NCBI GenBank assembly: GCA_028704635.1
Contig: JAQWFB010000005.1
Coordinates: forward strand, 26,223 to 90,222
Length of the DNA: 64,000 bases
Reading direction: 5' to 3'
Source of the DNA: Candidatus Shapirobacteria bacterium
Lineage (GTDB): Bacteria > Patescibacteriota > Microgenomatia > UBA12405
Shown here: positions 1 through 64,000 of the stretch, piece by piece
How positions within the stretch are numbered: position 1 is the stretch's first letter
Layout of the letters: every line of letters begins with the position of its first letter
Made by a program: the position numbers and the translations under genes
The notes under the pieces: generated by a model
Told to the model about the DNA's origin: nothing
What the model saw: only the letters and a program-made list of their open reading frames with translations
Databases searched by the model: none

Positions 1-1
1 G

Positions 2-109
2 CTTAAATTTAAAACTATTAAAAATGTTCCTAATGGAATTAAAGAAATAATTAAACTCATTAAGAGCGGTATTTTATCTAATCCTGACGATGAAAAATAT
101 AAAAATTAA
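2..109 (+). CDS. 3' end of an upstream gene running off the window (35 codons, unknown product)
   Basis: Only frame open from the window edge to TAA at 107-109 in stop-rich AT-rich DNA; overlaps the start of the next gene by 20 nt. Confidence 0.3.
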   Translation, partial: LKFKTIKNVPNGIKEIIKLIKSGILSNPDDEKYKN

Positions 110-1268
110 TGAAAAAGATTTTTCTCAACAAATATTAAATCAATTAAAATTAATCTGTCCTGAAAAAAAATTCTACGCTCTACACGAACCTAATTTTGTT
201 GGTAAAGAATGGGAATATGTAAAAGAATGTATCGACACCAAATGGGTTTCATCAGCAGGCAAATTTGTTGATGAATTTGAAAAAAAAATCGCTCAATTTA
301 CAGGAGTAAAATATGCAATAGCCACCTCAAGCGGTACTGCTGCCCTTCATGTTGCCTTGCTTTTGGCTGGAATCAAACCAAATGATGAAGTATTAACTCC
401 CACATTAACATTTGTTGCTACTACCAATGCCATAAAATATTGCAATGCGATACCTCATTTTGTCGATAGTGATTATCAAACTTTAGGTGTAAATCCTAAA
501 AAGTTAGAGAGGTATCTAAAAGAAATTACTATTATTAAAAATAATGAGTGTATTAATAAAAAAACTAATAGAAGAATAAAAGCACTTATTGTAATGCACA
601 CTTTTGGTCATGCAGTCAATTTAACTGAAATAGTCAAAATTGCCAAAAAATATAAAATAGACCTTATAGAAGATGCTGCTGAAGCCTTAGGCACATACTA
701 CAAAAATAAACATGTGGGAAATTGGGGGAAATTATCTATTTTGAGTTTTAATGGAAACAAACTACTGACCACAGGTGGAGGTGGAATGATATTAACCAAT
801 AATAAAACATTAGCCAAAAAAGCTAAATTTATCACCACCACCGCCAAAAAATCACATCCATATTTATTTAATCATAGCGAAATTGGTTTCAATTATCGCT
901 TACCTAATATCAATGCCGCCTTAGGAGTCGCCCAAATGGAATATATAACCCAAACTTTAGAAAAAAAAAGACAATTAGCCCAAAAATATATTGAGATTTT
1001 TCAAGATTTAAAAGGATTAAAAACATTTAACGAACCAAAATATTGTAAAAGTAATTATTGGTTAAATGTATTATTGCTCGATGAACCTAATATAAAATTA
1101 CGAAATCAAATTCTGGAAAAAACTAACTCTAATAACATAATGACTAGACCAGTATGGACTTTAATGCATAAATTACCAATATTTAAGGATTGTCCCAAAA
1201 TGAATTTAAATATTGCTGAAAATATAAGCAAAAGATTAATTAATATGCCAAGTAGTACTTTTTTATGA
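90..1268 (+). CDS. DegT/DnrJ/EryC1/StrS-family PLP-dependent sugar aminotransferase (PglE/WecE-like)
   Basis: Family motifs visible in the translation (..GTAALHVALL.., ..FNYRLPNINAALGVAQMEY..); length and architecture typical. Confidence 0.85.
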   Translation: MKNIKINEKDFSQQILNQLKLICPEKKFYALHEPNFVGKEWEYVKECIDTKWVSSAGKFVDEFEKKIAQFTGVKYAIATSSGTAALHVALLLAGIKPNDEVLTPTLTFVATTNAIKYCNAIPHFVDSDYQTLGVNPKKLERYLKEITIIKNNECINKKTNRRIKALIVMHTFGHAVNLTEIVKIAKKYKIDLIEDAAEALGTYYKNKHVGNWGKLSILSFNGNKLLTTGGGGMILTNNKTLAKKAKFITTTAKKSHPYLFNHSEIGFNYRLPNINAALGVAQMEYITQTLEKKRQLAQKYIEIFQDLKGLKTFNEPKYCKSNYWLNVLLLDEPNIKLRNQILEKTNSNNIMTRPVWTLMHKLPIFKDCPKMNLNIAENISKRLINMPSSTFL

Positions 1269-1903
1269 AATCTAAAATAATAATTATTGGCGGTGGTGGT
1301 CACGCTAAGGTTCTCATAAGTATAATTAAAAAATTAAAATCTTTCGAGACACTCGGTTATACCGACATAGAAAATAAAGGTGAAATATTGGGGGTAAAGT
1401 ACCTTGGAACAGATTCCGTTTTGGAAAAAATTATTATTAAATACCCAAAATGTTCCGCTGTTATAGGAGTTGGTAGAACAAATATAGAAGATAAAAGACA
1501 ATCTATCAAACAAAAATTAATAGATTTAAACTTTTCTTTACCAGTAATTATTTCTCCCACCTCTACAATTAATGAAGACGTAACTATTGGCAAAGGAACA
1601 GTCATATTTGATCGATCTATTGTCAATAGTGGAGCTAGAATAGGTGAAACAGTTATATTAAACACCAACAGTGTTCTCGAACACGATTGTTTTTTGGAGA
1701 ATAATGTTTTTATTGGCCCCAACTCAACCATTTGCGGCGGAGTTTTTATTGACCAAAATTCTTTCATAGGTGCCGGATCAACCATAATTCCAAATATAAA
1801 AATATCCAAAAACTGTTTAATTGGTGCCGGTTCAGTAATTATTAATAATTTAAAAAAACCAGGAACTTATGTTGGTATACCTGGGAAATTAATCAAATTA
1901 TGA
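1265..1903 (+). CDS. PglD/NeuD-family sugar N-acetyltransferase (left-handed beta-helix, hexapeptide repeats)
   Basis: N-terminal IIGGGGHAKV Rossmann-like PglD_N region followed by hexapeptide repeats; 4-nt overlap with the upstream aminotransferase. Confidence 0.8.
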   Translation: MKSKIIIIGGGGHAKVLISIIKKLKSFETLGYTDIENKGEILGVKYLGTDSVLEKIIIKYPKCSAVIGVGRTNIEDKRQSIKQKLIDLNFSLPVIISPTSTINEDVTIGKGTVIFDRSIVNSGARIGETVILNTNSVLEHDCFLENNVFIGPNSTICGGVFIDQNSFIGAGSTIIPNIKISKNCLIGAGSVIINNLKKPGTYVGIPGKLIKL

Positions 1904-2592
1904 AAGCGGTAATACTAGCTGGAGGTTTAGGTACCAGACTTAAACCATTTACAGAAATAATTCCAAAACCATTACTTCCTTTAGGAGAAAAGTCTGTAAT
2001 GGAAATACAAATATCATCCCTTAAACAACATGGATTCAATGATATATATGTAGCAACTAATTATATGTCTGAATATATTGAAGCATTTTTAGGTAATGGT
2101 TCAAAATATGGCGTTAATCTAATATTTAGTAAAGAAACCAAACCACTAGGCACCTGTGGCCCATTAAGTCTTTTAAAAAATGAGTTAAATGAACCATTTG
2201 TATTAATGAATGGAGATATCTTAACTAAATTAAATTTATCTGATTTTTATCAACACTCTATAAAAAATGACTCATTTTTAACAATTGGTACTAAAATAAT
2301 ATCCACACCTTTTAGATTTGGTAATGTTAAAACTGATTCTAATGGATTTGTGATTGATATAGAAGAAAAACCAGAATTAAGTTTTGAAATACTGGCCGGA
2401 ATATATCTTATGAAACCACAAATATTTGAAAATATACCTAATAATGAATACTTTGGTATTGATAATTTAATTAAAAATTTACTTACTAAAAAAGAAAAAA
2501 TATCTAAATACCAAATTAAGGAATATTGGTTAGATATTGGACAAATTGAGGATTATAGTAAGGCAAAGGAAGAAGTAATCAATAACTTTTAA
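1900..2592 (+). CDS. Sugar-phosphate nucleotidyltransferase (short G1P thymidylyl/cytidylyl-transferase-like)
   Basis: N-terminal MKAVILAGGLGTRLKPFT..PKPLLPLG signature of the NTP_transferase family. Confidence 0.75.
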   Translation: MKAVILAGGLGTRLKPFTEIIPKPLLPLGEKSVMEIQISSLKQHGFNDIYVATNYMSEYIEAFLGNGSKYGVNLIFSKETKPLGTCGPLSLLKNELNEPFVLMNGDILTKLNLSDFYQHSIKNDSFLTIGTKIISTPFRFGNVKTDSNGFVIDIEEKPELSFEILAGIYLMKPQIFENIPNNEYFGIDNLIKNLLTKKEKISKYQIKEYWLDIGQIEDYSKAKEEVINNF

Positions 2593-2597
2593 ATTAA

Positions 2598-3725
2598 ATG
2601 GATATTTTAATTTTTGGTAGAAAAGACAGCATTTTTGTCAAGGAGTTAATTAGTGTCATCCATGAGAAATATAATATAAATTTTGAAATAATTGACATAT
2701 TTCATCTTGAACACATTAGTTGTTCTAATAATTTAATTAAAAAAATTATTTCCCTTCCTGCCTTTTTAGATAAACCACTAATCAGATTATTTTTTAGTAT
2801 CCCAATAACCTTCCAATATTTATTAAAAATAAAAAAAAGATATGATATTTGCCATATTGTTTACAAAAAATTCCAATATTGTTTTTTAATAAATTTAATT
2901 TGTCAAAAAGGAAAAAAAACAATAGTAACCATTTTTGGAAGTGACTTTTACAAAAATCATTTAAAATATTTCGATAGAAATTTTTACAATAAAGTTGATT
3001 ATATTACTTTTGCTAATGAACAAACCAAAACTGACTTCAATCATTATTACCATTTTAAATTTAATAACAAAATTAATATTTGTCCCTTTGGGTTACTTGT
3101 CTTAAATAAAATAGATGAAATTAATAAAAAACAAAACTCTCGACAAATCAAAAAAAAACTAGGCTACAATCCAGAAACAATTATTATTATTTGTGGTGGA
3201 AATAGATCTATAAATGAACAACACGAAAAAATAATTAACGAATTGTCTCTATTAAAAAACTTATCCGATATAAAACCAATTGTTTTTATATTCCCTATGA
3301 CATATGGTGGATCATTAAAAAGAGTATTTTTTATTCAAGAATTAATATCTAAAAAAATTCCAAAACTCAACACTAAAATAATTAAAAATTATCAAAACAT
3401 AGACGATGTTGCTCAATTAAGATTAATTACTGATATTCAAATTAATATTAGAAAAACGGATCAACTTTCTGGTGTTATGTTAGAAAATATGTATGTTGGT
3501 GGAGTAATAATCAATGGTAGTTGGTTACCATATAATAATCTTAGTAAAAAAAATATTTATTATGAAAAAATTTCTCAAACAAAACATCTTCATAAAAAGA
3601 TCGAAACTGTTATAAATAATATAGAAAATTACAAAAACAAAACCACCAATAACCATACTACAATCAAAAAACTTTACCATTGGAACACTACATCAAAACT
3701 TTGGTACACTCTATACAACAAATAA
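2598..3725 (+). CDS. Hypothetical protein, possibly a divergent GT-B glycosyltransferase
   Basis: Long ORF in the operon; C-terminal region weakly resembles the GT4 donor-binding region; no firm motif. Confidence 0.3.
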   Translation: MDILIFGRKDSIFVKELISVIHEKYNINFEIIDIFHLEHISCSNNLIKKIISLPAFLDKPLIRLFFSIPITFQYLLKIKKRYDICHIVYKKFQYCFLINLICQKGKKTIVTIFGSDFYKNHLKYFDRNFYNKVDYITFANEQTKTDFNHYYHFKFNNKINICPFGLLVLNKIDEINKKQNSRQIKKKLGYNPETIIIICGGNRSINEQHEKIINELSLLKNLSDIKPIVFIFPMTYGGSLKRVFFIQELISKKIPKLNTKIIKNYQNIDDVAQLRLITDIQINIRKTDQLSGVMLENMYVGGVIINGSWLPYNNLSKKNIYYEKISQTKHLHKKIETVINNIENYKNKTTNNHTTIKKLYHWNTTSKLWYTLYNK

Positions 3726-3726
3726 C

Positions 3727-5025
3727 ATGAATCGCCTAAAAAAAACCATTCAAAGTTTCAATAGTTTAAGAAAACAAAAATTTACTATTGATACAATTTG
3801 GAATTTGGCTAGCACCTTGATACTAGCAGTTAGTGGCATATTAATGAATATTGTTATTGGAAATCAGTTTAAATCTGAAGGTTTAGGTGTTTTCAATCAA
3901 GCATTATCTATATATGGTGTATTATCAATAATTGCAGTTTTTGGTGTCAATTCATCAGTCTTAAAATATAGCGCCCAACATAAAGACAACGATACAAAAT
4001 GCAATGACCTCCTTATATCCTCAATATTATTTACATTGATACTCTCAGTCTCACTAACATTACTATTTTTCTTTATTATTCCCTTTTTGCCATATTTTAA
4101 TAGAAACCCTAACCTTTTATTAGCTACTCGTTTAATAATTTTAGGCATACCATTTTTTTCGATAAACAAAATATTACTTAGTTTTCTAAATGGAATAAGA
4201 AAAATGAAAAGTTATGCCGTGTTTCAATCACTCAGATGGATACTAATTATCATTTTTATTGTGATTATTATTAATATTAAAAAATCAATTGTTTTGGTTT
4301 CGTTAAGTTTTCCATTAACCGAACTATTGCTTTTAATTTCGTTCTTCATCTATATAAAAAACTTTTTTAATTTTAATTTTTGTGTCAATAAATCATGGAT
4401 CAAAAAACATATGGAATTTGGCAGTAAATCTGTTTTTATCAACTCTATCAGTGAACTTAACGACAAAACTGATATTTTAATTATCGGTTTTTTTATGTCT
4501 AATTATTATGTTGGAATCTATAGTTTTGCCTCAAGTATCGCCAAAGGATTGTTAATGTTTTCATCGGTTATACAATTAAACTTTAACCCTATAATTTCTT
4601 ATTTGTGGGGAAAGAAAAAAATCATTAAATTAAATCACTACATAAAAAAAATAAAAAAAATAACTCTACTATTAACAATTCCTATTATTTCCGGAGCAGC
4701 CATATTCTACCCATTTTTTGTAAATATTTTTATGAAAGATAAATCATTTTTAGAAAGTTTTTCTGTTTTCTATATCCTTTTAATAGGGATAGGTATTTTG
4801 TCAATTTTCTATTGGGCATGTGGTTTATTAACTATGGCAGGATATCCAGAAAAACAATTACAAATTACAATTATAATCTTTATTTTCAATATAATCACCA
4901 ATTCTATATTAATCCCAATATTTGGAATTAATGGAGCCGCCATTGCTAATACTCTTTCTTACATTCTGATAATTTGTCTTATATTTTTTATATCAAAGAA
5001 AAAACTGAATATTAGAATTATTTAA
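3727..5025 (+). CDS. Wzx-like polysaccharide flippase (MOP superfamily)
   Basis: About 12 predicted hydrophobic segments; size and hydropathy typical of O-unit flippases; glycan-locus context. Confidence 0.7.
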   Translation: MNRLKKTIQSFNSLRKQKFTIDTIWNLASTLILAVSGILMNIVIGNQFKSEGLGVFNQALSIYGVLSIIAVFGVNSSVLKYSAQHKDNDTKCNDLLISSILFTLILSVSLTLLFFFIIPFLPYFNRNPNLLLATRLIILGIPFFSINKILLSFLNGIRKMKSYAVFQSLRWILIIIFIVIIINIKKSIVLVSLSFPLTELLLLISFFIYIKNFFNFNFCVNKSWIKKHMEFGSKSVFINSISELNDKTDILIIGFFMSNYYVGIYSFASSIAKGLLMFSSVIQLNFNPIISYLWGKKKIIKLNHYIKKIKKITLLLTIPIISGAAIFYPFFVNIFMKDKSFLESFSVFYILLIGIGILSIFYWACGLLTMAGYPEKQLQITIIIFIFNIITNSILIPIFGINGAAIANTLSYILIICLIFFISKKKLNIRII

Positions 5026-5026
5026 T

Positions 5027-7147
5027 ATGGGTTGGAAAAGAGATAAACCACTTTTAATTACATTAGTACTGCTTTTTATCTTTTTTACTGTTATTAATTT
5101 GTTTTTTAGAGATACAGTTGAAGATGAAACTGAGTATATTAAAGAAGCATTGGTTCTATCTGACTGCATAAGGCATGGACAATGGTTTGGGAATTATAGT
5201 GTCGGCCTACATGGATTTTTACTCAAAATCCCTGCCGCAATTATTTTCATGTTTAGTGGACCAAATATTTTTTTAATCAGATCAATCAATGTTATTTTTT
5301 CTCTAGCAAATTGTATTTTATTTTATAAAATCCTTGATAGTAAAAAAATTAATCTCAGTAAATACAAATTTATTGGTGTTATTTTGTTTATTTCTAGTTT
5401 TCAATTTTTGACCACAACACCAACTTTTATAAAAGAGTCATCTTTATTATTTTTTATCCTCTTATTTATTTATGAATTATTAAATAAAAAAAGATTTTGG
5501 TTATTAGGATTATTTCTTCTCTTAATTTTCGACGCCAAAGAATATGTTGCTTTCGTCATATCTCCAGCCATTGGACTTTGGTTAATAATCTCTAGACAAA
5601 AAAATTTTATTCTTCGCTCTATCCAGATTTTTTTTCCTACTATAATTTTTACGGTTTTAATGTTCACGACATCATTAGTACCTCTTAACCCATTTGTAGC
5701 CTCGATTATAAAATTAACCAACGATTCTCAATACCAAAACAGACATTTTTCAGTCGAATATTCCACTGCTAACCTCCAATTATATACAACTAACGAAAAA
5801 GTTTTAAGTCAAAACATGAAAATCTATCAAATTGTAATAAGTTATGTTCAAAAAATCTTATATCCAAAAGTATTTTCACTACTATCTTTACCATTGATAA
5901 TTGTCATTCCTTCCCTTGCAACATCCATTATTTTATTTAACAAATGGCGTAAAACAAAAAAATATGAATTAATGCTCTTACCTCTTATTTTTTGGATATA
6001 CCTAATAGTTTATGTCTTTTATACATCAATAGGCAGGTATCTCTATCCAATATTTCCCATTATTTATATATTTTTCTTATTTTTAATAAAAAATAACAAA
6101 ATTTTTTCCAAACCAATACTCCTGACAATTATTTCTACCTCCGGAATATTAACCATATTGGACGTCTTTTACGACCAAGGGTTCTTGTATATAAAAGCTC
6201 TTCTATATTTATGTTTTTTTATAGGACTAATCTTGATAAGTTTCGATAAATTTAAAAAATTATCATTTTTATATATCTACTGCTTTTGTCTTGTTTCCTT
6301 CGCTTCTACCTTTATATTTTTTATAACTCAAGACCAAATCGCCAACAGCCTTAATTGGGGAATAGACCGTGAATGCCAAGAAATAATCAAAGAATTACCC
6401 GAAAATGGAAAAATACTAATCAATGAATTTGGTTGGAAACAATTACCCAATATTTATATTAATGAAACTTATAATTTACCAGAATGGCAATGGCCACTCA
6501 AAGACTGGGTCCCAAAAAAAACACTATTAAAAACAATAGGGGATCAAAAAATATATAATAATTTATGGTCAACAGAAGAAGAATTAAAAAAAATAATTGA
6601 ATTTAATAATATTGAATATTTAGTTTTTATTGAATCATCTCTGACTGATAATAAATTCTATCGCCAAGGTACAGTAAATTTTGCACTGGGGTTAGAATGG
6701 ACCAAACTAGAAAAAGTTAAAACGTACAAAAACAAATATATATATATTCTCAAAATAATCAATCCAAAAGACAATAAGAATCAATTAAATTTTAAATTAA
6801 AGATAAATAAAAACACAGATCAAAAAAATCTAGGTACTCTCTTTTCTATAAAGAATAATTATGGAAAAGAAGTTATAAGTATCGGACTAATAGAACCAAA
6901 AAAGAATAATAATAAAATTATTATGAAAATAAAGAATAATATTGGGGTTTCTTGCCCTATAAATTGGAAAAATGAAAGTATTTTAAGATTTAAAATTGAT
7001 TCCAATTTAATAATAATTTACCAAGACGATAATTTTATATGCAAAACTATATTAAATAACATCGATTATGACCACATAAAAAATAAAGTCACCATTGGAA
7101 ATGGAATATATGGTAGACTCAATGGAAGTATTAATTTAATTAAATAG
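5027..7147 (+). CDS. GT-C-fold membrane glycosyltransferase-like protein (ArnT/PMT-like) with a C-terminal soluble domain of about 250 aa
   Basis: Polytopic N-terminal domain with an acidic first-loop motif (..RDTVEDETEYI..) as in GT39/GT83 enzymes. Confidence 0.45.
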   Translation: MGWKRDKPLLITLVLLFIFFTVINLFFRDTVEDETEYIKEALVLSDCIRHGQWFGNYSVGLHGFLLKIPAAIIFMFSGPNIFLIRSINVIFSLANCILFYKILDSKKINLSKYKFIGVILFISSFQFLTTTPTFIKESSLLFFILLFIYELLNKKRFWLLGLFLLLIFDAKEYVAFVISPAIGLWLIISRQKNFILRSIQIFFPTIIFTVLMFTTSLVPLNPFVASIIKLTNDSQYQNRHFSVEYSTANLQLYTTNEKVLSQNMKIYQIVISYVQKILYPKVFSLLSLPLIIVIPSLATSIILFNKWRKTKKYELMLLPLIFWIYLIVYVFYTSIGRYLYPIFPIIYIFFLFLIKNNKIFSKPILLTIISTSGILTILDVFYDQGFLYIKALLYLCFFIGLILISFDKFKKLSFLYIYCFCLVSFASTFIFFITQDQIANSLNWGIDRECQEIIKELPENGKILINEFGWKQLPNIYINETYNLPEWQWPLKDWVPKKTLLKTIGDQKIYNNLWSTEEELKKIIEFNNIEYLVFIESSLTDNKFYRQGTVNFALGLEWTKLEKVKTYKNKYIYILKIINPKDNKNQLNFKLKINKNTDQKNLGTLFSIKNNYGKEVISIGLIEPKKNNNKIIMKIKNNIGVSCPINWKNESILRFKIDSNLIIIYQDDNFICKTILNNIDYDHIKNKVTIGNGIYGRLNGSINLIK

Positions 7148-7151
7148 ATAT

Positions 7152-7958
7152 ATGGATTTCGACTATAACAAATACTATAAAAATAAAACAAAAGATTTTT
7201 ATAAATACGAAAAGAAAATCGCTTTTTGGAAAGCCAAACATCTATTAAGTTTAATAAATGACACAACAAATGATAAATCCATTATTGAAATTGGTACGGG
7301 TAATGGAGAAGTACTAAATAACTTTACAAATTTTAAAGTAAAAATAGGAACAGATATTTCTTCGGAAGCAATCAAAAGAAATGTTTATGTAAAAGAATCA
7401 AAAAACATTAAAATAATAGACAAACATATTAATCGTAATGATATAAACAATAGTTTCATTTCCTTTAAAAATGTAATTAAAATTCCTAAGGAAAAATTAT
7501 TTTTATTAATCTTTGATGCTCAAAAAAAAACTGTGTTTGATAATAAATCAGTAGATTACGTTCTAGCCTGTGATATATTAGAACATGTTAAAGACCCAAA
7601 TCAATTATTAAGAGAAATATCAAGGATAGGGAATAAATTCTTATTTAAAATACCTATTGAAAACTGTTTATTAACAAAATTAAGTCTAAAAATTAACAAT
7701 ATTAAATACGAAATTAACCATCCATCAGGACATATTCATTGCTGGAATTTAAAACAAATTCATCAACTATTAAAGAATAATAATATAAAAATAAAAAAAG
7801 AAAAATTTATTCCAATAAATAACGAAACGATAGAAGGAAACTCTATTTTCAAAAAAATTATAATAAATACCATTCTTACATTAGATAAAATAACCATGAG
7901 TCATAATATGTTTTCAAAATGGCTATTGGGTGGAAATGTATTTATTTTAGGAGAATAG
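7152..7958 (+). CDS. Class I SAM-dependent methyltransferase
   Basis: Motif I-like IIEIGTGNGEVL and post-I acidic motif ..VLACDILEHV.. Confidence 0.6.
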   Translation: MDFDYNKYYKNKTKDFYKYEKKIAFWKAKHLLSLINDTTNDKSIIEIGTGNGEVLNNFTNFKVKIGTDISSEAIKRNVYVKESKNIKIIDKHINRNDINNSFISFKNVIKIPKEKLFLLIFDAQKKTVFDNKSVDYVLACDILEHVKDPNQLLREISRIGNKFLFKIPIENCLLTKLSLKINNIKYEINHPSGHIHCWNLKQIHQLLKNNNIKIKKEKFIPINNETIEGNSIFKKIIINTILTLDKITMSHNMFSKWLLGGNVFILGE

Positions 7959-8041
7959 ATTAGAATGAATATTTCAATTCTTTATTATATTCCCATATTA
8001 AAACATACAGAAATAATATTCCTAATATAAATTATTAGTAA

Positions 8042-8149
8042 ACCACCAGTAATAACTCAATCATTGGCGCCAATGCAGCAGTAACCAAAAATGTTATTGC
8101 AAACACTATTGTTGGTGGTGTACCAGCTAAACTTATTAGAAATATTTAA
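8042..8149 (+). pseudogene. 3' remnant (last ~33 codons) of a hexapeptide-repeat acetyltransferase gene
   Basis: Translation ..IIGANAAVTKNVIANTIVGGVPAKLIRNI* is a canonical C-terminus of maltose/galactoside-type O-acetyltransferases and is paralogous to the end of the intact gene at 30294..30887; no upstream beta-helix region or start codon. Confidence 0.5.
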
Positions 8150-9639
8150 TTCTCCAATATTTCTACCTGTCCATTAAACTCTCCAAAAATTCCTTCTTCT
8201 AAAACTAAACTCAAACCATCATCAAACGAAAAACCAGGATTTAATACTTGACCAATTATCCTATCACCCTCTTTAATTACCACTTTATCTTTATCAAAAA
8301 TAAAGTCAATCAATGTTGATTCCTTTGTAATATTTAAAAATGTATTTAAACAGCCAGGTTTTTCAAGAGAATAAATGCGGCCATATTCATCAATCTGTTC
8401 ATTTGTCAAAAAATCTGGATTTTTTATATCATAACCCCAACCTCGAAGATTAGATGTTGTCGCAAATAATTTATTGGAATAAGCAACTAAAGAAGTAACT
8501 CTCTGACCCAAAAAAGCGCTTTCTTCACCTACTAGTTGACCAAGATAAGGGATAAAGGGATCTTCTTCAACAGGATGACTAAACAACCTTGTTGATAAAG
8601 ACCAACTTTTTGACTCATGATCATAAATCATAATTTCACCCCTGGGCCAATAACCAACATATAAATTACCACCATAAATAGCCATCGACTGAGCTTCTCT
8701 ATCAGCATAATCTTTTTCTAAAAAAGGTGATAATAACGAAGGTTTAAAAACTTTTCCATCAAACTCATACAATCTGCCAGTAGGCCATGCACCTATCAAT
8801 GTTTTTCCATCATAATAAATAGAACTATAAAATTGTTTTCCTCTAGGTTTGTCAAGTATTTTTTTTGACAATCCCTCATCACAATAATAATTCTCATTTT
8901 CATGTTCACTCGCCTGACACCAACCCTTTCCGTCAAAAATCAAAATCGATCCATAATTTGTAATAGCAATTACTTTACCATTGTTTTCAGCATAAATATA
9001 AGGCCACGTACCTTTATATATCTCAATGCGAAAACAATCACCTTTATTAAACCGATCTTTACAGGCAACAACAAAATTATTATCCAAACCAAAAATAAAA
9101 CCGTTGGCATAAAATTTATTATCATAATTCATATCATTATTAAGTTGAAATAAATTTTCATCAAGTGACGTGTTAATTTTTAACTTATCATCGTCAAGTT
9201 TATAAACATTTCCATTTGCCATATCCTTAAAAAGGATACAATTTTCTTTTACAAAAGAAAATCCTGTTTTAAATTTTTTTGAAGGCTTACCAATAGTCTT
9301 AAAATTACTTTCCATTTTTTTCGTCAAACCATCCTGTTGTTTAACAAAAAAACTCATTTCTCCAGGTTGATAACCAGAATAAGTATTCCAATAACGTATA
9401 AAACCTGCCGAAGCCACGATATTACCTTGCTTGGTTTTCAAAGAAAAAATAGTTCCAAAAGGAGGAGTATTTTTTTTATCATAAAATATTTTAAAGGATA
9501 ATTTCTGATTAGCAACAACATCTGATTCAAAAAAATTTGATATCTTTGTCGTTTTATTAGACCAATTATTTACCAATAAAAAAATAACACTAATTACCAT
9601 GAATATAAACACGGATATAAATAATTTTTTATATTTCAT
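8146..9639 (-). CDS. Hypothetical exported/membrane-anchored protein with repeated G-x-W-P-x-G aromatic motifs (possible beta-propeller)
   Basis: N-terminal signal anchor (MKYKKLFISVFIFMVISVIFLLV); internal repeats ..YVGYWPRGEIMIYD.., ..IGAWPTGRLYEFD.. Confidence 0.5.
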   Translation of the reverse strand: MKYKKLFISVFIFMVISVIFLLVNNWSNKTTKISNFFESDVVANQKLSFKIFYDKKNTPPFGTIFSLKTKQGNIVASAGFIRYWNTYSGYQPGEMSFFVKQQDGLTKKMESNFKTIGKPSKKFKTGFSFVKENCILFKDMANGNVYKLDDDKLKINTSLDENLFQLNNDMNYDNKFYANGFIFGLDNNFVVACKDRFNKGDCFRIEIYKGTWPYIYAENNGKVIAITNYGSILIFDGKGWCQASEHENENYYCDEGLSKKILDKPRGKQFYSSIYYDGKTLIGAWPTGRLYEFDGKVFKPSLLSPFLEKDYADREAQSMAIYGGNLYVGYWPRGEIMIYDHESKSWSLSTRLFSHPVEEDPFIPYLGQLVGEESAFLGQRVTSLVAYSNKLFATTSNLRGWGYDIKNPDFLTNEQIDEYGRIYSLEKPGCLNTFLNITKESTLIDFIFDKDKVVIKEGDRIIGQVLNPGFSFDDGLSLVLEEGIFGEFNGQVEILEN

Positions 9640-9682
9640 AAAATATGAAATAATTTTAAATAACTTTAATAAACATTTACTG

Positions 9683-10633
9683 TTAACATTTTAAATCCTT
9701 ATTGTATTCCATGTCAAACCACATAGCAAATAACACAAATTGTACACCCATTAAAGAACAGAGCATAAATGCCATAAAATTCATTTTAAACATCTCTCCT
9801 GTCAATATCCATAAATAAATAAATCTAATCAAAAGTACTGTACTGAAAAAAACATTTAAAAAACCAGCAAAATAAAATAAAACTAAAGGATGAAAGTCTC
9901 TAATAATATATTTTTCCTTCATTCTCCAAAAAAACATTTTTAGCATCATTTTAGGTATGGTTAAAAAAACTTTTCCAAGTTTAATTCCAGATTTTTCTCC
10001 AACCCCATAAGTAGGTTCGATTGGGACATCGCAAACTTTTGCATTATAAACATTTAATCTAACCAATAAATCATTTGGCTGCCCATACCTCTTATACATT
10101 TTATCCCAATCAATAAGTTTTAACATTTTACTATTAATTGCCGTATATCCGGTCTGAGAATCCATTATATGCCAATAACCAGAAGCGACCTTAGTACAAA
10201 AAGATAAAATAGAATTTCCTAAATATCTTACTCTGGGTATTTTTTCATAAGCTTCATCAGATAGTAACCTATTCGCCTTTGAATAATCAACTATATTGTC
10301 AACAACTGGATCTAATATTGCCGGTAAATCTTTTGGTAACATTTGTCCATCACCCGCCATAACCACCGCCACATCTATTTTATTATCACGACACCATTTA
10401 TAACCGCTAGCTATTGCTCCACCAACCCCTTCATTAACACTGTGTTTTATTAAAACCACTCGCGTACCCCTTTTTCTCAATAATTCGATCTGAACAACAG
10501 TATTGTCCTTACTTTTATCATCAATAATAATAATTTTGTCTATAAACTTTGGCATTGTTTCAACAACCTTACCAATTTGTTTTCCCTCGTTATAACAAGG
10601 CACAACTACCCCAATTATTTTATTTTTATACAT
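9683..10633 (-). CDS. GT2 polyprenyl-phosphate sugar synthase (GtrB/ArnC/DPM1-like) with C-terminal TM helices
   Basis: VVVPCYNEGKQIGKVVE...IIIDDKSKDNT GT-A fold with DxD; two C-terminal hydrophobic helices. Confidence 0.75.
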   Translation of the reverse strand: MYKNKIIGVVVPCYNEGKQIGKVVETMPKFIDKIIIIDDKSKDNTVVQIELLRKRGTRVVLIKHSVNEGVGGAIASGYKWCRDNKIDVAVVMAGDGQMLPKDLPAILDPVVDNIVDYSKANRLLSDEAYEKIPRVRYLGNSILSFCTKVASGYWHIMDSQTGYTAINSKMLKLIDWDKMYKRYGQPNDLLVRLNVYNAKVCDVPIEPTYGVGEKSGIKLGKVFLTIPKMMLKMFFWRMKEKYIIRDFHPLVLFYFAGFLNVFFSTVLLIRFIYLWILTGEMFKMNFMAFMLCSLMGVQFVLFAMWFDMEYNKDLKC

Positions 10634-11747
10634 ATTTTTTAATTAATTTTACAATGTCAATTATTTTTTTATCATCCAACTCTGCATAAATTGGCAAACT
10701 TAAAACCTCACCACACATTTTCTCTACCACCGGCAAAGATCCTTTTTTAATTTTTAAATATTCAAACGCCTTCAAAAAATGTAGGGGCAGGGGATAATAA
10801 ATCATTGATGAAACATTATTTTCTTCCAAATATTTTTTAAGTTCATCTCTTTTTCCATTTTTAATTTTCAAAGTATATTGATGATAAACATGCTTTGTTT
10901 TTTTGTCTAAATTATATTTTGGAACTTCTATGCTATTAATATCTCCCAATAATTTATTATAAATATCCGCAATATTTTGTCTGCTTTTATTCCACTTATT
11001 TAAATATTTTAATTTAACACTCAAAATTGCAGCTTGAATCCCATCTAGTCGACTACTTACCCCAATTTCATCATTAAAATATTTAATTTTTGAACCGTGA
11101 TTTCTTAACATTTTTATTTTCTCAGCTATTTTTTCATTATTAGTTACCACCATTCCACCATCACCGTAACCATTTAAATTTTTCGATGGAAAAAAACTAA
11201 AACAACCAACATCACCTAACCCACCAACCTTTTTACCGTCATATTCAGCCCCAATCGCTTGGCAGGCATCTTCTATAACAAATAATTTATATTTTTTAGC
11301 TATTTCAAGTATTTTATCCATGTTTGCTGGCAATCCAAATAAATGAACTGGAATTATAGCCTTAGTTTTATTAGTGATTTTTTCTTCAATTAGATTTTCA
11401 TCAATATTAAAAGTATTAGGGTCTATATCAACAAACACTGGTTTGGCGCCTAATCTAGTAATTACCTCAGCTGTGGCAAAAAAAGTAAATGGAGTAGTAA
11501 TTACCTCATCACCCTCTTTTATTCCCAAAGCCCACAAAGCTAAATACAATGCATCAGTACCAGAGTTTAAACCTAAAGCATATTTAGTATCACAATATTC
11601 GGCCATTTCTTTTTCAAATTTTTCAACATAAAAACCCCCAATAAAAGCACTGTCTTTAATTACCGACTCAATTGCTCCATTTATTTCTTTTTTAATTAAT
11701 TTATATTGAGTATATAAATCCACCATCTGTATTTTTTTTGTAATCAT
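10626..11747 (-). CDS. wbpE: DegT-family aminotransferase, WbpE/WlbC-like (UDP-2-acetamido-2-deoxy-3-oxo-glucuronate aminotransferase)
   Basis: DegT family motifs; in operon with WbpA/WbpB/WbpD-like genes. Confidence 0.75.
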   Translation of the reverse strand: MITKKIQMVDLYTQYKLIKKEINGAIESVIKDSAFIGGFYVEKFEKEMAEYCDTKYALGLNSGTDALYLALWALGIKEGDEVITTPFTFFATAEVITRLGAKPVFVDIDPNTFNIDENLIEEKITNKTKAIIPVHLFGLPANMDKILEIAKKYKLFVIEDACQAIGAEYDGKKVGGLGDVGCFSFFPSKNLNGYGDGGMVVTNNEKIAEKIKMLRNHGSKIKYFNDEIGVSSRLDGIQAAILSVKLKYLNKWNKSRQNIADIYNKLLGDINSIEVPKYNLDKKTKHVYHQYTLKIKNGKRDELKKYLEENNVSSMIYYPLPLHFLKAFEYLKIKKGSLPVVEKMCGEVLSLPIYAELDDKKIIDIVKLIKKYV

Positions 11748-12313
11748 TTTATCTCTCTAACAATTAAATCGTTCTTTTCATATTTTCTACCGCATTTTTT
11801 ACACTCGGTCATTTCAAATTCATTTGGCAATTTCTCTCCACATTCACAAATCCAACCTTTTAATTTGGCCGGGTTTCCATAAATGACGGAATAATCCAAA
11901 ACATCTTTTGTCACTACACTTCCAGCCCCAATAAGTGCCCATTTACCAACTTTTATTCCACAAACCACCGTACAATTTGCTCCAAAAGTTACTCCTTCTT
12001 CAACAATTGTTTTTACAAATTGCCTGTTTTTAGGATATTTAGCTCTAGGATTCAAATCATTAGTAAAAGTCATTGATGGACCACAAAATACATTATCAGT
12101 CATAATAACCCCCTCATAGATATTTACATTATTTTGTATTTTACAACCATTTCCAATTTCTCCCGCAATAAAACAATTTTGTCCAACAATACAGTCTTTT
12201 CCAATAATTGCATTACTCATCACATGGCTATTATGCCACACTTTACTTCCATCACCAATTTGAGCTCCCTCATCAATAAATGCACTTTTATGACAAAAAA
12301 AGTCTTGTTTCAT
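11744..12313 (-). CDS. wbpD: Hexapeptide-repeat N-acetyltransferase, WbpD/WlbB-like, with a C-terminal CxxC..CxxC zinc-ribbon extension
   Basis: Left-handed beta-helix hexapeptide repeats; C-terminal ..CECGEKL..ECKKCGRKY..; operon context. Confidence 0.7.
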   Translation of the reverse strand: MKQDFFCHKSAFIDEGAQIGDGSKVWHNSHVMSNAIIGKDCIVGQNCFIAGEIGNGCKIQNNVNIYEGVIMTDNVFCGPSMTFTNDLNPRAKYPKNRQFVKTIVEEGVTFGANCTVVCGIKVGKWALIGAGSVVTKDVLDYSVIYGNPAKLKGWICECGEKLPNEFEMTECKKCGRKYEKNDLIVREIK

Positions 12314-12315
12314 AT

Positions 12316-13596
12316 TTATCTACCAATTCCTTTATAAATAATTCCCATTTTTTTGATTTGATCCCTGTCTAAACAATTTTTTCCATCTACCACAATTTTA
12401 ACCTTAGAGTTGGATAAAATAACAGGTAGACTATTAATAAATTCTTGATGCCCAGTACCAATAATAATTGTTTGCATCCCGTCAATAGCGTCTTCAAGGC
12501 AATTATATTTTCCTTTAATATAAGGATCATATGTTTCTATTAGAATATCTAAAGATTCCAAAATTTCTTTTATCTTCATAGAAGGACTTTCTCTTATGTC
12601 GGCCACATTAGCTTTATAAGTCAAACCTAAAAGAACCACTTTTGTTTTTTTAAGTGGCATATTCAGTTTCTTCATTTCTTTAATTAATTTATCCACAGTA
12701 TATTGAGGCATACCATTATTTATTTCCCGAGCTACTTTTAAAAACCTATGATCAAATCCACTCAAGGCTGCTCTCTTTATTAAATAATAAGGATCAACTG
12801 CAATACAATGACCACCAACCCCACAACCAGGCCAATGCGCCATAAAAGCAAATGGTTTATTAGAAGAGGCCTCAATAGTTTCTTTTAAATCTATCCCCAT
12901 CGCATCAAAAGACATTGCTAATTCATTTACATAAGCAATATTAATATCTCTAAAAGTATTTTCTACAATTTTAGTAGCTTCAGCAACTTTTAAAGAACTC
13001 ACCTCATTTACTTTGGCATCAGTTATAAATGTTCTATAAAACTCAGCTATTTGTTTATTAAATTTTTTATTTATTGATCCTATATTTCGGTTAATATTGT
13101 AAACATTCCATCTTGGATCACCAGGATTTATTCTCTCCGGGCAATGAGCTAAATTTATATCTTTTCCAACTTTGTATTTTGTTAGGCTTTCAATAATAGG
13201 TAATAATCTCTCTTCGCAAGTACCTGGATTTACAGTTGATTCAAGTACAATGTGACAACCCTTTTTAATATATTTACACACCAATTTTATTGCCGATTCC
13301 ACTAAACTATAATCTGGTTCATAATTATCATCAATCGGAGTAGGTACACAAATAATAAAAACATTGGAATCCTTTAAAACAACTTCATCTAAAGACACAT
13401 TTAATTTATTATCTCTAAGGTATAAAGTTACTTCCTTATCGCCAATTGGATTTATTCCTTTCTTAATATCATTTATCTTTTTTTTGTTTAAATCAAATCC
13501 AACTGTTTCGTATAATTTTGTCTTGGCAATGGCCACTAAAGTAGGTAAACCAACATATCCTAACCCTACCACAGCAACTTTTTTAATTTTTTTCAT
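12316..13596 (-). CDS. wbpA: UDP-N-acetyl-D-glucosamine (or mannosamine) 6-dehydrogenase, WbpA/WecC-like
   Basis: N-terminal VAVVGLGYVGLP NAD fold and catalytic Cys region (..GCGVGGHC..) of the UDP-glucose/GDP-mannose dehydrogenase family. Confidence 0.75.
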   Translation of the reverse strand: MKKIKKVAVVGLGYVGLPTLVAIAKTKLYETVGFDLNKKKINDIKKGINPIGDKEVTLYLRDNKLNVSLDEVVLKDSNVFIICVPTPIDDNYEPDYSLVESAIKLVCKYIKKGCHIVLESTVNPGTCEERLLPIIESLTKYKVGKDINLAHCPERINPGDPRWNVYNINRNIGSINKKFNKQIAEFYRTFITDAKVNEVSSLKVAEATKIVENTFRDINIAYVNELAMSFDAMGIDLKETIEASSNKPFAFMAHWPGCGVGGHCIAVDPYYLIKRAALSGFDHRFLKVAREINNGMPQYTVDKLIKEMKKLNMPLKKTKVVLLGLTYKANVADIRESPSMKIKEILESLDILIETYDPYIKGKYNCLEDAIDGMQTIIIGTGHQEFINSLPVILSNSKVKIVVDGKNCLDRDQIKKMGIIYKGIGR

Positions 13597-14719
13597 TATT
13601 TTTTTTATTAACCATTTCTAATGTACTAAATTTATTAAGAGGTAAACTTATTGGTTTTCCTGTAAGAGATGATTTGTAAATTGATAATATTACTTCAAGT
13701 GCTTTTTTTCCTTCTACTCCACTTACTAAAGGCTCTCTACTTTTTCTAATTGCCTCAATCATATCTTTATATAATTCAATATGTCCAAAACCATAAATAT
13801 TAGGTGGTTCTTCCTCGCCGTCAATATTATCATTTTTATCATTATCTTTAAAATTCCACACCTCCACTTTATTTACCGATTTACCACCAATCTTAACTGT
13901 TCCTTTTTCTCCAAAAATACATAAAGTTTCTTCCAAATTTTGAGGGTATACATTTACAGTTCCCTCTATTATTCCAAAACTTCCATTTTTAAATTTAATT
14001 AATCCCACCCCTAAATCTTCACCTTTTATATATGGATGATTGAAATTTTTTGTATAAGCAAATACTTGATCTACTTCGCTATCCATCATCCAAACTAATA
14101 AATCAATATTATGGATACACTGGTTCATCAAAGCACCACCATCATGCTCCCAAGTGCCTCTCCAATTAGCTTGCTTATAATAACTTTCATCCCTGTTCCA
14201 CCTAATATTTGCCACCCCATGGAATAATTTTCCAAATCTATCTTTTTCCAAAGCCTTTCTTAATTTTTGAATCGATTTATTAAATCTGTTCTGGTGCGAC
14301 ACACACAATTTAACTCCTTTTAGTTTGGCCGCCTCAATCATCCTATCGGCGTCTTCTATTGATAACGCCATTGGTTTTTCAACTATTACATTTATTCCTT
14401 TATTAAGACAATCAATTGCAATTGATGCATGAGATCCACTTTCTGTTGCAACTACAACCAAATCTAAATTTTCTTTTTCAATCATTTCCTGATGTGTTTT
14501 ATATATTTTTACTTTTCCAAACAAATCTTCCATTTCACTTTTTTCTAACAATGTTTTAGCATTTTCTACATTTATATCAGCCACACAAACAAATTCTAAT
14601 TCATTTTTATTTTCTATTAAGGCATTTATATGATTCAAAGAAATTCTTCCGCAACCCACCAATCCATACCTCAATTTTCTTTTATTTGCTGATTTCTCCA
14701 TAATGAACCATTCTAACAA
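13583..14719 (-). CDS. wbpB: Gfo/Idh/MocA-family oxidoreductase, WbpB/WlbA-like (UDP-GlcNAcA 3-dehydrogenase)
   Basis: N-terminal LRYGLVGCGRIS.. Rossmann fold of the GFO_IDH_MocA family; first gene of the minus-strand wbp-like operon. Confidence 0.7.
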   Translation of the reverse strand: MLEWFIMEKSANKRKLRYGLVGCGRISLNHINALIENKNELEFVCVADINVENAKTLLEKSEMEDLFGKVKIYKTHQEMIEKENLDLVVVATESGSHASIAIDCLNKGINVIVEKPMALSIEDADRMIEAAKLKGVKLCVSHQNRFNKSIQKLRKALEKDRFGKLFHGVANIRWNRDESYYKQANWRGTWEHDGGALMNQCIHNIDLLVWMMDSEVDQVFAYTKNFNHPYIKGEDLGVGLIKFKNGSFGIIEGTVNVYPQNLEETLCIFGEKGTVKIGGKSVNKVEVWNFKDNDKNDNIDGEEEPPNIYGFGHIELYKDMIEAIRKSREPLVSGVEGKKALEVILSIYKSSLTGKPISLPLNKFSTLEMVNKKNNEKN

Positions 14720-14845
14720 AATTCTATAAAATTTACTAATAAAAAAAGATTTTAAAATAGATTTAATTTTTTTATTTTTATGCTACAATATCCTATAAAA
14801 GTAAAAGCACTTTTAAAAACAAAAGGAAGATGGGGGTTTTAAAAA

Positions 14846-15076
14846 ATGGCCAGCAATGAAAAAAAACTGTTGGGAGAAGAAAAACTCGGCAAAGGTGGTA
14901 GGATTTCTCAAGCACTAAAACCCAAGAAAAAGAAAAGATTTCTTACTCTTGAGGAAATTCACCGAGAAACAAACCTACCTCTAGAAACAGTTGAAAACTA
15001 TGTTTTAAAAGAGCATCCCAATAATTTCATTAAAAAAGTTGTTGGTAATGAAACAAAGTACACTTTAAAAGACTAG
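14846..15076 (+). CDS. Small Lys-rich protein (76 aa) with a possible helix-turn-helix
   Basis: G-rich SD-like element 9 nt upstream; ..LTLEEIHRETNLPLETVENYV.. resembles an HTH; divergent from the wbp-like operon. Confidence 0.4.
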   Translation: MASNEKKLLGEEKLGKGGRISQALKPKKKKRFLTLEEIHRETNLPLETVENYVLKEHPNNFIKKVVGNETKYTLKD

Positions 15077-15104
15077 CCAATAAATAAAAATATCCCTTTT
15101 AATC

Positions 15105-15159
15105 GCCGTCAGGTTTATGTAAACTCATTTGTTTATATATTCCTGCCGGCCTTTTTTTT
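15105..15159 (+). terminator. Candidate intrinsic terminator (GC stem gccgtcagg/cctgccggc with an AT inner stem, then T8)
   Basis: Seen directly; lies 30 nt downstream of the 76-aa ORF. Confidence 0.35.
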
Positions 15160-15212
15160 GTTAAATAAGTCTAAATTTGAACTGAAAGGCCAAATTTTGT
15201 CTATTTATCAAA

Positions 15213-15228
15213 CTCCGATTTATCGGAG
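15213..15228. promoter_or_regulatory. 16-bp palindrome CTCCGAT-TT-ATCGGAG upstream of 15266 gene; candidate operator
   Basis: Perfect 7-bp inverted arms; TATAAT at 15252-15257 only ~8 nt before the ATG, suggesting a leaderless or short-leader mRNA. Confidence 0.3.
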
Positions 15229-15265
15229 TATACTAGCTTTCAATATTTTTATACTATAATCACCT

Positions 15266-16669
15266 ATGAAACATTTGAGATTTTTAATTCCTCTAGCATT
15301 AATTTCACTTTTTATTTTTCTGCGTTTTTACAACATTAAAGACTCTTTATTTTTTTTCAATGACGTTGGAAGAGATTTGTTGGTTTTACAAAATTGGCAA
15401 TTATCAGGCAAACCTCCACTTTTAGGACCACAAACAAGTGTTATCCCTTTTAATCAATCGAGTATTTATTTTTACTATCTTTATATTTTTTATATAATCA
15501 CCAACGGTAGCGTTTTTTCCGCCTTATTTGCTAATGCTTTTTTATATATTGCCATGTATATTTTTGGGTTGATTGTTTTTAAAAAAGACAAAAAAATTAC
15601 CACTATTTTAAATATTTCTTTTTTTCTTATTAGTATTCATCCACAATATATCGCTCAAAGTCGTTTTGTTTGGAATCCATCATTAGTAACTCCATTTATA
15701 ATGTCCTCTTTCTTTTCTTTTTATTTATTAACACAAAAATATTCCAAAATTAGGCTTTGGATTTTCTCTCTTTCAATTGCCGCTGCCATCTCCCTCTCTT
15801 ATTCAGTCATACCTTTATTTATCGCAATATTTATTTATTGGTTAATTTTTTATCAAAAATATTTTTTTAAAATATTTTTTTCTATATTTACCTCTTTTTT
15901 ATTTCTAAACATAACCACTGTTTTTTTTGAACTAAGACACAATTTTTTATTAACCAAAAGTCTTTTATTCAAATCTGCTTCACCCCAATCAGGTATTAGT
16001 ATTAATGAAAAATTTAATGATATTGCCAAATTTGTAATTGATTTGCCAAGTCAAAATATTAACCAATATGTTCTTTTAATTTTTGTATTTTTATCAATTA
16101 TCTTAATAACTAGACAATTTAAAAACAAAAATATTACTTTATTTACTAGTTTTATTTTTCTTCTTACTTTTTTGACCTATTTTATCCTTCCAGTGTCTGC
16201 CCAAGCTCATTATGTGTTTCCCATTATTTGTCTTTTATTTATACTTATTACCAGTCAACCAATAATTAGATCAATAATAATAGTTTTTCTTTTATCCCTA
16301 CTTTATTTAACTCCAGCAAATTTAAATTCGTATTTTCAAAAAGCCCCACGTACATATTCTCAAATGGAACAATGTTTCAAAGAATACTGTCAAAAAAACC
16401 CCGAACCAATAAATGTTTCTGTAAGTTCTTCTTATCATCCTTACCACAACGGTCCAGAACATCGCTATTTATTAAAAAAATCAGGTTGTAATGTTCAAGT
16501 TTTAGAAGACGGTCAAAAAGCAAAAACCATGGCATTGGTATTAGACAACAATACTTTTGATCCAGAAAAATCAAATTTTTATGAATTAAGTCTCTTCGGC
16601 CCTTATCAAACCAGAGACACTTTTAATTGTCTCCCTAATTTCCAAATTTTAAATTTAATTAACAAATAA
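15266..16669 (+). CDS. Polytopic membrane protein, GT-C-like (ArnT-like) with a C-terminal soluble domain
   Basis: About 11 hydrophobic segments followed by a Cys-containing soluble tail; glycan-locus context. Confidence 0.4.
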   Translation: MKHLRFLIPLALISLFIFLRFYNIKDSLFFFNDVGRDLLVLQNWQLSGKPPLLGPQTSVIPFNQSSIYFYYLYIFYIITNGSVFSALFANAFLYIAMYIFGLIVFKKDKKITTILNISFFLISIHPQYIAQSRFVWNPSLVTPFIMSSFFSFYLLTQKYSKIRLWIFSLSIAAAISLSYSVIPLFIAIFIYWLIFYQKYFFKIFFSIFTSFLFLNITTVFFELRHNFLLTKSLLFKSASPQSGISINEKFNDIAKFVIDLPSQNINQYVLLIFVFLSIILITRQFKNKNITLFTSFIFLLTFLTYFILPVSAQAHYVFPIICLLFILITSQPIIRSIIIVFLLSLLYLTPANLNSYFQKAPRTYSQMEQCFKEYCQKNPEPINVSVSSSYHPYHNGPEHRYLLKKSGCNVQVLEDGQKAKTMALVLDNNTFDPEKSNFYELSLFGPYQTRDTFNCLPNFQILNLINK

Positions 16670-16739
16670 TCATATCAATTTACTTGAATAATCATATCAT
16701 TATGATGTGATTTTCGGCTTAATATGATATTATCTATTA

Positions 16740-17789
16740 ATGAATAACTTGAATGGCCGACAGTTAAGAATTCTGGAAATTTTAAAGCCAAAACAACCTA
16801 TCGGCCCTAAGGAAATATTAGAAAAATTGAATCAAAAAGTTTCTATTGTCACTATTTCCCGAGACCTTTCCGAATTAGTTGATTTAAAATATCTTTATAG
16901 AAATGGCAATGGACCAGCAACTCAATATTTTCTTTTAGAAAAAGCTTTATTTTTTAGACCAATTGATTATAAAAAATATTTCGAAATCGAAACAGATAAA
17001 AGAGATATTGTTGAAAATTTTAATATGGAAATTTTTACTCAACTTTCTAAACTCTCAATTTTTACCCCAAAAGAACAAACTCAACTGGAAACACTTGATT
17101 TAAAATTTAGAAAAAATTATTCTCAATTATCACCAACTATAATTAAAAAAGAAATTGAAAGAGTAACTATTGAACTCAGTTGGAAATCTAGCGTTATTGA
17201 AGGAAATACCTATTCTCTTTTAGAAACTGAACGCCTAATTAAAGAAGGTACTGAAACAAAAGGTAAAAAGAAAGAAGAAGCTATTATGCTTTTAAATCAC
17301 AAAAAAGCTTTAGATTTTGTTTTTGAAAATAAAAAACTATTCAAAATGATTAACCGTTCTAAAATTGAACAATTACATAAAATAATTACCCAAGATTTAG
17401 GTATAACTAATAATCTTAGAAAAACTCTGGTAGGAATTACTGGCACCAAATTTAAACCATTAGATAATCAGTTTCAAATTATAGAAGCAATCGACAAATT
17501 CTGTGATTTAATTAATAATACTCAAAATATTTTTACTAAGTCTTTATTTTCAATTATTCTTCTAAGCTATATTCAACCATTTGAAGATGGCAACAAGCGT
17601 ACCAGTCGAATTTTAGGCAATGCTATCCTTATTGCCGACAATAGTTTTCCTTTACCTTTAAGAAGTGTTGATGAAAATCTTTATAAAGAAGCCACTTTGC
17701 TTTTTTATGAACAAAACAATTTAAATTTATTTAAACAAATGTTTTTAGATCAATGCAATTTTTCAGTTGAAAATTATTTTAGAATTTAA
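16740..17789 (+). CDS. Fic/DOC-family protein with an N-terminal winged HTH and a degenerate Fic motif (QPFEDGNKRTSR)
   Basis: Fic core ..SYIQPFEDGNKRTSRILGNAIL.. versus consensus HPFx[DE]GNGRxxR; N-terminal ..LRILEIL..ISRDLSEL.. wHTH. Confidence 0.7.
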   Translation: MNNLNGRQLRILEILKPKQPIGPKEILEKLNQKVSIVTISRDLSELVDLKYLYRNGNGPATQYFLLEKALFFRPIDYKKYFEIETDKRDIVENFNMEIFTQLSKLSIFTPKEQTQLETLDLKFRKNYSQLSPTIIKKEIERVTIELSWKSSVIEGNTYSLLETERLIKEGTETKGKKKEEAIMLLNHKKALDFVFENKKLFKMINRSKIEQLHKIITQDLGITNNLRKTLVGITGTKFKPLDNQFQIIEAIDKFCDLINNTQNIFTKSLFSIILLSYIQPFEDGNKRTSRILGNAILIADNSFPLPLRSVDENLYKEATLLFYEQNNLNLFKQMFLDQCNFSVENYFRI

Positions 17790-17798
17790 TATATCTAT

Positions 17799-19094
17799 AT
17801 GAAAAAAATAGCAGTTATTGGAGTTGGTTATGTTGGATTGGTTACCAGTACTTGTTTTGCTGAACTTGGTAATCAAGTAATTGGTATTGATATTGATCAA
17901 AAAAAAATAGACAACTTAAATAAAGGTATTATCCCAATTTATGAAGAAGGTCTCACTGATTTAGTCAAAAAAAACCGTAAATCAGGTAATTTATTCTTTA
18001 CCACTGATATTACTAAAGCTGTTAAAACTTCTGACATTATTTTCATTGCGGTTGGCACTCCACCAATGGCGGACGGCAGCGTCAATTTGGATTATGTCAA
18101 AAGCGTTGCCGAATCTATTGGCAAAGCCATAAACGGCTATAAAGTAATTATTAATAAATCCACTGTTCCAATTGGCACCGGCAACATCGTAAAAATAATA
18201 ATTTCCAAAAAATATAAAGGTGACTTTGATGTTGTTTCCAATCCAGAATTTTTAAAAGAGGGGACAGCTGTTTCTGATTTTATGAATCCCGACAGAATTG
18301 TGGTTGGAACTGATTCCGTAAAAGCTCAAAAAATTGTCAACGATCTCTATGCTTCCCAAAATTCAACTATTATTAATACCGACATCAAAACCGCTGAATT
18401 AATTAAATATGCTTCCAATGCCTTCTTAGCCACTGAAATTTCCTTCATAAATTCCATCGCTAATATTTGTGAAAAAATTGGTGCTGATGTCACTAAAGTG
18501 TCCGAAGGAATGAAACTCGATCAGCGAATTGGCAAAAAAGCTTTTCTAAACGCCGGTATTGGCTATGGTGGCAGCTGTTTTCCTAAAGATGTTAAGGGGT
18601 TAATTCAAATTGCTCACGAAAATAATGTCCGTTTTAGTATTCTCGATGCTGTCGAAGATACTAATTCCGCTCAAAAACAATCTCTTATTCCAAAAATTCA
18701 ATCTCTTCTTGGTGATGATTTACACGACAAAAACATCACTGTTTGGGGACTAGCTTTCAAACCGAACACCGATGATGTTCGTGAAGCTCCATCTCTAGTT
18801 ATTATTAAACAGCTTCTCGATCGCAACGCCAAAATTACTGTTGTTGATCCCATTGCCACCGAACAAGCCAAACTAATTTTAGGCGACACTGTAATTTATG
18901 AAGAAAATTTAATTAAATCAGTTTCCGGTGCTGATTGTTTAATTATTGCCACAGAATGGGCGGAATTTAAAAATGTTGATTTAAAACAAATTAAAAAAGC
19001 AATGAAAAAAGCCAATATTGTTGATGGTCGTAATATTTTTAATAAAAAAGAAATGAAAGTTTTTGGTTTTAAATATCTTTCTGTTGGTAGATAA
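17799..19094 (+). CDS. ugd: UDP-glucose 6-dehydrogenase
   Basis: MKKIAVIGVGYVGL NAD fold and the ..GYGGSCFPKD.. catalytic Cys motif. Confidence 0.85.
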   Translation: MKKIAVIGVGYVGLVTSTCFAELGNQVIGIDIDQKKIDNLNKGIIPIYEEGLTDLVKKNRKSGNLFFTTDITKAVKTSDIIFIAVGTPPMADGSVNLDYVKSVAESIGKAINGYKVIINKSTVPIGTGNIVKIIISKKYKGDFDVVSNPEFLKEGTAVSDFMNPDRIVVGTDSVKAQKIVNDLYASQNSTIINTDIKTAELIKYASNAFLATEISFINSIANICEKIGADVTKVSEGMKLDQRIGKKAFLNAGIGYGGSCFPKDVKGLIQIAHENNVRFSILDAVEDTNSAQKQSLIPKIQSLLGDDLHDKNITVWGLAFKPNTDDVREAPSLVIIKQLLDRNAKITVVDPIATEQAKLILGDTVIYEENLIKSVSGADCLIIATEWAEFKNVDLKQIKKAMKKANIVDGRNIFNKKEMKVFGFKYLSVGR

Positions 19095-19112
19095 TTTTTA
19101 AATATCCTATAA

Positions 19113-19141
19113 TTGACATTTTCTTCCATTAGATTTAATAT
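19113..19141 (+). promoter_or_regulatory. Sigma70-like promoter TTGACA-17-TAATAT upstream of pgk
   Basis: TTGACA at 19113-19118, 17-nt spacer, TAATAT at 19136-19141; AAGGAAGG SD before the ATG at 19185. Confidence 0.4.
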
Positions 19142-19184
19142 CAGCCAAAGCTCATTAACAATCTAAATAATAAAAAAGGAAGGA

Positions 19185-20252
19185 ATGGTAAACGTGAAAG
19201 AGTTGAGATCGGTCAAAGAAATTCCATTAGCAAATGGAGAGGAGCCGGTTATTTTAAGGCTGGATATGGATGTTCCAAAATCAGACAACAAAAGACTTAA
19301 AAATTCCATTCCAACTCTAGAGTATCTACTCCAAAATGGTTACACCCCCATAGTATTAGGACATAAAAAAAGACCAAAAGGTATCGGTTACGAAGAAGAA
19401 TTCTCTCTTTATCCAGTCTATCTTAGATTTAAGGATATTTTGGAAAAAGAACTTTGTCGGGAAATTAAAAGTACTTTTATAGATGACATAACCGACGAAG
19501 AAAAAATTCAAAAAGCCATTAACGAAAATGAAATCGTTTTCGCCGAAAACATACGTTTCCATAAAAAAGAAAAAAAAGGCGACACTTCTCTTTATTCCGT
19601 CCTACAAAAATTTTGTCAATTCTTCGTTTACGATGCTATTGCTGTTGCTCACAGAGACGAAGCTTCGATTATTCTACACCGGGAAATGGAAACCTTTTAT
19701 GGTTTTAATTTCATGAAAGAATTCGAAGCCATGCAGTCATTAAAAAAACAAAAAGGTCAGTTGGTTATCTTAGGCGGTACAAAAAAAGATAAGTTGGATA
19801 ATTTAGCCAAAATTTCTCAAGAATCATGGAAAGTTTTTATTGGTGGAAAATTATCGATCTTTCGAGAAGAAGTTGAGGAAAAAATTATTCAAGAACTTGG
19901 AGAGATTCCGGATAATATTATTTGGGCAGAATTATCACCAGATGGTTACGATTTAAGTGGTAGTAGTATTACTATCCTTAAAAATTTAATTAAATTAAAA
20001 TTAAAAGTTCCCAAAATTATCATCTGGTGCGGTGCCTTAGGTTGGTTTGAAGAAGGTTATATACATGGAACTAATGAGATTACCAAAGCCATTATCGAAA
20101 GTGATTCTTATGTTGCCATTGGTGGAGGCGATACTGCTGCATCAATAATTGAACTAGGAGGTAAAGACAAAATTGACTTCCTTTGTTCCGCTGGTGGTGC
20201 ATTTTTATTTGCGTTAGCCTTTGGCCCAGAAAACTTACCAGCAGTAGCATAA
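19185..20252 (+). CDS. pgk: Phosphoglycerate kinase (short form, 355 aa)
   Basis: N-terminal ..VILRLDMDVP..IPTLEYLLQNGY..VLGHKKRPKG and C-terminal ..IGGGDTAAS..SAGGAFL.. PGK motifs. Confidence 0.8.
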   Translation: MVNVKELRSVKEIPLANGEEPVILRLDMDVPKSDNKRLKNSIPTLEYLLQNGYTPIVLGHKKRPKGIGYEEEFSLYPVYLRFKDILEKELCREIKSTFIDDITDEEKIQKAINENEIVFAENIRFHKKEKKGDTSLYSVLQKFCQFFVYDAIAVAHRDEASIILHREMETFYGFNFMKEFEAMQSLKKQKGQLVILGGTKKDKLDNLAKISQESWKVFIGGKLSIFREEVEEKIIQELGEIPDNIIWAELSPDGYDLSGSSITILKNLIKLKLKVPKIIIWCGALGWFEEGYIHGTNEITKAIIESDSYVAIGGGDTAASIIELGGKDKIDFLCSAGGAFLFALAFGPENLPAVA

Positions 20253-20283
20253 ATTATTTTAAATTTAGAGTATAATTTTTTTA

Positions 20284-20300
20284 TCAACTAATTTAGTTGA
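20284..20300. promoter_or_regulatory. 17-bp perfect dyad TCAACTA-ATT-TAGTTGA just after pgk; candidate protein-binding site
   Basis: Seen directly; overlaps a TTGACA hexamer at 20297-20302. Confidence 0.3.
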
Positions 20301-20555
20301 CAAGTTCCTTAAATTTAAAAGAAAGTGAGGTTGTTTAAAAATGTTAAAACTTCTGATAGAAGATAATCTTCACACAGATCATTTTAATGATGAAAGGAGA
20401 TGATCCAATATCTACACACATCAAATAATGATGGTGTTAATCAAGAAGGGAAGCGATAAAACAATTTTTAAAACAAACCTCTCTCATTTTTTACCAAAAA
20501 TCAAACTCAAGTTTTAAAAAGCAACTTGAAAGTTGAATATCGGTATTTTTTTATA

Positions 20556-20609
20556 GGGCCTGGCTCAGTTTTTTGCATTATGCAAATATTACTGATCTAG
20601 GCCTTTTTT
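20556..20609 (+). terminator. Structured element E1: stem GGGCCTGGCTCAG/CTGATCTAGGCC around the palindrome TTTGCAT-TA-ATGCAAA, then T6
   Basis: Seen directly; looks like an intrinsic terminator in + orientation ~300 nt beyond the pgk stop. Confidence 0.4.
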
Positions 20610-21053
20610 GTTACTTGTTTTTATTTTAATAATATTTTATTATATAAACATATTCAGCCAGTCTGAAATAGATTTTTTTAAAAGCAAAAAAATCTGCACA
20701 TGTACAATCAGTTCTTTATTTAATTTGAAAGGAGGTATCTATTTGGTGGTAATAATATCGTCAAGTCCTTTCTTTTCAAGCCACATCAACCAAAAAGAAA
20801 TTATTCCTGGTATCCGTGGACCCACTTCATAATTTAATTTTTAGTTGTTAGTATTTTGACAATGGGAGGTGTATTGTTTGAGAGTAGTAATGATTAATAT
20901 CCTTACCATTAAAGCAGCAGGCGGTCTTACCCTGAAATAATTGGAATGCGGCCGGTACCAATACCGAGGAAATTATTAAACAATTAAATTTCATTTACAT
21001 TCTTTTCTTTTCAAAAAAAACATACCAATAAAGAACAAAGTTGTTTCACTACC

Positions 21054-21107
21054 GAGCCTGGCTCAGTTTTTTTTTGCATTTTATGCAAACAAGACTGATT
21101 CAGGCTC
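21054..21107. terminator. Structured element E2, a paralogue of E1: GAGCCTGGCTCAG...TTTGCAT-TTT-ATGCAAA...CTGATTCAGGCTC; possible bidirectional terminator
   Basis: 3' arm overlaps the stop codon of the minus-strand flippase; followed by a T-rich tract on the + strand. Confidence 0.35.
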
Positions 21108-22350
21108 CTTTAATTTTTAAACCCAAAACCATTACTCCTAATATCACCAACTCACTAATTATCAAACTCCAACCAGCCTGAACAAATCCAAACTTTGGAA
21201 TCAAAAAATAATTTATTATCAAATCCACCAACGTCCCAATTAAAACCGACCAAAAAACAATTTTTTGTTTTTTCTCAATCACCAACAAGTTTCCAACAAA
21301 CACCCTAAAATAATTAATTACTCCCGACCAAACTAATAAGCTCATCACTCCAGCCGATATAATAAATGATGGTCCGTAAATTAATTTCATAATTAATTCC
21401 CTTTGCCAAGTTATTAACATTGCTAATGGAATTAATCCTAAAAGCGATAATCCAATCACCAATTTAATTAATTTTTTAACCGTTTCTTTTTTATTTTCAT
21501 GAATTAGAACCGTAATTCTTGGAAAAATAGCATAATTAATTACATTCACACTTTGAAAAGCAAAAAGAATTTTAAAAGCTGTCTGATACCACCCAACTTG
21601 ATCATTACCAAAATATCGGCCAATTAATAAAGTATCATTATTGGCATAAATTATCGTTGCCGCTGTCATTCCAAAAAGAGGCAATGCTTCCTTTATTAAT
21701 TCCTTCCAAAAATCAAAATCAAAAGCCATTTTAATTTTTATTTTTAATAAATTCATTTGCCAAATTCCCAAAATTATAGAGAATATTGTTGTTACCATAT
21801 AACCTAAAACCAAATGAACCGCAGTTCCATGAAAACTAATAATTAATAATGCTGTTATTAAAGTTCCAATATAAAAAACCATTCTATTAAAAAAAACCAT
21901 TTCCATTTTTTCCCAAGCCTGAAAAATTGAAATAAAAACTCCCTGAAAAACTTGAATTAAACTAAAAATTAAAGTTATCCACAACAACTGCATTGAAACC
22001 GGATTACGAATAAATAAAAAGGAAAAAACAAATAATATTCCAATCAAAATTGACAATATTAACTTTAATCCCATTAAATTACTCAAATATTTTTCTGTCA
22101 AATTTTTATGTTTTGCCACTTCACGAGTAGTAATCGTCGTCAATCCGAAATCAGACAAAATCATAAATATGGCAATATAGGCAAAAGACAAATTAAATGA
22201 CCCAAACTCATTAGCTCCCCAATATCTAACCAAACCAACCGTCACCACAAACATCAATATCTTAGAAAAAAACTCAACCGCCCCCAACCAAAAAGTATTC
22301 TTGATTAATAATTGTCTATTCGACAATTCCTCATTATTATTAAAAAGCAT
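21100..22350 (-). CDS. Wzx-like polysaccharide flippase (MOP superfamily)
   Basis: Polytopic membrane protein of typical length; context. Confidence 0.7.
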   Translation of the reverse strand: MLFNNNEELSNRQLLIKNTFWLGAVEFFSKILMFVVTVGLVRYWGANEFGSFNLSFAYIAIFMILSDFGLTTITTREVAKHKNLTEKYLSNLMGLKLILSILIGILFVFSFLFIRNPVSMQLLWITLIFSLIQVFQGVFISIFQAWEKMEMVFFNRMVFYIGTLITALLIISFHGTAVHLVLGYMVTTIFSIILGIWQMNLLKIKIKMAFDFDFWKELIKEALPLFGMTAATIIYANNDTLLIGRYFGNDQVGWYQTAFKILFAFQSVNVINYAIFPRITVLIHENKKETVKKLIKLVIGLSLLGLIPLAMLITWQRELIMKLIYGPSFIISAGVMSLLVWSGVINYFRVFVGNLLVIEKKQKIVFWSVLIGTLVDLIINYFLIPKFGFVQAGWSLIISELVILGVMVLGLKIKGA

Positions 22351-22358
22351 TTTTATTT

Positions 22359-23336
22359 TTAATCAGATTTATTCAATTGTTTGTGCCAATTCCAAGCGCT
22401 TGAAATTATAGTTTTTAAATCAAAATATTTCGGTTCCCATTTTAAAATTTCTCTGGCTTTTTTAGAATCAGCAATTAACTCCGGAGGATCACCAGCTCGA
22501 CGCTCAACTTCTGTTACTTTAAAATCAACTCCTGTTACTTTTTTAGCCACTTCAATAACTTGTTTAACAGAAAAACCACTTCCATTTCCTAAATTAAAAC
22601 AATCACTTTCACCACCATCCATTAATTTTTTTAAAGCCAAAATATGAGCTTGGGCTAAATCATTCACATGAACATAATCACGAATACATGTTCCATCAAC
22701 AGTTGGATAATCTGTTCCAAAAATTTTTATATCTTCTCTTTTTCCCAATGCTGCATCTAAAATTAATGGAATCAAATGAGATTCTGGGTTATGATTTTCA
22801 CCAATTTCACCATCAAGATCTGCTCCACAAGCATTAAAATATCTCAAAGCCACATATTTCAACCCATAAGCTAAATCATAATCAGCTAAAATTTTTTCTA
22901 CCATTAATTTAGCCTGCCCATAGGGATTAATTGGCATTTGCGGATGTTTCTCGTCAATTGGAACATATTGCGGATTACCAAAAGTTGCCGCCGTTGAAGA
23001 AAAAATTATTTTCTTAACATCATTTTCCAGCATCACTTGAAACAAATTTAATGTATTTTTCACATTATTTTGATAATACTTTTGTGGATCTTTTACCGAT
23101 TCTCCTACCTCAATAAAAGCTGCAAAATGTAAGACTGCTTCAATTGGATATTTTTTAAATATTCCTCTAATATCCTCAATATTTCCTAAATCACCTTGAA
23201 AAAAATCTCCCCATTTCACCGCTTCTTTATGCCCTTTAACCAAACTATCAAAGATAACCGTCTTATAACCCTGCTTATTTAATTCTTTATTAATATGGGA
23301 TCCAATATATCCCGCTCCGCCTACAATTAAAATCAT
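22359..23336 (-). CDS. galE: UDP-glucose 4-epimerase
   Basis: MILIVGGAGYIGSH.. NAD fold, YxxxK (..YGQAKL..), extended SDR length ~325 aa. Confidence 0.85.
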   Translation of the reverse strand: MILIVGGAGYIGSHINKELNKQGYKTVIFDSLVKGHKEAVKWGDFFQGDLGNIEDIRGIFKKYPIEAVLHFAAFIEVGESVKDPQKYYQNNVKNTLNLFQVMLENDVKKIIFSSTAATFGNPQYVPIDEKHPQMPINPYGQAKLMVEKILADYDLAYGLKYVALRYFNACGADLDGEIGENHNPESHLIPLILDAALGKREDIKIFGTDYPTVDGTCIRDYVHVNDLAQAHILALKKLMDGGESDCFNLGNGSGFSVKQVIEVAKKVTGVDFKVTEVERRAGDPPELIADSKKAREILKWEPKYFDLKTIISSAWNWHKQLNKSD

Positions 23337-23367
23337 AAATTTTTTAATTTTTAACTAATAAATTCTA

Positions 23368-24324
23368 TCATTTTTTTATCTTTCTCCTAGTTTCTTCATC
23401 AAAAAACAACAGAACACCACCAAACAAAGAATTAACCACTCCCAAAATTCCCAAAAAAGCTGACATTAATAAAATACTTTCATTTGAACTGCCAAATTGA
23501 GAAAAGAAAAATAAATATAATTGCTCTCTTGCACCAAACCCTCCAATTGAAATTGGTAAAATTAAAATCATTGAAATAATAGGGACAAAAACAAAAACTG
23601 CAAAAAGACTTAAATTGACACCAAATTGCCACGCCACAAACCAAATCTGTAAAATATAAGATAATTCACTTAAAACTGACACTAAAAGACATTTGATAAT
23701 TTGGATCCTATTTTTATCTCTAAATAATTCAAAGGCATCATCCAACTTATGTAATAAAGTAAAATTAGGTAATATTCTAGACGCATCAAAAAAATAAATA
23801 ATAGAATAAATAACAAAACAAACCAAACAACCAATAATTAATGAATAAAAAACTGTTTCCGGAATAACCAATCCACTACTTCTACCAATAATTGCCGATA
23901 TTAATCCCAAAATCATAAAAATCGAAAATCCTATAAATCTGTCCAATATTACTGATCCTAATATTTTTGTTTTTGTAATTTTTGGATATTCACTATCAAT
24001 TACAATCCATTTTGCCACTTCACCAACCACTGCCGTTGAAAAAAATAAAGAATAAAAAGTAGCTAAAAAATTAGCCCGAGTAAAAGTTAAAATCTTTTTA
24101 ATACTAATTTTAGGAAATAATAATAAGCTCCATCTAATAGAAATTAAAACCAATATTAAAAAACTAAAAATTATGTTTACTAAAACAAACCAAAATGGAA
24201 CATTTTTTATTTCTCGAAATAATTCAACCACATTTACTTTTTTAAAAGCAAAATAAATTAAAACTACCGAAAAAGTCAATCTAAACAATCTCGACTTAAA
24301 AATTTTTTTAAAGATTTCCAACAT
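23368..24324 (-). CDS. Polytopic membrane protein, UPF0104/LPG-synthase-TM-like flippase-like domain
   Basis: About 8 TM segments; N-terminal basic stretch then helix pattern typical of this family; low certainty. Confidence 0.45.
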   Translation of the reverse strand: MLEIFKKIFKSRLFRLTFSVVLIYFAFKKVNVVELFREIKNVPFWFVLVNIIFSFLILVLISIRWSLLLFPKISIKKILTFTRANFLATFYSLFFSTAVVGEVAKWIVIDSEYPKITKTKILGSVILDRFIGFSIFMILGLISAIIGRSSGLVIPETVFYSLIIGCLVCFVIYSIIYFFDASRILPNFTLLHKLDDAFELFRDKNRIQIIKCLLVSVLSELSYILQIWFVAWQFGVNLSLFAVFVFVPIISMILILPISIGGFGAREQLYLFFFSQFGSSNESILLMSAFLGILGVVNSLFGGVLLFFDEETRRKIKK

Positions 24325-24367
24325 AAACTAACTATTAGAATAACACGAAGTATAATTATACTAATTC

Positions 24368-25555
24368 ATGAAAATTTTATTAATAAGTCATATTTTCCCT
24401 CCCGCTGTCGATGGTGGTTCAAAAGTTATTTATAAACTTGGTCAATATTTCGAATCTCAAAATAATCAAACTCTTTATTTAAGTTCAAATTGCTCTAGCA
24501 CCGACGACTTCATCAAATCTAAATACAAAAAAATATCTACAATCCACAATCTAACATCTACGATTTATCTTCCCGTTTATCACCATCTTCGCCGTCCTCT
24601 AAAATTTCTAAATTTATTTTTAAATCAAAACCTATTAAAAATTTTTCAAAAAGGCCCAATTTTTAAAAGCATCCCATTTTTAAAAGCAATTTATCAAATT
24701 TTAAAATTCAAACCAGATTTAATCATCGCCGGCCCGCTTCCCACCACTATTGTTTTATATGCCAGTTTTTTAAAAAAAATAACCAATTCTAAACTTCTAA
24801 TCAATGCTTCTTTTCATCCCACTGATAATGATTTTCAACAAAAAACTCTAATTAACGCCTTAAAAAAGGCAGATTATTTATGGACTCTTACTCAATCAGA
24901 AACCGATTATTTTACAAAAAAATTTAATATTGATCCTCAAAAAATAATTCTCGCTGGCAACGGCGTCGATGAGAATTTTCTCACTACTCAAAAATCTACG
25001 ACCTACGACCTACGACCTAACATCTTGTTCATCGGTTCTCTCTCCACCCATAAACGCGTCGATCTTTTAATAAAATCATTCTCTACTATCTATAATCTAC
25101 AATCTAATCTCTCTCTAACTATCGCTGGTCAAAAAACTCTTTTCTATCCTCAAATCGAAAAACTAATCAATTCCCTTGACCCAAAAATAAAATCTAAAAT
25201 CAATTTTATTTTTAATTTTGATCAAAAAGATTTGGCTAAAATAATTGATAACTGCTCTGTTCTAGTTTTACCTTCCATCCAGGAAAGTTTTGGTTTAGTT
25301 GTCATCGAAGCCTGGGCTCGGCAAAAACCAGTAATTTGTGCCAATATTCCAGCCTTAAAAGAATTAGTTGAAAAATCAAATGGGGGATTATTATTCCAAG
25401 TTGATGATCAAAACGACCTAACTCAAAAAATTAAATTTATTTTGGATAATCCAAAAAAAGCAGAGCATTTGGGAAAAAGTGGTTACAATTATGTTAAAAA
25501 TAATTATACTTGGAATAAAGTAGGAAATAAAATATGCCAAAAAATATTATGCTAA
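24368..25555 (+). CDS. Glycosyltransferase family 4 (GT-B, GT1 clan)
   Basis: C-terminal ..ESFGLVVIEAWARQKPVICANIPALKELVE.. donor-binding E-x7-E region. Confidence 0.8.
   Translation: MKILLISHIFPPAVDGGSKVIYKLGQYFESQNNQTLYLSSNCSSTDDFIKSKYKKISTIHNLTSTIYLPVYHHLRRPLKFLNLFLNQNLLKIFQKGPIFKSIPFLKAIYQILKFKPDLIIAGPLPTTIVLYASFLKKITNSKLLINASFHPTDNDFQQKTLINALKKADYLWTLTQSETDYFTKKFNIDPQKIILAGNGVDENFLTTQKSTTYDLRPNILFIGSLSTHKRVDLLIKSFSTIYNLQSNLSLTIAGQKTLFYPQIEKLINSLDPKIKSKINFIFNFDQKDLAKIIDNCSVLVLPSIQESFGLVVIEAWARQKPVICANIPALKELVEKSNGGLLFQVDDQNDLTQKIKFILDNPKKAEHLGKSGYNYVKNNYTWNKVGNKICQKILC
24996..25019. repeat. Heptanucleotide tandem repeat (CTACGAC)x3.4 inside GT4 ORF
   Basis: Seen directly; GC-rich island in AT-rich coding DNA; encodes ..KSTTYDLRPN.. 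Confidence 0.8.
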
Positions 25556-25992
25556 TAATTACTCCTGTTTTAATAATAATTGCTGGAATTTTAATTTGGC
25601 GATTATTTTTTTATTTACCACCAGCCAATTCAGTCAAAATTAAAATCGGTAATACTAACTACAATATCGAATTAGCCACAACAATCGCTCAAAAAACAAA
25701 AGGGTTATCCGGACGAAATACTCTCTGTAAAAATTGCGGCATGCTTTTTACTTTTGGTTTCGAAACCAATTTGCCTTTTTGGATGAAAGATACTCTTATT
25801 CCCCTCGATATGATCTGGCTCGATAAAAACGGAAAAATCGTTGATATTCAAACCGCTACTGAAATTAATTCTACTAAAATTTACCAAAACCAATTACCAG
25901 CTCAATTTGTCATCGAATTAAATGTCAATGATTCACAAAAAATAAATCTAAAAATAGGTGATATTATTGATCTGTCAAAAATAAATGATTAA
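25534..25992 (+). CDS. DUF192-family protein with an N-terminal TM anchor
   Basis: ..LSGRNTLCKNCGMLF..LPFWMKDTLIPLDMIWLDKNGKIVDI.. matches the DUF192/COG1430 pattern. Confidence 0.5.
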   Translation: MPKNIMLIITPVLIIIAGILIWRLFFYLPPANSVKIKIGNTNYNIELATTIAQKTKGLSGRNTLCKNCGMLFTFGFETNLPFWMKDTLIPLDMIWLDKNGKIVDIQTATEINSTKIYQNQLPAQFVIELNVNDSQKINLKIGDIIDLSKIND

Positions 25993-26965
25993 TTTTTCTA
26001 TCATCATTCCGAACTATAATGGTGCTTCCTTCTTGAAGGACTGTCTTAATTCCCTAAAACAAGCCATAAATAATTGTCCTGGTTCTGAATTCGAAATAAT
26101 TCTAGTCGACAACAACTCAAAAGATAATAGTCTTGAAATTTTTGAAACCATAATTCCAAAAAATTTTAACTATCGAATATTATTAAACTCAAAAAATTAC
26201 GGATTCGCCGGTGCTGTTAACCAAGGAATTGAAAAAGCCAAACATAAATATGTCGTCTTACTAAATAATGACCTCACCATGGAACCAAAGTGGTTTCAGT
26301 TAATTTCTAAAACCATTAAAGAAAATAAAAATCCAAAAATCGTCACATTTTTTGGCACCGTCCTTACCAAAGATGGAACCAAATTTGAATCCCAAGGTCT
26401 AAAATTTTTCTATTCCGGCAAATGCCAAAATATTTCCAATGGAAAAAAATTTAATAAATCTACGACCTACGACCTACCGTCTACCCAACTAGCCTGGGGT
26501 GCGTCTGCTGCTTTTGTTGTCTACAATAAAAAAATGTTAAAACAAATTGGTCTTTTTGATGAAAATTTTTTCGCCTACGAAGAAGATGTTGATTTAGCTC
26601 TTCGTCTTCATAACTTAAATTATCAAACCCTTTATATTCCTCAAGCTATTTCTTATCACCTCGGTGGTGGCACTAGTAATAAAATGGGTATTTTTAGGTA
26701 TAAAATGGATGCCAAAAATTGGATTTATATTATCATCAAAAATTTTTCCAAAAAAGAAATAATTAAAAATTTTCCTCAAATCATCGAAGAACGTCTTAGA
26801 AATTTATCCGGACTAATAAAACAAATTATTCGTCTTTATAAAATAAAATCAATTTATTTTTTGCCTTTGATTTTATTTTCCACCTACGGAGAAGTTCTTG
26901 TAAATCTTCCAAAAATGTTTAAAAAACGAAAAATAATTCAAAAACTTGATAAACTAACTCAATGA
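25985..26965 (+). CDS. Glycosyltransferase family 2 (GT-A)
   Basis: N-terminal FSIIIPNYNGASFLKDCLNSL.. and DxD-type motifs. Confidence 0.8.
   Translation: MINFSIIIPNYNGASFLKDCLNSLKQAINNCPGSEFEIILVDNNSKDNSLEIFETIIPKNFNYRILLNSKNYGFAGAVNQGIEKAKHKYVVLLNNDLTMEPKWFQLISKTIKENKNPKIVTFFGTVLTKDGTKFESQGLKFFYSGKCQNISNGKKFNKSTTYDLPSTQLAWGASAAFVVYNKKMLKQIGLFDENFFAYEEDVDLALRLHNLNYQTLYIPQAISYHLGGGTSNKMGIFRYKMDAKNWIYIIIKNFSKKEIIKNFPQIIEERLRNLSGLIKQIIRLYKIKSIYFLPLILFSTYGEVLVNLPKMFKKRKIIQKLDKLTQ
26460..26487. repeat. Heptamer array CTACGAC-CTACGAC-CTACCGT-CTACCCA inside GT2 ORF, with the same AAAT 5' flank as at 24996
   Basis: 22 nt identical to the 24991-25016 copy (AAATCTACGACCTACGACCTAC). Confidence 0.75.
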
Positions 26966-28104
26966 TTATTGGCATTGACATCTCATCTGTTCCTTATAAA
27001 ACTGGCGTAAGTAATTACACTCTCAACCTCATCAGAAATTTAGTTAAACTCGACAAGATCAATACATATAAACTTTTTTATTCGTCTCTTCGGCTTCCAC
27101 TTCCAAATGAAATAATTGAAATAAAAAAAACTCACTCCAATATTAAAATCTATCAATTCAAACTACCACCAACTTTTCTACAAATTCTATGGAATCAACT
27201 TCATCTTTTTCCAATTGAGATTTTTATTGGTAAATGCGACATTTTTCACACATCAGACTGGACTCAACCACCAACCATAAAAACTAAAACAATTACTACT
27301 GTTCATGATCTTACTCCCTTCCTGCATCCTGAATGGCATCATTCCAAAGTCATTGCCGCTCATAAAAATAAAATGAACTTAGCCGCAAAAAAATGTTTTA
27401 AATTCATTTGCGTCTCCCAAAGCACTAAAAATGATTTATTAAAGATTTTCCCTAAAATTAATCCACAAAAAATAGATGTTGTTTACGAAGCCGCCGAAGA
27501 TAAATATGGAAAATTTTTAAAATTATCTAAAGAAATAAAACAGAAGAAAAAGGAAACCATTAAAAAGCAATACGATTTAGATAAATTTATTCTAGCTCAA
27601 GGTACACGCGAACCACGAAAAAATCTTAAAAGATTAATCGATGCTTTTGTCATTTTTAAAAAAAATAATCCTAAGTGTCGAGTTGATCTAGCCATTGCCG
27701 GTAAATATGGTTGGGGAGAAGATGTTGATGGTGCTAAAAATCCATCTGTTAAAATCCTTGGATTTATCCCAGAAAAAGATATGGTCGCTCTTCATGCCAG
27801 TGCTATTTGTTTAGCTTATCCATCCCTTTATGAAGGTTTTGGTTTACCGTTAGTCAAATCTCTTAAAGTTGGAACTCCAATCATTACTAGTAATGTTTCC
27901 TCCATGCCAGAAGTCGGTGGTAATGCTGCCCTTTACGTCAATCCAAATTCTATACCAGATTTAACCAAAGCCATTACTAAAATAATTAAATCATCCGCTC
28001 TTAGAAAAAAGCTAATTGAAAATGGTCTAATCCAAGCCAAAAAATTTGATTGGTCAAAAACTGCCGAACAAACTTTATCCATTTACAAATCCATATCTAA
28101 TTAA
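26962..28104 (+). CDS. Glycosyltransferase family 4
   Basis: C-terminal ..EGFGLPLVKSLKVGTPIITSNVSSMPEV.. motif. Confidence 0.8.
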   Translation: MIIGIDISSVPYKTGVSNYTLNLIRNLVKLDKINTYKLFYSSLRLPLPNEIIEIKKTHSNIKIYQFKLPPTFLQILWNQLHLFPIEIFIGKCDIFHTSDWTQPPTIKTKTITTVHDLTPFLHPEWHHSKVIAAHKNKMNLAAKKCFKFICVSQSTKNDLLKIFPKINPQKIDVVYEAAEDKYGKFLKLSKEIKQKKKETIKKQYDLDKFILAQGTREPRKNLKRLIDAFVIFKKNNPKCRVDLAIAGKYGWGEDVDGAKNPSVKILGFIPEKDMVALHASAICLAYPSLYEGFGLPLVKSLKVGTPIITSNVSSMPEVGGNAALYVNPNSIPDLTKAITKIIKSSALRKKLIENGLIQAKKFDWSKTAEQTLSIYKSISN

Positions 28105-28129
28105 CAATTTATTATTGTTATAATCAAAT

Positions 28130-29146
28130 ATGAAGTTTACCCGAACCAAAAAATTGGTATTTTTCAACAATAAAGGTGGTGTCGGAAAAACTACTTTAGC
28201 CTACAATACTGCTGTTAAGCTATCAGAGTTTGGTTATAAAACCGTTTTAATCGATTTGGACCCACAATGTAATTTATCTAAGTTATCACTGGGTAAGTCT
28301 TTTGAAGAAAATTTATTTTCTGTTAATCAAAAAACTATCTTCACTGTTTTAGAAGGAATTATAAAAGGTGGCGCAGATATTGATAAAACTGTTGATTTTG
28401 AATCAATAAGTAAAAATTTATTTATATTACCAGGTAGTTTACTACTATCAGAATATGAAAATTCATTAATATCAGCTTATGGAGATGCTGCCCAAGGAGT
28501 CGAAAGGGGATTCTTTATAACCAGTGCCATTGATAGATTTTTAAGTGAAAAAGGCCTAGAAAACGAAGTTGATATTTATATCATAGACACTTCACCAAAT
28601 TTAAATTTATTAAATAGAATAATATTTTTAGGATCCGACTATTTTATAACACCACTAATGCCAGATGCTTTTTCTGTCCAAGGAATTGAAAATTTAGGAA
28701 CCACTTTTGAAAAATGGAAAGATAATTGGAAAAAAACTGCTAAGGTATTGGCCAGAGATAAACAAATTTCACATGACAAAGTTTTAGATGGAGAAGGATT
28801 ATTTATTGGTTATATTATCAACTCGTATAATCAATATTCTAAAAAACCAATTAAGAGTAATGAAGAATGGATCAAAAAAGTTCCTTCTTTTATTAAAAAA
28901 TATTTATCAGAAAAACATTGTCGAAATGGTTTAGTTGAAAAATCTTGGAAAAACAAACTAGCTTTAATCAAAGATTTTGGACAACTACCTCCTTTAGCCC
29001 AAATCAAAAATAAAGCAATTTTTAATCTAGATCCAATAAAGGATAATTTTGATAATGTAAAAGGAACAAAAGAAAATCTTGAACAGGCTAAAAAAGAATT
29101 CCAACAATTAACAGAAAATATATTGGAAATATTAAATAAATATTAA
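28130..29146 (+). CDS. ParA/MinD-family P-loop ATPase (deviant Walker A KGGVGKTT) with a ~100-aa C-terminal extension
   Basis: ..FFNNKGGVGKTTLAYNTAVKL..VLIDLDPQCNLS.. is a canonical ParA/Soj N-terminus; no parB follows. Confidence 0.7.
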   Translation: MKFTRTKKLVFFNNKGGVGKTTLAYNTAVKLSEFGYKTVLIDLDPQCNLSKLSLGKSFEENLFSVNQKTIFTVLEGIIKGGADIDKTVDFESISKNLFILPGSLLLSEYENSLISAYGDAAQGVERGFFITSAIDRFLSEKGLENEVDIYIIDTSPNLNLLNRIIFLGSDYFITPLMPDAFSVQGIENLGTTFEKWKDNWKKTAKVLARDKQISHDKVLDGEGLFIGYIINSYNQYSKKPIKSNEEWIKKVPSFIKKYLSEKHCRNGLVEKSWKNKLALIKDFGQLPPLAQIKNKAIFNLDPIKDNFDNVKGTKENLEQAKKEFQQLTENILEILNKY

Positions 29147-29147
29147 T

Positions 29148-30263
29148 ATGTTAATTGGTATTGATGGTAATGAAGCCAATATTAAAAATCGTGTCGGTGT
29201 TGGCCAATATGCTTTTAATTTATTGAAAAATATTTATTTAATTGATCAAAAAAATCAATATATTGTTTATTTAAAAAACAAACCATTAGAAGATCTTCCT
29301 AAAAGTAGGGCAAATTGGCATTATAAAGTTTTTGGGCCTCAAAAGCTTTGGACTAAAATTGCTCTCCCAATTCACCTTTTCACTCAAAAAGAAAAATTAG
29401 ACGTTTTTTATTCCCCCAGTCATTATTCGCCCCAATTTTCTCCTTGTCCCACCATTCCAACTATTCACGATCTTGGATATCTTCAATTTCAAAACCAATT
29501 TACCAAAAAAGATCTTTACCAATTAATTAATTGGACTAAACAATCGATTAAAAAAGCAGCTCACATAGTTACTGTTTCTGATTTTTCTAAAACTGAAATT
29601 GAAAAAACTTATCAAATTGATCCACAAAAAATAACCATTGCCTACAACGGTGTTAATGAACCGCTAAAAATTAATGACAAAAAACAAAAAGAAATTTTAA
29701 AATCCTACAACCTACGATCTAAGTCTTACTATTTATACTTGGGTACATTAAAACCAAATAAAAATATCCCTTTTTTAATTCGTGCATTTTCAAAATTTTT
29801 AAAAACAACTGACCAGGAAACTAAACTAGTAATTGCCGGTAAAAAGGGTTGGCTTTTTGATGAAATTTTTTCTACCGTCCAGAAAGAAAGTGTCGAAGAT
29901 AATATTGTTTTTACTGATTTCGTTGATAATTATCAAAAAACTATTCTTTATCAACATGCCAAAGCCCTAATTATGCCCAGTATTTACGAAGGTTTTGGTA
30001 TACCCGTAATCGAAGCCATGAAATTAAATACACCTGTAATTTCCAGTAATATTGATCCTTTAAAAGAAGTTATTCAAAATAACGGTTTTTATTTTGAACC
30101 AACCAATCAAGAAGAATTAGTTCATCAACTTATTAATTTTGAAAGAATTAATCCCAAAGAAATCAAAAAAATAACAGATCAAGCCAAAATCCGCGCCGAT
30201 TTTTTTACCTGGACCAACACTGCCAAATCCGTCATCTCCGTTTTTGAAAAATTTAAAAAATAA
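29148..30263 (+). CDS. Glycosyltransferase family 4
   Basis: C-terminal ..EGFGIPVIEAMKLNTPVISSNIDPLKEV.. motif. Confidence 0.8.
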   Translation: MLIGIDGNEANIKNRVGVGQYAFNLLKNIYLIDQKNQYIVYLKNKPLEDLPKSRANWHYKVFGPQKLWTKIALPIHLFTQKEKLDVFYSPSHYSPQFSPCPTIPTIHDLGYLQFQNQFTKKDLYQLINWTKQSIKKAAHIVTVSDFSKTEIEKTYQIDPQKITIAYNGVNEPLKINDKKQKEILKSYNLRSKSYYLYLGTLKPNKNIPFLIRAFSKFLKTTDQETKLVIAGKKGWLFDEIFSTVQKESVEDNIVFTDFVDNYQKTILYQHAKALIMPSIYEGFGIPVIEAMKLNTPVISSNIDPLKEVIQNNGFYFEPTNQEELVHQLINFERINPKEIKKITDQAKIRADFFTWTNTAKSVISVFEKFKK

Positions 30264-30293
30264 TTTTTACCTTTGATTTGCTAAACTAAACAT

Positions 30294-30887
30294 ATGAAAG
30301 ACCGTACCGGTAAGAATCTAGATTCTCAAGAAATTTTTCAAAAAATTATTAATCGTATTAAAACCATTTGTCTTGAATTTTGGCTCATGGTTCTTCGATT
30401 TGTCGGTTTTATCCCCATCCATACCATCAGAAAAATTTTCTACATCGCCTCTGGAATAAATATGCCATTAAATTCCACTATTCATATCGGTGCTAATTTT
30501 TTTAATCCTTCAAATATTAAAATCGGTCACGATACTATAATTGGTGACCATTGTTTTCTTGATGGTCGTGCTAAATTAACCATCGGCAATCACGTTGGCA
30601 TTGCCAGTCAAGTTTTGATTTATAATGATGAACATAATATTCATTCCAATAATTACGAAAATTCTTTTGGTCCAGTCGAAATTGAAGATTATGTTTTCAT
30701 CGGTCCTCGCGCCATAATTTTACCCGATATTAAAATTGGCAAAGGCGCTGTTATTGCCGCTGGAGCCGTCGTTACCAAAGATATTCCTGATTTTGAAATT
30801 TGGGCCGGTGTTCCAGCCAAAAAAATAGGTGACAGAAAAAATCAAAAACCAAATTATAAACTTGGTCGTCCTATGTTATTCCAATAA
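30294..30887 (+). CDS. Hexapeptide-repeat O-acetyltransferase (WcaF/Mac/LacA-like)
   Basis: Hexapeptide beta-helix repeats, C-terminal ..VVTKDIPDFEIWAGVPAKKIG.. Confidence 0.75.
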   Translation: MKDRTGKNLDSQEIFQKIINRIKTICLEFWLMVLRFVGFIPIHTIRKIFYIASGINMPLNSTIHIGANFFNPSNIKIGHDTIIGDHCFLDGRAKLTIGNHVGIASQVLIYNDEHNIHSNNYENSFGPVEIEDYVFIGPRAIILPDIKIGKGAVIAAGAVVTKDIPDFEIWAGVPAKKIGDRKNQKPNYKLGRPMLFQ

Positions 30888-30888
30888 T

Positions 30889-31434
30889 ATGATTAAAAAA
30901 ATATTGGTTGTATTATTTTGTATTTTTAATATTTTTGCCATTGTTTATTTAATTAGTCCAACTCCAACTCTTCCCGATTTGGTAAACAGTGTTAAGTCTG
31001 ATGAACCTGGTGACACTGTTCAATTAAAAAATGTCTCAGCCTACTACACCAACATGACTCGAACTGAAGTTATGAATTTTTATAAAGCTTATTACAGCGG
31101 ACCGTTTAGAATTATTCTTAATCACCCACCCGAAAAATCAAAAGAAATAATCAAAGATACTATTCAAAGTTATTATTTCGAAGAATTTATTTTACCTTTC
31201 AAAGAATCCATTTTTATCAATGGGTTTGAATGGGAAAATGATGTTTTTACTAAACCCGAAAAAAGAGTCAAAAATAAATTAATTTTCAAGGACAAAGAAT
31301 ACAAAGCCAAAATTACCATAAAAACCATCCCAACTTCCACCCCAAAACGCATCACCGCCTTTTTATTTACTGAAGCCGCTGTAATTTTAACTCTCCTTAC
31401 TTATAAATCTTTTTTAAAAAAGAAACATGATTAA
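30889..31434 (+). CDS. Hypothetical membrane-anchored protein (start revised to the ATG at 30889, MIKKILVV..)
   Basis: ORF-track start at 30829 overlaps the upstream gene; the ATG right after the upstream stop gives an N-terminal TM segment. Confidence 0.45.
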   Translation: MIKKILVVLFCIFNIFAIVYLISPTPTLPDLVNSVKSDEPGDTVQLKNVSAYYTNMTRTEVMNFYKAYYSGPFRIILNHPPEKSKEIIKDTIQSYYFEEFILPFKESIFINGFEWENDVFTKPEKRVKNKLIFKDKEYKAKITIKTIPTSTPKRITAFLFTEAAVILTLLTYKSFLKKKHD

Positions 31435-32353
31435 TCCTGTTCTTTCGATAATTATTATTTCCTACAACACCAGCGAAATAACCATTAATTGTCTTAAGTC
31501 AATTTTCCAAGACAAAGGTCTTAAAGAAATTCCCTTTGAAATTATTATTGTCGACAACAACTCTAAGGATGATTCGGTTGCTCAGATAAAAAAATTCAAA
31601 GAAATAAAATTAATCGCCAATAAATTTAATGGGGGATTTGGTAAAGCAAACAATCAAGGCTTAAAAATTGCCAAAGGTAATTATATTTTATTTCTAAATT
31701 CCGACACTATTATTCTCCATTCCGCCATCAGCCAAACCTTAAATTGGCTTTGCTCCCATCCTGAGGCTTCGGTTTGCACTGCTCAGTTATTAAACAAAGA
31801 TAAAACCATTCAAGCCTCTGGTGGTTTTTTCCCAAATTTAATAAATATTAAAACCTGGTGTTTAAATTTAGACGATCTCCCTTTTGTTAACAAAATTATT
31901 AAACCTCTTCATCCTCACACACCCAATTTTTACACTCACGACAAATTTTATTTAAAAGATCACCAACAAGATTGGGTTACCGGCGCTTTTATGATGGTTC
32001 GATCATCTCATTTAAAACCAACCCATGGTTTTGACGAAAATTATTTTATGTACGGCGAAGAAGTTGAACTTTCTTATCGTATCAAAAAAAATAATCCTCA
32101 ATCTCAAACTTGGTACTTAATTGGCCCTCAAATTATTCATCTCGGTGGTGCTTCAGCCCAAAACAAAATCGATCCCATTATTAATGAATATCGCGGCATT
32201 CTCGCTTTTTTTAAAAAACACAAAAGCCAATGGCAGTACCAAATAGTCAAATATTTAATTAAATTTAATGCCGTCAGTCGTGGTGTTATATACTCTATTA
32301 GAGGTAATAAAAATACTGCCTCACTTTATTTTCAAACATGTTCAAAAATCTAA
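31427..32353 (+). CDS. Glycosyltransferase family 2
   Basis: N-terminal LSIIIISYNTSEITINCLKSI.. and ..IIIVDNNSKDDS.. Confidence 0.8.
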   Translation: MINPVLSIIIISYNTSEITINCLKSIFQDKGLKEIPFEIIIVDNNSKDDSVAQIKKFKEIKLIANKFNGGFGKANNQGLKIAKGNYILFLNSDTIILHSAISQTLNWLCSHPEASVCTAQLLNKDKTIQASGGFFPNLINIKTWCLNLDDLPFVNKIIKPLHPHTPNFYTHDKFYLKDHQQDWVTGAFMMVRSSHLKPTHGFDENYFMYGEEVELSYRIKKNNPQSQTWYLIGPQIIHLGGASAQNKIDPIINEYRGILAFFKKHKSQWQYQIVKYLIKFNAVSRGVIYSIRGNKNTASLYFQTCSKI

Positions 32354-33741
32354 ATATTTTTCGACCAATAATCGCCATTCTTATCTTGTTTATTCCTCTG
32401 TATCCTAAATTTCCTTTAACTAGTGTCGATGGCACCTATGTTGCCATCCGTCTCGACGATGTAGTTATAGCCCTTACTATTTTAATTTGGGCAATTTACC
32501 AACTCACTCACAAACTTCCTGTTTTTAAAATAAAAATAACCAAATTATTTTTAGCCTATTTTACGGCTATTATTGCCAGTTTCATTACCGCTTTTCTTGT
32601 TTATCAAACCGACTCAACAACACTTTTGCTTCTTCATCTAGCCCGCCGCTTTGAATATATTTCTTTATTTTTTATAGCTATCGATAGTATTAAATCGAAA
32701 CAAGATTTAAATTTTAGCTACATTTTTCTTTTAATCACTACTTTTTTTGTCAGCATTTATGGTTACGGTCAAAAATATTTTCAATTCCCAGTAATTTCCA
32801 CTATGAATTCTGAATTTTCCAAAGGTCAATTACTTCAAATGAGTACATGGACACGTATCAATTCTACTTTTGCCGGTCATTATGATCTAGCCGCTTTTTT
32901 AAGTGTCGTTTTAATAATTATCGCTGCAGTTTTTATTCTCAATAAAAATAAATGGATTAAATTATTCAGCTTGGTTGTTTGGGTTGCCTCATATCCAATT
33001 CTTACATTCACTGCATCCAGAGTTTCCATTTTTGCCTTTCTTGCAGGAATTTGTTTCACTCTTTTTGCTCTAAGAAAATATTTTTGGATTATTCCTTTTG
33101 TTATTTTAGTTGCTTTCAGTATTTTTAATTCAGAAGATCTAAATCAAAGATTATTAGCCACTATTCCTGCTTTAAAAAATCAAATAAATAAAACCACTAC
33201 TGCCACAATAACTCCCACTGCTACTCCAACTTCAATTCCAGTCATCGCCGTTACCACTCCGATACCAACTTCTACAAAATTATTACCAACTCCAACTGTC
33301 GTTCGTCATCCTACCACTGAAACTTACCCTACTGTTGATGTTGATGCTGGCGTCGCTCGATCCGGTGAAATTCGTTTTAATGTTGAATGGCCACGAGCCA
33401 TCAGGGCATTTAATAAAAATATGATTACTGGCACTGGTCTTGGCTCCATCACTCTTGCCACCGATAATGATTATCTCCGATTATTAGGCGAAAGTGGACT
33501 TTTAGGATTTATTTCCTTTATGATCATTCCTTTGTATTTCATAATAAAGACTGTTCCTAAAATATTTAAAAAGAAATCTACGATCTACGACCAAATATCC
33601 ATCATCTTTCTTGGCTGTCTTTTAACTACCCTAGCCAATGCTGTTTTTATCGATGTTTTTGAAGCTTCAAAAACTGCTTATCTTTTTTGGATTATGATGG
33701 GTTTTTATTATCAATTGCTAAATTTCAAAGATGAAAAATAA
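32338..33741 (+). CDS. O-antigen ligase/polymerase-like (Wzy_C-type) polytopic membrane protein with a Thr/Pro-rich insertion
   Basis: About 10 TM segments; large periplasmic-loop region; TP-rich low-complexity stretch ..TTTATITPTATPTSIPVIAVTTPIPTST.. Confidence 0.5.
   Translation: MFKNLNIFRPIIAILILFIPLYPKFPLTSVDGTYVAIRLDDVVIALTILIWAIYQLTHKLPVFKIKITKLFLAYFTAIIASFITAFLVYQTDSTTLLLLHLARRFEYISLFFIAIDSIKSKQDLNFSYIFLLITTFFVSIYGYGQKYFQFPVISTMNSEFSKGQLLQMSTWTRINSTFAGHYDLAAFLSVVLIIIAAVFILNKNKWIKLFSLVVWVASYPILTFTASRVSIFAFLAGICFTLFALRKYFWIIPFVILVAFSIFNSEDLNQRLLATIPALKNQINKTTTATITPTATPTSIPVIAVTTPIPTSTKLLPTPTVVRHPTTETYPTVDVDAGVARSGEIRFNVEWPRAIRAFNKNMITGTGLGSITLATDNDYLRLLGESGLLGFISFMIIPLYFIIKTVPKIFKKKSTIYDQISIIFLGCLLTTLANAVFIDVFEASKTAYLFWIMMGFYYQLLNFKDEK
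33578..33591. repeat. CTACGAT-CTACGAC heptamer pair with AAAT flank inside ligase-like ORF
   Basis: Shares AAATCTACGA..CTACGACC with the copies at 24991 and 26456. Confidence 0.65.
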
Positions 33742-34942
33742 AAGAAATATTTTAATGATCACCCCTTATATTCCACGTCTTTCCCAATCAGGTGGTCAAA
33801 ACAGTTCCTTTTATTCCATAAAATATCTTTCTCCCGACAATAATATTACCCTAATTTGTCTTAGCCCAGACGAAGAGGGACTAGAAGATATTAAACAATT
33901 TTGTTCTAAAGTCATTGTTGTTAAGCGTGGTAAAACTTGGGATCCAAAAAAAGTTCTCATGACTGGATTTAGTCCATATCCTTTTTTAGTCATGAAACAC
34001 ATTAATAAAAAATTTCGTGAAGCTATTCAAAATGAATTAGATAATAATTCTTTTGATCTTATCCATTGTGACTGTTTTTATCCAATGCCTAATATTCCTA
34101 AAACCAAAATTCCAATTGTTTTGGTTGATCTTACAGTTGAATATGAAGTCTATAAACATTATGTCGAAACCATAACCGGCTGGAAAAAATTATTAAAACC
34201 TCTTCTTTGGGTTGATGTTTATAAATTAAAATACTGGGAAACTTATTACTGGAAAAACACTCACACTGTCGTTGCTTTTGCCGAAGAAGATCAACAATTA
34301 ATTTCAAAAATTACTGGACGCAATGACATTAAACTTTTTCAAAATGGTGTTGATAATAAATTCTTTGAATCAAAACCAAAAACTGAAAAAAGTAAATTTC
34401 CCTCTATTCTTTTTGGTGTCTCAAATATGAAATGGATGCAAAACCGCGAATCTGTCGAAATGATTATAAAAGATTCATGGCCAGCAATTAAAAAGGCAAT
34501 ACCAGAATGTAAATTCTATATCATTGGTCGTCACGCCCCAGATTACTACTCTCACTATCGAAGTAAAGACATTATTATCGAAGAAGCTGATTTTGATGGC
34601 CAACCACATGATCCTATGTTTTATTATCAATATTGTTGGACTCTGGTCGCACCCATGGGTAGTGGTGGTGGCACTCGCAATAAGTTTCTTGAAGCCATGG
34701 CTTGTCGTCTTCCTATTGTTACTACTCCAGAAGGTATGGGCGGAATTAAAATTGAAAATTTTAAACAATCCATTATTTGCAACTACGACCAAATCGCTAA
34801 AAATACTATTGAGTTATTAAATGATAATAAAAGAAGAACTCTAATGGGCGAGGAAGCCAATAAACTCATTCGCAGTAAATATTCCTATCAAAGCAGTGTC
34901 AATGGTCTTAATCAAATTTATAAAGAAATTACTAAAAAATAA
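33731..34942 (+). CDS. Glycosyltransferase family 4
   Basis: C-terminal ..EAMACRLPIVTTPEGMGGI.. motif. Confidence 0.8.
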   Translation: MKNKRNILMITPYIPRLSQSGGQNSSFYSIKYLSPDNNITLICLSPDEEGLEDIKQFCSKVIVVKRGKTWDPKKVLMTGFSPYPFLVMKHINKKFREAIQNELDNNSFDLIHCDCFYPMPNIPKTKIPIVLVDLTVEYEVYKHYVETITGWKKLLKPLLWVDVYKLKYWETYYWKNTHTVVAFAEEDQQLISKITGRNDIKLFQNGVDNKFFESKPKTEKSKFPSILFGVSNMKWMQNRESVEMIIKDSWPAIKKAIPECKFYIIGRHAPDYYSHYRSKDIIIEEADFDGQPHDPMFYYQYCWTLVAPMGSGGGTRNKFLEAMACRLPIVTTPEGMGGIKIENFKQSIICNYDQIAKNTIELLNDNKRRTLMGEEANKLIRSKYSYQSSVNGLNQIYKEITKK

Positions 34943-35854
34943 ATGGATTTATCAGTCATCATTTTAAATTATAATTCTGCCGATTATTTAAAAAAATGTC
35001 TCGAAAGTATTTCAAAATCAGATATTGGCAATTACAAATATGAAGTAATTATCGTCGATAATAATTCTTCCGACGACAGTATAAAATTAGCCAAAACCGT
35101 TAAATCCTCAAATTTCAAATTTCTCGAACTTAATAATAATAGAGGATTCGCCCATGGTAATAATCAGGGATTAAAAGAGATCGATTCTAAAACTAGATTT
35201 GTTCTCTTTTTAAATCCAGACACTATTGTTCAAAAAGACACCTTCAAAAAAATGATCGAGTTTTTTGATCAAAACAAAAATATTGATGCTGCCACCTGTC
35301 AAATTAACCTTGCTCTCACTGGCAAAATGCAACCAGAATGTCATCGCGGTTTTCCAACTCCTTGGAATTCTCTATGTTACTTCACTGGTTTATCAAAATT
35401 ATTTCCCCATTCAAAAACATTCTCTGGGTACTTTATGGGGAATTTAGATAAAACTATTCCACATAAAATCGATGCTTGTGTTGGTGCTTTTTTAATGGTC
35501 AAAAAAGAAGTCGGCGACAAAATTAAATGGTGGAATGAAAAATATTTTTTCTATGGTGAAGATCTTGATTTTTGTTATCAATTAAAACAAAATAATTTTA
35601 ATTTATATTTTAATCCAAATTGTAAAATAACCCATTTTCAGGGAGTTTCTTCTGGTTTAATTAACAAAAGCAAACATCTTTCTAAAGCCTCACGACAAAC
35701 TAAAATAATGACAGCTAAAGCTAGTACTCAAGCCATGAGAATTTTTTATCAAGAGAATTTATTTTCCCATTATTCAGCTTTAACCAAATTTTTAGTCATG
35801 TCTGGTATTAAGTTACTAGAACTCAAAAGAGTTTTCAAAGCCAAATATTTATGA
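34943..35854 (+). CDS. Glycosyltransferase family 2
   Basis: N-terminal LSVIILNYNSADYLKKCLESI.. and ..IIVDNNSSDDS.. Confidence 0.8.
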   Translation: MDLSVIILNYNSADYLKKCLESISKSDIGNYKYEVIIVDNNSSDDSIKLAKTVKSSNFKFLELNNNRGFAHGNNQGLKEIDSKTRFVLFLNPDTIVQKDTFKKMIEFFDQNKNIDAATCQINLALTGKMQPECHRGFPTPWNSLCYFTGLSKLFPHSKTFSGYFMGNLDKTIPHKIDACVGAFLMVKKEVGDKIKWWNEKYFFYGEDLDFCYQLKQNNFNLYFNPNCKITHFQGVSSGLINKSKHLSKASRQTKIMTAKASTQAMRIFYQENLFSHYSALTKFLVMSGIKLLELKRVFKAKYL

Positions 35855-36963
35855 AAAAACATATTGTTGTCGATGCCCGTCTCTACGGATCAAAACACAC
35901 TGGTATTGGCCGTTACACTAAAAATCTTCTCAAAGCTTTAACAGAACTATCTGATTTTAAAAAATACAAATTCACTTTAATTATTTATAAAAATCTAGAA
36001 GATAAAATTAAAAAAGATTTAGACGACAATTTTAATTATGTCACCACCAATATTAACCATTATTCCCTAAAAGAACAACTTTTTTTACCATTTTTAATTT
36101 ACAAATTAAAACCAGATCTAGTTCATTTCACTCATTTCAATAAACCAATTCTTTATTTTAAAAAATCAGTTGTCACTATCCATGATTTAATCAAACACTT
36201 TTCTAAAGGCAAAGACACCACCACTAAAAACCAATTTTTATATCAAATAAAATATTTTTTTTATTTGATACTAACTCGAATCATTATTATTAAAAACCAA
36301 ATAATTGTTCCTAGTAATTATTGGCGTGATTTTTTAATTAAAAAATACTATTTAAAAAATTCTAGTGTTATTACTACTCATGAAGCCGTCGATCCAACTT
36401 TTTTAATCAACACTAAAAACGAAACCGTTGTCAAAAACCCCCAAAATTATTTGGTTTATACCGGTAATCTTTATCCTCATAAAAATATCATTATTGTTTT
36501 AAAAGCTCTTCAAAAATTACCCGAAATCAAATTAAAAATTATTTGTGCTCGTGATTTTTTTAGCGAAAAATTATCAAAACAAATTAATCATCTTCATTTA
36601 AAAAAACAAGTTGAATTCCTTGGTTATCTTGACGATCAAAAATTTAAAGACGTTTATAAAAATGCTTTAGCCCTGGTTCATCCATCTTTAATGGAAGGTT
36701 TCAGTCTTACTGGCCTTGAAGCCATGGCTCTAAATTGCCCTGTTATTTCCTCAAATTCCAGTTGTCTTCCCGAAATTTATGGTGATTCCGTTCTTTACTT
36801 CGACCCAAATAATTCCGATGAATTAGTCCAAAAAATTAATCAATTAAAAAATAATTTAGAATTACGACAGAAATTAATCAATCTCGGACATCAACAAATC
36901 AAAAAATATTCTTGGAATAAAACCGCCAAAGAAACAATGGCCGTTTATGAAAAATTATTATGA
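35851..36963 (+). CDS. Glycosyltransferase family 4
   Basis: C-terminal ..EGFSLTGLEAMALNCPVISSNSSCLPEI.. Confidence 0.8.
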   Translation: MKKHIVVDARLYGSKHTGIGRYTKNLLKALTELSDFKKYKFTLIIYKNLEDKIKKDLDDNFNYVTTNINHYSLKEQLFLPFLIYKLKPDLVHFTHFNKPILYFKKSVVTIHDLIKHFSKGKDTTTKNQFLYQIKYFFYLILTRIIIIKNQIIVPSNYWRDFLIKKYYLKNSSVITTHEAVDPTFLINTKNETVVKNPQNYLVYTGNLYPHKNIIIVLKALQKLPEIKLKIICARDFFSEKLSKQINHLHLKKQVEFLGYLDDQKFKDVYKNALALVHPSLMEGFSLTGLEAMALNCPVISSNSSCLPEIYGDSVLYFDPNNSDELVQKINQLKNNLELRQKLINLGHQQIKKYSWNKTAKETMAVYEKLL

Positions 36964-38045
36964 CCAAGCCAAAAATTGCCTTGTTTTACGATTGGCTAAA
37001 TCAATGGGGTGGAGCCGAAAAAGTTTTACTTGACTTAATAAAACTTTATCCTGAAGCTCCAATTTATACCCTTGTTCACGATCCAAAAAAAACTAACTGG
37101 CTTCCAAAAAACACCAAATTTATTACCTCATTCATAAACAAACTTCCATTTTCCAAAAACAATCCAATTTTTTACACTCCATTCTATTCAATTGCTCTCG
37201 AACAATTTGATTTTTCTGATTTTGATATTGTCATTTCGACTACATCTACTATCGGCCATTGTCTCCTAACACCACCAAAAACAGTTTTTGTTTGTTATTT
37301 TCACAATACTAATCGTCACATTTACCAAAAAAAATATACTTGGCCAATTTCTTTAATAATCTCCAATTATAAAAAAATTGATCAAATCTATTCAAAAAGA
37401 CCAGATTTTTTGTTCTGTAATTCCCAAACAGTCCAACAAAGAATTAAAAATACTTATAAAAGAGACGCAAAAATAATTTACCCCGGTGTCGACACTTCCT
37501 TTTTTATTCCTTCAAAAACAAATCCCACCGAAAAATATTTTTTAATTGTCTCTCGTCTGGTTTCTCATAAAAGAATCGACTTAGCCATTAAAGCCTGCCA
37601 TCAGTTAGATCAAAAATTATACATTGTCGGCACCGGCCGCGACAAAAATAAATTAATTAATCTAATAGAGTCCTTGAATGATTCAAATATAAAATTATTA
37701 GGAAAAGTCGATAATAATAAATTATTAAATCTTTACCAAAATTGTCAGGCTCTAATTTGTCCCCAATTAGAAGATTTTGGTCTAACTCCACTCGAAGCTC
37801 AAGCCTGTGGTAAACCAGTTATTGCCTACAATAAAGGAGGATTAACAGAAACAATTATCAATAATAAAACTGGAATTTTCTTTAAATATCAAACTGTAAA
37901 AAGTCTTATTCTTGCCATCAATAAATTTAATCCAAATAATTTTTCAAAAGATGTCTGTCAAAAAAATGCCCAGAATTTTTCAAATATTAAATTTATGTTA
38001 AACTTTAAAAAGGAAATTGACCTTTTATGGCAGAATCATCAATAA
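36960..38045 (+). CDS. Glycosyltransferase family 4
   Basis: C-terminal ..EDFGLTPLEAQACGKPVIAYNKGGLTE.. Confidence 0.75.
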   Translation: MTKPKIALFYDWLNQWGGAEKVLLDLIKLYPEAPIYTLVHDPKKTNWLPKNTKFITSFINKLPFSKNNPIFYTPFYSIALEQFDFSDFDIVISTTSTIGHCLLTPPKTVFVCYFHNTNRHIYQKKYTWPISLIISNYKKIDQIYSKRPDFLFCNSQTVQQRIKNTYKRDAKIIYPGVDTSFFIPSKTNPTEKYFLIVSRLVSHKRIDLAIKACHQLDQKLYIVGTGRDKNKLINLIESLNDSNIKLLGKVDNNKLLNLYQNCQALICPQLEDFGLTPLEAQACGKPVIAYNKGGLTETIINNKTGIFFKYQTVKSLILAINKFNPNNFSKDVCQKNAQNFSNIKFMLNFKKEIDLLWQNHQ

Positions 38046-39115
38046 AACATTATATTCTTATCCTCTGCGGCGGAACTGGACCTCGCCTTTGGCCCTTATC
38101 CCGAAAAAGCAAGCCTAAACAATTTCTCTCTTTTTTTGATAAAAAATCAATTTTAGAACAAACGATTAAAAGATCTCAACGTATTGCCGATAATAAAAAT
38201 ATTTACATCGTTTCTGGAAATGATTATATCGATCGAATTCTTAAAATTGCCAAGGATTTTAATTTAACCAAAAACATAATTATTGAACCAGAGAAGAAAA
38301 ATACCGCCCTGGCTATTCTTTATGCCACTATAAAGATTAAACAAATTGATCCAAACGCTATCATCAGCACTTTTCCTTCCGATCATTATATTAAAAATAC
38401 TGCTCGATTAAAACAAACTCTCAATAAAGCCAAAACCATTGCCAATCTTACTGATACTATTGTTACTATTGGCATTAAACCCACTAAACCAGAATCATCT
38501 TATGGTTACATTTGCCCTAATCAAAAAATAGACGACTATTACAATGTTTCTAAATTTATAGAAAAACCAGATCTCGAAAAAGCTAAAAATTTAATTGAAA
38601 AAAATTCATATTGGAATTCTGGTATCTATACTTTTTCTGTCTCTACATTACTTTCTGAATTTGAAAAATTACAACCAGAATATTTTGAAATCGCCATGAA
38701 TTTAGAAAAAAATTTAGACTATCCTAAAAAAATAGAGCAAATTTATAAACAATCCCCAAATTTATCCATCGACAAAGCTATCTCCGAAAAAACATCAAAA
38801 ATGATTATGATTCCAGCCACTTTTGATTGGAATGATATTGGTGAATGGCACACTATTTTTGAAAGTTTACTAAAGAAAAAAGATAATCACGCCATCATCG
38901 ATTCTAAAACTCAATTTTTAAGTATTAATTCTCAAAGCTGCTTAGTTTCCGGTCAAGATAAAAAATTAATCGGGTTAGTTGGTTTGAATAATTTAGCCGT
39001 AATTGATACCCCCGACGCTCTTTTAGTTTGTAATTTAGACTCTAGTTATAGCGTTCGAGATTTAGTAAGCTTGATTGTGAAAAGTAAAAAATATAAAAAA
39101 TACTTTTTAAATTAA
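38027..39115 (+). CDS. manC: Mannose-1-phosphate guanylyltransferase
   Basis: N-terminal ..ILCGGTGPRLWPLSRKSKPKQFL.. of the ManC/GMP family. Confidence 0.8.
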   Translation: MAESSIKHYILILCGGTGPRLWPLSRKSKPKQFLSFFDKKSILEQTIKRSQRIADNKNIYIVSGNDYIDRILKIAKDFNLTKNIIIEPEKKNTALAILYATIKIKQIDPNAIISTFPSDHYIKNTARLKQTLNKAKTIANLTDTIVTIGIKPTKPESSYGYICPNQKIDDYYNVSKFIEKPDLEKAKNLIEKNSYWNSGIYTFSVSTLLSEFEKLQPEYFEIAMNLEKNLDYPKKIEQIYKQSPNLSIDKAISEKTSKMIMIPATFDWNDIGEWHTIFESLLKKKDNHAIIDSKTQFLSINSQSCLVSGQDKKLIGLVGLNNLAVIDTPDALLVCNLDSSYSVRDLVSLIVKSKKYKKYFLN

Positions 39116-39117
39116 AA

Positions 39118-39756
39118 ATGAAAAAAACCTTATTTGCAATTTTTAAAAGAACAATTGATATTGTTGGCTCACTTATTCTGCTCATTTTATTTTCTCTTAT
39201 CATGTTAATTACTATGGTTTTAATCAAAATCAGCTCCCCAGGCCCAATTTTTTTTAAACAAAAAAGAGTTGGTAAAAACAGTCATCAATTTTGGATGTAT
39301 AAATTCCGTTCTATGTATACTGGCGATAATGATAAAAGACTAAGAGAAAATTATCCAGATCTTTGGAAAAAATATAAAGAAAGTGGTTGGAAACTAGAAA
39401 TGTCCGAAGATCCTCGTATCACCCCTATTGGTAAAAAAATTAGATCCCTTACTATCGACGAATTTCCTCAATTAATTAATGTGTTAAAAGGGGATATGAG
39501 TTTAGTTGGACCCAGAGCTTATCGAGAAGAAGAACTTCAAGAACAAGAAAAAAAATATCCTAAAACTAAAAAATATATTGATATTATCAGATCCGCTAAA
39601 CCAGGCATTACTGGTGTTTGGCAAACCAGTGGTCGAAATGATATTTCTTTTGAGCAACGAGCTAAAATGGATGCCGCATATATCAAAAAACAATCTTTTC
39701 TTGACGAAATACTTATAATTTTAAAAACGCCAACATCTATGTTGTCTCGTTGGTAA
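39118..39756 (+). CDS. Small monotopic phosphoglycosyltransferase (PglC/WbaP-C-terminal-like 'bacterial sugar transferase')
   Basis: ..KRTIDIVGSLILLI...SPGPIFFKQKRVGKN...FWMYKFRSM.. and ..DEFPQLINVLKGDMSLVGPR.. family motifs. Confidence 0.8.
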   Translation: MKKTLFAIFKRTIDIVGSLILLILFSLIMLITMVLIKISSPGPIFFKQKRVGKNSHQFWMYKFRSMYTGDNDKRLRENYPDLWKKYKESGWKLEMSEDPRITPIGKKIRSLTIDEFPQLINVLKGDMSLVGPRAYREEELQEQEKKYPKTKKYIDIIRSAKPGITGVWQTSGRNDISFEQRAKMDAAYIKKQSFLDEILIILKTPTSMLSRW

Positions 39757-41762
39757 TTTTAAGTTACACTTTTAATATGGAACAAGTAACATTAAATACG
39801 CCTCCAGTTATTTCTAGCCCACCAATTATCTCCCCGAATAAACCTACAGGTTCTGCTATTAAAACTGAATCCAACTCCAAAGAAAAAGTCAAAAAGAAAG
39901 TTTTACCGGTTCTTTATGTTCTATTAATTATTTTCTCTGTATTATTTGTTCTCCTTTTCTTTTTTATCTTTGTACCTGGTAAAAAAATATACGCCCAAAT
40001 CGGAAAAATTAGAGAGTCTGTTCCCACAATTAAACAAGCCATCAGCGATAAAGATTTGGATAAAATCAAAGAAACCTTGACCACAATTAAAACTCAAGAA
40101 GCTTCCATCGAAGCCAGTTATAAACAATTATCATGGATCAAAATTTTACCTGTTATAAATAATTATTATAAAGATGGCCAACAAGCTTTAATCATTGCTA
40201 AAGAGGGAATTGAAACTGGCGAAATTTTAGTTCAAGCCATTGAACCATATAAAGACTTTTTGGGCGCTAAAGGTAGTGCCACAAACAGTGAACAAACCAC
40301 CGAAGATCGTATTACCTTTTTAACTCAATCAGTTGAAGGATTAATCCCATATTTAGACCAAATTGAAACTAAAATAACTACTATTCAAAACGCCGCCGAT
40401 AAAATCGATCCTTCTCGCTATCCAGAAGAATTTAAAGGTTACAATATAAAATCCAATATCACTAAGCTTCAAGAAACAATTAATGAAAGTCACACATTAA
40501 TTAAAGATGGCAAACCAATTCTTTCCAAAATCTCTTGGCTTCTAGGTAAAGACAGCCCTAGAAAATATCTATTAGTTTTTCAAAATGACGGTGAACTCAG
40601 ACCAAGTGGTGGTTTTTGGACTGCCTTCAGTACCTTAACTGTCAAAGATGGAAAAGTAACTCCAGGCACTGCCAGTAATATTTACGATCTTGACGATAAA
40701 CTAAACAGTAAAATTGCAGCCCCAAGATTGATTAAGTCATACCACATAAATGTCCCTTATTTAACTCTTCGTGACAGTAATCTTTCACCAGACTTTCCAA
40801 CTGATGCTCAAATATTCTTAGAACAATACACAAAAGCTATGGGTGGTAAAGATAAGTTTGACGCTGTTATTGCTATTGATACTAATTTACTAGTTGATAT
40901 GGTTAAAATTTTAGGAAAATTAGATACCAGAGTTGGAACTTTTACCACCGAACCTGATAAAAGATGTGATGGCTGCCCTTCCATAATTTACGAACTAGAA
41001 TGGATTTCCGGACGACCAAGAAATTATATTGAAAAAAATCGAAAAGATTTCTTAAACCCTCTAATGTCGTCATTACTAGCGAATTTAATGGGGTCAGAAA
41101 AATCAAAAATGGGATCAATCATTGAAGCTGGTCTAAAAAATATTAATGAAAAACACGTTTTATTTTATTTTCCAGATGAAGAAATGCAAAAAATTGGAAA
41201 CCTAGCCAATATTACTGGAAAAATAATTGATGTTGACAAAAGTGTTGATTATATTCATTTAAACGATGCCAATTTTGCCAGTGCTAAAAGCAATATTTTT
41301 ATTACTCAAAAAATTAAACACGACATTACCATTAAAGATGGTGTAGCTGAACACAAAATTTCGGTAACTTATGATAATCCAACCGCCGCATCAAACTGTA
41401 ATTTGGAAAAGGGTGATTTATGTTTAAACGCCGCTCAATATCGTGACTTATTTAGATTTTATGTTCCAATCGGTTCTAAACTCATTAAAATGACTGGTTC
41501 AGAAGTTGAAGTAGAGCCTTATGAAGAACTAAATAAATTAGTTTTTGAAGGCTTTTATGGTAATAAATATGCTTTAAATGCCAAATCAAATCTTAAAACT
41601 TCAGTGCAATATACCTCAGGAGCTACTATCGGATCAACTTACACCTTAGTACTTCAAAAACAACCAGGGACAAAACCGGTTGAATATGAATTAACTATAA
41701 ACGGTGAAGAACAACCAATTTTCCAATGGGCAGCCGATAAAACCATCAAATTTTCTTTATAA
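39750..41762 (+). CDS. Large N-terminally anchored exported protein, DUF4012-like
   Basis: Single TM after a short N-terminus; ..VFQNDGELRPSGGFW.. resembles the DUF4012 signature (from memory, unverified). Confidence 0.45.
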   Translation: MVILSYTFNMEQVTLNTPPVISSPPIISPNKPTGSAIKTESNSKEKVKKKVLPVLYVLLIIFSVLFVLLFFFIFVPGKKIYAQIGKIRESVPTIKQAISDKDLDKIKETLTTIKTQEASIEASYKQLSWIKILPVINNYYKDGQQALIIAKEGIETGEILVQAIEPYKDFLGAKGSATNSEQTTEDRITFLTQSVEGLIPYLDQIETKITTIQNAADKIDPSRYPEEFKGYNIKSNITKLQETINESHTLIKDGKPILSKISWLLGKDSPRKYLLVFQNDGELRPSGGFWTAFSTLTVKDGKVTPGTASNIYDLDDKLNSKIAAPRLIKSYHINVPYLTLRDSNLSPDFPTDAQIFLEQYTKAMGGKDKFDAVIAIDTNLLVDMVKILGKLDTRVGTFTTEPDKRCDGCPSIIYELEWISGRPRNYIEKNRKDFLNPLMSSLLANLMGSEKSKMGSIIEAGLKNINEKHVLFYFPDEEMQKIGNLANITGKIIDVDKSVDYIHLNDANFASAKSNIFITQKIKHDITIKDGVAEHKISVTYDNPTAASNCNLEKGDLCLNAAQYRDLFRFYVPIGSKLIKMTGSEVEVEPYEELNKLVFEGFYGNKYALNAKSNLKTSVQYTSGATIGSTYTLVLQKQPGTKPVEYELTINGEEQPIFQWAADKTIKFSL

Positions 41763-42322
41763 TGGATAAATACCAAAACACAATTGGTATTGTTATTAAT
41801 AAAAAAACTGTCAAAGAAACTGATTTATTGATAACTCTTTTAACCCCAAGGAAAGGAAAAATAATTGCTTTAGCTAAAGGCGCCAAAAATATCAAAAGTA
41901 GTAGACTAAGTTCACTCCAGCTTGGTAACACTATCAAAGTCCAACTTTATCAAAAAAATGATTTTTTATGGTTATCAGAAGCCCAAACCATTACCCCGTT
42001 TTTACAAACCAGTAAAAGTCTCACCCAAATAAATCTATTATTTTATTTTTTAGAAATTTTAAATCGTCTCATCGCTGAAAATCAACAAATTGAAAATATT
42101 TATCAAATATCCCAAGAAATTATCGACGCCATCAATCAAAATCAATTAAATCGATATATTAAAAACGAAATTCTTTTTTTAGAAACCCTCGGCTTTGGTG
42201 TTCCTAATGAAATAAATTTATATTTTCAAAAAAAAGACTATAAAACTACTCAACAATTAATCAAAGGATTTTTTGAATCCATCATCGAAAAACCTTTAGA
42301 ATCAAATAAACTTTTCAAATAA
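41762..42322 (+). CDS. recO: DNA repair protein RecO (short form)
   Basis: N-terminal OB-fold region ..GIVINKKTVKETDLLITLLTPRKGKIIALAKGAKNIKSSRLSSLQLGN.. aligns with the RecO N-terminus. Confidence 0.6.
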   Translation: MDKYQNTIGIVINKKTVKETDLLITLLTPRKGKIIALAKGAKNIKSSRLSSLQLGNTIKVQLYQKNDFLWLSEAQTITPFLQTSKSLTQINLLFYFLEILNRLIAENQQIENIYQISQEIIDAINQNQLNRYIKNEILFLETLGFGVPNEINLYFQKKDYKTTQQLIKGFFESIIEKPLESNKLFK

Positions 42323-42340
42323 TCTCAGGTATAATATTCC

Positions 42341-43663
42341 ATGGCAGAAAAAAATCAAACCGAACTCGTTAGTAAAATCGTCAGTCTTTGTAAAAGGCGC
42401 GGAATTATTTTTCAAAACTCAGAAATCTACGGCGGTGTCCAAGGTTTCTATGATTATGGCCCTGTCGGTTCTTTGATGAAATTAAATTGGAAAAATCTTT
42501 GGTGGACTGATAATGTCGTCAAACGACGAGATGTCGTTGGTATCGACGGTTCTATTATTACCCATCCTACTGTTTGGCAAGCTTCTGGCCATGTCAAGAA
42601 TTTTGCCGATGTTATGGTTGAATGTAAATCTTGTCACAAAAGATTCCGCCCCGATCTTCTCGATGATACATCTAAATGTCCCGAATGTGGCGGTCAATTT
42701 ACTGAAGGTCGAAAATACAACATTTTATTTGAAACTGAAATTGGTGTCATCGAAGGTGAAAAACAACACGCCTATTTAAGAGGGGAAGCCTGCCAGACCA
42801 TTTATCTCGATTTTAAAAATATTGTCGATTCTTGTCGTGTCAAAATCCCCTTTGGTATTGCTCAAATTGGAAAAGCTTTCCGAAATGAAATCACTCCAAA
42901 AAATTTCCTCTATCGCACCCGAGAATTTGAACAATGGGACATTCAATATTTTGTTCATCCTACCGAAATGGACAAATGGTTTGAATATTGGAAAGAAAAT
43001 CGCATGACTTGGTATAAAAAAATATTTAATAATTCCGAAAATTTAAGATTTAGAGAACATGCTAAAGACGAATTAGCTTTTTATGCAAAAAAAGCTTTTG
43101 ATATTGAATATAATGCTCCTTGGGGTTGGGCAGAAATGGAAGGAATTCATTGGCGTTCTGATTATGATTTGACCCAACATTCCAAATTCAGTGGCCAAGA
43201 TCTTTCCTATCTCGATCCGATCACTCACGAAAAATATTTACCTCATATCACCGAAACTTCTGGTGGTGTCGACCGTAGTTTCTTTTTTATACTCCTCGAT
43301 GCTTACCGCGAAGAAAAAAACGAATCAGGAGAAATTCGTACTGTTTTAAAAATAAATCCCAAAATTTCTGCCTATAAAATGGCTATTCTTCCACTTGCCG
43401 CCAATAAGCCAGAATTGATCAAAAAAGCTGAAGATATTTTTGAAAAATTAAATGAAAAATATTCAGTTGATTGGGATGACAGTAGTAATATCGGTAAAAA
43501 ATATCGTCGCCAAGACGAAATCGGTACTCCTTGGTGTTTAGTTATTGATTATCAAACTCTCGAAGATAACACAGTCAGTATCCGTGATCGAGATACTATG
43601 AAACAAATCCGAATTAAGGCCGATGAGGTTGACAATTGGCTGGAAAAACAGTTAAATAAATAA
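42341..43663 (+). CDS. glyQS: Glycine--tRNA ligase, alpha2 (GlyQS) type
   Basis: ..IYGGVQGFYDYGPVGSLMK.. and class II aaRS motifs; zinc-knuckle insertion CxxC..CxxC. Confidence 0.85.
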   Translation: MAEKNQTELVSKIVSLCKRRGIIFQNSEIYGGVQGFYDYGPVGSLMKLNWKNLWWTDNVVKRRDVVGIDGSIITHPTVWQASGHVKNFADVMVECKSCHKRFRPDLLDDTSKCPECGGQFTEGRKYNILFETEIGVIEGEKQHAYLRGEACQTIYLDFKNIVDSCRVKIPFGIAQIGKAFRNEITPKNFLYRTREFEQWDIQYFVHPTEMDKWFEYWKENRMTWYKKIFNNSENLRFREHAKDELAFYAKKAFDIEYNAPWGWAEMEGIHWRSDYDLTQHSKFSGQDLSYLDPITHEKYLPHITETSGGVDRSFFFILLDAYREEKNESGEIRTVLKINPKISAYKMAILPLAANKPELIKKAEDIFEKLNEKYSVDWDDSSNIGKKYRRQDEIGTPWCLVIDYQTLEDNTVSIRDRDTMKQIRIKADEVDNWLEKQLNK

Positions 43664-43664
43664 T

Positions 43665-44378
43665 ATGAAGAAATCAATAATAATTTTTATTTCTATTGGT
43701 GTTGTTATTTTAGTCTCATTAATTTTATTTTTTACTTTAAATAAAAAAAATACTCCTGAAACCAAAACTACCACTAAAACCACTAAAGCTTCTAAAAAAA
43801 TTGAATTGTCGGCTGACGAAAAACCCTATATTAATCTTATTCCCACTGTCGATGGTCATACCTTATCCCTTAAAATCACTCAAATTCCATCTAAATTTAC
43901 CAGTATCGATTACGAATTAATTTACACTGCTAAAGATGAAAATATAGAAATTGAAAAAGGAGTCAGCGGTACTATAAAAAATTCTGAATATTCTTCAGCT
44001 AAAGATCTTTTATTAGGTACTGCTAGTTGTACCAACGGTTGTAAATATAAATATGATGAAGGTGTCACTGGTGGAATTCTTACTTTAACTTTAGCCACCG
44101 ACAATAAAGAATATGTCGCTTACGAAACTCCATTTGTTTTAACTAATTCCGCCGACATTAACAAAGAAAAGAAAATAAGTTTGACTGAGGAAAATTTTAT
44201 TATCAATGGCACTGTCACTTCCAAAAGTGATTTCTTCATCGCCTTTAAAAATTTCCAATCCCTTTATTCTGTTTTCTCCAGCGGCAATGGTAAAGGCAAA
44301 ATTACTTCAATCGAGCCAACCACTGTTACTAAAACCGATTTAACCTCAATAACTGGTGATTACACCATTACTCAATAA
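43665..44378 (+). CDS. Hypothetical exported protein (N-terminal TM/signal anchor)
   Basis: Hydrophobic N-terminus, then a TKTT-rich linker. Confidence 0.45.
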   Translation: MKKSIIIFISIGVVILVSLILFFTLNKKNTPETKTTTKTTKASKKIELSADEKPYINLIPTVDGHTLSLKITQIPSKFTSIDYELIYTAKDENIEIEKGVSGTIKNSEYSSAKDLLLGTASCTNGCKYKYDEGVTGGILTLTLATDNKEYVAYETPFVLTNSADINKEKKISLTEENFIINGTVTSKSDFFIAFKNFQSLYSVFSSGNGKGKITSIEPTTVTKTDLTSITGDYTITQ

Positions 44379-45262
44379 TGGAATTTCACACTCCTGTACT
44401 GTTAACTGAAACCATCGATCTTCTTGATGTCCAAAAAAATAAAATTTATATTGACGGCACTCTTGGTCATGGTGGGCATACTCTAGAAATTCTTAAAAGA
44501 GGCGGCATTGTATATGGTGTCGATCAAGACCCAAAAAATTTAGAAATCGCCACCAATCGAATCAAAAAAGCAGGATTTGAAAAACAATTTTTTCCAATTC
44601 ACAATAATTTTAATCAATTAGAAAATATTGTTAATAAAAATATTAAACAAAAGATTGACGGTCTAATCATTGATCTTGGTCTTAGTCAAAATCAGCAAAC
44701 CGATCAAGACAGGGGGTTTTCATTCAATGATGAAAATTCTCTCGATATGAGATTAGATCCAGAAAACCAAGAATTGACCGCCGAAGAAATTATTAATACC
44801 TATGATTACGATCAACTTTTCGAAATATTTAGTAAATATGCCCAAGAGGTCTATAGTAAACCGATCACTTTAAAAATTATCAGGGAACGCCAAAAAAAAC
44901 CAATTAAAACAGCCACAAGATTGGCAAATATTGTTAGAGATTTTTATAAAGAACGCCACATTAAATCAAAAATTGATCCCAGTACTAAAATATTTTTAAG
45001 TCTCAGAATTGTGGTTAACGACGAATTTAACAATTTAAAAAATTTCCTTGTTCAAAGTTTAAGAACTGTTGATAAAAACAGTAATGTTTGTATCATTTCT
45101 TTTCATTCCGGTGAAGATCGAATTGTTAAGCAATTCATCAAAGAATACTCTGATCAAAAAGTTATTATCGAAAACAAAAAACCTACTAAAACCTCTTTTC
45201 AAGAAACAAAGAAAAACCCTTTATCTCGCTCAGCTACTCTAAGATCGTATAAAATAGTATAA
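44378..45262 (+). CDS. rsmH: 16S rRNA (cytosine1402-N4)-methyltransferase RsmH/MraW
   Basis: MEFHTPVLLTE...DGTLGHGGH.. signature; first gene of the dcw cluster. Confidence 0.85.
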   Translation: MEFHTPVLLTETIDLLDVQKNKIYIDGTLGHGGHTLEILKRGGIVYGVDQDPKNLEIATNRIKKAGFEKQFFPIHNNFNQLENIVNKNIKQKIDGLIIDLGLSQNQQTDQDRGFSFNDENSLDMRLDPENQELTAEEIINTYDYDQLFEIFSKYAQEVYSKPITLKIIRERQKKPIKTATRLANIVRDFYKERHIKSKIDPSTKIFLSLRIVVNDEFNNLKNFLVQSLRTVDKNSNVCIISFHSGEDRIVKQFIKEYSDQKVIIENKKPTKTSFQETKKNPLSRSATLRSYKIV

Positions 45263-45263
45263 G

Positions 45264-45521
45264 ATGTTAAACAAACCGTTTTTTTTACTCATCTTTTTTT
45301 TGATAATTATTCAGGTCATTTTTTCGTTTTATTATTCCAGTGAAATTATTAATCAGAATAATTTAATTAATCAAAATCAAATCAATCTTCAATCTATTAA
45401 GATTAAAAATCAAGAATTAGAGGAAGAACTGGCCACTTTATCATCTTTATCTAGAATCGAAGCCACTGCCAGTCAAAAAAATTACAAAAATCTAAAAGAA
45501 ACTATAAATCTTCAAAATTAA
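45264..45521 (+). CDS. ftsL: FtsL/DivIC-like small bitopic division protein
   Basis: 85 aa, N-terminal TM plus coiled coil (..NQELEEELATLSS..); position between rsmH and ftsI. Confidence 0.4.
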   Translation: MLNKPFFLLIFFLIIIQVIFSFYYSSEIINQNNLINQNQINLQSIKIKNQELEEELATLSSLSRIEATASQKNYKNLKETINLQN

Positions 45522-45522
45522 A

Positions 45523-47175
45523 GTGCAAAATTCAAGATCTAAAATATTATCTATCGCTCTCACTTTTTGTTTTATTATTGTTTCTTTTCGTTTTTTTTAT
45601 TGGCAGGTTTTAAAAGCCCCGGAATTAAAAGAAAAAGCTAAAAATCAAACTTACAAACTTGAAAAATTATTACCAGAACGTGGAAAAATATATTCTTCTG
45701 ATAATTTTCCTTTGGTTTTAAATCAAACTACTTACCAACTTTCCCTTTATAAACCAAATTTTAAAGAAGATTTGGATAAAATTTTAGACCAAATTGAACA
45801 AACTTATCCAAATTTTAAAACTGAAAATAGCGAATCTCTGGAAAAATTTAAAAATAATCCAAACCAAAAATGGATAACTTTCAACTCTGCCTTAAACGAA
45901 AAACAAAAAAATACGTTATATATACCCGGAATTGAATTTCAAAAAATAGAAAAAAGATTTTATCCAGAAAATTCCATGGCTAAAGATATTCTTGGAGCTA
46001 TTGGTAAAGATCTTAGCGGAAACCAAATTGGATATGGCGGTCTCGAAGCTTTTTATCAAAAACAATTACAAGGAAAAACTGGTTTCGTTTGGGGACCCCA
46101 AGATGCCACCGGAAAAACTATTTTAAATAAAAAAAGTTGGAGTTCAGACGCTGTTAATGGCAGAAATATTTTTACCAATATTAATCGCAGTGCTCAATTT
46201 TACGTTGAAAAACTTCTTCAAAAAGGTATTAATGAATTTTCTGCTGATTCTGGCTCAATTACCATTATAGAACCAAAAACCGGAGCTGTTTTAGCTATGG
46301 CGTCTCTCACTGCCACCAATTCTGCTACTATCAGTTCAATCAGAAATCCTGCCATTTCTAATCTTTTTGAACCAGGATCAATTTTTAAACCATTAATAGT
46401 TTCTATGGCTCTCGACACTAAAGCCATCGACACCAATTACATCTGTACAAAATGTAATCAACCCCATACTATCGGTAAATATAATATTAGTAATTGGGAT
46501 AGCGAATTTCATGCTGATTCTAGTCTCCGAGATATTATTAAAAATTCCGACAACATCGGCATGAGTTATATTATTGCCAAACTTGGTCTTAATAATTTTT
46601 TAAATTATTATCAAAAACTCGGTCTAACCCAAAAAACCGGCATTGATCTTCAAGGGGAAGCTAAACCGACAGTTAAAACTGAGTGGCCAGAAATCGATTT
46701 AGCCACTGCTTCTTTCGGGCAAGGAATTGTTGTTACTCAAATCGGCATGCTCCAAGCTTTTAACACTATCGCTAATGACGGTATTTTAGTCAAACCTAAA
46801 GTCGTCAGTTATTTTACTGAAAACGATAAAATTATTAAAAATAAGAATCAAAAAGAAATCCAAGTTTTTAATCAACAAACCATAAAAGATATTAAATCGA
46901 TTTTAAAATATTCAGTTGAAAATGGTGTTGTCGCCAAAATGAAGCCTGAAAATCTTGAGGTTTGTGCTAAAAGCGGCACAGCTCAAGTAGCTATCAGTGG
47001 CAGTTATGAAAATAATTCTTCCACTATTGCTTCATATATTGGTTTTTCTCCTTGTTATAATCCCAAATTTACTATGATTGTCACTATTAATAACCCAAAA
47101 ACCTCACCATGGGGATCAAGCACTGCTGCTCCAATTTGGTATGAATTAGCATCAAAATTAAACGATTTGTTATAA
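45523..47175 (+). CDS. ftsI: Peptidoglycan D,D-transpeptidase FtsI (class B PBP)
   Basis: N-terminal TM, ..GSIFKP.. (SxxK), ..SDN.., ..KSGTAQ.. motifs. Confidence 0.8.
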   Translation: MQNSRSKILSIALTFCFIIVSFRFFYWQVLKAPELKEKAKNQTYKLEKLLPERGKIYSSDNFPLVLNQTTYQLSLYKPNFKEDLDKILDQIEQTYPNFKTENSESLEKFKNNPNQKWITFNSALNEKQKNTLYIPGIEFQKIEKRFYPENSMAKDILGAIGKDLSGNQIGYGGLEAFYQKQLQGKTGFVWGPQDATGKTILNKKSWSSDAVNGRNIFTNINRSAQFYVEKLLQKGINEFSADSGSITIIEPKTGAVLAMASLTATNSATISSIRNPAISNLFEPGSIFKPLIVSMALDTKAIDTNYICTKCNQPHTIGKYNISNWDSEFHADSSLRDIIKNSDNIGMSYIIAKLGLNNFLNYYQKLGLTQKTGIDLQGEAKPTVKTEWPEIDLATASFGQGIVVTQIGMLQAFNTIANDGILVKPKVVSYFTENDKIIKNKNQKEIQVFNQQTIKDIKSILKYSVENGVVAKMKPENLEVCAKSGTAQVAISGSYENNSSTIASYIGFSPCYNPKFTMIVTINNPKTSPWGSSTAAPIWYELASKLNDLL

Positions 47176-47188
47176 TTGAATACTTTCA

Positions 47189-48490
47189 ATGGTTCAAAAA
47201 TTTAAAAACGTCTTTCTACATTTACCAAAAAGTTTTTTTTACAATTTAAAGTACAGTTTTCCAAGTAAAAAATTAACTCTAATTGGTATCACTGGAACAG
47301 ACGGTAAAACTACTACTTGCACCCTAATTAATGAAATATTAAAACAATCTGGTCTAAAGACTGGGTTAATTACCACTATTGGTGCAAAAATTGGCGATAA
47401 AGAAATAGATACTGGCTTTCATACCACCACTCCAGACCCATCTATTCTTCAAAAAATTTTTAATGATATGGTGAAGGCTAGAATAACCCATGTTGTTTGT
47501 GAAGTTACCTCGCATGCCCTTGATCAATATCGTTTTTGGGGTTGCAACTTTGAAGTTTCTGGTATTACCAACACCTCACATGAGCATCTCGATTATCACA
47601 AAGATATAGAATCTTATATTGGAACTAAAGCCAAGCTTTTTTCAGTTTCCAAAAGTGCTGTTTTAAATAAAGATGATCAATCTTTCGACCTTATAAAAAA
47701 ACAAATTAAAATCCCTTTTAAAACATTTAGTATTAAAAAAACTTCAGACTATCAAGCCCAAAAAATTAAATTAGATTCAAACTCATTAAGCTTCCATATT
47801 AATGGTCAAAAATTTACTACCGACAGTAATTACGAATATCAAGTCTACAATATCCTTTTAGCCACCGCAATTTGCTACAAATTAGGAATAAGTTCAGAAA
47901 TAATTCAACGAGTAATAAAACATTTTCCAGAAACAAAAGGTCGTCGAGAAGAAATTCAAAATGAACTCAAATTTAAAACCATTATCGATTTTGCCCACAC
48001 TCCATTTGCTCTCGAGTCATCACTTTCTTCACTTAAGAAAACTAACCAAGGAAAAACTATAGTCATTTTTGGGGCCACTGGTGGACGAGATCAAAGTAAG
48101 CGCCCAATAATGGGTGAAATTGTTTCTAAATTAGCCAACATTGCCTTAATCACTTCCGACGATACTAGAAATGAAAAAATAGAAAATATTAATAAACAAA
48201 TAATAAGTGGTATTGATCCAAAAAAATCAGAATTGGTTGATTATCAAGAAGTTAAAAATAAAAAACAAATTCAAAAAGTACTCGAATTATCCAATAAAAA
48301 GTTTATATATTTTAATATTCCCAATCGCCAAGATGCTTTTAATTTGGCCATAAAATTAGCCCAGCCTAACGATGTTGTTATCGCCTGCGGTAAGGGCCAT
48401 GAAACCACTATTCTCCATGGACACACCGAATATCCCTGGTCAGAAGCAGAAGCTTTTAGAACCGCTTTCAGACTTCGAAAAACAAAATAA
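47189..48490 (+). CDS. murE: UDP-N-acetylmuramoyl-L-alanyl-D-glutamate--diamino acid ligase MurE
   Basis: ..GITGTDGKTTT.. P-loop, ..TTPDPS.., ..TSHALDQYR.., C-terminal ..GKGHE.. Confidence 0.7.
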   Translation: MVQKFKNVFLHLPKSFFYNLKYSFPSKKLTLIGITGTDGKTTTCTLINEILKQSGLKTGLITTIGAKIGDKEIDTGFHTTTPDPSILQKIFNDMVKARITHVVCEVTSHALDQYRFWGCNFEVSGITNTSHEHLDYHKDIESYIGTKAKLFSVSKSAVLNKDDQSFDLIKKQIKIPFKTFSIKKTSDYQAQKIKLDSNSLSFHINGQKFTTDSNYEYQVYNILLATAICYKLGISSEIIQRVIKHFPETKGRREEIQNELKFKTIIDFAHTPFALESSLSSLKKTNQGKTIVIFGATGGRDQSKRPIMGEIVSKLANIALITSDDTRNEKIENINKQIISGIDPKKSELVDYQEVKNKKQIQKVLELSNKKFIYFNIPNRQDAFNLAIKLAQPNDVVIACGKGHETTILHGHTEYPWSEAEAFRTAFRLRKTK

Positions 48491-48491
48491 T

Positions 48492-49100
48492 ATGACCCAA
48501 TTCAATTTAAAAAATACTAACAGTATTGACCAAAATTACAAAAACGGTCTTCTTCCTCAAAGAAACAATAAAAATTTATTTTATTATCAAACCAGTAGCC
48601 GTTCAAACTTAAAAAATTTTAATTTAAGCTCCGAAAATCGCCGAATTTTAAGAAAAACAGAAGACTTCATTTTTGAAAAAATACCTTTAAAAAATTTCAA
48701 CTACGATTCCAAAGTTCAAAAAGAAATTGTCACCTGGGTAAAAACACTTGGTTGGGATTTTCCGGTCAGTTCAATTAAAAATGTTTTTAAAAATCATATT
48801 TTTAACTATCTATATATATGGAAAGATGAGCAAAAAAATATTATTGCTTATTCTCTTTGTTATTTTTCAAAAGACATTAGTCATATCGCCTATGTTTTTT
48901 ATAATCCAGAATTGGCTCATGGGAATCTACCTATTCGTTTAGTCTTACAAGTCATCATCGACAGCCAAGAATTAGGTTTAAAATATTGTTACCTTGGTCG
49001 CTTTTCACAAGACACCGGTTTTTACAAACGCAACATGCCAGGTTTCGAATATTTCAATAACCAAAATTGGATTCCATATACTAATTTACCTAAATTTTAA
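48492..49100 (+). CDS. Bpt/ATE-family aminoacyl-tRNA--protein transferase-like protein (GNAT fold); start revised to the ATG at 48492
   Basis: ..LSSENRRILRK.. and C-terminal ..GLKYCYLGRFSQDTGFYKRNMPGFEYFNNQNW.. align with the Bpt/ATE_N-ATE_C pattern; the ORF-track start at 48372 overlaps the murE 3' end. Confidence 0.45.
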   Translation: MTQFNLKNTNSIDQNYKNGLLPQRNNKNLFYYQTSSRSNLKNFNLSSENRRILRKTEDFIFEKIPLKNFNYDSKVQKEIVTWVKTLGWDFPVSSIKNVFKNHIFNYLYIWKDEQKNIIAYSLCYFSKDISHIAYVFYNPELAHGNLPIRLVLQVIIDSQELGLKYCYLGRFSQDTGFYKRNMPGFEYFNNQNWIPYTNLPKF

Positions 49101-49102
49101 TT

Positions 49103-50476
49103 ATGCATATTCATATTTTAGGAATTGCCGGAACTATGACCGCTTCATTAGCCGCCGCCCTTAAAAAAGAAGGACACTTGGTTACCGGTTCAGATCAAGA
49201 AAAAATATACCCACCCGTCAGCACTATTCTTAAAAAAGCCGACATTAAAATCAATTCCTCAAAAATTGATTCCACTATAGATTTGGCCATAATTGGTTCG
49301 TCATTTTCTAATTTTCAAAAAACTAAAGAAGAATTTGATCAAATCAAAAAATTAAATATTAAATATATTTCTGCTAGTGAATTCATTGGTCAAAATTTAG
49401 GCAAAGAAGACTCTATCTTAATTGCCGGAACCTACGGTAAAACTACCATTTCTTCTCTTGTATCCTGGATTTTTGATCAGGCCAATTTGAACCCCAATTA
49501 TATGTTTGGTGGAAAAGCTTTAAACCATTTTCCCTCAATCAATATTTCATCATCAAATTGGTCAATTATTGAAGCTGACGAATCAATCCATGGTCTCGAT
49601 ACCCAAGCTAAATTTTTATATTATCCAGTCAAATTTTTATTACTAACTAGTGCTGATTGGGAACATAAAGATTCCTACCCAACTGAAATTGAAAATTTTA
49701 ACGCCTTCAAAAAATTAATTTTAAATGTTCCAACTGACGGAATTTTATTTATAAATTCCCAAGGATATCAAACAAAAAAATTAAGTCTTTACTCAAAATC
49801 AAAAATAATTACCTATAATTCACCAACATCCGACTATTTTATTAAAAATATAACAATCAGAAAAAATTATTCCATTTTAGATATAAAAACTCCCCGAAAT
49901 ATTATTCAAGCCAAAACCAAATTAATTGGCCAGTTTAATTTTGAAAATATTTTAGCCGCTATTACCATTACTGACAGTCTAAACATTCCCCAAACTAAAA
50001 TTAAACAATCCATTTTTAAATTTAAAGGAATTACTCGTCGAATTGAAAAAATTTATAACCATAAAAATATTATTATATTTGATGATTTTGCCCAATCTTC
50101 CAATAGAATTAAATCAACTATTGCGGCTATAAAATTTCATTATCCAAAAAATAATATTAAAGTTTTATATCAACCTCATGCTTCCTTTATTCAACATAAG
50201 GAAAGTCTAAAAGAATTTAAAAACGTTTTTGATTCAGTTTCCGAAGTCGTTTTATCTAAATTAAGTTTTAATAATAAAGCCGAAAAAAATAATCGTGTTA
50301 CCGCTAAAGATTTCAAAGAGGTGATTGGTGATAAATTAATATATCTTCCTGTCGATGAAGATATATGTTCTTTTTATAAAAAAAATCTCAAAAGTGGCGA
50401 CATTCTAATTAATATGAGTTCTGGCGGTTTTAGTGGAAATAAAATTGTAAAATCTATTATTAATTCTTTAAAATAA
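49103..50476 (+). CDS. murC: MurC/Mpl-family Mur ligase (UDP-N-acetylmuramate--L-alanine ligase or Mpl)
   Basis: ..HIHILGIAGTMTASLA..GSDQEKIYPPVST.. closely resembles the MurC/Mpl N-terminus; ..AGTYGKTT.. P-loop. Confidence 0.6.
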   Translation: MHIHILGIAGTMTASLAAALKKEGHLVTGSDQEKIYPPVSTILKKADIKINSSKIDSTIDLAIIGSSFSNFQKTKEEFDQIKKLNIKYISASEFIGQNLGKEDSILIAGTYGKTTISSLVSWIFDQANLNPNYMFGGKALNHFPSINISSSNWSIIEADESIHGLDTQAKFLYYPVKFLLLTSADWEHKDSYPTEIENFNAFKKLILNVPTDGILFINSQGYQTKKLSLYSKSKIITYNSPTSDYFIKNITIRKNYSILDIKTPRNIIQAKTKLIGQFNFENILAAITITDSLNIPQTKIKQSIFKFKGITRRIEKIYNHKNIIIFDDFAQSSNRIKSTIAAIKFHYPKNNIKVLYQPHASFIQHKESLKEFKNVFDSVSEVVLSKLSFNNKAEKNNRVTAKDFKEVIGDKLIYLPVDEDICSFYKKNLKSGDILINMSSGGFSGNKIVKSIINSLK

Positions 50477-50479
50477 TTT

Positions 50480-51808
50480 ATGTCCAGATATATCATTAAC
50501 GGCGGTAAACCACTCAAAGGTGAAGTTTCTATTAGAGGTGCTAAAAACGCCAGTTTCAAACAAATAATTGCCTCCATGTTAACTGATAAAACAGTTCAAT
50601 TAAATAATGTCCCTCAAATTTCCGATGTTAAAATTACCACTAGTATCGCCAAAAGTCTTGGATGCCAAATAACTCAAACAGGGGAGCATAGTCTTGAACT
50701 AACCACTTCTAAAATAATTAATTCCACCGTTCCCAGCGGTACTGGCGAAAAATCTAGAACCTCATTTATGTTTGTCGCTCCATTACTTACTAGAACTGGA
50801 ACTGCCATTGTCCCAACCCCAGGCGGTGACAAATTAGGAGATCGACCATTAGATCGTCTTTTTGATTGTTTCTCTCAAATGAATATTAAAGTTTCCGAAA
50901 CCGAAAATAATATTACTTTTAATACCGACAAAATTGTTGGTACCCATTATACTTTTACAAAACCTTCTCACACGGTCACTGAAGTAATTATTATGACTGC
51001 TGTTCTCGCCAATGGCGAAACAATCATCGATAATGCCGCTCTTGAGCCAGAAATTGATGATTTAATTTTAATGTTAAATCAAATGGGAGCCAAAATTCAA
51101 AGAGATTCCAAAAATAACAAAAGAATAATCATTCAAGGCGTATCCAAATTAAATGGAACTGAACATGATGTAATTTGCGATCGAAACGAAATTGTCACTT
51201 TTGCTTGTGCTGCCTTAGCCACCAAGGGTTCAGTTTCTATTTTTAGAGTCAAACCCAACGTTGTTCAAACATTTTTGGAAATTATTGAAAAAATGGGGGC
51301 TAAAATTAAAACCGGCAACGATGAAATTTATGTCGAATGGGTTAAACCCCTTACCAATATTGATATCGAAACCGAACCAGAACCTGGATTTATGACCGAT
51401 TGGCAAGCTATTTTCTCTGTTCTTTTAACTCAGACTGTCGGCTGTAGTTCTATTATTGAAAGAGTTTATCCTAGTAGATTTCAACACATCGAAAATCTTA
51501 AAAAGATGGGGGTTAAAGTTAATTTCTTCAATCCAGAAATAAACAATTCTAGAGAATATTATCAATTTAATAAAGAAAGTGATCGCCCAGAATATTTTCA
51601 TGGTGTTAAAATTTATGGCCCAACCAAATTAAAACCGGCCAATTTTGTTATTAAAGATCTTCGGGCTGGAGCTTCAGCCACCATTGCAGCCCTAACTGCA
51701 TCAGGAAAATCAACTATCGACGGAGTTGAATATATTGAGCGTGGATACGAAAAATTAGCTGAGCGTCTTTGGTCTTTAGGTGCTAACATAGAATATATAA
51801 AAACCTAA
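50480..51808 (+). CDS. murA: UDP-N-acetylglucosamine 1-carboxyvinyltransferase
   Basis: ..INGGKPLKGEVSIRGAKNAS.. EPT-family N-terminus; length 442 aa. Confidence 0.85.
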   Translation: MSRYIINGGKPLKGEVSIRGAKNASFKQIIASMLTDKTVQLNNVPQISDVKITTSIAKSLGCQITQTGEHSLELTTSKIINSTVPSGTGEKSRTSFMFVAPLLTRTGTAIVPTPGGDKLGDRPLDRLFDCFSQMNIKVSETENNITFNTDKIVGTHYTFTKPSHTVTEVIIMTAVLANGETIIDNAALEPEIDDLILMLNQMGAKIQRDSKNNKRIIIQGVSKLNGTEHDVICDRNEIVTFACAALATKGSVSIFRVKPNVVQTFLEIIEKMGAKIKTGNDEIYVEWVKPLTNIDIETEPEPGFMTDWQAIFSVLLTQTVGCSSIIERVYPSRFQHIENLKKMGVKVNFFNPEINNSREYYQFNKESDRPEYFHGVKIYGPTKLKPANFVIKDLRAGASATIAALTASGKSTIDGVEYIERGYEKLAERLWSLGANIEYIKT

Positions 51809-51812
51809 TTTT

Positions 51813-52847
51813 ATGATTCATCTATATCTAGGCCTACTACTTTTTTCTTTTTTAATCACCAGTATTTTGGTCGTCCCTTTTATTAATCTTCTTTATAAAT
51901 TTAAATTTCAACGACAAACTCAAAAAACGACTGATTTTCAAAACAAAAGAACCACTATCTTTGATAAGTTTCATAATTTAAAATCAGGTACTCCTGTTGG
52001 AGGCGGTTTACTAATTATTACCACTGTTTCCATTCTTTTTATTTTACTTTTCCCAGTTCTTAAATTTTCTCGAATCTTTATTTCCTCTAATTACACCATC
52101 ACCCATGAAATTGCTATTCTATTTTTCACCTTCATTAGTTTTGGTTTACTCGGCCTTTATGACGATGTACATAAATTCTTTGGATTCAAAAAGACTGGGT
52201 TTTTTGGCTTAAGAATGATTCATAAATTAATTTTACAAATAATAATTTCATTAATTATTTCCTTCATGATTTATTTTCAATTAAAAATTGATTTTATTTA
52301 TCTACCGTTTTTTGGCGCTATTAACCTAGGATTTTTCTTTATCCCAATTTCTGTCCTTTTTATTACTGGTTTTGCTAATTTTTTTAATATTACTGATGGC
52401 TTAGATGGTTTATCTTGTGGTCTTTTAATGTTTGCCCTCTTTGCCTTTTGGATTTTAGCCAGCACTTCAATGGATACGGTTCTTTCTTCATTTTTAGCTC
52501 TCTGGATCGGTTCTCTAATAGCGTTTCTTTATTTCAATGTCTATCCAGCTAGAATCTGGCTCGGTGATGTTGGCTCACTTTCTTTCGGCGCCACTTTTGC
52601 TGTTATTGCCCTACTTTTGGGAAAAGTAGTTCCTTTACTTATTGTCGGATCTCCTTTTATCGTCGAAGGTTTATCCAGTGCCATTCAATTATTTAGCAAA
52701 AAATATTTTAAAAGGAAAGTTTTTCCTGCCGCCCCAATTCATTTAACCCTTCAAAATTTAGGCTGGGAAGAACCAAAAATCGTTTTTAGGGCTTGGTTAG
52801 CCGGAATTATATTAGCAGTTTTTGGACTATGGCTAGGACTAAATTAG
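51813..52847 (+). CDS. mraY: Phospho-N-acetylmuramoyl-pentapeptide-transferase
   Basis: ..NITDGLDGL.., ..WLGDVGSL.., ..AAPIHLTLQNLGWEEPKIV.. MraY motifs. Confidence 0.85.
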   Translation: MIHLYLGLLLFSFLITSILVVPFINLLYKFKFQRQTQKTTDFQNKRTTIFDKFHNLKSGTPVGGGLLIITTVSILFILLFPVLKFSRIFISSNYTITHEIAILFFTFISFGLLGLYDDVHKFFGFKKTGFFGLRMIHKLILQIIISLIISFMIYFQLKIDFIYLPFFGAINLGFFFIPISVLFITGFANFFNITDGLDGLSCGLLMFALFAFWILASTSMDTVLSSFLALWIGSLIAFLYFNVYPARIWLGDVGSLSFGATFAVIALLLGKVVPLLIVGSPFIVEGLSSAIQLFSKKYFKRKVFPAAPIHLTLQNLGWEEPKIVFRAWLAGIILAVFGLWLGLN

Positions 52848-53368
52848 AACTACAACAAGAAATTGAGAAATATATCGGCCTACCTTACAGTAAGAATATC
52901 CTTAAAGACGGTAAAATAATCAAAGAGCAATTTCTTGGAGGTAAAGGTAATTGTCGACAAATTGCCACTGAAACCATCAGACTCGCTCAAAAACAAAAAA
53001 TAGATTTAACTCAGTTAAACAATCAAGAATTTTATAATTTTCAAAAAAAGAACCATATTGGCATCGATTGTTCCGGCCTTGCTTGCCAATTATTAAATTT
53101 TTATTTTAATTCTGAATTAAATCCTCGCAAAACTTCTGCCAATATGCTCACTTCTGCTCCAATCTCACAAGAAATAAAACCAAGTGAGATTAAAACAGGT
53201 GATTTAGTCCGACAAAAAAACGGCCACCATATTTTATTTATCATCGAAAAACAGGGTAATGTTATTAATTATGTCGACAGCTCCATCTCTGGCAGGGGAG
53301 TAAAATACGGACAAACCAATCTTACCGACAAATCCTTTATCAACCAGGGTTTTTTCAGACTAAATTAA
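52829..53368 (+). CDS. NlpC/P60 (C40) family peptidase without a signal peptide; start revised to 52829 (MARTKLEL..)
   Basis: ..IGIDCSGLACQLL.. catalytic Cys motif and ..GDLV...GHHILFI.. His motif; 19-nt overlap with the mraY 3' end. Confidence 0.5.
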   Translation: MARTKLELQQEIEKYIGLPYSKNILKDGKIIKEQFLGGKGNCRQIATETIRLAQKQKIDLTQLNNQEFYNFQKKNHIGIDCSGLACQLLNFYFNSELNPRKTSANMLTSAPISQEIKPSEIKTGDLVRQKNGHHILFIIEKQGNVINYVDSSISGRGVKYGQTNLTDKSFINQGFFRLN

Positions 53369-53369
53369 T

Positions 53370-53528
53370 TTATTTTTCCTCAATCAATTCCCTATACTTT
53401 AATGGATTTAAAGATAAAATTTCCACTTCAGTCCCACATTCAGGACATTCAATAATATCTCCCACCATCGTGGCTTCTGTTAATTCAATTTCTGTTTCAC
53501 AATCTGGACAAATAACTTTTTCGTTCAT
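53370..53528 (-). CDS. LysW-like zinc-ribbon protein (52 aa), absent from the ORF track because it is under 60 aa
   Basis: MNEKVICPDCETEIELTEATMVGDIIECPECGTEVEILSLNPLKYRELIEEK: CPxC..E[IL]ELxE...GD[IV][IV]ECPxCG.E[VL]E[IV]LSLNPL matches the amino-group carrier protein LysW zinc-ribbon core; lacks the canonical ..EDWGE C-terminal tail; no clear SD. Confidence 0.55.
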   Translation of the reverse strand: MNEKVICPDCETEIELTEATMVGDIIECPECGTEVEILSLNPLKYRELIEEK

Positions 53529-53568
53529 ATTTTATTAAAATTAATAACTAGTATAATTAAACTATTAT

Positions 53569-54390
53569 ATGGCAAATACACCTTTAATTAAATTAGAAAA
53601 TGTTTATTTAAAAAGAGAAGATTTAAACGAGACCGGATCAGCCAAAGATCGAGCCATGATTTTTCAAATTGAAAATTTAAAAAAACAGGATTTTAAAACT
53701 GCTGTCATCTCCAGTACTGGTAATGCCGCCATTTCCGCCGCCCATTTTTGCCACCTCAATCAAATCAACCTAACTATTTTTGTTTCCCCTAAAATCAATC
53801 AAGCTAAATTTGATTTACTTAAAAAAGATGGTGGTCAAATTTTTATTACCGATCAACCAATCAGTGAATCCATAAAATTTTCTAAAAAAAATCATGCTTA
53901 TCTTCTTCGTCAATCCACCGACCCAAGTGCCCTAATTGGCTACCAAGAAATTGGTAAAGAACTAATGAATAAACTACCCCAAATTACCAGTATTTTCGTT
54001 CCAGTCGGCAGCGGCACCACCCTTTTGGGAATTTCTCAAGCACTGCCATCATCAGTTAAAATTTATGCTGTTCAACCAGCCAGTAATTGTCCTTTATCTA
54101 AATTTTTTGATTCAGACTACCAACCAGAAATAGAAAATATTACCGACGCCCTTTCCGCCAAATATCTTCCTTTAAAATCTCAAATAATTTCCGCCATTAA
54201 AAATAGTGGTGGCACTGGCTTAATTGTTCAAAATAATGAAATTTTAGAAGCCCAAAAAATATTAGACTTAAACGAAATTAAAACCTCTCTAGAGGGCGCT
54301 TTAGCCTTTGCAGGTTATAAAAAAGCCATCAAAAATAACCTAAACATAGGCAATTATCCAGTAGTAATTTTAACCGGATGTCAAAGATAA
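53569..54390 (+). CDS. PLP-dependent enzyme, fold type II (tryptophan-synthase-beta/threonine-synthase-like), short form of 273 aa
   Basis: ..TGSAKDRAM.. catalytic Lys motif, ..VISSTGNAAISAA.., Gly-rich ..VPVGSGTT.. Confidence 0.65.
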   Translation: MANTPLIKLENVYLKREDLNETGSAKDRAMIFQIENLKKQDFKTAVISSTGNAAISAAHFCHLNQINLTIFVSPKINQAKFDLLKKDGGQIFITDQPISESIKFSKKNHAYLLRQSTDPSALIGYQEIGKELMNKLPQITSIFVPVGSGTTLLGISQALPSSVKIYAVQPASNCPLSKFFDSDYQPEIENITDALSAKYLPLKSQIISAIKNSGGTGLIVQNNEILEAQKILDLNEIKTSLEGALAFAGYKKAIKNNLNIGNYPVVILTGCQR

Positions 54391-55484
54391 ATTTAGAAAA
54401 TATTATTAATCAATCCCCTTATATTTTCTTTTTTCTGGTTGTCGATAAATTTTTAGACATCGAAATTCCTCAATTAAAAAATTTTGAAAAAATCTATCTT
54501 TCTGATTATTCATCGATCAAAGAAAAAAACAGTGGCAAACTACTATCAAACCCAAAAATTATTGACTATATTTTAAAAAAATCTCAAAAAACTAAACTTA
54601 TTCCCGCCATCATTCCCTTTAAGCCATCGGCCAAAATTGATTTAATTTGTCAAAAATATAATTGGATAAATATAAGTAATCCTGGACCAATCAATCGTTT
54701 TTTGGAAGACAAAATTAAATTTGCCAAACTTTGTCAAAAATACAAATTACCCACAATTCCTTTTACTATCGATACTTTCTCTCACCAAAATTTTTTGAAA
54801 TATCAAAAACTTTACAATAAAAAATTAGTTCTCCAGACCCATTTTGGTTGGGCTGGCAATAGTACATTTTCGGCCGAATCTTGGGATGAAATTAAAGATA
54901 AAATTTCTTCTAATGTTATTGTAAAATATAGCCCTTTTATTCAATCTTCCTACTCTTTACTAAATAATTGTTGTCTTACTAAATTTGGTCTAATTCAAAG
55001 TCCACCTGCTCTTCAATACACTGGAATTTTTCCCTACACTAAAAATCCCTTCACTACTGTCGGTCGCCAATGGCCATCTTTTGCTCCCCTAAAAATAATT
55101 AAAGAAATTAATAAAATAACCGAAAATTTTAGTAAAATTTTAAAAGAAATTAATTATAAAGGTTTTTTTGGTCTCGATTTTTTAATTTATAAAAATAAAG
55201 TTTTTTTACTAGAATGCAATCCTCGTCTTACTGCTTCCTTTAGTTTTTATACAAAAATGGAACAAAAACAAAATATCACTCCTCTTTTCTATTTCCATAT
55301 TGCCGAATTATCAAAAATTGATTATCAAATTAATCTAAAACAAGAACAATTAAGATTCAATAATAAAAAAATTATCGGTTCTGAACTAACCCCAAAAGAT
55401 AAAAATAATTACACTTGCCAAAAGTTAAACTTTGACTATCCCTTATCAAAAACCACCAACCCTATCTCTCTCAAAAAAAAATAA
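54378..55484 (+). CDS. ATP-grasp ligase with a Ddl-like C-terminal domain and a ~100-aa N-terminal extension
   Basis: ..NRFLEDKIKFAKLCQKYKLPTIPF.. and ..GFFGLDFLIYKNKVFLLECNPRLTASFSF.. parallel Ddl ..[28 protein letters not shown]..; lacks the Ddl N-terminal HGxxGEDG motif. Confidence 0.5.
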   Translation: MSKINLENIINQSPYIFFFLVVDKFLDIEIPQLKNFEKIYLSDYSSIKEKNSGKLLSNPKIIDYILKKSQKTKLIPAIIPFKPSAKIDLICQKYNWINISNPGPINRFLEDKIKFAKLCQKYKLPTIPFTIDTFSHQNFLKYQKLYNKKLVLQTHFGWAGNSTFSAESWDEIKDKISSNVIVKYSPFIQSSYSLLNNCCLTKFGLIQSPPALQYTGIFPYTKNPFTTVGRQWPSFAPLKIIKEINKITENFSKILKEINYKGFFGLDFLIYKNKVFLLECNPRLTASFSFYTKMEQKQNITPLFYFHIAELSKIDYQINLKQEQLRFNNKKIIGSELTPKDKNNYTCQKLNFDYPLSKTTNPISLKKK

Positions 55485-56651
55485 ATGAAAGAAAATAAGT
55501 CACCTCTTCTATTTCTGGTTTTCAGTTTAGTTTTTATCGGGCTGATTTTTATTTCTATTTCATCACTAGGCGAAGCCAGTTCTTCAATTGGAGATAAATT
55601 CTTTTATATTAAAAAACAAGGATTTTGGCTTGTTTTGGGAATAATTTCTTTTTATGTAACTTCAAAAATAAATATTAAAACTATTAAAAAATTCTCTTTC
55701 GCCCTTTATGCGATTTCTATTTTGGGTTTAATTTTAGTTTTAATTCCAAGTCTAGGCAATGAAGCTCTCGGCGCCAGACGTTGGTTAAATTTAGGTTTTA
55801 CTAGCATTCAACCTTCAGAAATTTTAAAATTAACTTCAATTATTTATTTTTCTTCTCTTTTTTCAAAAAAGGAAAATCTCAATATTAAAAACCTAATTTT
55901 TTACCTTGGGCTTCCCTTCATTCTAATAATTATAGAACCAAATTTAAGCACCGCTATTTTAATTTCAGCCATTGTTAGTTCCATTTATTATCTCTCCGGG
56001 GGAGACATCGTTCCTTTGTTTAGTATTTTTAGTATTATTTTAGTAATTAGTATTCCACTAATTTTTTTATCACCATATCGATCAGCTAGATTAAAAACTT
56101 TTTTAGAACCGCAACAAAATCAAGAAACTTCATCGTACCACAGCAATCAAATTATCTTAACTCTTTCTTCTGGAGGATTTTTTGGTAAGGGTTTTGCTAA
56201 CTCAGATCAAAAATATAAATTCCTCCCCAAAATTTCTACCGATTCAATTCTTGCCGTTATTGGCGAAGAGGTTGGTTTTATAGGAATTTTTGCAGTTTTA
56301 TTAGTTTATCTTTCTTTAATAAATTATCTTTTAAGATTTTCTCAAACAATAGACGATCCATTTCAAAGTTTAATAGTATCCGGAAGCGCTTGTTGGATCG
56401 CTTATCAAAGCCTGATTAATATTTCTGCCATTACTGCCCTCATTCCTCTAACTGGCGTTACCCTCCCATTTATTTCTTATGGCGGTTCCTCTCTTATTAC
56501 TCTTTTTATTGTTATTGGTCTAGTCAGAAATATCGAAAAAAATCAAAAAATATTGTTATACTCAAAGAGTGAACAAAGTAAAAAAGACGATAATAATCAC
56601 CGGAACACACTTAACTCCAGCACTAGAACTCATTCGTCAACTGAAAGCTGA
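55485..56651 (+). CDS. ftsW: SEDS-family peptidoglycan glycosyltransferase FtsW
   Basis: About 10 TM segments, ..PLTGVTLPFISYGGSS.. SEDS motif; dcw position. Confidence 0.8.
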   Translation: MKENKSPLLFLVFSLVFIGLIFISISSLGEASSSIGDKFFYIKKQGFWLVLGIISFYVTSKINIKTIKKFSFALYAISILGLILVLIPSLGNEALGARRWLNLGFTSIQPSEILKLTSIIYFSSLFSKKENLNIKNLIFYLGLPFILIIIEPNLSTAILISAIVSSIYYLSGGDIVPLFSIFSIILVISIPLIFLSPYRSARLKTFLEPQQNQETSSYHSNQIILTLSSGGFFGKGFANSDQKYKFLPKISTDSILAVIGEEVGFIGIFAVLLVYLSLINYLLRFSQTIDDPFQSLIVSGSACWIAYQSLINISAITALIPLTGVTLPFISYGGSSLITLFIVIGLVRNIEKNQKILLYSKSEQSKKDDNNHRNTLNSSTRTHSSTES

Positions 56652-57645
56652 TAAAAAGAACGATTGGCAAATAAATTACATTGGTCGAAAAAATAATTCT
56701 AGTGTCGATTACACTCCTTCGATTGAATCAAAAATTATCCCAAAAATAGGTATAAAATTTTATTCGATCAACTGCGGCAAACTGGATCGTCGTTGGCTTC
56801 CAAACACTATTAAAGGCCTTCCCCAAACCACCGCCTCTTTATTTGAATCATTAAAATTAATTAAAAAAATAAAACCAGATATTATTGTTTCTTTTGGTGG
56901 ATATGTTTCTGTTCCAGTAATTATTAGTGGTTTTCTTAAAAAAATACCATCTATTACTCATGAACAAACCCTAACCAATAGTTTAACTACCAAAATTAAT
57001 AGTTTTTTTGTTGATAAAATTGCCCTTTCTTTCAAAAATCAACATCAAAAAGAAAAACTTCCTAAAAATAAAATAGTTGTCACTGGAAATCTTTTAAGAC
57101 AAGAGATTTTTCATCCTCAAAAAAATAAAATAGGAAATGATATTGATATTTTTATAACCGCGGGAAATCAAGGCTCTCACACAATAAATCTTTTAATAAA
57201 AAAAATTCTTCCTAAATTAAAAGACTATTATATTATCCATCAAACAGGCAAAAATGATTTTAATAGTTTTAAACAATTAACCAATATTTACCAAAAATAT
57301 CAGGCTTTTAGTTATTTGGAATCAAGCGACATGGCCTATGTTTTAAATAAAACAAATTTAATTATTAGCCGTTCCGGTGCCAACACTAGCCAAGAAATTG
57401 TCGCATTAAACAAAAAATCAATTTTAATTCCCTTAAAAATCAGTCAACAAAATGAACAATTATTAAATGCTCTCTGGGTTAAAGAAAAAAATCCCCAAAA
57501 TACGGAAATAATAGAAGAAAAAGATATTACTGAAAAAAATATTTTAGAAAATATAAATAAATTAATTACTAATAAAACAAAAAAAGTCGTCATTAAAAAT
57601 ACTGATAATCTAAAACTTTTAAACCTAATTCATGAAATTCTTTAA
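56569..57645 (+). CDS. murG: UDP-GlcNAc--lipid I N-acetylglucosaminyltransferase MurG
   Basis: ..IIITGTHLTPALEL.., ..KPDIIVSFGGYVSVP.., ..HEQTLTNS.. MurG pattern. Confidence 0.8.
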   Translation: MNKVKKTIIITGTHLTPALELIRQLKADKKNDWQINYIGRKNNSSVDYTPSIESKIIPKIGIKFYSINCGKLDRRWLPNTIKGLPQTTASLFESLKLIKKIKPDIIVSFGGYVSVPVIISGFLKKIPSITHEQTLTNSLTTKINSFFVDKIALSFKNQHQKEKLPKNKIVVTGNLLRQEIFHPQKNKIGNDIDIFITAGNQGSHTINLLIKKILPKLKDYYIIHQTGKNDFNSFKQLTNIYQKYQAFSYLESSDMAYVLNKTNLIISRSGANTSQEIVALNKKSILIPLKISQQNEQLLNALWVKEKNPQNTEIIEEKDITEKNILENINKLITNKTKKVVIKNTDNLKLLNLIHEIL

Positions 57646-58015
57646 AATTTTTCTATTTGTCATTTTTTTTACTAGCCTTTCTTTTTCTATTTATTCATTT
57701 ACTAATTCTTCTCAAGAAAAAATCAATCCGATTTCAGATAAAAACAATTTTTATTTTCAATTAGAACATGGTTTAAAAACTGCTCAAATTAATATTACAA
57801 AAAACACTATTAAGGATTATCAAAATCAATTAGAATTCTATATAATTAATGAAAGTAACAATCCAACCAAAATTATTTTATCTACTCAAAAAAATCCCTA
57901 TTGGCAGATTGCTTCTTTACAAGAAATTTTAAAAACAGCTAAAATTAATAATAAGCAACTGCAATTAGTTAATCTAAGTATCAACCATCCATATGCAACA
58001 TTCAAAAATAATTAA
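57632..58015 (+). CDS. Small bitopic protein at the ftsQ position (FtsQ/DivIB-like, tentative)
   Basis: N-terminal TM, 127 aa, immediately upstream of ftsA; no strong motif. Confidence 0.3.
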   Translation: MKFFKIFLFVIFFTSLSFSIYSFTNSSQEKINPISDKNNFYFQLEHGLKTAQINITKNTIKDYQNQLEFYIINESNNPTKIILSTQKNPYWQIASLQEILKTAKINNKQLQLVNLSINHPYATFKNN

Positions 58016-59249
58016 TGTAATCGACATTGGCACTTCAAAAGTTACCACACTAGTTGGGCAGTATTTAGATGCTGATGATAAATTTAACATCATTGCCGTT
58101 TCCTCAATTCCATCTCTTGGTTTTCGAAAAGGCCAAATAATTAACTTAGAACAAGCTTCTCAAACCATCACTCAAAGCATCGAATCTGCCGAAAGAATGG
58201 CTGGTTTTCAAATAAACAGTGCCAATATTTCTATTTCTGCTCCTCATATTGAATCAATTAATTCTCATGGTGTTGTTGCCATCAGTAATCCAAATGGTGA
58301 AATAGATATTAACGATATCACTCGTGTAACCGAAGCCGCCAAAGCTATTTCTTTGCCAAGTGGTAAAGAAATAATTCATATTATCCAAAGAAAATTTACT
58401 GTCGACGGCCAAGAAGGTGTCATTGACCCAATTGGAATGAACGGCATCCGACTCGAAGTTGAAGCTCATTTAATTTTAGCCTCTAGCCCGGCTCTTAAAA
58501 ATCTAAAAAAATGTCTTGAAGATATTGGTATTAAAGTCGAATCTTTAACTTATGCTGGTCTCAGCACAGCTACTGCTGCTCTAACCGACACTGAAAAAGA
58601 ACTCGGCGTTGCTCTGGTTGATATTGGTGGTAGTATTACCAATATTACTATTTTTATCGAAGGTTCCCCAGTATTTTCATCAGTCATTCCCATTGGTGCC
58701 AACAATGTTACTAATGACCTTGCTATTGGTCTTCGATTTTCCATTGAAGACGCTGAAAAAATAAAATTAAAATTAGCCAAATTGTTCGAAAACAAAAAAT
58801 TTGAAGATGAAGTTGAATTGTCCCATTTTGACATCCATTCCGAAGACAAGAAAAAAATTTCTCTCCAGACTGCCATTAATGGCATAATTAAACCTCGACT
58901 TGAAGAAATTTTTTGTTTAATTTATTCACAAATTGAAACCAGTGGTTTTCATCAATCAATTCCTGCCGGAATTGTTTTAACTGGTGGCGGCGCCATGACT
59001 GTTAATGCTAAAGAAATTTGCAACCGAACTATTCCTCTTCCACTAAGAATTGCCAATCCACCAAAAGTAGGTGGTATAGTTGATGATATTATGAATCCAG
59101 CTTATACTAGCACTATTGGTCTTTTGCTTTACAATAAAAATGTCAAAAAAGGCAGTGGTTCAAATACTAAAGGTATTAAAGCCCCCAAAATTTCCATGAG
59201 TGGATTTTTTGATAAGATCAAAAAAATACTAGAACCACTTTTACCCTAA
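57993..59249 (+). CDS. ftsA: Cell division protein FtsA
   Basis: Actin-fold motifs ..[14 protein letters not shown].., ..[11 protein letters not shown].., ..VLTGGGA.. Confidence 0.85.
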
Positions 59250-59251
59250 AT

Positions 59252-60430
59252 ATGGGATTAATTAAAACTCTTACTGGACAATTTGCCAAAATAAAAGTCA
59301 TCGGAGTCGGTGGCGGTGGTAATAATGCCATTAATTCAATGATTACCGAAGATGCCATCAAAGGTGTCGACTTCATCGCCGTTAATACTGATTCTCAAGC
59401 CCTCTTAAATTCTCTTGCTTCAATCAAAATCCAAATTGGTGAAAAATTAACCAAAGGTCTTGGTGCTGGAGGTAATCCCCAAATGGGACAAAAAGCCGCC
59501 GAAGAATCAAAAGAAAGAATCAAAGAAGTTTTACAAGGCACCGATATGGTTTTTGTCACTGGTGGTATGGGTGGCGGCACATGCACTGGAGCCGCTCCAA
59601 TTATTGCCCAAATCGCCAAAAAAGAATTAGGAATTTTAACTATTGGTGTTGTTACTAAACCATTTTTGTTTGAAGGCACTCGTCGTATGACCAATGCCGA
59701 AGAAGGAATTTCTCAATTAAGAGAAAATGTTGACACTTTAATTGTTATTCCCAATCAAAAAGTCATGGAAGTTGTCAACAATAAGGCAACACTTTTAGAA
59801 GCCTTTAAAATTGCTGATTCTGTTTTAAGCAAAGGAACTAAAGCCATCGCTGATTTAATCACTGTTCCTGGATTAATTAATCTAGATTTTGCCGATATTA
59901 AGGCTGTTATGAGTAATGCCGGCTCTGCTCTTATGGGAACAGGTGAAGCCGAAGGAGAAAATAAAATCCAAAAAGCCGTTGAAGACGCCATTGATTCTCC
60001 ATTAGTTGAAGTTAATATTGAAGGTGCTAGAGGAGTTTTGATTAATGTTACTGGCGGACCCGATATCACCATGTCTGAAATTGAAGAAGCCGCTAGAAAT
60101 ATTACTGAACGAACCGCTCCAGACGCCAATATTATTTTTGGAGCTACCATCGACAAAGAACTCAAAGGCAAAGTTAAGATTTCTGTTATCGCGACTGGGT
60201 TTGACACTAGTCGGGCTAATCTTTATCAGCATATTAAAAAACCACAACCAACTCTAATAAATTTACCAAATCAACCCAAACCCCAAACACAGGAAAATAA
60301 AAATACATTAGAAGAATCAAATCTTAGTGATAATCGAATAAAAGAATTCTTAAATACTAAAGAAGTTCCCACTGGCATCGATATCATCGACGAATACGAT
60401 ATCCCTGCTTTCCTGAGAAAAAATAAATAA
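59252..60430 (+). CDS. ftsZ: Cell division GTPase FtsZ
   Basis: ..[17 protein letters not shown].. and ..[12 protein letters not shown].. tubulin signature. Confidence 0.9.
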
Positions 60431-60510
60431 AAAACGGCCAAAAACTAAAAACAAATATACCTTTCGGTATCAAATGTTTCAGCTTTCAGCCGTCATTTTT
60501 ATGGATGCTC
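60431..60510. repeat. Copy 1 of an ~80-bp conserved element (AAAAACGGCCAAAAACTAAAAACAAATA..ACCTTTCGGTAT..TTTCAGC.TTCAGCC..ATTTTTAT)
   Basis: About 88% identical to the copy at 60838-60918; contains the hairpin ATACC-TTTC-GGTAT; abuts the ftsZ stop and the stop of the small gene at 60510. Confidence 0.6.
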
Positions 60511-60683
60511 TAGAGGTTAAATGTCTTTTTGATCAGCCTCCAAGTAAAAACAAAAATAACAAACAAACATACAAGAAAAATAAATAAATGTTTGTCTGCC
60601 AAAATTTCCAAGGCTCCACCAATACCAAGTAATATACCTAAAACCAACACTATTAATACAAAATTACTCCAAAAACTTTTCAT
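60510..60683 (-). CDS. Small hydrophobic protein (57 aa from the ATG; the ORF track uses a GTG 3 codons upstream)
   Basis: GAAAGGAAAG SD 8 nt before the ATG; one or two TM helices. Confidence 0.4.
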   Translation of the reverse strand: MKSFWSNFVLIVLVLGILLGIGGALEILADKHLFIFLVCLFVIFVFTWRLIKKTFNL

Positions 60684-60837
60684 TAAATACACTTTCCTTT
60701 CACATCCAATTTTTTATGTACTTCTTTTACAGAAGAACTCAAAAGCTTAATTTCGAGTTATGTAAAAGATTGTATTAGTTTAATAACTTTCGTTATAAAA
60801 CTAACCTATAATATCACACAAGTATTAATTTGTCAAG

Positions 60838-60918
60838 AAAAACGGCCAAAAACTAAAAACAAATAACACCTTTCGGTATTAAAGTTTCAGCCTTCAGCCA
60901 TTATTTTTATAGATACTT
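60838..60918. repeat. Copy 2 of the ~80-bp conserved element
   Basis: Direct repeat of the 60431-60510 element; overlaps the 3' end of the small gene at 60907..61023. Confidence 0.6.
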
Positions 60919-61023
60919 GAAAATTGGATTATGGCCTATATGTAAAACATAAGCAGCAATTAATCCCGCTATCAAAGCCATTGCTAAAACACCAATTATC
61001 AAAACTTTTTTATCCTTTTCCAT
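60907..61023 (-). CDS. Small single-TM peptide (38 aa, MEKDKKVLIIGVLAMALIAGLIAAYVLHIGHNPIFKYL)
   Basis: Strong SD AAAGGAGTG 8 nt upstream of the ATG; not in the ORF track because it is under 60 aa. Confidence 0.45.
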   Translation of the reverse strand: MEKDKKVLIIGVLAMALIAGLIAAYVLHIGHNPIFKYL

Positions 61024-61186
61024 TCCCAAACACTCCTTTCTGTTTTCAAACACCAAAATTTCAAGTATCACTTTTTGTGTAACAATTTAGAAGCTTTTTT
61101 CCAAATTACAAAAACACGGTCTCATCGTATCACTTCTTATATTCTAAATCAACATATTAGCTTCAACTATAGTGTAAAATACTACT

Positions 61187-64000
61187 ATGTCTAAATTTAA
61201 AAATATTCCCAGCAATATCAGTTTTCCCGCCATGGAAGAAGAAATCATTTCTTTTTGGAAAGAAAACAAAATTTTTGAAAAATCAGTTGACCAAAGATCC
61301 AACGACAATGCCTACACTTTTTACGATGGCCCTCCATTTATAACCGGAATGCCCCATCATGGTCATTTATTGTCCAGTATTGCCAAAGATATTATTCCTC
61401 GATACCAAACCATGAAAAGTAAAAAAGTTAAACGAGTTTGGGGTTGGGATTGTCATGGCCTTCCTGCCGAAAATAAGGTTGAAGAAAGACTTGGTTTAAA
61501 ATCAAAAAAAGATATTGAACAAATTGGTATCCGTCGATATATTGATGAATGTTATTCTTATGTTCAAAATGTTTCTCAAGAATGGGAATGGTATATCGAC
61601 CATGTTGGTCGTTGGGTAGATTTTAAAAATGCCTATAAAACCATGGATTTAAACTACATGGAAACCGTTATGTGGGTTTTTTCCGAGCTATATAAAAAGG
61701 GATTAATTTATAAAGGTCGCCGAATTTCTTTGTATTGTCCTCGTTGTTCCACTCCGCTTTCAAATTTCGAAATCGCCATGGATAATTCCTATAAAGATGT
61801 CGAAGATCCAGCCATTTCTATTAAATTTAAGTTAAAAGATCGTGACGCTTATATTTTAGCTTGGACCACCACTCCTTGGACTCTTCCTGGGAATTTAGCC
61901 TTAGCTGTTAATAAAAACGAAACTTATGTTGAAGTTTTAGTCAATCAAGAAAATATAATTTTAGCCAAAGATAGGGTTGAATCTGTTTTAATTAATAAAG
62001 AATATAAAATAATTAAAGAATTTAAAGGTCAAGAATTAATTGGCCTTTCTTACCAACCCCTTTACAGCTTTTTTACTGAAACTCTTCCCGACTATAAAAT
62101 ATATCATGCCGATTTTGTTTCTATGACCGACGGTACTGGTATCGTTCATATTGCCCCTGGTTTTGGCGAAGATGATTCAGCCCTAGGTAAAGAAAATAAT
62201 TTATCTGTCATTGATCATGTTGATGACGAAGGAAAAATAATCGAACAAGTCACTCCTTTTGCTGGCCTTTTTGTTAAAAAAGCCGATCCATTAGTTATTG
62301 AAGATTTAAAAAATAGGAACCTGCTTTTCAAAGAAGAAAAAATCAAACACAGCTATCCTTTTTGTTATCGCTGTGGCACTCCATTAATTTATAAATCTCA
62401 AACTGCTTGGTATCTTAATGTTCAATCTATAAAAGATGGCATGAAAACCACCAATCAAAAAATAAATTGGATTCCAGAACATATTAAAAATGGTCGCTTT
62501 GGACAAGGAATTGAAACTGCTCCTGATTGGTGCCTTTCTCGATCTCGATATTGGGCCTCTCCAATTCCTGTTTGGGAATGTGATTGTGGAGAAAAATATG
62601 TTCCTAGTTCCATTGCTGATTTAGAAGCTAAATCTGGTCAAAAAGTAACCAATCTTCATAAACCAGAAATTGATGAAATTTTTATTAAATGTGATAAATG
62701 TGGAAAAGAAGTTCATCGGGTCACTGAAGTTTTAGATTGTTGGTTTGAATCTGGCGCCATGCCTTATGCTGAACGTCATTATCCATTTGATAATAAAGAT
62801 CAGTTAGAAAAAGAATTTCCCGCCGACTATATAGTTGAATATATTGGTCAAACTCGAGGTTGGTTTTACACCCTTCATGTTTTGTCTAATGCTTTATTTA
62901 AATCTGAATCGTTTAAAAATTGTGTTGTTACTGGCACTATTATGGGTACCGATGGTCGCAAAATGAGCAAACTGTTCAAAAACTATCCCGATCCAAAAAT
63001 GGTTCTTCAAAAATATGGCGGCGAAGCCATGCGTTTATATTTAATGGGCGGTGTCATTATGGTTGGTGAAAATATGAATATGAATGAAAAAGAAATAGAA
63101 GACAAAGTTAAATTTGTTCTTTTACCTCTTTGGAATTGTTTTAAATATCTCACCACTTATGCTCAAATGCACAATTGGACTCCAAACTTAAATTCAATTA
63201 ACAATTCTACTAATATTCTTGATCAATGGATTGTCACTAGAACTGATCAATTAACTCAAGAATTTGCCCAAGAATTGGATAAATATATTATTCCCAATGC
63301 TGTTAAATTAATAACTCCCTATATCGAAGATTTATCTCGTTGGTATATTCGTCAATCACGAGATCGATTTGTTAATGGCGATAAAGAAGCTCTTCAAACT
63401 CTATGGCAAGTTCTTATCCAATTTACCAAAACCGCAGCTCCATTAATTCCATTCATCACTGAATATTTTTACCAAAATTTGGTTTTACCCTTTGATTCCA
63501 AAGCCTCAGAATCTGTTCATCTAGAACTTTATCCAGAAACAAAACCAATTGACCAACAATTATTAGATAATATGGTTTATGTTCGAGAAATTTGCGAGCA
63601 GGGAAATATGATCAGAAAAACTAGTAATCTAAATACTAGACAACCTCTCTCAAAAGCCACTATTAACAATTCTCAAAAAATAGATTTAAGTTCCGACTTA
63701 ATTGAAATTATTAAAAATGAATTAAATATTAAAGATGTCGAAATTATTTTAGGAAAAAATAATCTAACAGTTACTCTCGACACTAACATTACTCCAGAAT
63801 TAAAAGCTGAAGGTGATGCTCGAGATTTAATTCGCCAAATTCAAAGTCTTCGTAAAGAAAATCAGTTAAATCTTAAAGATAAAATTAAAATTTTTGCACC
63901 AACTTGGCCAGCTGATTTTGAAAAAGAAATTTTAACAAAAACACTAGGCGTTAGTATTGAAAAATCAGAAAATGTCACGATCTCTTTGGCTACCAACACT
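61187..64000 (+). CDS. ileS: Isoleucine--tRNA ligase, type 2 (eukaryote-like), 5' partial running off the window (938 codons)
   Basis: ..FYDGPPFITGMPHHGH.. HIGH region typical of type-2 IleRS; KMSKL at ~62960; frame open to the window end. Confidence 0.85.
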   Translation, partial: MSKFKNIPSNISFPAMEEEIISFWKENKIFEKSVDQRSNDNAYTFYDGPPFITGMPHHGHLLSSIAKDIIPRYQTMKSKKVKRVWGWDCHGLPAENKVEERLGLKSKKDIEQIGIRRYIDECYSYVQNVSQEWEWYIDHVGRWVDFKNAYKTMDLNYMETVMWVFSELYKKGLIYKGRRISLYCPRCSTPLSNFEIAMDNSYKDVEDPAISIKFKLKDRDAYILAWTTTPWTLPGNLALAVNKNETYVEVLVNQENIILAKDRVESVLINKEYKIIKEFKGQELIGLSYQPLYSFFTETLPDYKIYHADFVSMTDGTGIVHIAPGFGEDDSALGKENNLSVIDHVDDEGKIIEQVTPFAGLFVKKADPLVIEDLKNRNLLFKEEKIKHSYPFCYRCGTPLIYKSQTAWYLNVQSIKDGMKTTNQKINWIPEHIKNGRFGQGIETAPDWCLSRSRYWASPIPVWECDCGEKYVPSSIADLEAKSGQKVTNLHKPEIDEIFIKCDKCGKEVHRVTEVLDCWFESGAMPYAERHYPFDNKDQLEKEFPADYIVEYIGQTRGWFYTLHVLSNALFKSESFKNCVVTGTIMGTDGRKMSKLFKNYPDPKMVLQKYGGEAMRLYLMGGVIMVGENMNMNEKEIEDKVKFVLLPLWNCFKYLTTYAQMHNWTPNLNSINNSTNILDQWIVTRTDQLTQEFAQELDKYIIPNAVKLITPYIEDLSRWYIRQSRDRFVNGDKEALQTLWQVLIQFTKTAAPLIPFITEYFYQNLVLPFDSKASESVHLELYPETKPIDQQLLDNMVYVREICEQGNMIRKTSNLNTRQPLSKATINNSQKIDLSSDLIEIIKNELNIKDVEIILGKNNLTVTLDTNITPELKAEGDARDLIRQIQSLRKENQLNLKDKIKIFAPTWPADFEKEILTKTLGVSIEKSENVTISLATNT

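Follow-up and report, generated by a model that had tools for sequence, protein, structure and literature searches.

We have found a conserved aminoacyl-tRNA transferase homologue, here named X, which sits in the central mur operon in lineages of Microgenomates and Parcubacteria and is repeatedly fused to MurC. Because X adjoins, and is sometimes fused to, cell-wall enzyme genes in about 150 genomes and contigs, our finding points to a tRNA-dependent step in the peptidoglycan precursor pathway of CPR bacteria that has not been described before and is missing from model bacteria. X is quite likely a peptidoglycan-pathway enzyme. Our preferred, still tentative, reading is that it adds an amino acid from aminoacyl-tRNA to an amine of a UDP-MurNAc-peptide, in the manner of FemX. 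It is an extra step and not a replacement, since MurD-like and MurF genes coexist with it.

Background

The CPR/Patescibacteria account for a large share of bacterial diversity and are mostly uncultured; to our knowledge, their cell-wall chemistry is essentially unknown. Two kinds of tRNA-dependent transferase frame the present analysis. The first comprises Bpt, the bacterial aspartate/glutamate leucyl-tRNA-protein transferase, and ATE1, the eukaryotic arginyl-tRNA-protein transferase, both built from the Pfam domains ATE_N and ATE_C. The second comprises the FemAB enzymes (FemX/FemA/FemB, MurM/MurN and BppA), which use aminoacyl-tRNA in peptidoglycan precursor synthesis. A literature search found no description of the X family or its mur context, and no published case of MurC fused to an aminoacyl-tRNA transferase homologue.

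Gene X and its neighbourhood

The window, that is, the whole stretch of DNA that was analysed, is 64 kb long, and X denotes the 202-aa protein encoded at positions 48492-49100 on its forward strand. The features of the region are as follows.

42341..43663, +, glycine--tRNA ligase (NF003211, 568 bits), upstream of the dcw cluster
47189..48490, +, murE, 433 aa, without the N-terminal UDP-binding domain (TIGR01085, 346.5 bits, cut-off 257)
48492..49100, +, gene X, 202 aa, Cys-poor, ATE_C-type (ATE1/Bpt-like) aminoacyl-tRNA transferase homologue
48624..48656, +, basic helix of X, residues 45-55 (LSSENRRILRK), putative equivalent of the tRNA-binding alpha3 helix of ATE1
49023..49028, +, Y178-K179 of X, equivalent through chained alignments to klAte1 Y303-K304 and FemX F304-K305
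49103..50476, +, MurC/Mpl-type Mur ligase, 457 aa (TIGR01082, 234 bits, cut-off 335; mpl model, 171 bits, below cut-off)
50480..51808, +, murA (EPSP_synthase family; Pfam, 259 bits), in the same tightly packed gene string
51813..52847, +, mraY (Pfam Glycos_transf_4)
52793..53368, +, NlpC/P60-like protein (Pfam NLPC_P60, 23.5 bits)
53569..54390, +, PLP fold-II enzyme, threonine synthase/dehydratase-like (Pfam PALP, 158 bits; NCBIfam matches)
54378..55484, +, ATP-grasp enzyme (Pfam ATP-grasp_3; PRK06524-like, 90 bits)

The ORF of X begins with ATG. Together with the flanking gene models it bears out the earlier note on this DNA, which had placed a 202-aa gene between murE and murC; that note gave a 2-nt spacing on each side, which is correct for the spacer after X, and the spacer between murE and X is 1 nt, a trivial difference. 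A longer ORF of 242 aa from position 48372 was rejected as the start of X: part of it lies within murE, and the alignments of homologues begin at Met1 of the 202-aa version. X is a real gene, given that it has 591 homologues at E<=1e-3 and a mean protein distance across 42 species (0.58) that is lower than those of MurE (0.61), FtsI (0.68) and MurC (0.72). It is strongly conserved and evolves more slowly than these three proteins; the best 120 of the 591 homologues are all at least 66% identical. Only two cysteines occur in X (C123 and C166), none of them in the first 120 residues, and neither the sequence nor the AF2 model has a membrane segment or lipid-binding domain anywhere in the 202 residues.

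The Mur-ligase paralogues within the window are MurE and MurC only, and profile matches to murE begin at about model position 77-97. A tRNA scan and an Rfam scan of the 64-kb window found nothing, and a promoter and terminator scan of 43.5-57.8 kb gave counts at the level of shuffled sequence and was uninformative.

Family and fold of X

Within the superfamily of GNAT-like aminoacyl-tRNA transferases, which also includes FemX and MprF, X is a distant but genuine member of the ATE/Bpt branch. The best of the NCBIfam arginyltransferase models reached E 3.5e-9, and hhalign paired X with the Bpt-like protein P0249 at 96.3% probability (E 2e-9). Among the Pfam models named in the earlier note, ATE_C (PF04377) matched at threshold (25.5 bits, cut-off 25, E 2.1e-5), and ATE_N (PF04376) and FemAB (PF02388), like Leu_Phe_trans and Acetyltransf_6, had no match at E<=0.1. 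A PDB sequence search with the X profile gave no meaningful match, so structures had to be compared. When the AF2 model of X (pLDDT 89.1) was searched with Foldseek, solved structures of ATE1 were the best matches (E 1e-9 to 1e-6, query TM-score 0.65-0.73), followed by MprF/aa-PG synthase domains (E 2e-7 to 1e-5, query TM-score ~0.5-0.55) and, in third place, by a partial match to FemX (E 1e-5, query TM-score ~0.5).

The earlier note had described X as a Bpt/ATE-family protein and had included FemXAB in the same superfamily. On the strength of ATE_C, Foldseek and hhalign the superfamily membership stands, as does the kinship with FemXAB. Judged by its sequence, X is not a Bpt/ATE orthologue, because the ATE_N zinc motif is absent, the arginines of 'GFRRSG' are missing (by motif register), and the NCBIfam equivalogs of PRK01305 score only 17.9-36.3 bits against cut-offs of 170-267, about a tenth of what is required. 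X resembles Bpt and ATE1 in its GNAT-like ATE_C core, its 'S..RR.L.K' basic helix, its 'YLG' strand and its catalytic 'YK'. Unlike them, it is about 200 aa long (about 240 for Bpt and about 500 for ATE1), has no Cys4 zinc/Fe-S (CxxC...CC) motif and no ATE_N match, and reads 'GLLPQR' where they have 'GFRRSG' (motif register). CxxC is absent from 143 of the 150 listed matches to the X-family profile, and the exceptions include true Bpt-like proteins, which appear only in the tail of that search (E about 1e-7).

X shares its superfamily and the position of its catalytic lysine with the Fem enzymes, and its proposed use of aminoacyl-tRNA in peptidoglycan precursor synthesis would be analogous to theirs. 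In contrast to these proteins, which are 330-420 aa long with a pair of GNAT domains and often with a coiled-coil as well, X has a single GNAT domain and no FemAB Pfam match, and it descends from the ATE/Bpt branch. Aat/LFTR is likewise a tRNA-dependent transferase, comparable to X in its small size and single GNAT domain, yet it gave no Pfam match to X and is absent among the 50 listed Foldseek matches. The N-terminal domain and catalytic residues of Aat/LFTR presumably differ from those of X.

The rank of MprF (DUF2156), itself a tRNA-dependent aminoacyl transferase, among the structural matches suggests that X might aminoacylate a hydroxyl, as MprF does on phosphatidylglycerol; the target could then be a sugar nucleotide, a lipid-linked precursor or a lipid as such. 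The presence of mraY upstream of X in one subfamily (group C, below) would fit such a target. MprF, however, combines tandem GNAT domains with a membrane flippase and has a lipid hydroxyl as acceptor, whereas X is small, has no membrane segment or lipid-binding domain and has no sequence-level match to MprF; ATE1 moreover covers more of X than MprF does, as the TM-scores show. We regard a hydroxyl target as extremely improbable.

Conserved residues

X sequences were divided into four subfamilies, groups A to D, of which group A is Shapirobacteria-like. The motifs quoted in the earlier note are all present, namely LSSENRRILRK at residues 45-55, GLKYCYLGRFSQ at 162-173 and YKRNMPGFEYFNNQNW at 178-193. 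Residues of X were mapped through chained alignments, from X to P0249 to klAte1 chain 7wg1_A, and not on an inspected superposition; the first 32 residues of X fall outside the hhalign match.

The basic helix is the most conserved motif of X. A helix is predicted at residues 47-55 in the AF2 model, S47-E48-N49-R50-R51 is conserved (in >=80% of sequences) in each of subfamilies A-D, and hhalign pairs LSSENRRILRK with 'LSRSQKRVLTKN' of the Bpt-like protein. The alpha3 helix of ATE1, to which this segment appears to correspond, has a role in tRNA binding (PMC9351520). Y178-K179 is likewise conserved (>=80%) in each of groups A-D and is invariant within alignments A1-A4. FemX and ATE1 belong to one superfamily with a common position of the catalytic lysine, and the equivalent lysine (klAte1 K304, FemX K305) stabilises the tetrahedral intermediate (PMC9351520). 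The catalytic residues thus appear, by alignment, to be retained in X, which is best explained as a catalytically competent single-domain aminoacyl-tRNA transferase.

Conservation of these two sites bears on a different role for X, as a tRNA-binding and mainly regulatory subunit of a Mur-ligase complex that couples the first committed ligase step to tRNA charging. The prominence of the basic helix would agree with such a role, as would the involvement of MurC, the entry ligase, in both fusion and adjacency. The Tyr-Lys pair and many pocket residues are nonetheless kept in all four subfamilies at an overall identity of 25-35%, which argues for retained catalysis, and we consider a regulatory subunit very unlikely.

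The residues that bind arginine in klAte1, including Glu277, are known (PMC9351520). Of these, S255, S273, E277 and Y289 align to I132, L150, V154 and C166 of X, so that the acidic arginine pocket appears to be absent and the donor pocket of X, like that of Bpt, would be hydrophobic. Since the Arg-binding Glu of ATE1 aligns to Val, the 'arginyl' annotation that X carries in some sources is unlikely to be right; the present reading corrects the automatic annotations of X-type proteins as 'arginyl-tRNA-protein transferase' and 'GNAT N-acetyltransferase'. The klAte1 motif 'GFRRSG', whose R80 reads the Asp/Glu N-terminal residue, corresponds by motif register, outside the hhalign match, to G19-L-L-P-Q-R24 of X; its Arg positions are Leu and Pro in X, with R24 and R37 nearby.

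Linkage of X to mur genes

The genomic context of X was examined in about 150 related genomes and contigs, with flanks of at most 10 kb; the metagenome scan was run with the subfamily C alignment. The order murE-X-murC is found in 72 of 72 Shapirobacteria-like (group A) species-level genomes, with gaps of <=150 bp, and murE-X(-murC) recurs in five distinct loci of other Microgenomates and one Nomurabacteria (group B). In group B, murE lies upstream of X in L075-L078, L166 and L167, the last of which has murE-X without murC. Group C is represented by ~60 contigs, in which mraY (TIGR00445, 179 bits) is upstream of X in 59/59 and murC downstream in 56/61. Two Parcubacteria loci have murC-X, with glutamate racemase alongside in one of them. 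In CPR, X therefore stays adjacent to a peptidoglycan-precursor gene while the neighbour varies, being murC in most subfamilies and murE in groups A and B. This very strong linkage to mur genes, which the earlier note had proposed to check in relatives, is conserved far beyond close relatives, and X is no clear Bpt orthologue. Clear Bpt orthology with no such linkage would have spoken against the note's idea; the outcome is the opposite and favours it.

murC is the commonest neighbour of X, and MurC is the only fusion partner observed among peptidoglycan enzymes. At least four independent single-ORF fusions of X and MurC occur, with four different linkers: the cluster L067/P0122 (seven variants of 630-654 aa from several assemblies), L083/L092, L088 and L118. 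Fusion of MurC to another enzyme of the same pathway is a known pattern (PMC4803751; models NF011171 and NF008896), and X-MurC resembles MurC-Ddl, MurE-MurF and MurB-MurC in this respect.

Outside CPR, the examined homologues of X in Bacteroidota adjoin surE and not mur genes, so the mur operon context and the MurC fusions are not seen in these non-CPR homologues. One Yanofskybacteria locus of X has no mur neighbour; its 444-aa neighbour was considered as a diverged MurC and rejected, as it had no match to a profile built from 95 X-adjacent ligases. In a mirror-tree (distance-matrix) comparison of 42 species, no specific co-evolution signal of X was seen with MurC or MurE (partial r -0.17 and 0.03). 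We count these three observations against a FemX-like reading.

The Bacteroidota context would also suit a Bpt-like N-degron enzyme that adds a destabilising residue to protein N-termini, with its place in the mur operon reflecting inherited gene order or the regulation of a wall-synthesis protein. ATE1 and Bpt are the closest structural and sequence relatives of X, and the putative hydrophobic pocket is as expected of the Leu-transferring Bpt. Against this, X has neither the ATE_N zinc motif nor, by motif register, an equivalent of R80; its equivalog scores and the position of true Bpt-like proteins in the profile search place it apart; and simple inheritance of gene order does not explain a mur linkage that persists through three gene orders and the fusions. 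An N-degron role is accordingly quite unlikely in our judgement.

A proposed tRNA-dependent step on the peptidoglycan precursor

The reading that we tentatively prefer, a FemX-like transfer onto the precursor, would work as follows. X would derive from the ATE1/Bpt lineage through loss of the ATE_N zinc-finger module and of the arginine that reads acidic N-termini, and would have come to serve the cytoplasmic pathway of peptidoglycan precursors in CPR/Patescibacteria. Its basic helix (residues 47-55) may dock the acceptor arm and CCA end of aminoacyl-tRNA, and the pocket formed, by alignment, by I132, L150, V154 and C166 may hold a neutral side chain, in which case the donor amino acid would be neutral and not Arg. 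K179 would stabilise the tetrahedral intermediate formed when a UDP-MurNAc-peptide attacks the aminoacyl ester through a free amino group. Cytoplasmic peptidoglycan precursors have a single free amine, on the side chain at position 3, and this is the acceptor of FemX in Weissella (on UDP-MurNAc-pentapeptide). The attacking amine of the X substrate would most plausibly be the same one, on the diamino acid installed by MurE, although we propose position 3 as acceptor with less than even confidence. The product would be a branched stem peptide, and X would then match FemX/MurM/BppA in function while belonging to another branch of the superfamily. If so, the ATE/Bpt (N-degron) lineage gave rise to a second origin of tRNA-dependent branching of the wall, and the walls of CPR bacteria are probably branched. 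X probably works inside an assembly of Mur enzymes; the close packing of the operon and the fusion of X to MurC would both follow from this.

MurC, the usual neighbour and fusion partner, is the first ligase, and its substrate and product have no free amine, so a FemX-like step would not be consecutive with MurC; this speaks against the reading. Non-consecutive fusions of MurC do exist, the MurC-Ddl model NF011171 being one. One Nomurabacteria locus of X has a canonical FemAB gene nearby, and X is therefore not simply 'the' Fem enzyme of CPR.

The prominence of MurC could instead mean that X feeds the MurC/Mpl-type ligase. Aminoacyl-tRNA would then put an N-terminal residue such as L-Ala on an amine-bearing acid or peptide, for instance D-Glu or gamma-D-Glu-diamino acid, and the ligase would attach the resulting peptide to UDP-MurNAc, so that the stem peptide would be entered by a tRNA-dependent or salvage route and built in a new way. 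Such a reaction, at an alpha-amine that adjoins a carboxylate, is the ancestral chemistry of ATE/Bpt. Adjacency of X and murC that outlasts changes of gene order, with at least four independent fusions, fits consecutive steps; the fusion to non-consecutive Ddl weakens that point. In every subfamily the partner ligase is intermediate between the MurC and Mpl models, with all scores below cut-off (183-267 bits for murC, 142-217 for mpl), and Pfam detects its C-terminal (amino-acid-binding) domain weakly or not at all. The co-conserved NlpC/P60-like protein looks cytoplasmic, again in favour. On the other side, X has lost, at the motif position, the Arg that reads the acid in ATE1/Bpt (motif register), and a simple bypass of MurD or MurE is not needed, as MurD-like genes (TIGR01087, 101-130 bits) lie within a few kb of X in group C and MurE is beside X in groups A and B. 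The same MurD-like genes weaken the idea of X as a substitute for MurD that supplies the ligase with L-Ala-D-Glu. We know of no precedent for a route from aminoacyl-tRNA through a stem-peptide fragment to a MurC-type ligase, and we hold the feeding of the ligase to be unlikely.

Somewhat more unlikely is a unit of two enzymes, X and the MurC/Mpl-type ligase beside or fused to it, through which amino acids activated on tRNA would enter the main chain of the stem peptide. With aminoacyl-tRNA, X would make a short peptide or lengthen one at its N-terminus, for instance by placing L-Ala onto D-Glu or onto scavenged gamma-D-Glu-diamino-acid fragments, and the ligase would join this peptide to UDP-MurNAc. 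Such a unit, if real, would be a tRNA-dependent and possibly salvage-based precursor route specific to ultra-small CPR bacteria.

In groups A and C, as tblastn co-occurrence shows, the NlpC/P60-like protein, the PLP enzyme and the ATP-grasp enzyme are conserved together with the X module. Loci with the PLP fold-II enzyme number 54 in group A and 35 in group C, where its gene directly follows murC; those with the ATP-grasp enzyme number 48 and 37, respectively. These three proteins suggest a larger, CPR-specific module for wall precursors. The glycine--tRNA ligase gene occupies the same position in 60 group A and four group B loci, a weak, circumstantial hint that Gly-tRNA could be the donor for X.

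X gene and its surroundings

The 202-aa protein X is encoded on the forward strand between murE and a gene for a MurC/Mpl-type ligase:

47189-48490, upstream of X: murE (TIGR01085, 346.5 bits against a cut-off of 257)
48492-49100, + strand: X, ORF with ATG start, 202 aa
49103-50476, downstream of X: MurC/Mpl-type ligase (murC model 234 bits, mpl model 171 bits, both below cut-offs)

An earlier note had given 2-nt spacing on each side; this is correct on the murC side, but the murE spacer is 1 nt. The motifs that it quoted are present, with LSSENRRILRK at residues 45-55 and GLKYCYLGRFSQ...YKRNMPGFEYFNNQNW at 162-193. X belongs to a dcw-type string in a window of 30% G+C: rsmH, ftsL, ftsI, murE, X, murC, murA, mraY, an NlpC/P60-like gene, a PLP enzyme, an ATP-grasp enzyme, ftsW and murG. 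The ftsQ position holds an unannotated 127-aa ORF, and the ORFs at the ftsA and ftsZ positions are assigned by order and sequence only. The nearest homologs of X are from Candidatus Shapirobacteria (Microgenomates group, Patescibacteria). Homologs were divided into subfamilies A (Shapirobacteria-like), B (other Microgenomates and Nomurabacteria), C (metagenome contigs) and D (Parcubacteria and others).

As listed, ftsW (55485-56651) and murG (56569-57645) overlap by 83 nt, so the murG GTG start is probably too far upstream. Upstream of the cluster (1-41700) is a long run of ~40 ORFs on both strands, many of which resemble sugar-nucleotide, glycosyltransferase or polysaccharide-synthesis genes in their first translated residues alone. 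Genes for a glycine--tRNA ligase (42341-43663, 568 bits) and a 237-aa protein without a family match (43665-44378) lie directly upstream of rsmH, a placement repeated in 60 loci of group A and 4 of group B. The window lacks mraZ, which group B has, and across positions 1-64000 there are no tRNA genes and no Rfam matches at gathering threshold; a promoter and terminator scan of 43.5-57.8 kb was uninformative.

Family and fold of X

Sequence only just places X in the ATE/Bpt superfamily. ATE_C is its sole Pfam match, at threshold (25.5 bits versus 25, E 2.1e-5), with no match to ATE_N, Leu_Phe_trans, Acetyltransf_6 or FemAB, the domain against which the earlier note had proposed to weigh ATE. 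With NCBIfam arginyltransferase equivalogs, X reaches 18-36 bits where the cut-offs lie at 170-267, and a PDB sequence search with a profile of 16 X homologs found nothing. Comparison of the predicted structure resolves the placement: AlphaFold2 gives a high-confidence model (pLDDT 89.1, pTM 0.86), and Foldseek ranked solved ATE1 structures (human, yeast, K. lactis) first (E 1e-9 to 1e-6, query TM-score 0.65-0.73), followed by the tRNA-dependent MprF aa-PG synthase domain and then Weissella FemX. All three transfer aminoacyl groups from tRNA and belong to one GNAT-like superfamily. The X-family profile, searched against 1.84 billion representative proteins, yielded just 231 clusters at E<=1e-3; almost all are Cys-less and about 200-270 aa long. 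Genuine Bpt-like proteins (CxxC, 'YLGYYI') appeared only in the tail (E about 1e-7), and hhalign matched the X family to one of them at 96.3% probability. The Bpt/ATE assignment made earlier is thus borne out by ATE_C, the fold and hhalign, but not by ATE_N or the equivalog scores.

X is predicted from sequence and model to work like, and descend from, the ATE1/Bpt lineage, although it fails three of that lineage's defining features (ATE_N zinc motif, Arg pocket, equivalog scores) and retention of a fourth, the R80 equivalent, is in doubt. With a single GNAT domain, it is not a FemAB family member. Homologs carry the automatic names 'arginyl-tRNA--protein-N-Asp/Glu arginylyltransferase', 'GNAT family N-acetyltransferase' and 'hypothetical protein', and a full-text literature search found no description of the family, its mur context or its fusions. 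Aminoacyl transfer from tRNA has precedents in wall synthesis, but none is known for the lineage, architecture and operon/fusion context of X.

Residues compared with ATE1

Residues were mapped through two chained alignments, in which X was matched with the Bpt-like protein P0249 and P0249 in turn with K. lactis Ate1 (klAte1, 7wg1_A); functional roles were taken from PMC9351520. Y178-K179 of X aligns with catalytic Y303-K304 of klAte1, the equivalent of FemX K305 (PMC9351520), and S47-ENRRILRK aligns with the basic alpha3 tRNA-binding helix, such that both dyad and helix are kept. Each subfamily conserves both in at least 80% of its sequences, although overall identity among the four is just 25-35%; Y16, G19, S35, R37, H131, F136, Y137, Y167, G169, E186 and W193 are conserved as well. 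A reading of X as a regulatory tRNA-sensing subunit, which would account for the helix, is improbable beside the retained dyad.

The ATE1 arginine pocket (S255, S273, E277 and Y289; PMC9351520) is replaced in X by I132, L150, V154 and C166, making Arg an unlikely donor; the pocket is hydrophobic, like that of Leu-transferring Bpt. The first Cys falls at residue 123 or later, and the zinc motif is gone. In 'GFRRSG', the first Arg (R80) reads the acidic N-terminal residue (PMC9351520); the corresponding 'GLLPQR' of X is placed in register by motif only, the hhalign match beginning at residue 33, and the acidic-N-terminus reader has apparently been lost. A Bpt-like N-degron role, the alternative offered earlier, would fit the hydrophobic pocket but is unlikely given the missing zinc motif. 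Because the dyad and helix are kept while the pocket and N-terminal features are changed, X looks like an active transferase with a remodelled acceptor site.

Genomic context across relatives

The murE/murC linkage proposed for checking was confirmed in relatives. Group A comprised 74 loci, scanned at one genome per GTDB species, and where flanks sufficed, murE lay upstream of X in 72/72 and murC downstream in 72/72, with all X-murC gaps <=150 bp (median 25). The lowest identity to the window was 46% for X and 37% for MurC, and mean Kimura distances were 0.58 (X), 0.61 (MurE), 0.68 (FtsI) and 0.72 (MurC); constraint on X is at least that on its essential neighbors. Mirror-tree analysis of X against its neighbors was uninformative. 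Many Shapirobacteria-like MAGs (L002, L004, L005, L007 and others) are titled 'uncultured Gammaproteobacteria bacterium', in conflict with their gene content and closest relatives.

Group B proteins, from Microgenomates and a single Nomurabacteria, have about 262 aa. The gene order is murE-X-murC in L075/L161, L076, L077/78 and L166, and murE-X without murC in L167. L075 and L161 show a 4-nt overlap between murE and X, and the L161 cluster reads mraZ, rsmH, ftsL, ftsI, murE, X, murC, murB, murA, ddl, murF, mraY. Just upstream of murE-X-murC, the Nomurabacteria locus L076 carries a canonical FemAB-family gene (1124-2143, - strand), a DegT aminotransferase, MurF and a hydrolase, so X and a Fem enzyme can coexist. 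Group C covers 80 metagenome contigs, with proteins of about 215-240 aa. There mraY precedes X in 59/59 loci and murC follows it in 56/61; in each of the five exceptions the downstream sequence is shorter than 1.7 kb. Group D (about 250 aa, Parcubacteria) has murC-X in L159 and L162, with a glutamate racemase gene adjoining in L162; one Yanofskybacteria locus has no mur neighbor. Across these contexts, X in CPR keeps a peptidoglycan (PG)-precursor neighbor through at least three different gene orders. Two group D loci from Bacteroidota MAGs (L160 8001-8783; L163 6001-6783) hold non-CPR homologs of the 'GFLPYSG' subfamily that adjoin surE rather than mur ligases; linkage to mur genes thus marks the CPR members and not the family at large. 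One of these two also adjoins a Peptidase_S13 gene.

Fusions and proposed function

Single-ORF fusions place X N-terminal to a complete MurC-type ligase:

L067 (= P0122/P0508): 645 aa, Pro/Ser-rich linker
L083 and L092: 694 and 690 aa
L088: 747 aa
L118: 685 aa

The 90% cluster of L067 holds seven variants (630-654 aa), found in assemblies from ENA, JGI and NCBI; one lies on a 234-kb contig. The linkers differ and are unrelated, which points to at least four independent fusion events, classic evidence that X and MurC share one pathway or complex. Fusion is not proof of consecutive steps, since MurC is also fused to the non-consecutive enzyme Ddl (NCBIfam NF011171) and a MurB-MurC fusion is known (PMC4803751). 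A second, rare partner is a PEP-utilising mobile-domain protein: this domain is common to the C-terminal part of P0190 (809 aa, X-like domain fused) and a 488-aa protein inserted between X and murC in L133 (5664-7130).

We consider X probably a PG-pathway enzyme. MprF-like O-aminoacylation is very improbable for X, despite the rank of MprF in the fold search. Aminoacyl-tRNA transferases require a nucleophile, normally an amine. The only free amine known among cytoplasmic PG precursors is on the side chain of the diamino acid that MurE installs at position 3; FemX of Weissella uses this same amine as its acceptor. X would act after MurE on UDP-MurNAc-peptide, fitting the adjacency of murE and X in groups A and B. 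On both grounds our best explanation, held tentatively, is that X may be an ATE-lineage enzyme performing FemX-like branching at the position-3 amine. The main rival, rather less likely, is that X makes or N-terminally extends a peptide, which is subsequently joined to UDP-MurNAc by the MurC/Mpl-like ligase. It takes the X-MurC coupling at face value, and the partner ligase scores between MurC and Mpl models in every subfamily, but MurD-like genes near X in group C speak against its simplest form.

Shortened Mur ligases and a co-conserved module

MurE of the window is without the usual N-terminal UDP-binding domain: its profile matches begin only at about position 77-97, and with the end of ftsI lying 13 nt upstream the domain would not fit. 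Relatives likewise encode a MurE of 411-465 aa with Mur_ligase_M and _C domains only:

L075, 5769-7004: shortened MurE
L076, 5706-7004: shortened MurE
L077, 5739-7004: shortened MurE
L166, 5533-6885: shortened MurE
L167, 5177-6574: shortened MurE

Their MurF is also shortened (profile match beginning at 64-69). The Arg of the 'DNPR'-type motif, which the MurE literature associates with DAP-type substrates, is kept in MurE (DDTR in the window, EDPR in relatives). Three genes are co-conserved with mraY, X and murC:

52793-53368: NlpC/P60-like protein
53569-54390: PLP fold-II enzyme (threonine synthase/dehydratase-like)
54378-55484: ATP-grasp enzyme

Their order is mraY, NlpC, PLP, ATP-grasp in group A and ATP-grasp, NlpC-like, mraY, X, murC, PLP in group C (e.g. 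L112, L133). As the 64 kb hold no canonical ddl, murF, murB or murD, this set could be a CPR-specific racemase/ligase module.

Follow-up and report, generated by a model that had tools for sequence, protein, structure and literature searches.

To our knowledge, LysW carriers are so far known only to protect amino groups, in lysine and arginine biosynthesis and in a few secondary-metabolite pathways. In a true LysW, the side chain of the C-terminal glutamate captures the amino group of the cargo; this cargo-bearing residue ends the canonical tail EDWGE, as documented in the family literature and by the 54-aa Thermus sequence. LysW/ArgW systems, which comprise LysX/ArgX, LysZ, LysY, LysJ and LysK, occur in Thermus, Sulfolobus and Thermococcus, with AmCP in Streptomyces. 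The module described here resembles them in that its small protein is an acidic zinc ribbon of about 50 aa with two CxxC pairs and a flexible acidic tail, homologous at the domain level (PF21344; PDB chains 5k2m_E and 3wwl_A), and in that its gene neighbors those of an ATP-grasp ligase and an amide hydrolase. However, its tail ends in lysine and lacks EDWGE, whereas that of LysW ends in glutamate; it has a fold-type II PLP enzyme in place of the kinase, reductase and aminotransferase, and an NlpC/P60 hydrolase instead of the M20 enzyme; and it is found in a peptidoglycan context rather than in lysine or arginine synthesis. We infer that the polarity of attachment is probably reversed relative to LysW.

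Other described systems share parts of this arrangement. The RacD/AslA (Aslfm) pair of lactic acid bacteria consists of an aspartate racemase and an ATP-grasp D-aspartate ligase, and AslA acylates the lysine epsilon-amine through a side-chain acyl phosphate (PMC4155827). As in the module, a racemase-type enzyme and an ATP-grasp ligase belong to one peptidoglycan operon; unlike in the module, the acceptor is the stem peptide, and there is neither a carrier protein nor an amidase. RacD is a cofactor-independent racemase, unlike the fold-type II PLP enzyme. In the MurD2/MurL system of Xanthomonas, L-Glu is reportedly ligated first with ATP and epimerised afterwards while tethered. This alternative early peptidoglycan pathway with MurD2 (PMC8788868) resembles the module as proposed here in that it circumvents the canonical D-Glu step of the stem peptide. 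It differs in its UDP-MurNAc-L-Ala tether, its use of a Mur ligase and its non-PLP epimerase. Glutathionylspermidine synthetase/amidase is the classic fused add/remove case: there, as in trypanothione synthetase-amidase, an ATP-grasp ligase is fused to a papain-like (CHAP/NlpC-P60-type) amidase acting on the same bond, although the substrates are unrelated to those of the module, the domain order is opposite and a carrier and PLP enzyme are lacking. BesA couples Glu through its gamma-carboxyl to an amino acid, later enzymes acting on the gamma-glutamyl conjugate, and PGM1 acylates the amine of a ribosomal peptide. Both (PDB 8yi6 and 3wvq, respectively) are about 10-11% identical to the ligase of the module; unlike it, they belong to secondary metabolism and work without a zinc-ribbon carrier. 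Full-text literature searches returned no description of the arrangement reported below, in agreement with the statement in a preliminary description of this locus that none was known.

The window, i.e., the whole 64-kb stretch of DNA that was analyzed, comes from a genome of Candidatus Shapirobacteria, a member of the Candidate Phyla Radiation (CPR), a large uncultivated radiation of ultra-small bacteria. An open reading frame (ORF) check bore out the coordinates and strands first given for three of its genes, as well as the sequence of the 52-aa protein (Table 1). This trio lies between mraY, accompanied by a small NlpC/P60 gene, and ftsW, which is the normal place of murD. The PLP and ATP-grasp ORFs overlap by 13 nt. 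The start of the NlpC/P60-like gene was set at the conserved M13 of an ORF called at 52793.

Table 1. Genes of the module and its surroundings in the window
Feature	Coordinates	Strand	Remarks
ATE_C-like protein (arginyl/leucyl-tRNA-protein-transferase fold)	48492..49100	+	PF04377, arginyltransferase models
MurC/Mpl-like Mur ligase	49103..50476	+	TIGR01082, TIGR01081; N-terminal UDP-binding domain intact
MraY	51813..52847	+	ORF, synteny; upstream border of the murD slot
Cytoplasmic NlpC/P60-like cysteine amidase	52829..53368	+	PF00877; proposed release/editing amidase
LysW-like zinc-ribbon protein	53370..53528	-	52 aa, pI 4.05; proposed carrier
Minimal fold-type II PLP enzyme	53569..54390	+	273 aa; divergent from the LysW-like gene
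ATP-grasp ligase	54378..55484	+	368 aa; distinct clade
FtsW	55485..56651	+	PF01098 at 300 bits; downstream border of the murD slot

Between rsmH and ftsZ, every gene of the loci matched a dcw or a module gene. The remainder of the window holds mostly glycan-synthesis genes, as judged from their translations by eye, and walking outward beyond it yielded only glycan-synthesis genes and a class-I aminoacyl-tRNA synthetase. A promoter/terminator scan found 15 sites versus 13.1 expected by chance.

The 52-aa protein scored 49.6 bits on PF21344 (Zn_ribbon_LysW; gathering score, 27) and matched the solved LysW chains 5k2m_E (E = 9e-8) and 3wwl_A (E = 2.5e-6), but it fell short of both LysW equivalog cut-offs (TIGR01206, 39.8 vs 53.2; NF041070, 36.6 vs 75). 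Its two CxxC pairs (C7/C10 and C28/C31) are invariant, and so are E50 and K52 in its ...ELIEEK tail among Shapirobacteria-type sequences. A C-terminal lysine was present in 69/70 of the latter, the single exception among complete orthologs being a read-through (L074), and in all 37 metagenome sequences (DEGK 14, IEEK 11, EEEK 6, VEEK 4, TEEK 1 and EMEK 1). Other lineages contributed the tails EEEK (two), LEEK, EEDK, TEEK and EDQK, and a motif search revealed four more DEGK/EEEK copies. Neither the EDWGE motif nor a terminal Glu was found when the tails of the orthologs were read. The profile score, the PDB matches and the conservation of the tail thus support the initial view of a LysW-type zinc ribbon with a non-canonical tail. 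We propose that the terminal lysine, or possibly the tail carboxylates, serves as the attachment site of this putative carrier.

The small gene was present in all 70 loci with sequence upstream of the PLP gene, although the L070 copy is partly N-masked. Over the last 30 codons of 71 sequences (the window and 70 orthologs), the summed column entropy was 15.8, 6.7 and 39.3 at codon positions 1, 2 and 3, respectively. The 52-aa ORF is therefore a real gene under strong purifying selection and not a chance occurrence, and the lack of conservation on which the initial proposal could have foundered was not seen. The protein had been called unannotated, which holds only in part, as some NCBI and JGI records already name its orthologs 'lysine biosynthesis protein LysW,' almost certainly in error.

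The PLP enzyme matches the fold-type II family PF00291 (PALP) and has the Schiff-base lysine, K26, within a GSxKxR motif. It also possesses an SS(S/T)GN substrate loop, which it shares with fold-II racemases, an (S)SG phosphate loop and an invariant, family-specific R114. Its earlier label, 'threonine-synthase-like,' proved unspecific: the enzyme is equidistant from threonine synthase, dehydratases, racemases and cysteine synthase, and its fold is as close to those of Asp and Ser racemases as to any other. Identity with threonine synthase was rejected because the ThrC equivalog scores are far below the cut-offs (TIGR00260, 34.5 vs 167.1; best ThrC-type model, 94.8 vs 358) and the ThrC-type phosphate-binding motif, NxxR(L/I)EGQKT, is missing. 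In a profile alignment, NPYRLEGQKT of Bacillus subtilis ThrC faced DPSALIGYQE of the PLP enzyme, with no Arg. Dehydratase, beta-replacement and racemase classes are indistinguishable for this enzyme by sequence or fold. E242, the glutamate at the pyridine-N1 position, was discarded as a mechanistic clue, this position being E or N in deeper lineages.

The ligase has an ATP-grasp fold (PF02655, ATP-grasp_3) with conserved Mg/ATP residues D267, E279, N281, R283 and K112. Its top structural neighbors are carboxylases, namely, PurK and biotin carboxylase, and not peptide ligases; the amino-acid/peptide ligases BesA and PGM1 come next, ahead of LysX/ArgX. The preliminary description regarded it as Ddl-like. 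That identity was abandoned, since the Ddl models remained below cut-off (PF07478, 13.6 bits vs 24; TIGR01205, 16 bits vs 245.65) and the nearest solved folds are PurK and biotin carboxylase rather than Ddl; the model of the Ddl N-domain gave no match in the profile search. Nor does the enzyme qualify as a LysX/ArgX (RimK)-type partner ligase. It is an amide ligase, and its clade is distinct from both Ddl and LysX/RimK. Three of its relatives (P0388, P0437 and P0450) are outside any cell-wall context, and one relative adjoins MATCAP and 7TM-transglutaminase genes; the link to the module therefore does not hold throughout the wider family.

The amidase matched PF00877 marginally (23.5 bits; gathering score, 23). 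Its catalytic residues C93, within GIDCSGL, and H146 are at least 95% conserved among 69 aligned sequences (the window and 68 orthologs), and hydropathy analysis revealed no hydrophobic segment, from which the protein is predicted to be cytoplasmic with an intact Cys/His pair. The NlpC/P60 family is known to cut gamma-D-glutamyl-diamino-acid bonds. A canonical NlpC/P60 domain is fused to the ATP-grasp ligase in P0416, P0436, P0462 and P0502 (62-71 bits), and in P0508 the ligase is fused to the same NlpC/P60-like domain type as that of the window (E = 5e-15). The PLP enzyme and the ligase are themselves fused in P0419. Together, these fusions tie the parts of the module and the neighboring amidase to one another. 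The NlpC/P60 gene was absent from the immediate cluster in L085 and L092. About 10 loci have ATP-grasp and NlpC/P60 but neither a LysW nor a PLP gene up to 10 kb away, and thus the ligase/amidase pair can work without the carrier.

We then considered the conservation of the locus. As initially proposed, the trio is a conserved unit that occupies the place of murD in the dcw cluster. All 65-70 informative loci from species-level genomes have it between mraY and ftsW; the LysW-like gene is contiguous with the PLP and ATP-grasp genes in 69/70, and mraY is upstream in 65/65. The LysW-like and PLP genes are paired in all 70 loci and in every PLP-containing type-B locus; MraY co-clusters with the module in type-B loci too. 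Distant lineages, whose ATP-grasp enzymes are 25-39% identical, keep the trio next to mraY, Mur ligases or FemX. Two architectures share the lysine-terminated LysW-like protein (LysW-K), the PLP enzyme, ATP-grasp, NlpC/P60, the ATE-like protein, the MurC-like ligase and MraY. Across the CPR, at least 91 species-level genomes and many metagenome lineages carry the module.

The ATE_C-like protein scored 24.9 bits on PF04377 and also matched arginyltransferase models. Its gene always adjoins that of the MurC-like ligase, is kept in both architectures and is fused to MurC in L086; it is probably a tRNA-dependent aminoacyl transferase of the module's neighborhood. The MurC/Mpl-like ligase of the window scored 234 bits on TIGR01082 (cut-off, 335) and 171 bits on TIGR01081 (mpl), and its PDB matches were MurC and Mpl. 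Synteny in many lineages, together with the gene fusions, strongly supports the link to peptidoglycan-precursor synthesis that had been drawn from the window. We conclude that part of the CPR has a conserved multi-gene module for peptidoglycan-precursor metabolism. Its four parts are the LysW-type protein, the PLP enzyme, the ATP-grasp ligase and a cytoplasmic amidase, the last two often being fused.

Most likely, an amino-acid component of peptidoglycan is made or edited by the module while bound to a carrier protein. The reading that we favor, although with somewhat less than even confidence, is that of a LysW carrier with reversed polarity, which would receive an acidic amino acid on its terminal lysine, present it for PLP chemistry and release it through the amidase. 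First, a carboxyl group of the incoming amino acid would be activated by the ATP-grasp ligase and coupled to the epsilon-amine of the terminal lysine; the gamma-carboxyl of L-glutamate is the most attractive candidate. The alpha-amino-acid end of the cargo would thus be left free, which suits a PLP enzyme. The latter would then convert the tethered residue, L-to-D epimerization being the leading candidate and beta-replacement an alternative, and the NlpC/P60 amidase would free the product or pass it to a Mur ligase. The product may feed stem-peptide synthesis, most likely as D-Glu for the MurD step. Each chemical step of this model, including loading, substrate and stereochemistry, is an inference.

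A connection with the MurD step is suggested by L100, in which NlpC/P60, MurD-like, LysW-K, PLP and ATP-grasp genes form a stand-alone cluster in a non-dcw context, and by L095, in which MurD abuts the module. The MurC-like and ATE-like genes nevertheless accompany the module more frequently than MurD, and therefore the product may concern another stem-peptide position. A more detailed form of the carrier model can be formulated, which we consider unlikely in its entirety. The protein would be the first 'carboxyl-group carrier' LysW, on whose terminal lysine ATP-grasp would put L-glutamate, or another acidic amino acid, by an isopeptide bond; the PLP enzyme would epimerize it and a D-specific NlpC/P60 would free it, providing an ATP-driven, MurI-independent route to D-glutamate for the cell wall in the CPR. 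Shapirobacteria, whose slot is missing murD, may in addition use the module to deliver residue 2 of the stem peptide.

Among the other explanations, the one that survives best, although it is doubtful, is that free amino acids, or the UDP-MurNAc-peptide, are the direct substrates of a racemase and a D-amino-acid ligase. These two enzymes could be analogues of Alr/Ddl, making a D-amino acid-D-amino acid dipeptide, or of RacD/AslA, adding a D-amino acid onto the stem-peptide lysine. The LysW-like protein would then only assist or regulate them non-covalently, its ...EEK end imitating the lysine-terminated tripeptide, and NlpC/P60 would be a VanX-like editing peptidase. The overlap and the P0419 fusion of the PLP and ATP-grasp genes, the fold of the PLP enzyme, as close to those of Asp and Ser racemases as to any other, and its SS(S/T)GN loop, the absence of ddl and alr from the cluster, and the loci with ATP-grasp and NlpC/P60 only are all consistent with direct action, for which the RacD/AslA operon offers a precedent (PMC4155827). 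Against it, the strict LysW-PLP pairing, the invariant terminal lysine and the acidic tail would be unexplained, and the Ddl-specific models are unmatched.

The preliminary description had also proposed that the module compensates for the absence of MurD. Neither murD nor murF was found in the 64-kb window or, at 80 species-level loci, at a distance of up to 10 kb from the ATP-grasp gene. The cluster of the L085/L107 lineage contains murE, murC and murF and lacks only murD. Together with the exact fit of the module into the mraY-ftsW slot, this would agree with a replacement of MurD (and MurI) in Shapirobacteria, in which ATP-grasp adds the second stem-peptide residue to UDP-MurNAc-L-Ala. However, the orthologous module has a MurD gene as its immediate neighbor in two other lineages, with 228.5 bits on TIGR01087 in L095 (cut-off, 211.95) and 186 bits for the MurD-like gene of L100, and weaker MurD-like ligases are adjacent to it in L116 and L129. 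Replacement of MurD is therefore too simple an account of the module, and it was rejected as the general function because of the adjacent genes in L095 and L100. Profile and fold searches also detected neither Mur ligase similarity nor a UDP-sugar-binding domain in the ATP-grasp enzyme. Even restricted to Shapirobacteria, such a replacement seems improbable.

We regard salvage of murein peptides as equally improbable. NlpC/P60 would trim imported host peptides, the ATP-grasp and PLP enzymes would rebuild or epimerize them, and the MurC/Mpl-like ligase would re-attach them to UDP-MurNAc. The recycling pathway of B. subtilis that involves YkfC uses a cytoplasmic NlpC/P60, as the module would. 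The MurC-like genes score 171-225 bits on the Mpl model while remaining below the MurC cut-off, and Mpl is the second-best PDB match of the MurC-like ligase. Salvage would also suit CPR bacteria, which lack amino-acid biosynthesis and are thought to obtain such compounds from other organisms or from dead cells (PMC7143001). On the other hand, the cluster has no transporter or LD-carboxypeptidase and retains a MurE-like gene, and the LysW-like carrier would be left without a role.

Still less probable is a regulatory cycle without any metabolite, in which the ligase and the amidase add residues to and remove them from the C terminus of the small protein, thereby tuning cell-wall synthesis or division. 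C termini are modified in this manner by RimK on S6 and by tubulin tyrosine ligase and vasohibin on tubulin. Pairs and fusions of a ligase with a papain-like amidase are typical of add/remove cycles, and the ligase relative next to MATCAP and 7TM-transglutaminase genes points in the same direction, but neither the obligatory PLP partner nor the operon-level coupling to Mur ligases and MraY would be accounted for. Lastly, an ordinary LysW of lysine or arginine biosynthesis, as the public names and the PF21344 match imply, is highly improbable given the scores below both equivalog cut-offs, the lack of EDWGE and of a terminal Glu, the missing LysX/RimK-type ligase, the dcw context, and the fact that no LysZ/Y/J/K-like genes were seen when the neighborhoods were inspected by eye; a canonical system is contradicted by tail, ligase type and context alike.

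The synthesis of peptidoglycan precursors is among the best-mapped and most drug-targeted of bacterial pathways. At its center, the module represents an unexplained insertion of four to seven genes, which points to an unrecognized step or to an alternative supply route, possibly for D-glutamate. Its proteins are small and soluble. The name 'lysine biosynthesis' carried by some of the orthologs sits in a radiation reported to be without amino-acid biosynthesis. If the carrier model that we favor is true, it would extend LysW carriers to the cell wall, probably with the opposite chemical polarity.

The LysW-like zinc ribbon, PLP enzyme and ATP-grasp ligase are encoded in the middle of the dcw (division and cell wall) cluster, at exactly the coordinates, and with the exact small peptide, given in the preliminary description. 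The cluster opens with rsmH, ftsL, ftsI, the MurE-like ligase, an ATE_C-like protein, the MurC/Mpl-like ligase, murA and mraY, continues with a small NlpC/P60 gene, the 52-aa ORF, the 273-aa PLP enzyme and the 368-aa ATP-grasp ligase, and closes with ftsW, murG, ftsQ, ftsA and ftsZ.

Features of the window and of related loci, with each locus in its own coordinates
Feature	Location	Strand	Remarks
Glycan and envelope-polysaccharide genes	1-41700		ahead of the dcw cluster
dcw cluster	44378-60430	+	52-aa ORF on minus strand
MurE-like ligase	47189-48490	+	whole N-terminal UDP-binding domain 1 absent
ATE_C-like protein	48492-49100	+	arginyl/leucyl-tRNA-protein-transferase fold; ORF called from 48372; between MurE-like and MurC-like
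MurC-like ligase	49103-50476	+	MurC model 234 vs equivalog cut-off 335 bits; Mpl model 171 bits
LysW-like/PLP/ATP-grasp trio	53370-55484	-/+/+
LysW-like/PLP intergenic region	53529-53568		40 nt between divergent start codons
ATP-grasp ligase	54378-55484	+	contains Q153
L074, LysW-like ortholog	91-234	-	read-through tail
L085, MurF-like ligase	4574-5836		begins at profile position 65
L086, ATE_C-like/MurC-like fusion	1331-3268		645 aa
L100, LysW-like protein	8730-9010	-	extended N-terminus

Scanning a single genome for each species turned up close relatives of the ligase in 91 species, and 80 loci were retrieved. The LysW-like gene was present in all 70 loci whose sequence extended upstream of the PLP gene, the trio was contiguous in 69 of these 70, and mraY lay upstream of it in 65/65, confirming that the trio is conserved beside mraY. 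The NlpC/P60 and ATE_C-like genes were likewise kept. Searched exhaustively, the ligase profile yielded 226 clusters at 50% identity (E < 1e-30), and distant relatives (25-39% identical) again showed a minus-strand LysW-like gene with PLP and ATP-grasp genes, placed between mraY and ftsW in loci L085, L086 and L092, beside mraY and a FemX-like gene in L093, and beside a Mur ligase in L095. A metagenome scan with a tblastn panel revealed two architectures: type A (23 loci), with the Shapirobacteria gene order, and type B (30 loci, 32-57% G+C), ordered ATP-grasp(+NlpC/P60), mraY, ATE-like, MurC-like, LysW(-), PLP. Wherever the PLP gene was present and its upstream sequence covered, the LysW-like gene stood divergently beside it.

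The window has a G+C content of about 30%. Its PLP enzyme is 100% identical to P0121, an NCBI protein of a Candidatus Shapirobacteria MAG, which assigns the window to the Microgenomates within the Candidate Phyla Radiation (CPR). The region ahead of the dcw cluster, as judged by reading translations by eye, is a very long series of genes for many GT2/GT4 glycosyltransferases, DegT-type aminotransferases, UDP-sugar dehydrogenases and epimerases, a flippase and O-antigen-ligase-like membrane proteins, and the same gene set carries on upstream in related contigs. GC skew on the plus strand falls below zero in 30 of the 32 successive 2-kb bins (down to -0.39; the remaining two at about +0.01 to +0.02), despite most genes being on that strand. 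An unusual disparity in nucleotide composition between the two DNA strands is described in a report on a closed Microgenomates genome (PMC7143001).

Across the window and 70 orthologs (71 sequences), codon-position entropies of the small ORF sum to 15.8, 6.7 and 39.3 at positions 1, 2 and 3; variation mostly at third positions indicates that it is a real gene. Its acidic product (pI 4.05) scored 49.6 bits with PF21344 (gathering score 27) and aligned over 45 residues with solved LysW structures, Thermococcus 5k2m_E (E = 9e-8) and Thermus 3wwl_A, bearing out its reading as a LysW-type zinc ribbon. Its description as unannotated holds only in part: some public records name orthologs "lysine biosynthesis protein LysW." The C-terminus of LysW is EDWGE, and its last glutamate holds the cargo. 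As the preliminary description noted, the tail is non-canonical here, reading ...E-L-(I/V)-E-E-K with invariant E50 and K52. Tails at the metagenome loci also end in a lysine after acidic residues (DEGK 14, IEEK 11, EEEK 6, VEEK 4, TEEK 1, EMEK 1), as do those from further lineages (EEEK in two, LEEK, EEDK, TEEK, EDQK). Given this tail and scores below both curated LysW equivalog cut-offs, an ordinary LysW was rejected, and we refer to the protein as LysW-K. Only the L074 ortholog lacks the terminal lysine and stop; its read-through (…GELVEENGQVH…) could stem from gene decay or from an error in sequencing. The L100 protein carries a long Asp/Glu-rich N-terminal extension (…YDDDDDDDDMEEDDTDG…) and still ends in ...IEDQK. 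The gene is antisense within an operon whose other genes are co-directional; in orthologs, 17-55 nt typically separate the divergent start codons. A TATAAT precedes the PLP start by 12-17 nt, but a promoter scan found no excess over chance.

The PLP enzyme matched the PALP domain with 158 bits, and all lineages share, as invariant features, the Schiff-base K26 (in GSxKxR), the SS(S/T)GN loop and the SG phosphate loop. It had been likened to threonine synthase, a label that did not survive: no equivalog cut-off was reached, and in the profile alignment the phosphate-binding arginine motif of ThrC is missing. The type of reaction can therefore not be read from sequence or fold.

The ATP-grasp ligase gave a confident predicted structure (pLDDT 94.5) and retains the Mg/ATP residues D267, E279, N281, R283 and K112. 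The earlier view of it as Ddl-like was not upheld, as it matched none of the Ddl-specific models; in the fold comparison Ddl scored 18.9, and LysX and ArgX only 17.0 and 16.5, leaving a LysX-like ligase unsupported. Its best fold matches are carboxylases, which counts against a peptide ligase charging a carrier. The structural neighbors of the clade include BesA, reported to activate glutamate at its gamma-carboxyl, and PGM1, reported to acylate the amine of a peptide. Directly before the glycine-rich loop (LVLQTHFGWAGNST), where most ATP-grasp enzymes have a lysine, the whole family, fused and distant members included, has an invariant glutamine, Q153.

Four kinds of fusion are found among ligase relatives, which are joined to a PALP domain (P0419), to a canonical NlpC/P60 domain (P0416, P0436, P0462, P0502), to an NlpC-like domain of the type found in the window neighbor (P0508, E = 5e-15) or to a GNAT domain (P0485). 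The window NlpC/P60 protein starts at a conserved methionine and keeps the catalytic Cys and His. As it has no hydrophobic segment, and as such domains are fused to the cytoplasmic ligase in relatives, it is predicted to be cytoplasmic. That L085 and L092 have no NlpC/P60 gene in the immediate cluster counts against the carrier model proposed below.

In the window and the 80 genome loci, MurD and MurF queries matched only MurE-like and MurC-like genes, and so the module does occupy the murD slot of the cluster, as first proposed. One could suppose that it took over the MurD step in Shapirobacteria, and the cluster of the L085/L107 lineage contains murE, murC and a MurF-like gene, with murD the one Mur ligase gene that it lacks. 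However, the gene abutting the LysW-like gene in L095 is a MurD (228.5 bits vs an equivalog cut-off of 211.95), and L100 has a five-gene island outside the dcw cluster with NlpC/P60, a MurD-like ligase (186 bits), LysW-K, PLP and ATP-grasp. Since it works with MurD in some lineages, the module is not simply a MurD substitute. Weaker MurD-like ligases flank it in L116 and L129. This recurrent tie to the MurD position points to a D-glutamate step, although MurD is a less frequent neighbor of the module than the MurC-like and ATE-like genes are.

The other Mur ligases are also atypical. Residue ~22 of the MurE-like protein meets residue ~92-138 of solved MurE chains, and there is no space for the missing domain because ftsI ends 14 nt upstream. 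Among the Mur ligases described in the window and L085, only the MurC/Mpl-like one keeps its N-domain, and the later ligases could act on a substrate that is not UDP-linked. The second-best solved relative of the MurC-like ligase is an Mpl, and judging from its sequence the enzyme may join a preformed peptide rather than L-Ala. In types A and B alike, the ATE_C-like gene lies beside the MurC-like gene. In L093 mraY is instead adjoined by a canonical FemAB-family gene. By analogy with FemX, the ATE_C-like protein may transfer aminoacyl groups from tRNA to the cell-wall precursor.

PLP enzymes require a free alpha-amino group and canonical LysW holds its cargo through the cargo's alpha-amine, which excludes canonical LysW chemistry. 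The cargo-bearing C-terminal residue of LysW is Glu, whereas here it would be the invariant Lys, and the partner ligase comes from another clade. In the scheme that we propose, the ligase would acylate the epsilon-amine of the carrier lysine with an acidic amino acid through one of its carboxyls, the most plausible being the gamma-carboxyl of L-Glu; the PLP enzyme would then act at the free alpha-center, with epimerization favored and beta-replacement possible. The NlpC/P60 amidase, of a family known for gamma-D-glutamyl-diamino-acid bonds, would release the product, and MurD would consume it. We infer these four steps as the simplest scheme giving every part a role. In Xanthomonas, L-Glu is reportedly ligated first and epimerized later by MurD2/MurL. 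That pathway (PMC8788868) is a second precedent beside the RacD/AslA operon, in which a racemase is paired with an ATP-grasp enzyme that uses an acyl phosphate to acylate the epsilon-amine of a lysine (PMC4155827).

In about ten loci, ATP-grasp+NlpC/P60 stands with neither a LysW nor a PLP gene inside 10 kb, which counts against the carrier model. Such loci suit a rival reading in which a plain racemase works with a D-amino-acid ligase and the small protein has an accessory role; the constant pairing of the LysW-like and PLP genes suits it less. A further rival, murein-peptide salvage, would draw on the Mpl-like ligase. Another, a regulatory cycle of C-terminal modification, would use the conserved tail, set against the company of cell-wall genes. 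Ligase relatives outside the module (L106, L122, L127, L143, L145, L151, L153, L164, L171; L091; L096; L097) include such ATP-grasp+NlpC/P60 pairs, one clustered with 7TM-transglutaminase, ATPgrasp_ST, MATCAP, FGase and GNAT genes, and single ones next to F-ATPase or flagellin genes; these unrelated contexts count against the carrier model. Covalent use of LysW-K as the carrier proposed here is put forward tentatively, at somewhat below even chances, and D-Glu as the product of the module is doubtful.

A full-text literature search found no link of LysW-like proteins to CPR bacteria, peptidoglycan or PLP/ATP-grasp/NlpC modules, in agreement with the initial impression that no such arrangement had been described. 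The component families are already known, the nearest system being LysW/AmCP. The conservation and fusion data make LysW-K, the PLP enzyme, the ATP-grasp ligase and the NlpC/P60 amidase a single functional unit in peptidoglycan-precursor metabolism, quite probably in that of stem-peptide building blocks.

Follow-up and report, generated by a model that had tools for sequence, protein, structure and literature searches.

A conserved element repeated between ftsZ and ileS forms the 3' end of a tandem small membrane-protein gene cassette

Introduction

Between ftsZ and ileS in the window (the whole 64 kb stretch of DNA that was analysed, to which all coordinates refer), two very small genes on the minus strand each end in a copy of an element of about 80 bp, and the two copies resemble each other while the two encoded peptides do not. 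A preliminary description of this arrangement proposed an antisense RNA or terminator/UTR module of the type I toxin-antitoxin (TA) kind, or else a genome-wide REP/MITE-like repeat. The question raised by the locus is what sort of genetic unit the element belongs to and what has kept its copies alike. A repeated element alone is ordinary and amounts to a duplicated terminator. Less common is a bacterial mRNA whose non-coding scaffold, comprising leader, closing helix and terminator, outlasts the encoded protein in conservation. To our knowledge, mRNAs closed end to end have been documented mainly for type I toxins plus a few regulators, and next to nothing is known of post-transcriptional control within the Candidate Phyla Radiation (CPR). 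The scaffold described here is a candidate closed mRNA from the latter group.

Results and Discussion

Both mini-genes of the preliminary description were found on the minus strand together with their Shine-Dalgarno (SD) sequences. ORF1, which encodes 57 amino acids from an ATG (60510-60683; SD GAAAGGAAAG at 60692-60701), lies in what is here called unit B, and ORF2, which encodes 38 amino acids from an ATG (60907-61023; SD AAAGGAGTG at 61031-61039), lies in unit A. The single hydrophobic helix ascribed to each peptide holds for ORF2, with its one transmembrane (TM) helix, but not for ORF1, in which two hydrophobic helices were noted. An alternative GTG start three codons upstream would extend ORF1 to 60 amino acids. 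The publicly available annotation of this DNA (GCA_028681165.1) calls ORF2, as a 54-residue protein from a GTG at 61071, and leaves ORF1 uncalled. No similarity was detectable between the ORF1 and ORF2 peptides, and a search of 5.8 billion proteins for homologs returned none for ORF1 and only ORF2 itself for ORF2.

The element proved to be better conserved than these peptides, as had been claimed. Alignment of its two copies (60431-60510 and 60838-60918) gave identity in 71 of 82 columns, or approximately 87% as against the 88% first reported and far above chance, and one 22-mer, TTTTTAGTTTTTGGCCGTTTTT, occurred exactly twice compared with 0.02 expected occurrences. When the 64 kb were scanned with a structure-aware covariance model of the hairpin element (R1) and filters off, only these two copies were found, at 91.4 and 87.8 bits, the next match in the window scoring 20 bits. 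Copy 1 scored 91.4 bits on the minus strand versus 41 bits on the plus strand. Searches for the element beyond the window yielded one match among GTDB species representatives, which was syntenic and in the sole matching genome, and four matches in metagenomes, all of them at the ileS-ftsZ locus, so that further copies at unrelated loci were noted neither in the 64 kb nor in either of these collections. A scan of viral contigs for the hairpin gave one match, inside a phage coding sequence, that was judged to be due to chance. Against Rfam 15, no family was matched at the gathering threshold by the whole window, and only chance-level matches were obtained with positions 60300-61300 at E values up to 10.

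Most of each element copy is taken up by a long hairpin on the minus strand. The ATACC-TTTC-GGTAT hairpin noted previously is present but is merely the tip of this stem, and the AAAAACGGCCAAAAAC box, also present, is the complement of the 3' arm of the stem plus a U-tract. Copy 1 (60434-60493) forms a 24-bp stem with 4 G-U pairs and copy 2 (60842-60901) a 25-bp stem with 7 G-U pairs, each with a GAAA tetraloop at the tip. Free energies of the bare stems were -27.8 kcal/mol in the sense orientation versus -14.1 kcal/mol in the antisense for copy 1 and -25.6 versus -6.6 kcal/mol for copy 2, and with short flanks the values were -30.6 kcal/mol (z -6.6) and -28.7 kcal/mol (z -5.2), respectively. 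The U-tract of copy 1 (60428-60433, minus strand) has a complement that includes the ftsZ stop codon (60428-60430), while that of copy 2 (60837-60841, minus strand) abuts the -35 box of unit B. The same strand dependence was evident in all 12 hairpin copies available from 9 genomes, whose folding energies were -25.6 to -34.8 kcal/mol for the strand of the gene versus -6.6 to -17.2 kcal/mol for the opposite one. These stems contain 22-26 predicted pairs, 4-7 of them G-U, and in all 12 the G-C-rich base ACGGC/GCCGU is followed directly by 4-9 U. Stem cells were paired in 93% of cases across copies, and a search of the stem for two-sided compensatory changes found none. The distance from the same-strand stop codon to the hairpin is 9-21 nt for 11 units and 56 nt for unit A of the related locus L004; downstream of the hairpin is either the promoter of the next unit or the convergent ftsZ.

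Since the hairpin is strong on the mini-gene strand and weak on the opposite strand, the hairpin and U-tract would together constitute a Rho-independent terminator of mini-gene transcription, termination itself being predicted from the fold. It is like other intrinsic terminators in having a G-C-rich stem base and then a U-tract, which end each unit, and like bidirectional terminators between convergent genes in having an A-tract on the other side. On the plus strand, copy 1 folds at -17.3 kcal/mol (z -3.5) and its A-tract side reads GUCAUUUUUAU, so that this copy may also stop ftsZ transcription arriving from the opposite side. Unlike usual intrinsic terminators, the stem is unusually long (22-26 pairs, 24-25 in the window) and contains 4-7 G-U pairs, the hairpin is nearly invariant where about half of the ftsZ synonymous sites differ, and it is coupled to a closing helix a few nucleotides upstream.

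Upstream of each SD lie a promoter-like sequence and a structured leader. The unit B promoter (60808-60836, minus strand; TTGACA, 17 nt, TG-n-TATTAT) begins right after the U-tract of copy 2, matches at 11 of 12 positions with an extended -10, and has an equivalent at an equal position in L006, L004 and L007. The consensus for the cassette is TTGAC(A/T)-17-TGnTATTAT. For unit A, a weaker, putative promoter (61124-61152, minus strand; TTGATT, 17 nt, TG-a-TACGAT) was read by eye below the scan threshold and is conserved in L006 and L010. The leader of unit B (60684-60802, minus strand) includes helix H1 (60777-60802, with an AUAAC-GAAA-GUUAU core) and a bipartite hairpin, H2 (60721-60770), while that of unit A (61024-61118, minus strand) is a diverged paralog that lacks H1 and has a hairpin at 61083-61108. 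In general, the cassette leader comprises three helices in approximately 115 nt, and an alignment of 13 leaders contained 24 pairs with 95% of cells paired and compensatory changes at 9 pairs (0 of 500 shuffles). A covariance model of the leader (R2) scored 116 bits for unit B and 64 bits for unit A. Matches to R1 and R2 in the window were limited to the two units, and no additional leader copies were found outside units in the window and related loci.

The two ends of each predicted mRNA are joined by a short closing helix. In unit B, its 5' strand is UUGGAUGU (60702-60709, minus strand), directly upstream of the SD, and its 3' strand is GCAUCCAU (60501-60508, minus strand), at the 5' edge of element copy 1; this helix is in the minimum free energy (MFE) structure of the whole mRNA with a pairing probability of 0.97. 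In unit A, the MFE structure of the whole mRNA places the 5' strand at 61053-61069, an alternative register being 61043-61056, and the 3' strand, CCAAUUUUCAAGUAUC (60912-60927), covers the final ORF2 codons, all on the minus strand. Across units, the helix is 7-12 bp long, its cognate strands pair at -11 to -16 kcal/mol, and the 5'-3' interaction spans up to approximately 430 nt. In a column test for which the register was set by hand, 84% of cells were paired, two-sided changes were seen at 9 of 12 positions and none of 2000 tail permutations reached the observed value. An entirely different yet perfectly complementary pair, UUUACUUUAGAA/UUCUAAAGUAAA, occupies the closing position in unit A of L007. 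Unconstrained folds of whole mRNAs included the helix with a probability of 0.89-0.99 in 10 of 12 units; it was absent from the ensemble in unit A of the window (canonical register) and unit B of L006. The 3' strand GCAUCCAU would be left over, out of frame, from the G-H-P-stop codons of a long-form gene found at related loci, and it is the closing helix that accounts for the out-of-frame conservation of CATCCATAA in copy 1.

These results bear out the terminator/UTR option of the preliminary description, as a strand-specific hairpin and U-tract end each unit and the 5' edge of the element is a strand of a covarying helix. The element is the 3' module of a scaffold, made up of closing-helix strand, spacer and terminator, and it is with this element that a small membrane-protein gene cassette, of which two tandem copies lie between ftsZ and ileS, ends on its 3' side. 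The closing helix may control mRNA stability or translation. As regards sequestration of the SD by this helix, the predicted unpaired probability of SD plus AUG was 0.11-0.54 in full-length mRNA, and removal of the tail in silico had no consistent effect on predicted SD accessibility across units.

At eight related metagenomic loci, the region between ileS and ftsZ contained the cassette singly or as a tandem pair, and the coding sequence of the cassette varied between loci (137-143, 126, 57-59 or 38-52 amino acids). At six other loci, the scaffold encodes membrane-anchored proteins of 137-143 amino acids that are positional orthologs of the mini-ORFs and are under purifying selection, and the scaffold proteins of 126-143 amino acids have an extracytoplasmic domain. 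A profile search of 1.84 billion representatives returned just 17 matches, and the family is thus tiny and uninformative as to function. Among the short forms, the ORF1 homolog in L006 (59 amino acids) has 42% amino acid identity with frame and length retained and a dN/dS of 1.38, while the ORF2 homologs in L004, L006 and L010 (41-52 amino acids) have the first 33 or so residues in common, with a dN/dS of 0.4-0.6 over 33 codons. For the long gene the ratio was 0.18-0.5; the ORF2 core and ORF1 gave 0.4-0.6 and 1.4, respectively, as against 0.03-0.08 for ftsZ. Comparison of mini-ORFs with the long gene by hhalign gave P values of 0.003-0.008 that involved the N-terminal TM segment only, and DNA-level similarity of the kind expected of deletion derivatives of the long gene was non-significant (z of 3 or less). 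The mini-ORFs may be shortened derivatives of this gene.

Most probably, the mini-genes represent a lineage-specific transcription unit that occurs here as two paralogs in tandem, each a self-contained mRNA scaffold that ends in a terminator. The lineage concerned is a small Microgenomates group, Shapirobacteria- or Woesebacteria-like, and the unit resides at its ileS-ftsZ locus. The repeat, the strand-specific fold, its position, synteny and the covariation of leader and closing helix are observed, whereas the use of the promoters, the 3' ends and termination itself are predicted. Each unit would begin with a promoter of the sigma-70 type and a structured leader; an SD with the coding sequence of a membrane protein, the closing helix, an A-rich spacer, the hairpin and the U-tract would follow in this order, and the stretch of leader lying just 5' of the SD would pair with the final codons of the coding sequence to close the mRNA into a loop. 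The two element copies would be alike because the entire unit was duplicated, with the RNA modules held by selection and some gene conversion and the coding sequence between them changing quickly. Elsewhere the scaffold would carry the membrane-anchored protein of 137-143 amino acids, the window copies having only short hydrophobic ORFs. Duplication of a cassette together with faster change of its coding sequence can yield conserved elements beside unrelated mini-ORFs, which is a useful caution for TA or sRNA calls made from sequence alone.

Other explanations of the element are less probable. In chromosomal integron arrays (attC/VCR), each of several unrelated small ORFs, arrayed in tandem on one strand, has a conserved imperfect palindrome 3' of it. 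The present locus is like such arrays in the conserved imperfect inverted repeat 3' of each unrelated small ORF and in the tandem, same-strand order of its units, and incongruence of unit type with ftsZ relatedness suggests exchange. That the element is an attC-like recombination site of mobile cassettes, or a dispersed REP/MITE-like repeat, is nevertheless extremely improbable given its restriction to two copies in 64 kb under R1 with filters off, to the ileS-ftsZ locus in the GTDB representative and the four metagenome matches, and to a single chance match in a phage coding sequence among viral contigs. Unlike integron arrays, the locus has one or two units that have a promoter and a leader each, lacks an integrase among the called genes nearby (ileS, ftsW, ftsA and ftsZ) and has no attC cores, the arms GGCUGAAAGCUGAAAC and GUUUUUAGUUUUUGGCC being without RYYYAAC/GTTRRRY as read from the sequence. 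Unlike the single-stranded DNA folds of attC, the hairpin needs its G-U pairs and so works as RNA on one strand and not as DNA. A type I TA system would have the mini-ORFs as membrane toxins, their mRNA inert by virtue of the closing helix, and an antisense or trans-acting RNA as antitoxin, for which one candidate is transcription reading through from ftsZ, in antisense to unit B at its 3' end. The features by which type I toxin mRNAs are annotated (PMC8594479) are all present, namely stem-loops at the 5' end, a terminator stem-loop at the 3' end and a long-distance interaction between the two ends. Like the toxin mRNAs collected in T1TAdb, hok and aapA1 among them (PMC8594479, PMC6733600), those of the units are short, with end-to-end closure and a small hydrophobic peptide (57 and 38 amino acids in the window). 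ORF1, moreover, evolves fast yet keeps its frame and hydrophobicity, as do many type I toxins, and transcripts of ftsZ must enter the hairpin, which the stop codon of that gene abuts. Against this, a sequence scan, which weak or atypical promoters could escape, found no sigma-70-like promoter on the opposite strand inside either unit of the window or L006, and a difference from type I toxin mRNAs is the place of the closing helix, next to the SD on its 5' side, where it is predicted not to occlude the SD; it also has no consistent effect on predicted SD accessibility. Scans of the peptides and long-form proteins against Pfam, NCBIfam and PADLOC gave nothing at curated cut-offs or significance, with no families for most proteins and, for the rest, weak matches to unrelated families other than toxins (E of 0.027 or worse, bit scores far under cut-offs). 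The ftsZ overlap is not conserved, since the convergent gene ends at its own terminator in L004 and L007 and a type II TA pair follows the hairpin in L005 in place of the ftsZ seen at other loci, and orthologous scaffolds encode proteins of 126-143 amino acids with an extracytoplasmic domain under purifying selection. Thus, of the module first suggested, the terminator/UTR character and an mRNA architecture resembling that of type I toxins stand, while an antisense promoter and a known toxin family are missing; membership in type I TA is not supported and is considered very unlikely.

In L003 and L006, the hairpins are identical over 60 nt while 55% of ftsZ synonymous sites differ, and the window and L006 agree at 98% over the hairpin and at 91% over the leader, compared with 65% for four-fold degenerate sites of ftsZ (synonymous difference 0.43). 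The 5' arm of the stem, GACGGCUGAAAGCU, is invariant in 11 of 11 distinct copies, including type II hairpins in which it is partly unpaired. Such conservation beyond the needs of a terminator, along with the lack of two-sided changes in the stem, suggests an additional function or recent exchange. On the former interpretation, the hairpin would (also) be a functional RNA, either a stable small RNA derived from the 3' end or an element recognised by a protein through its sequence, with termination only part of its role, and retention of the scaffold where the coding sequence shrank would fit this idea. It is improbable, as no Rfam match and no candidate targets or partners were identified, in L006 and L010 the unit A hairpin has decayed with the ORF still there, and gene conversion or recent exchange could explain the conservation: copies within one genome have derived states in common, and the type of hairpin does not follow ftsZ similarity.

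Pairing between mRNA ends also occurs outside the TA context. In icaR mRNA of Staphylococcus aureus, the 3'-UTR reportedly pairs with the SD region, with the result that translation is blocked and an RNase III site is created. The tandem units are like icaR, for which 5'-UTR/3'-UTR pairing is reported (PMC3868564), in the intramolecular pairing of the ends of a bacterial mRNA. Unlike in icaR, the 3' strand of the scaffold consists of final codons of the coding sequence, the 5' strand is beside the SD and not on it, and only 7-12 bp are involved. With the tandem transcription unit as the preferred reading, it may tentatively be asked whether the ileS-ftsZ units represent an undescribed RNA scaffold, with its three-helix leader, closing helix and near-invariant, G-U-rich hairpin, that has a function at the RNA level, although we are inclined to doubt it. 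If so, the scaffold would be a post-transcriptional gate such as type I toxin mRNAs use, or an RNA of dual function, and its function would explain why it is intact despite a cargo that was swapped or has shrunk to mini-ORFs; the locus would then be a variable one, beside the cell-division gene ftsZ, that is exchanged between related CPR lineages.

Other long bipartite hairpins with U-tracts were also noted as terminators at gene ends in the window. As an anecdotal observation on the coding sequences, a CAG-to-TAG reading (GWQK to GW-stop) was seen in unit A of L004.

Locus and repeated element

In the window (G+C 30%), murG, a small gene in the ftsQ position, ftsA and ftsZ (plus strand, ending at 60430) are followed by two minus-strand mini-ORFs and by ileS (plus strand, start at 61187), and positions 58848-63184 are identical to a contig of Candidatus Shapirobacteria MAG GCA_028681165.1. 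ORF1 (60510-60683, minus strand, 57 aa, SD GAAAGGAAAG) has two hydrophobic stretches and ORF2 (60907-61023, minus strand, 38 aa, SD AAAGGAGTG) has one. The preliminary description of two minus-strand mini-ORFs with a repeated 80-bp element was confirmed. Thus, copy 1 (60431-60510) and copy 2 (60838-60918) were identical at 71 of 82 aligned columns, the occurrence of a 22-mer from the element twice as opposed to an expected 0.02 times indicated that the repeat is not due to chance, and a covariance model applied without filters to the full 64 kb scored the two copies, both on the minus strand, at 91 and 88 bits and the next match at 20 bits. The suggestion of a genome-wide repeat was not borne out and was rejected, since the model finds two copies in 64 kb and matches in other genomes and metagenomes all lie at the ileS-ftsZ position. 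A scan of viral contigs for the hairpin gave a single chance match within a phage CDS. No Rfam family reached gathering score in the 64 kb, and no known RNA families (tRNAs, riboswitches) were detected by the scan.

Hairpin and probable terminator

In the structural explanation that we consider highly probable, a lineage-specific cassette for a small membrane protein has been duplicated in tandem, and the element forms its 3' module, made up of one strand of the closing helix, a spacer and an intrinsic terminator. On the minus strand, which is that of the mini-genes, each copy folds as one long hairpin of 24-25 pairs (4-7 of them G-U) that starts with ACGGC, ends with GCCGU, has AUACC-GAAA-GGUAU at its tip and is immediately followed by a U-tract. 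Bare-stem energies of copies 1 and 2 were -27.8 and -25.6 kcal/mol on this strand as opposed to -14.1 and -6.6 kcal/mol on the plus strand; with short flanks, values of -30.6 (z -6.6) and -28.7 kcal/mol (z -5.2) were obtained. This strand-specific hairpin plus U-tract agrees with the terminator or UTR module listed among the options of the preliminary description. The hairpin ATACC-TTTC-GGTAT noted there is present as the tip of the longer structure viewed from the opposite strand, and the accompanying AAAAACGGCCAAAAAC box is complementary to the hairpin 3' arm and U-tract. The predicted ORF1 promoter (TTGACA-17-TGnTATTAT) begins right behind the copy 2 U-tract, and the copy 1 U-tract overlaps, on the opposite strand, the ftsZ stop codon. 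Copy 1 on the plus strand (-17.3 kcal/mol, then CAUUUUUAU) probably also serves convergent ftsZ.

Related loci

One scan of species-representative genomes and one of metagenomes with degenerate hairpin patterns identified five loci (L002-L006), all at the ileS-ftsZ position. For the gene preceding the L004 hairpin, the 5.8 billion proteins searched contained just four clusters of homologs, the contigs of which (L007-L013) were the ileS-ftsZ locus again, and a profile search against 1.84 billion representatives gave 17 relatives. No match was obtained at curated cut-off or significance in Pfam, NCBIfam or PADLOC; an AlphaFold model (pLDDT 78) had an N-terminal TM helix and a beta-rich domain, with no significant match in the PDB.

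Once set in a common orientation, all loci were seen to carry, between ileS and ftsZ, either a single unit or two in tandem, each consisting of a promoter (TTGAC(A/T)-17-TGATATTAT), a leader of approximately 115 nt, an SD and CDS, and the hairpin with U-tract. The CDS was 137-143 aa, ending in F(V/I)GHP-stop (the long form, membrane-anchored), in L003, L005, L009, L013 and unit B of L004, L007 and L010; 126 aa in L007 unit A; 57-59 aa (ORF1 type) in unit B of the window and L006; and 38-52 aa (ORF2 type) in unit A of the window, L004, L006 and L010. This layout, with two units in L004 as in the window, indicates that each of the two element copies of the window is the 3' end of a unit and that these two units are paralogs. 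The hairpin of unit A in L006 and L010 has a deleted 5' arm, and the ORF there reads through the remnant. A leader covariance model gave 116 and 64 bits for the window's two leaders, which are related, although the resemblance between them is far weaker than that between the hairpins. Their position and a weak N-terminal resemblance to the long-form protein (hhalign P 0.003-0.008) make it plausible that the mini-ORFs descend from the long-form gene; similarity at the DNA level was not significant.

A 53-aa two-TM ORF (L004 1416-1810, ORF 1558-1719), convergent with unit B, was noted between ftsZ and unit B in L004 and L007 and is missing from the window; in L004 it has a strong predicted promoter (TTGACG-17-TGnTAAAAT) and a hairpin terminator back-to-back with that of unit B. 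In L005 (1810-2340), the place behind the unit hairpin that ftsZ takes in other loci is occupied by a type II toxin-antitoxin pair (PhdYeFM_antitox E 7e-7, ParE_toxin E 2e-9), preceded by a TTGACA promoter. The ileS start codon of the window lies inside a small conserved hairpin (61166-61189, AUAGUG-UAAAAUA-CUACUAUG), with a G-U to G-C stem change in L003, that may act as an operator for translation of this gene.

Leader and closing helix

Three helices (24 pairs, 95% of cells paired) were evident from an alignment of 13 distinct leaders, with two-sided compensatory changes at 9 pairs; none of 500 column shuffles was as good, and slid controls were 31-65% paired. When the whole predicted ORF1 mRNA was folded, UUGGAUGU (60702-60709, just 5' of the SD) paired with GCAUCCAU (60501-60508), which is the 5' edge of copy 1. 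This 5'-3' closing helix covaries across units. Thus, the leader and 3' strands are GGAUGUCC and GGACAUCC (the G-H-P codons) in long-form units, CGGAUG and CAUCCG in L003, GGGUGUUC and GGACAUCC in L010 unit B, UGAGUGUCUA and UAGACAUUUA in L004 unit A, and UUUACUUUAGAA and UUCUAAAGUAAA in L007 unit A, where the sequence is wholly unlike that of other units and complementarity is perfect; in unit A of the window, the register is shifted (GAUACUUGAAA/UUUCAAGUAUC). Energies of -11 to -16 kcal/mol (z -1.1 to -5.2) were calculated for cognate duplexes. With a register of 12 positions set by hand, 84% of cells were paired and 9 positions had two-sided changes; when tails were permuted among leaders, the observed value was not reached in any of 2000 trials, and slid registers gave 27-50%. 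Unconstrained folds of full mRNAs (280-630 nt) contained the helix with a probability of 0.89-0.99 in 10 of 12 units. Retention of CATCCATAA in copy 1, where it is out of frame, is explained by its conservation as closing-helix RNA rather than as codons. For both the closing helix and the peptides, functions are putative. A terminator and a duplication are ordinary; a closed-loop mRNA scaffold supported by covariation, together with a near-invariant hairpin, is less so.

Type I toxin mRNAs are annotated by stem-loops at the 5' end, a terminator stem-loop and a long-distance interaction between the 5' and 3' ends (PMC8594479). These determinants have counterparts in the unit mRNA, and to this extent the earlier proposal of a type I toxin-antitoxin-like module fits. 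However, the sequence scan found no promoter-like site on the opposite strand within the units of the window or L006, no toxin family was matched, the same scaffold carries proteins of 126-143 aa, and predicted SD accessibility is unaltered by the closing helix. A type I system in which ftsZ read-through or some undetected RNA acts as partner is accordingly of low probability, given also that in L004 and L007 the convergent 53-aa gene possesses a promoter and a terminator of its own and that L005 has the Phd/YefM-ParE pair instead of ftsZ after the hairpin. On these points, the units were not filed as type I systems but as duplicated cassettes with a 3' module.

Selection and probable exchange

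Nei-Gojobori dN/dS was 0.03-0.08 for ftsZ, 0.18-0.5 for the long-form gene, 0.4-0.6 for the first 33 codons of the ORF2 type (rising to about 1.0 in L006-L010, the closest pair) and 1.38 for ORF1 of the window versus L006. Even so, ORF1 has retained its frame, its two hydrophobic helices and its length (57 versus 59 aa), as would be unlikely for untranslated A+T-rich DNA.

Between the window and L006, identity was 98% for the hairpin and 91% for promoter plus leader as opposed to 65% at four-fold degenerate sites of ftsZ (synonymous difference 0.43); L003 and L006 have identical hairpins, yet differ at 55% of ftsZ synonymous sites. The hairpin 5' arm is invariant, and stem changes were one-sided (G-U/A-U/G-C), with no two-sided compensatory changes. 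Distributions of hairpin type (stem uninterrupted in type I; internal loop, with GUGAGUARG in the 3' arm, in type II) and of unit B type do not track ftsZ similarity. Thus, ftsZ is 93% identical between L006 and L010, but their unit B genes and hairpin types differ. Since, in addition, hairpin copies of one genome have derived states in common, it is likely that gene conversion has occurred as well as exchange between lineages. The ileS-ftsZ locus has the look of a variable island passed from one lineage to another.

Other hairpins in the window

Other long bipartite hairpins with U-tracts at gene ends in the window (approximately 15105-15160, 20555-20605 and 21054-21107) indicate that this is the usual terminator style of the organism. 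The latter two (-25.6 and -28.6 kcal/mol, 498 bp apart) form a second repeated pair (GCCUGGCUCAGUUUUUU...GCAAA...) in an 847-bp gap (20253-21099) with small ORFs only, preceded by good SD sequences, and may represent another duplicated small-gene cassette. A 546-bp gap (14720-15265) contains a small basic ORF of approximately 75 aa, read directly from the sequence and in no ORF list, followed by the hairpin at approximately 15105-15160, a long hairpin-plus-U8 terminator (-24 kcal/mol).
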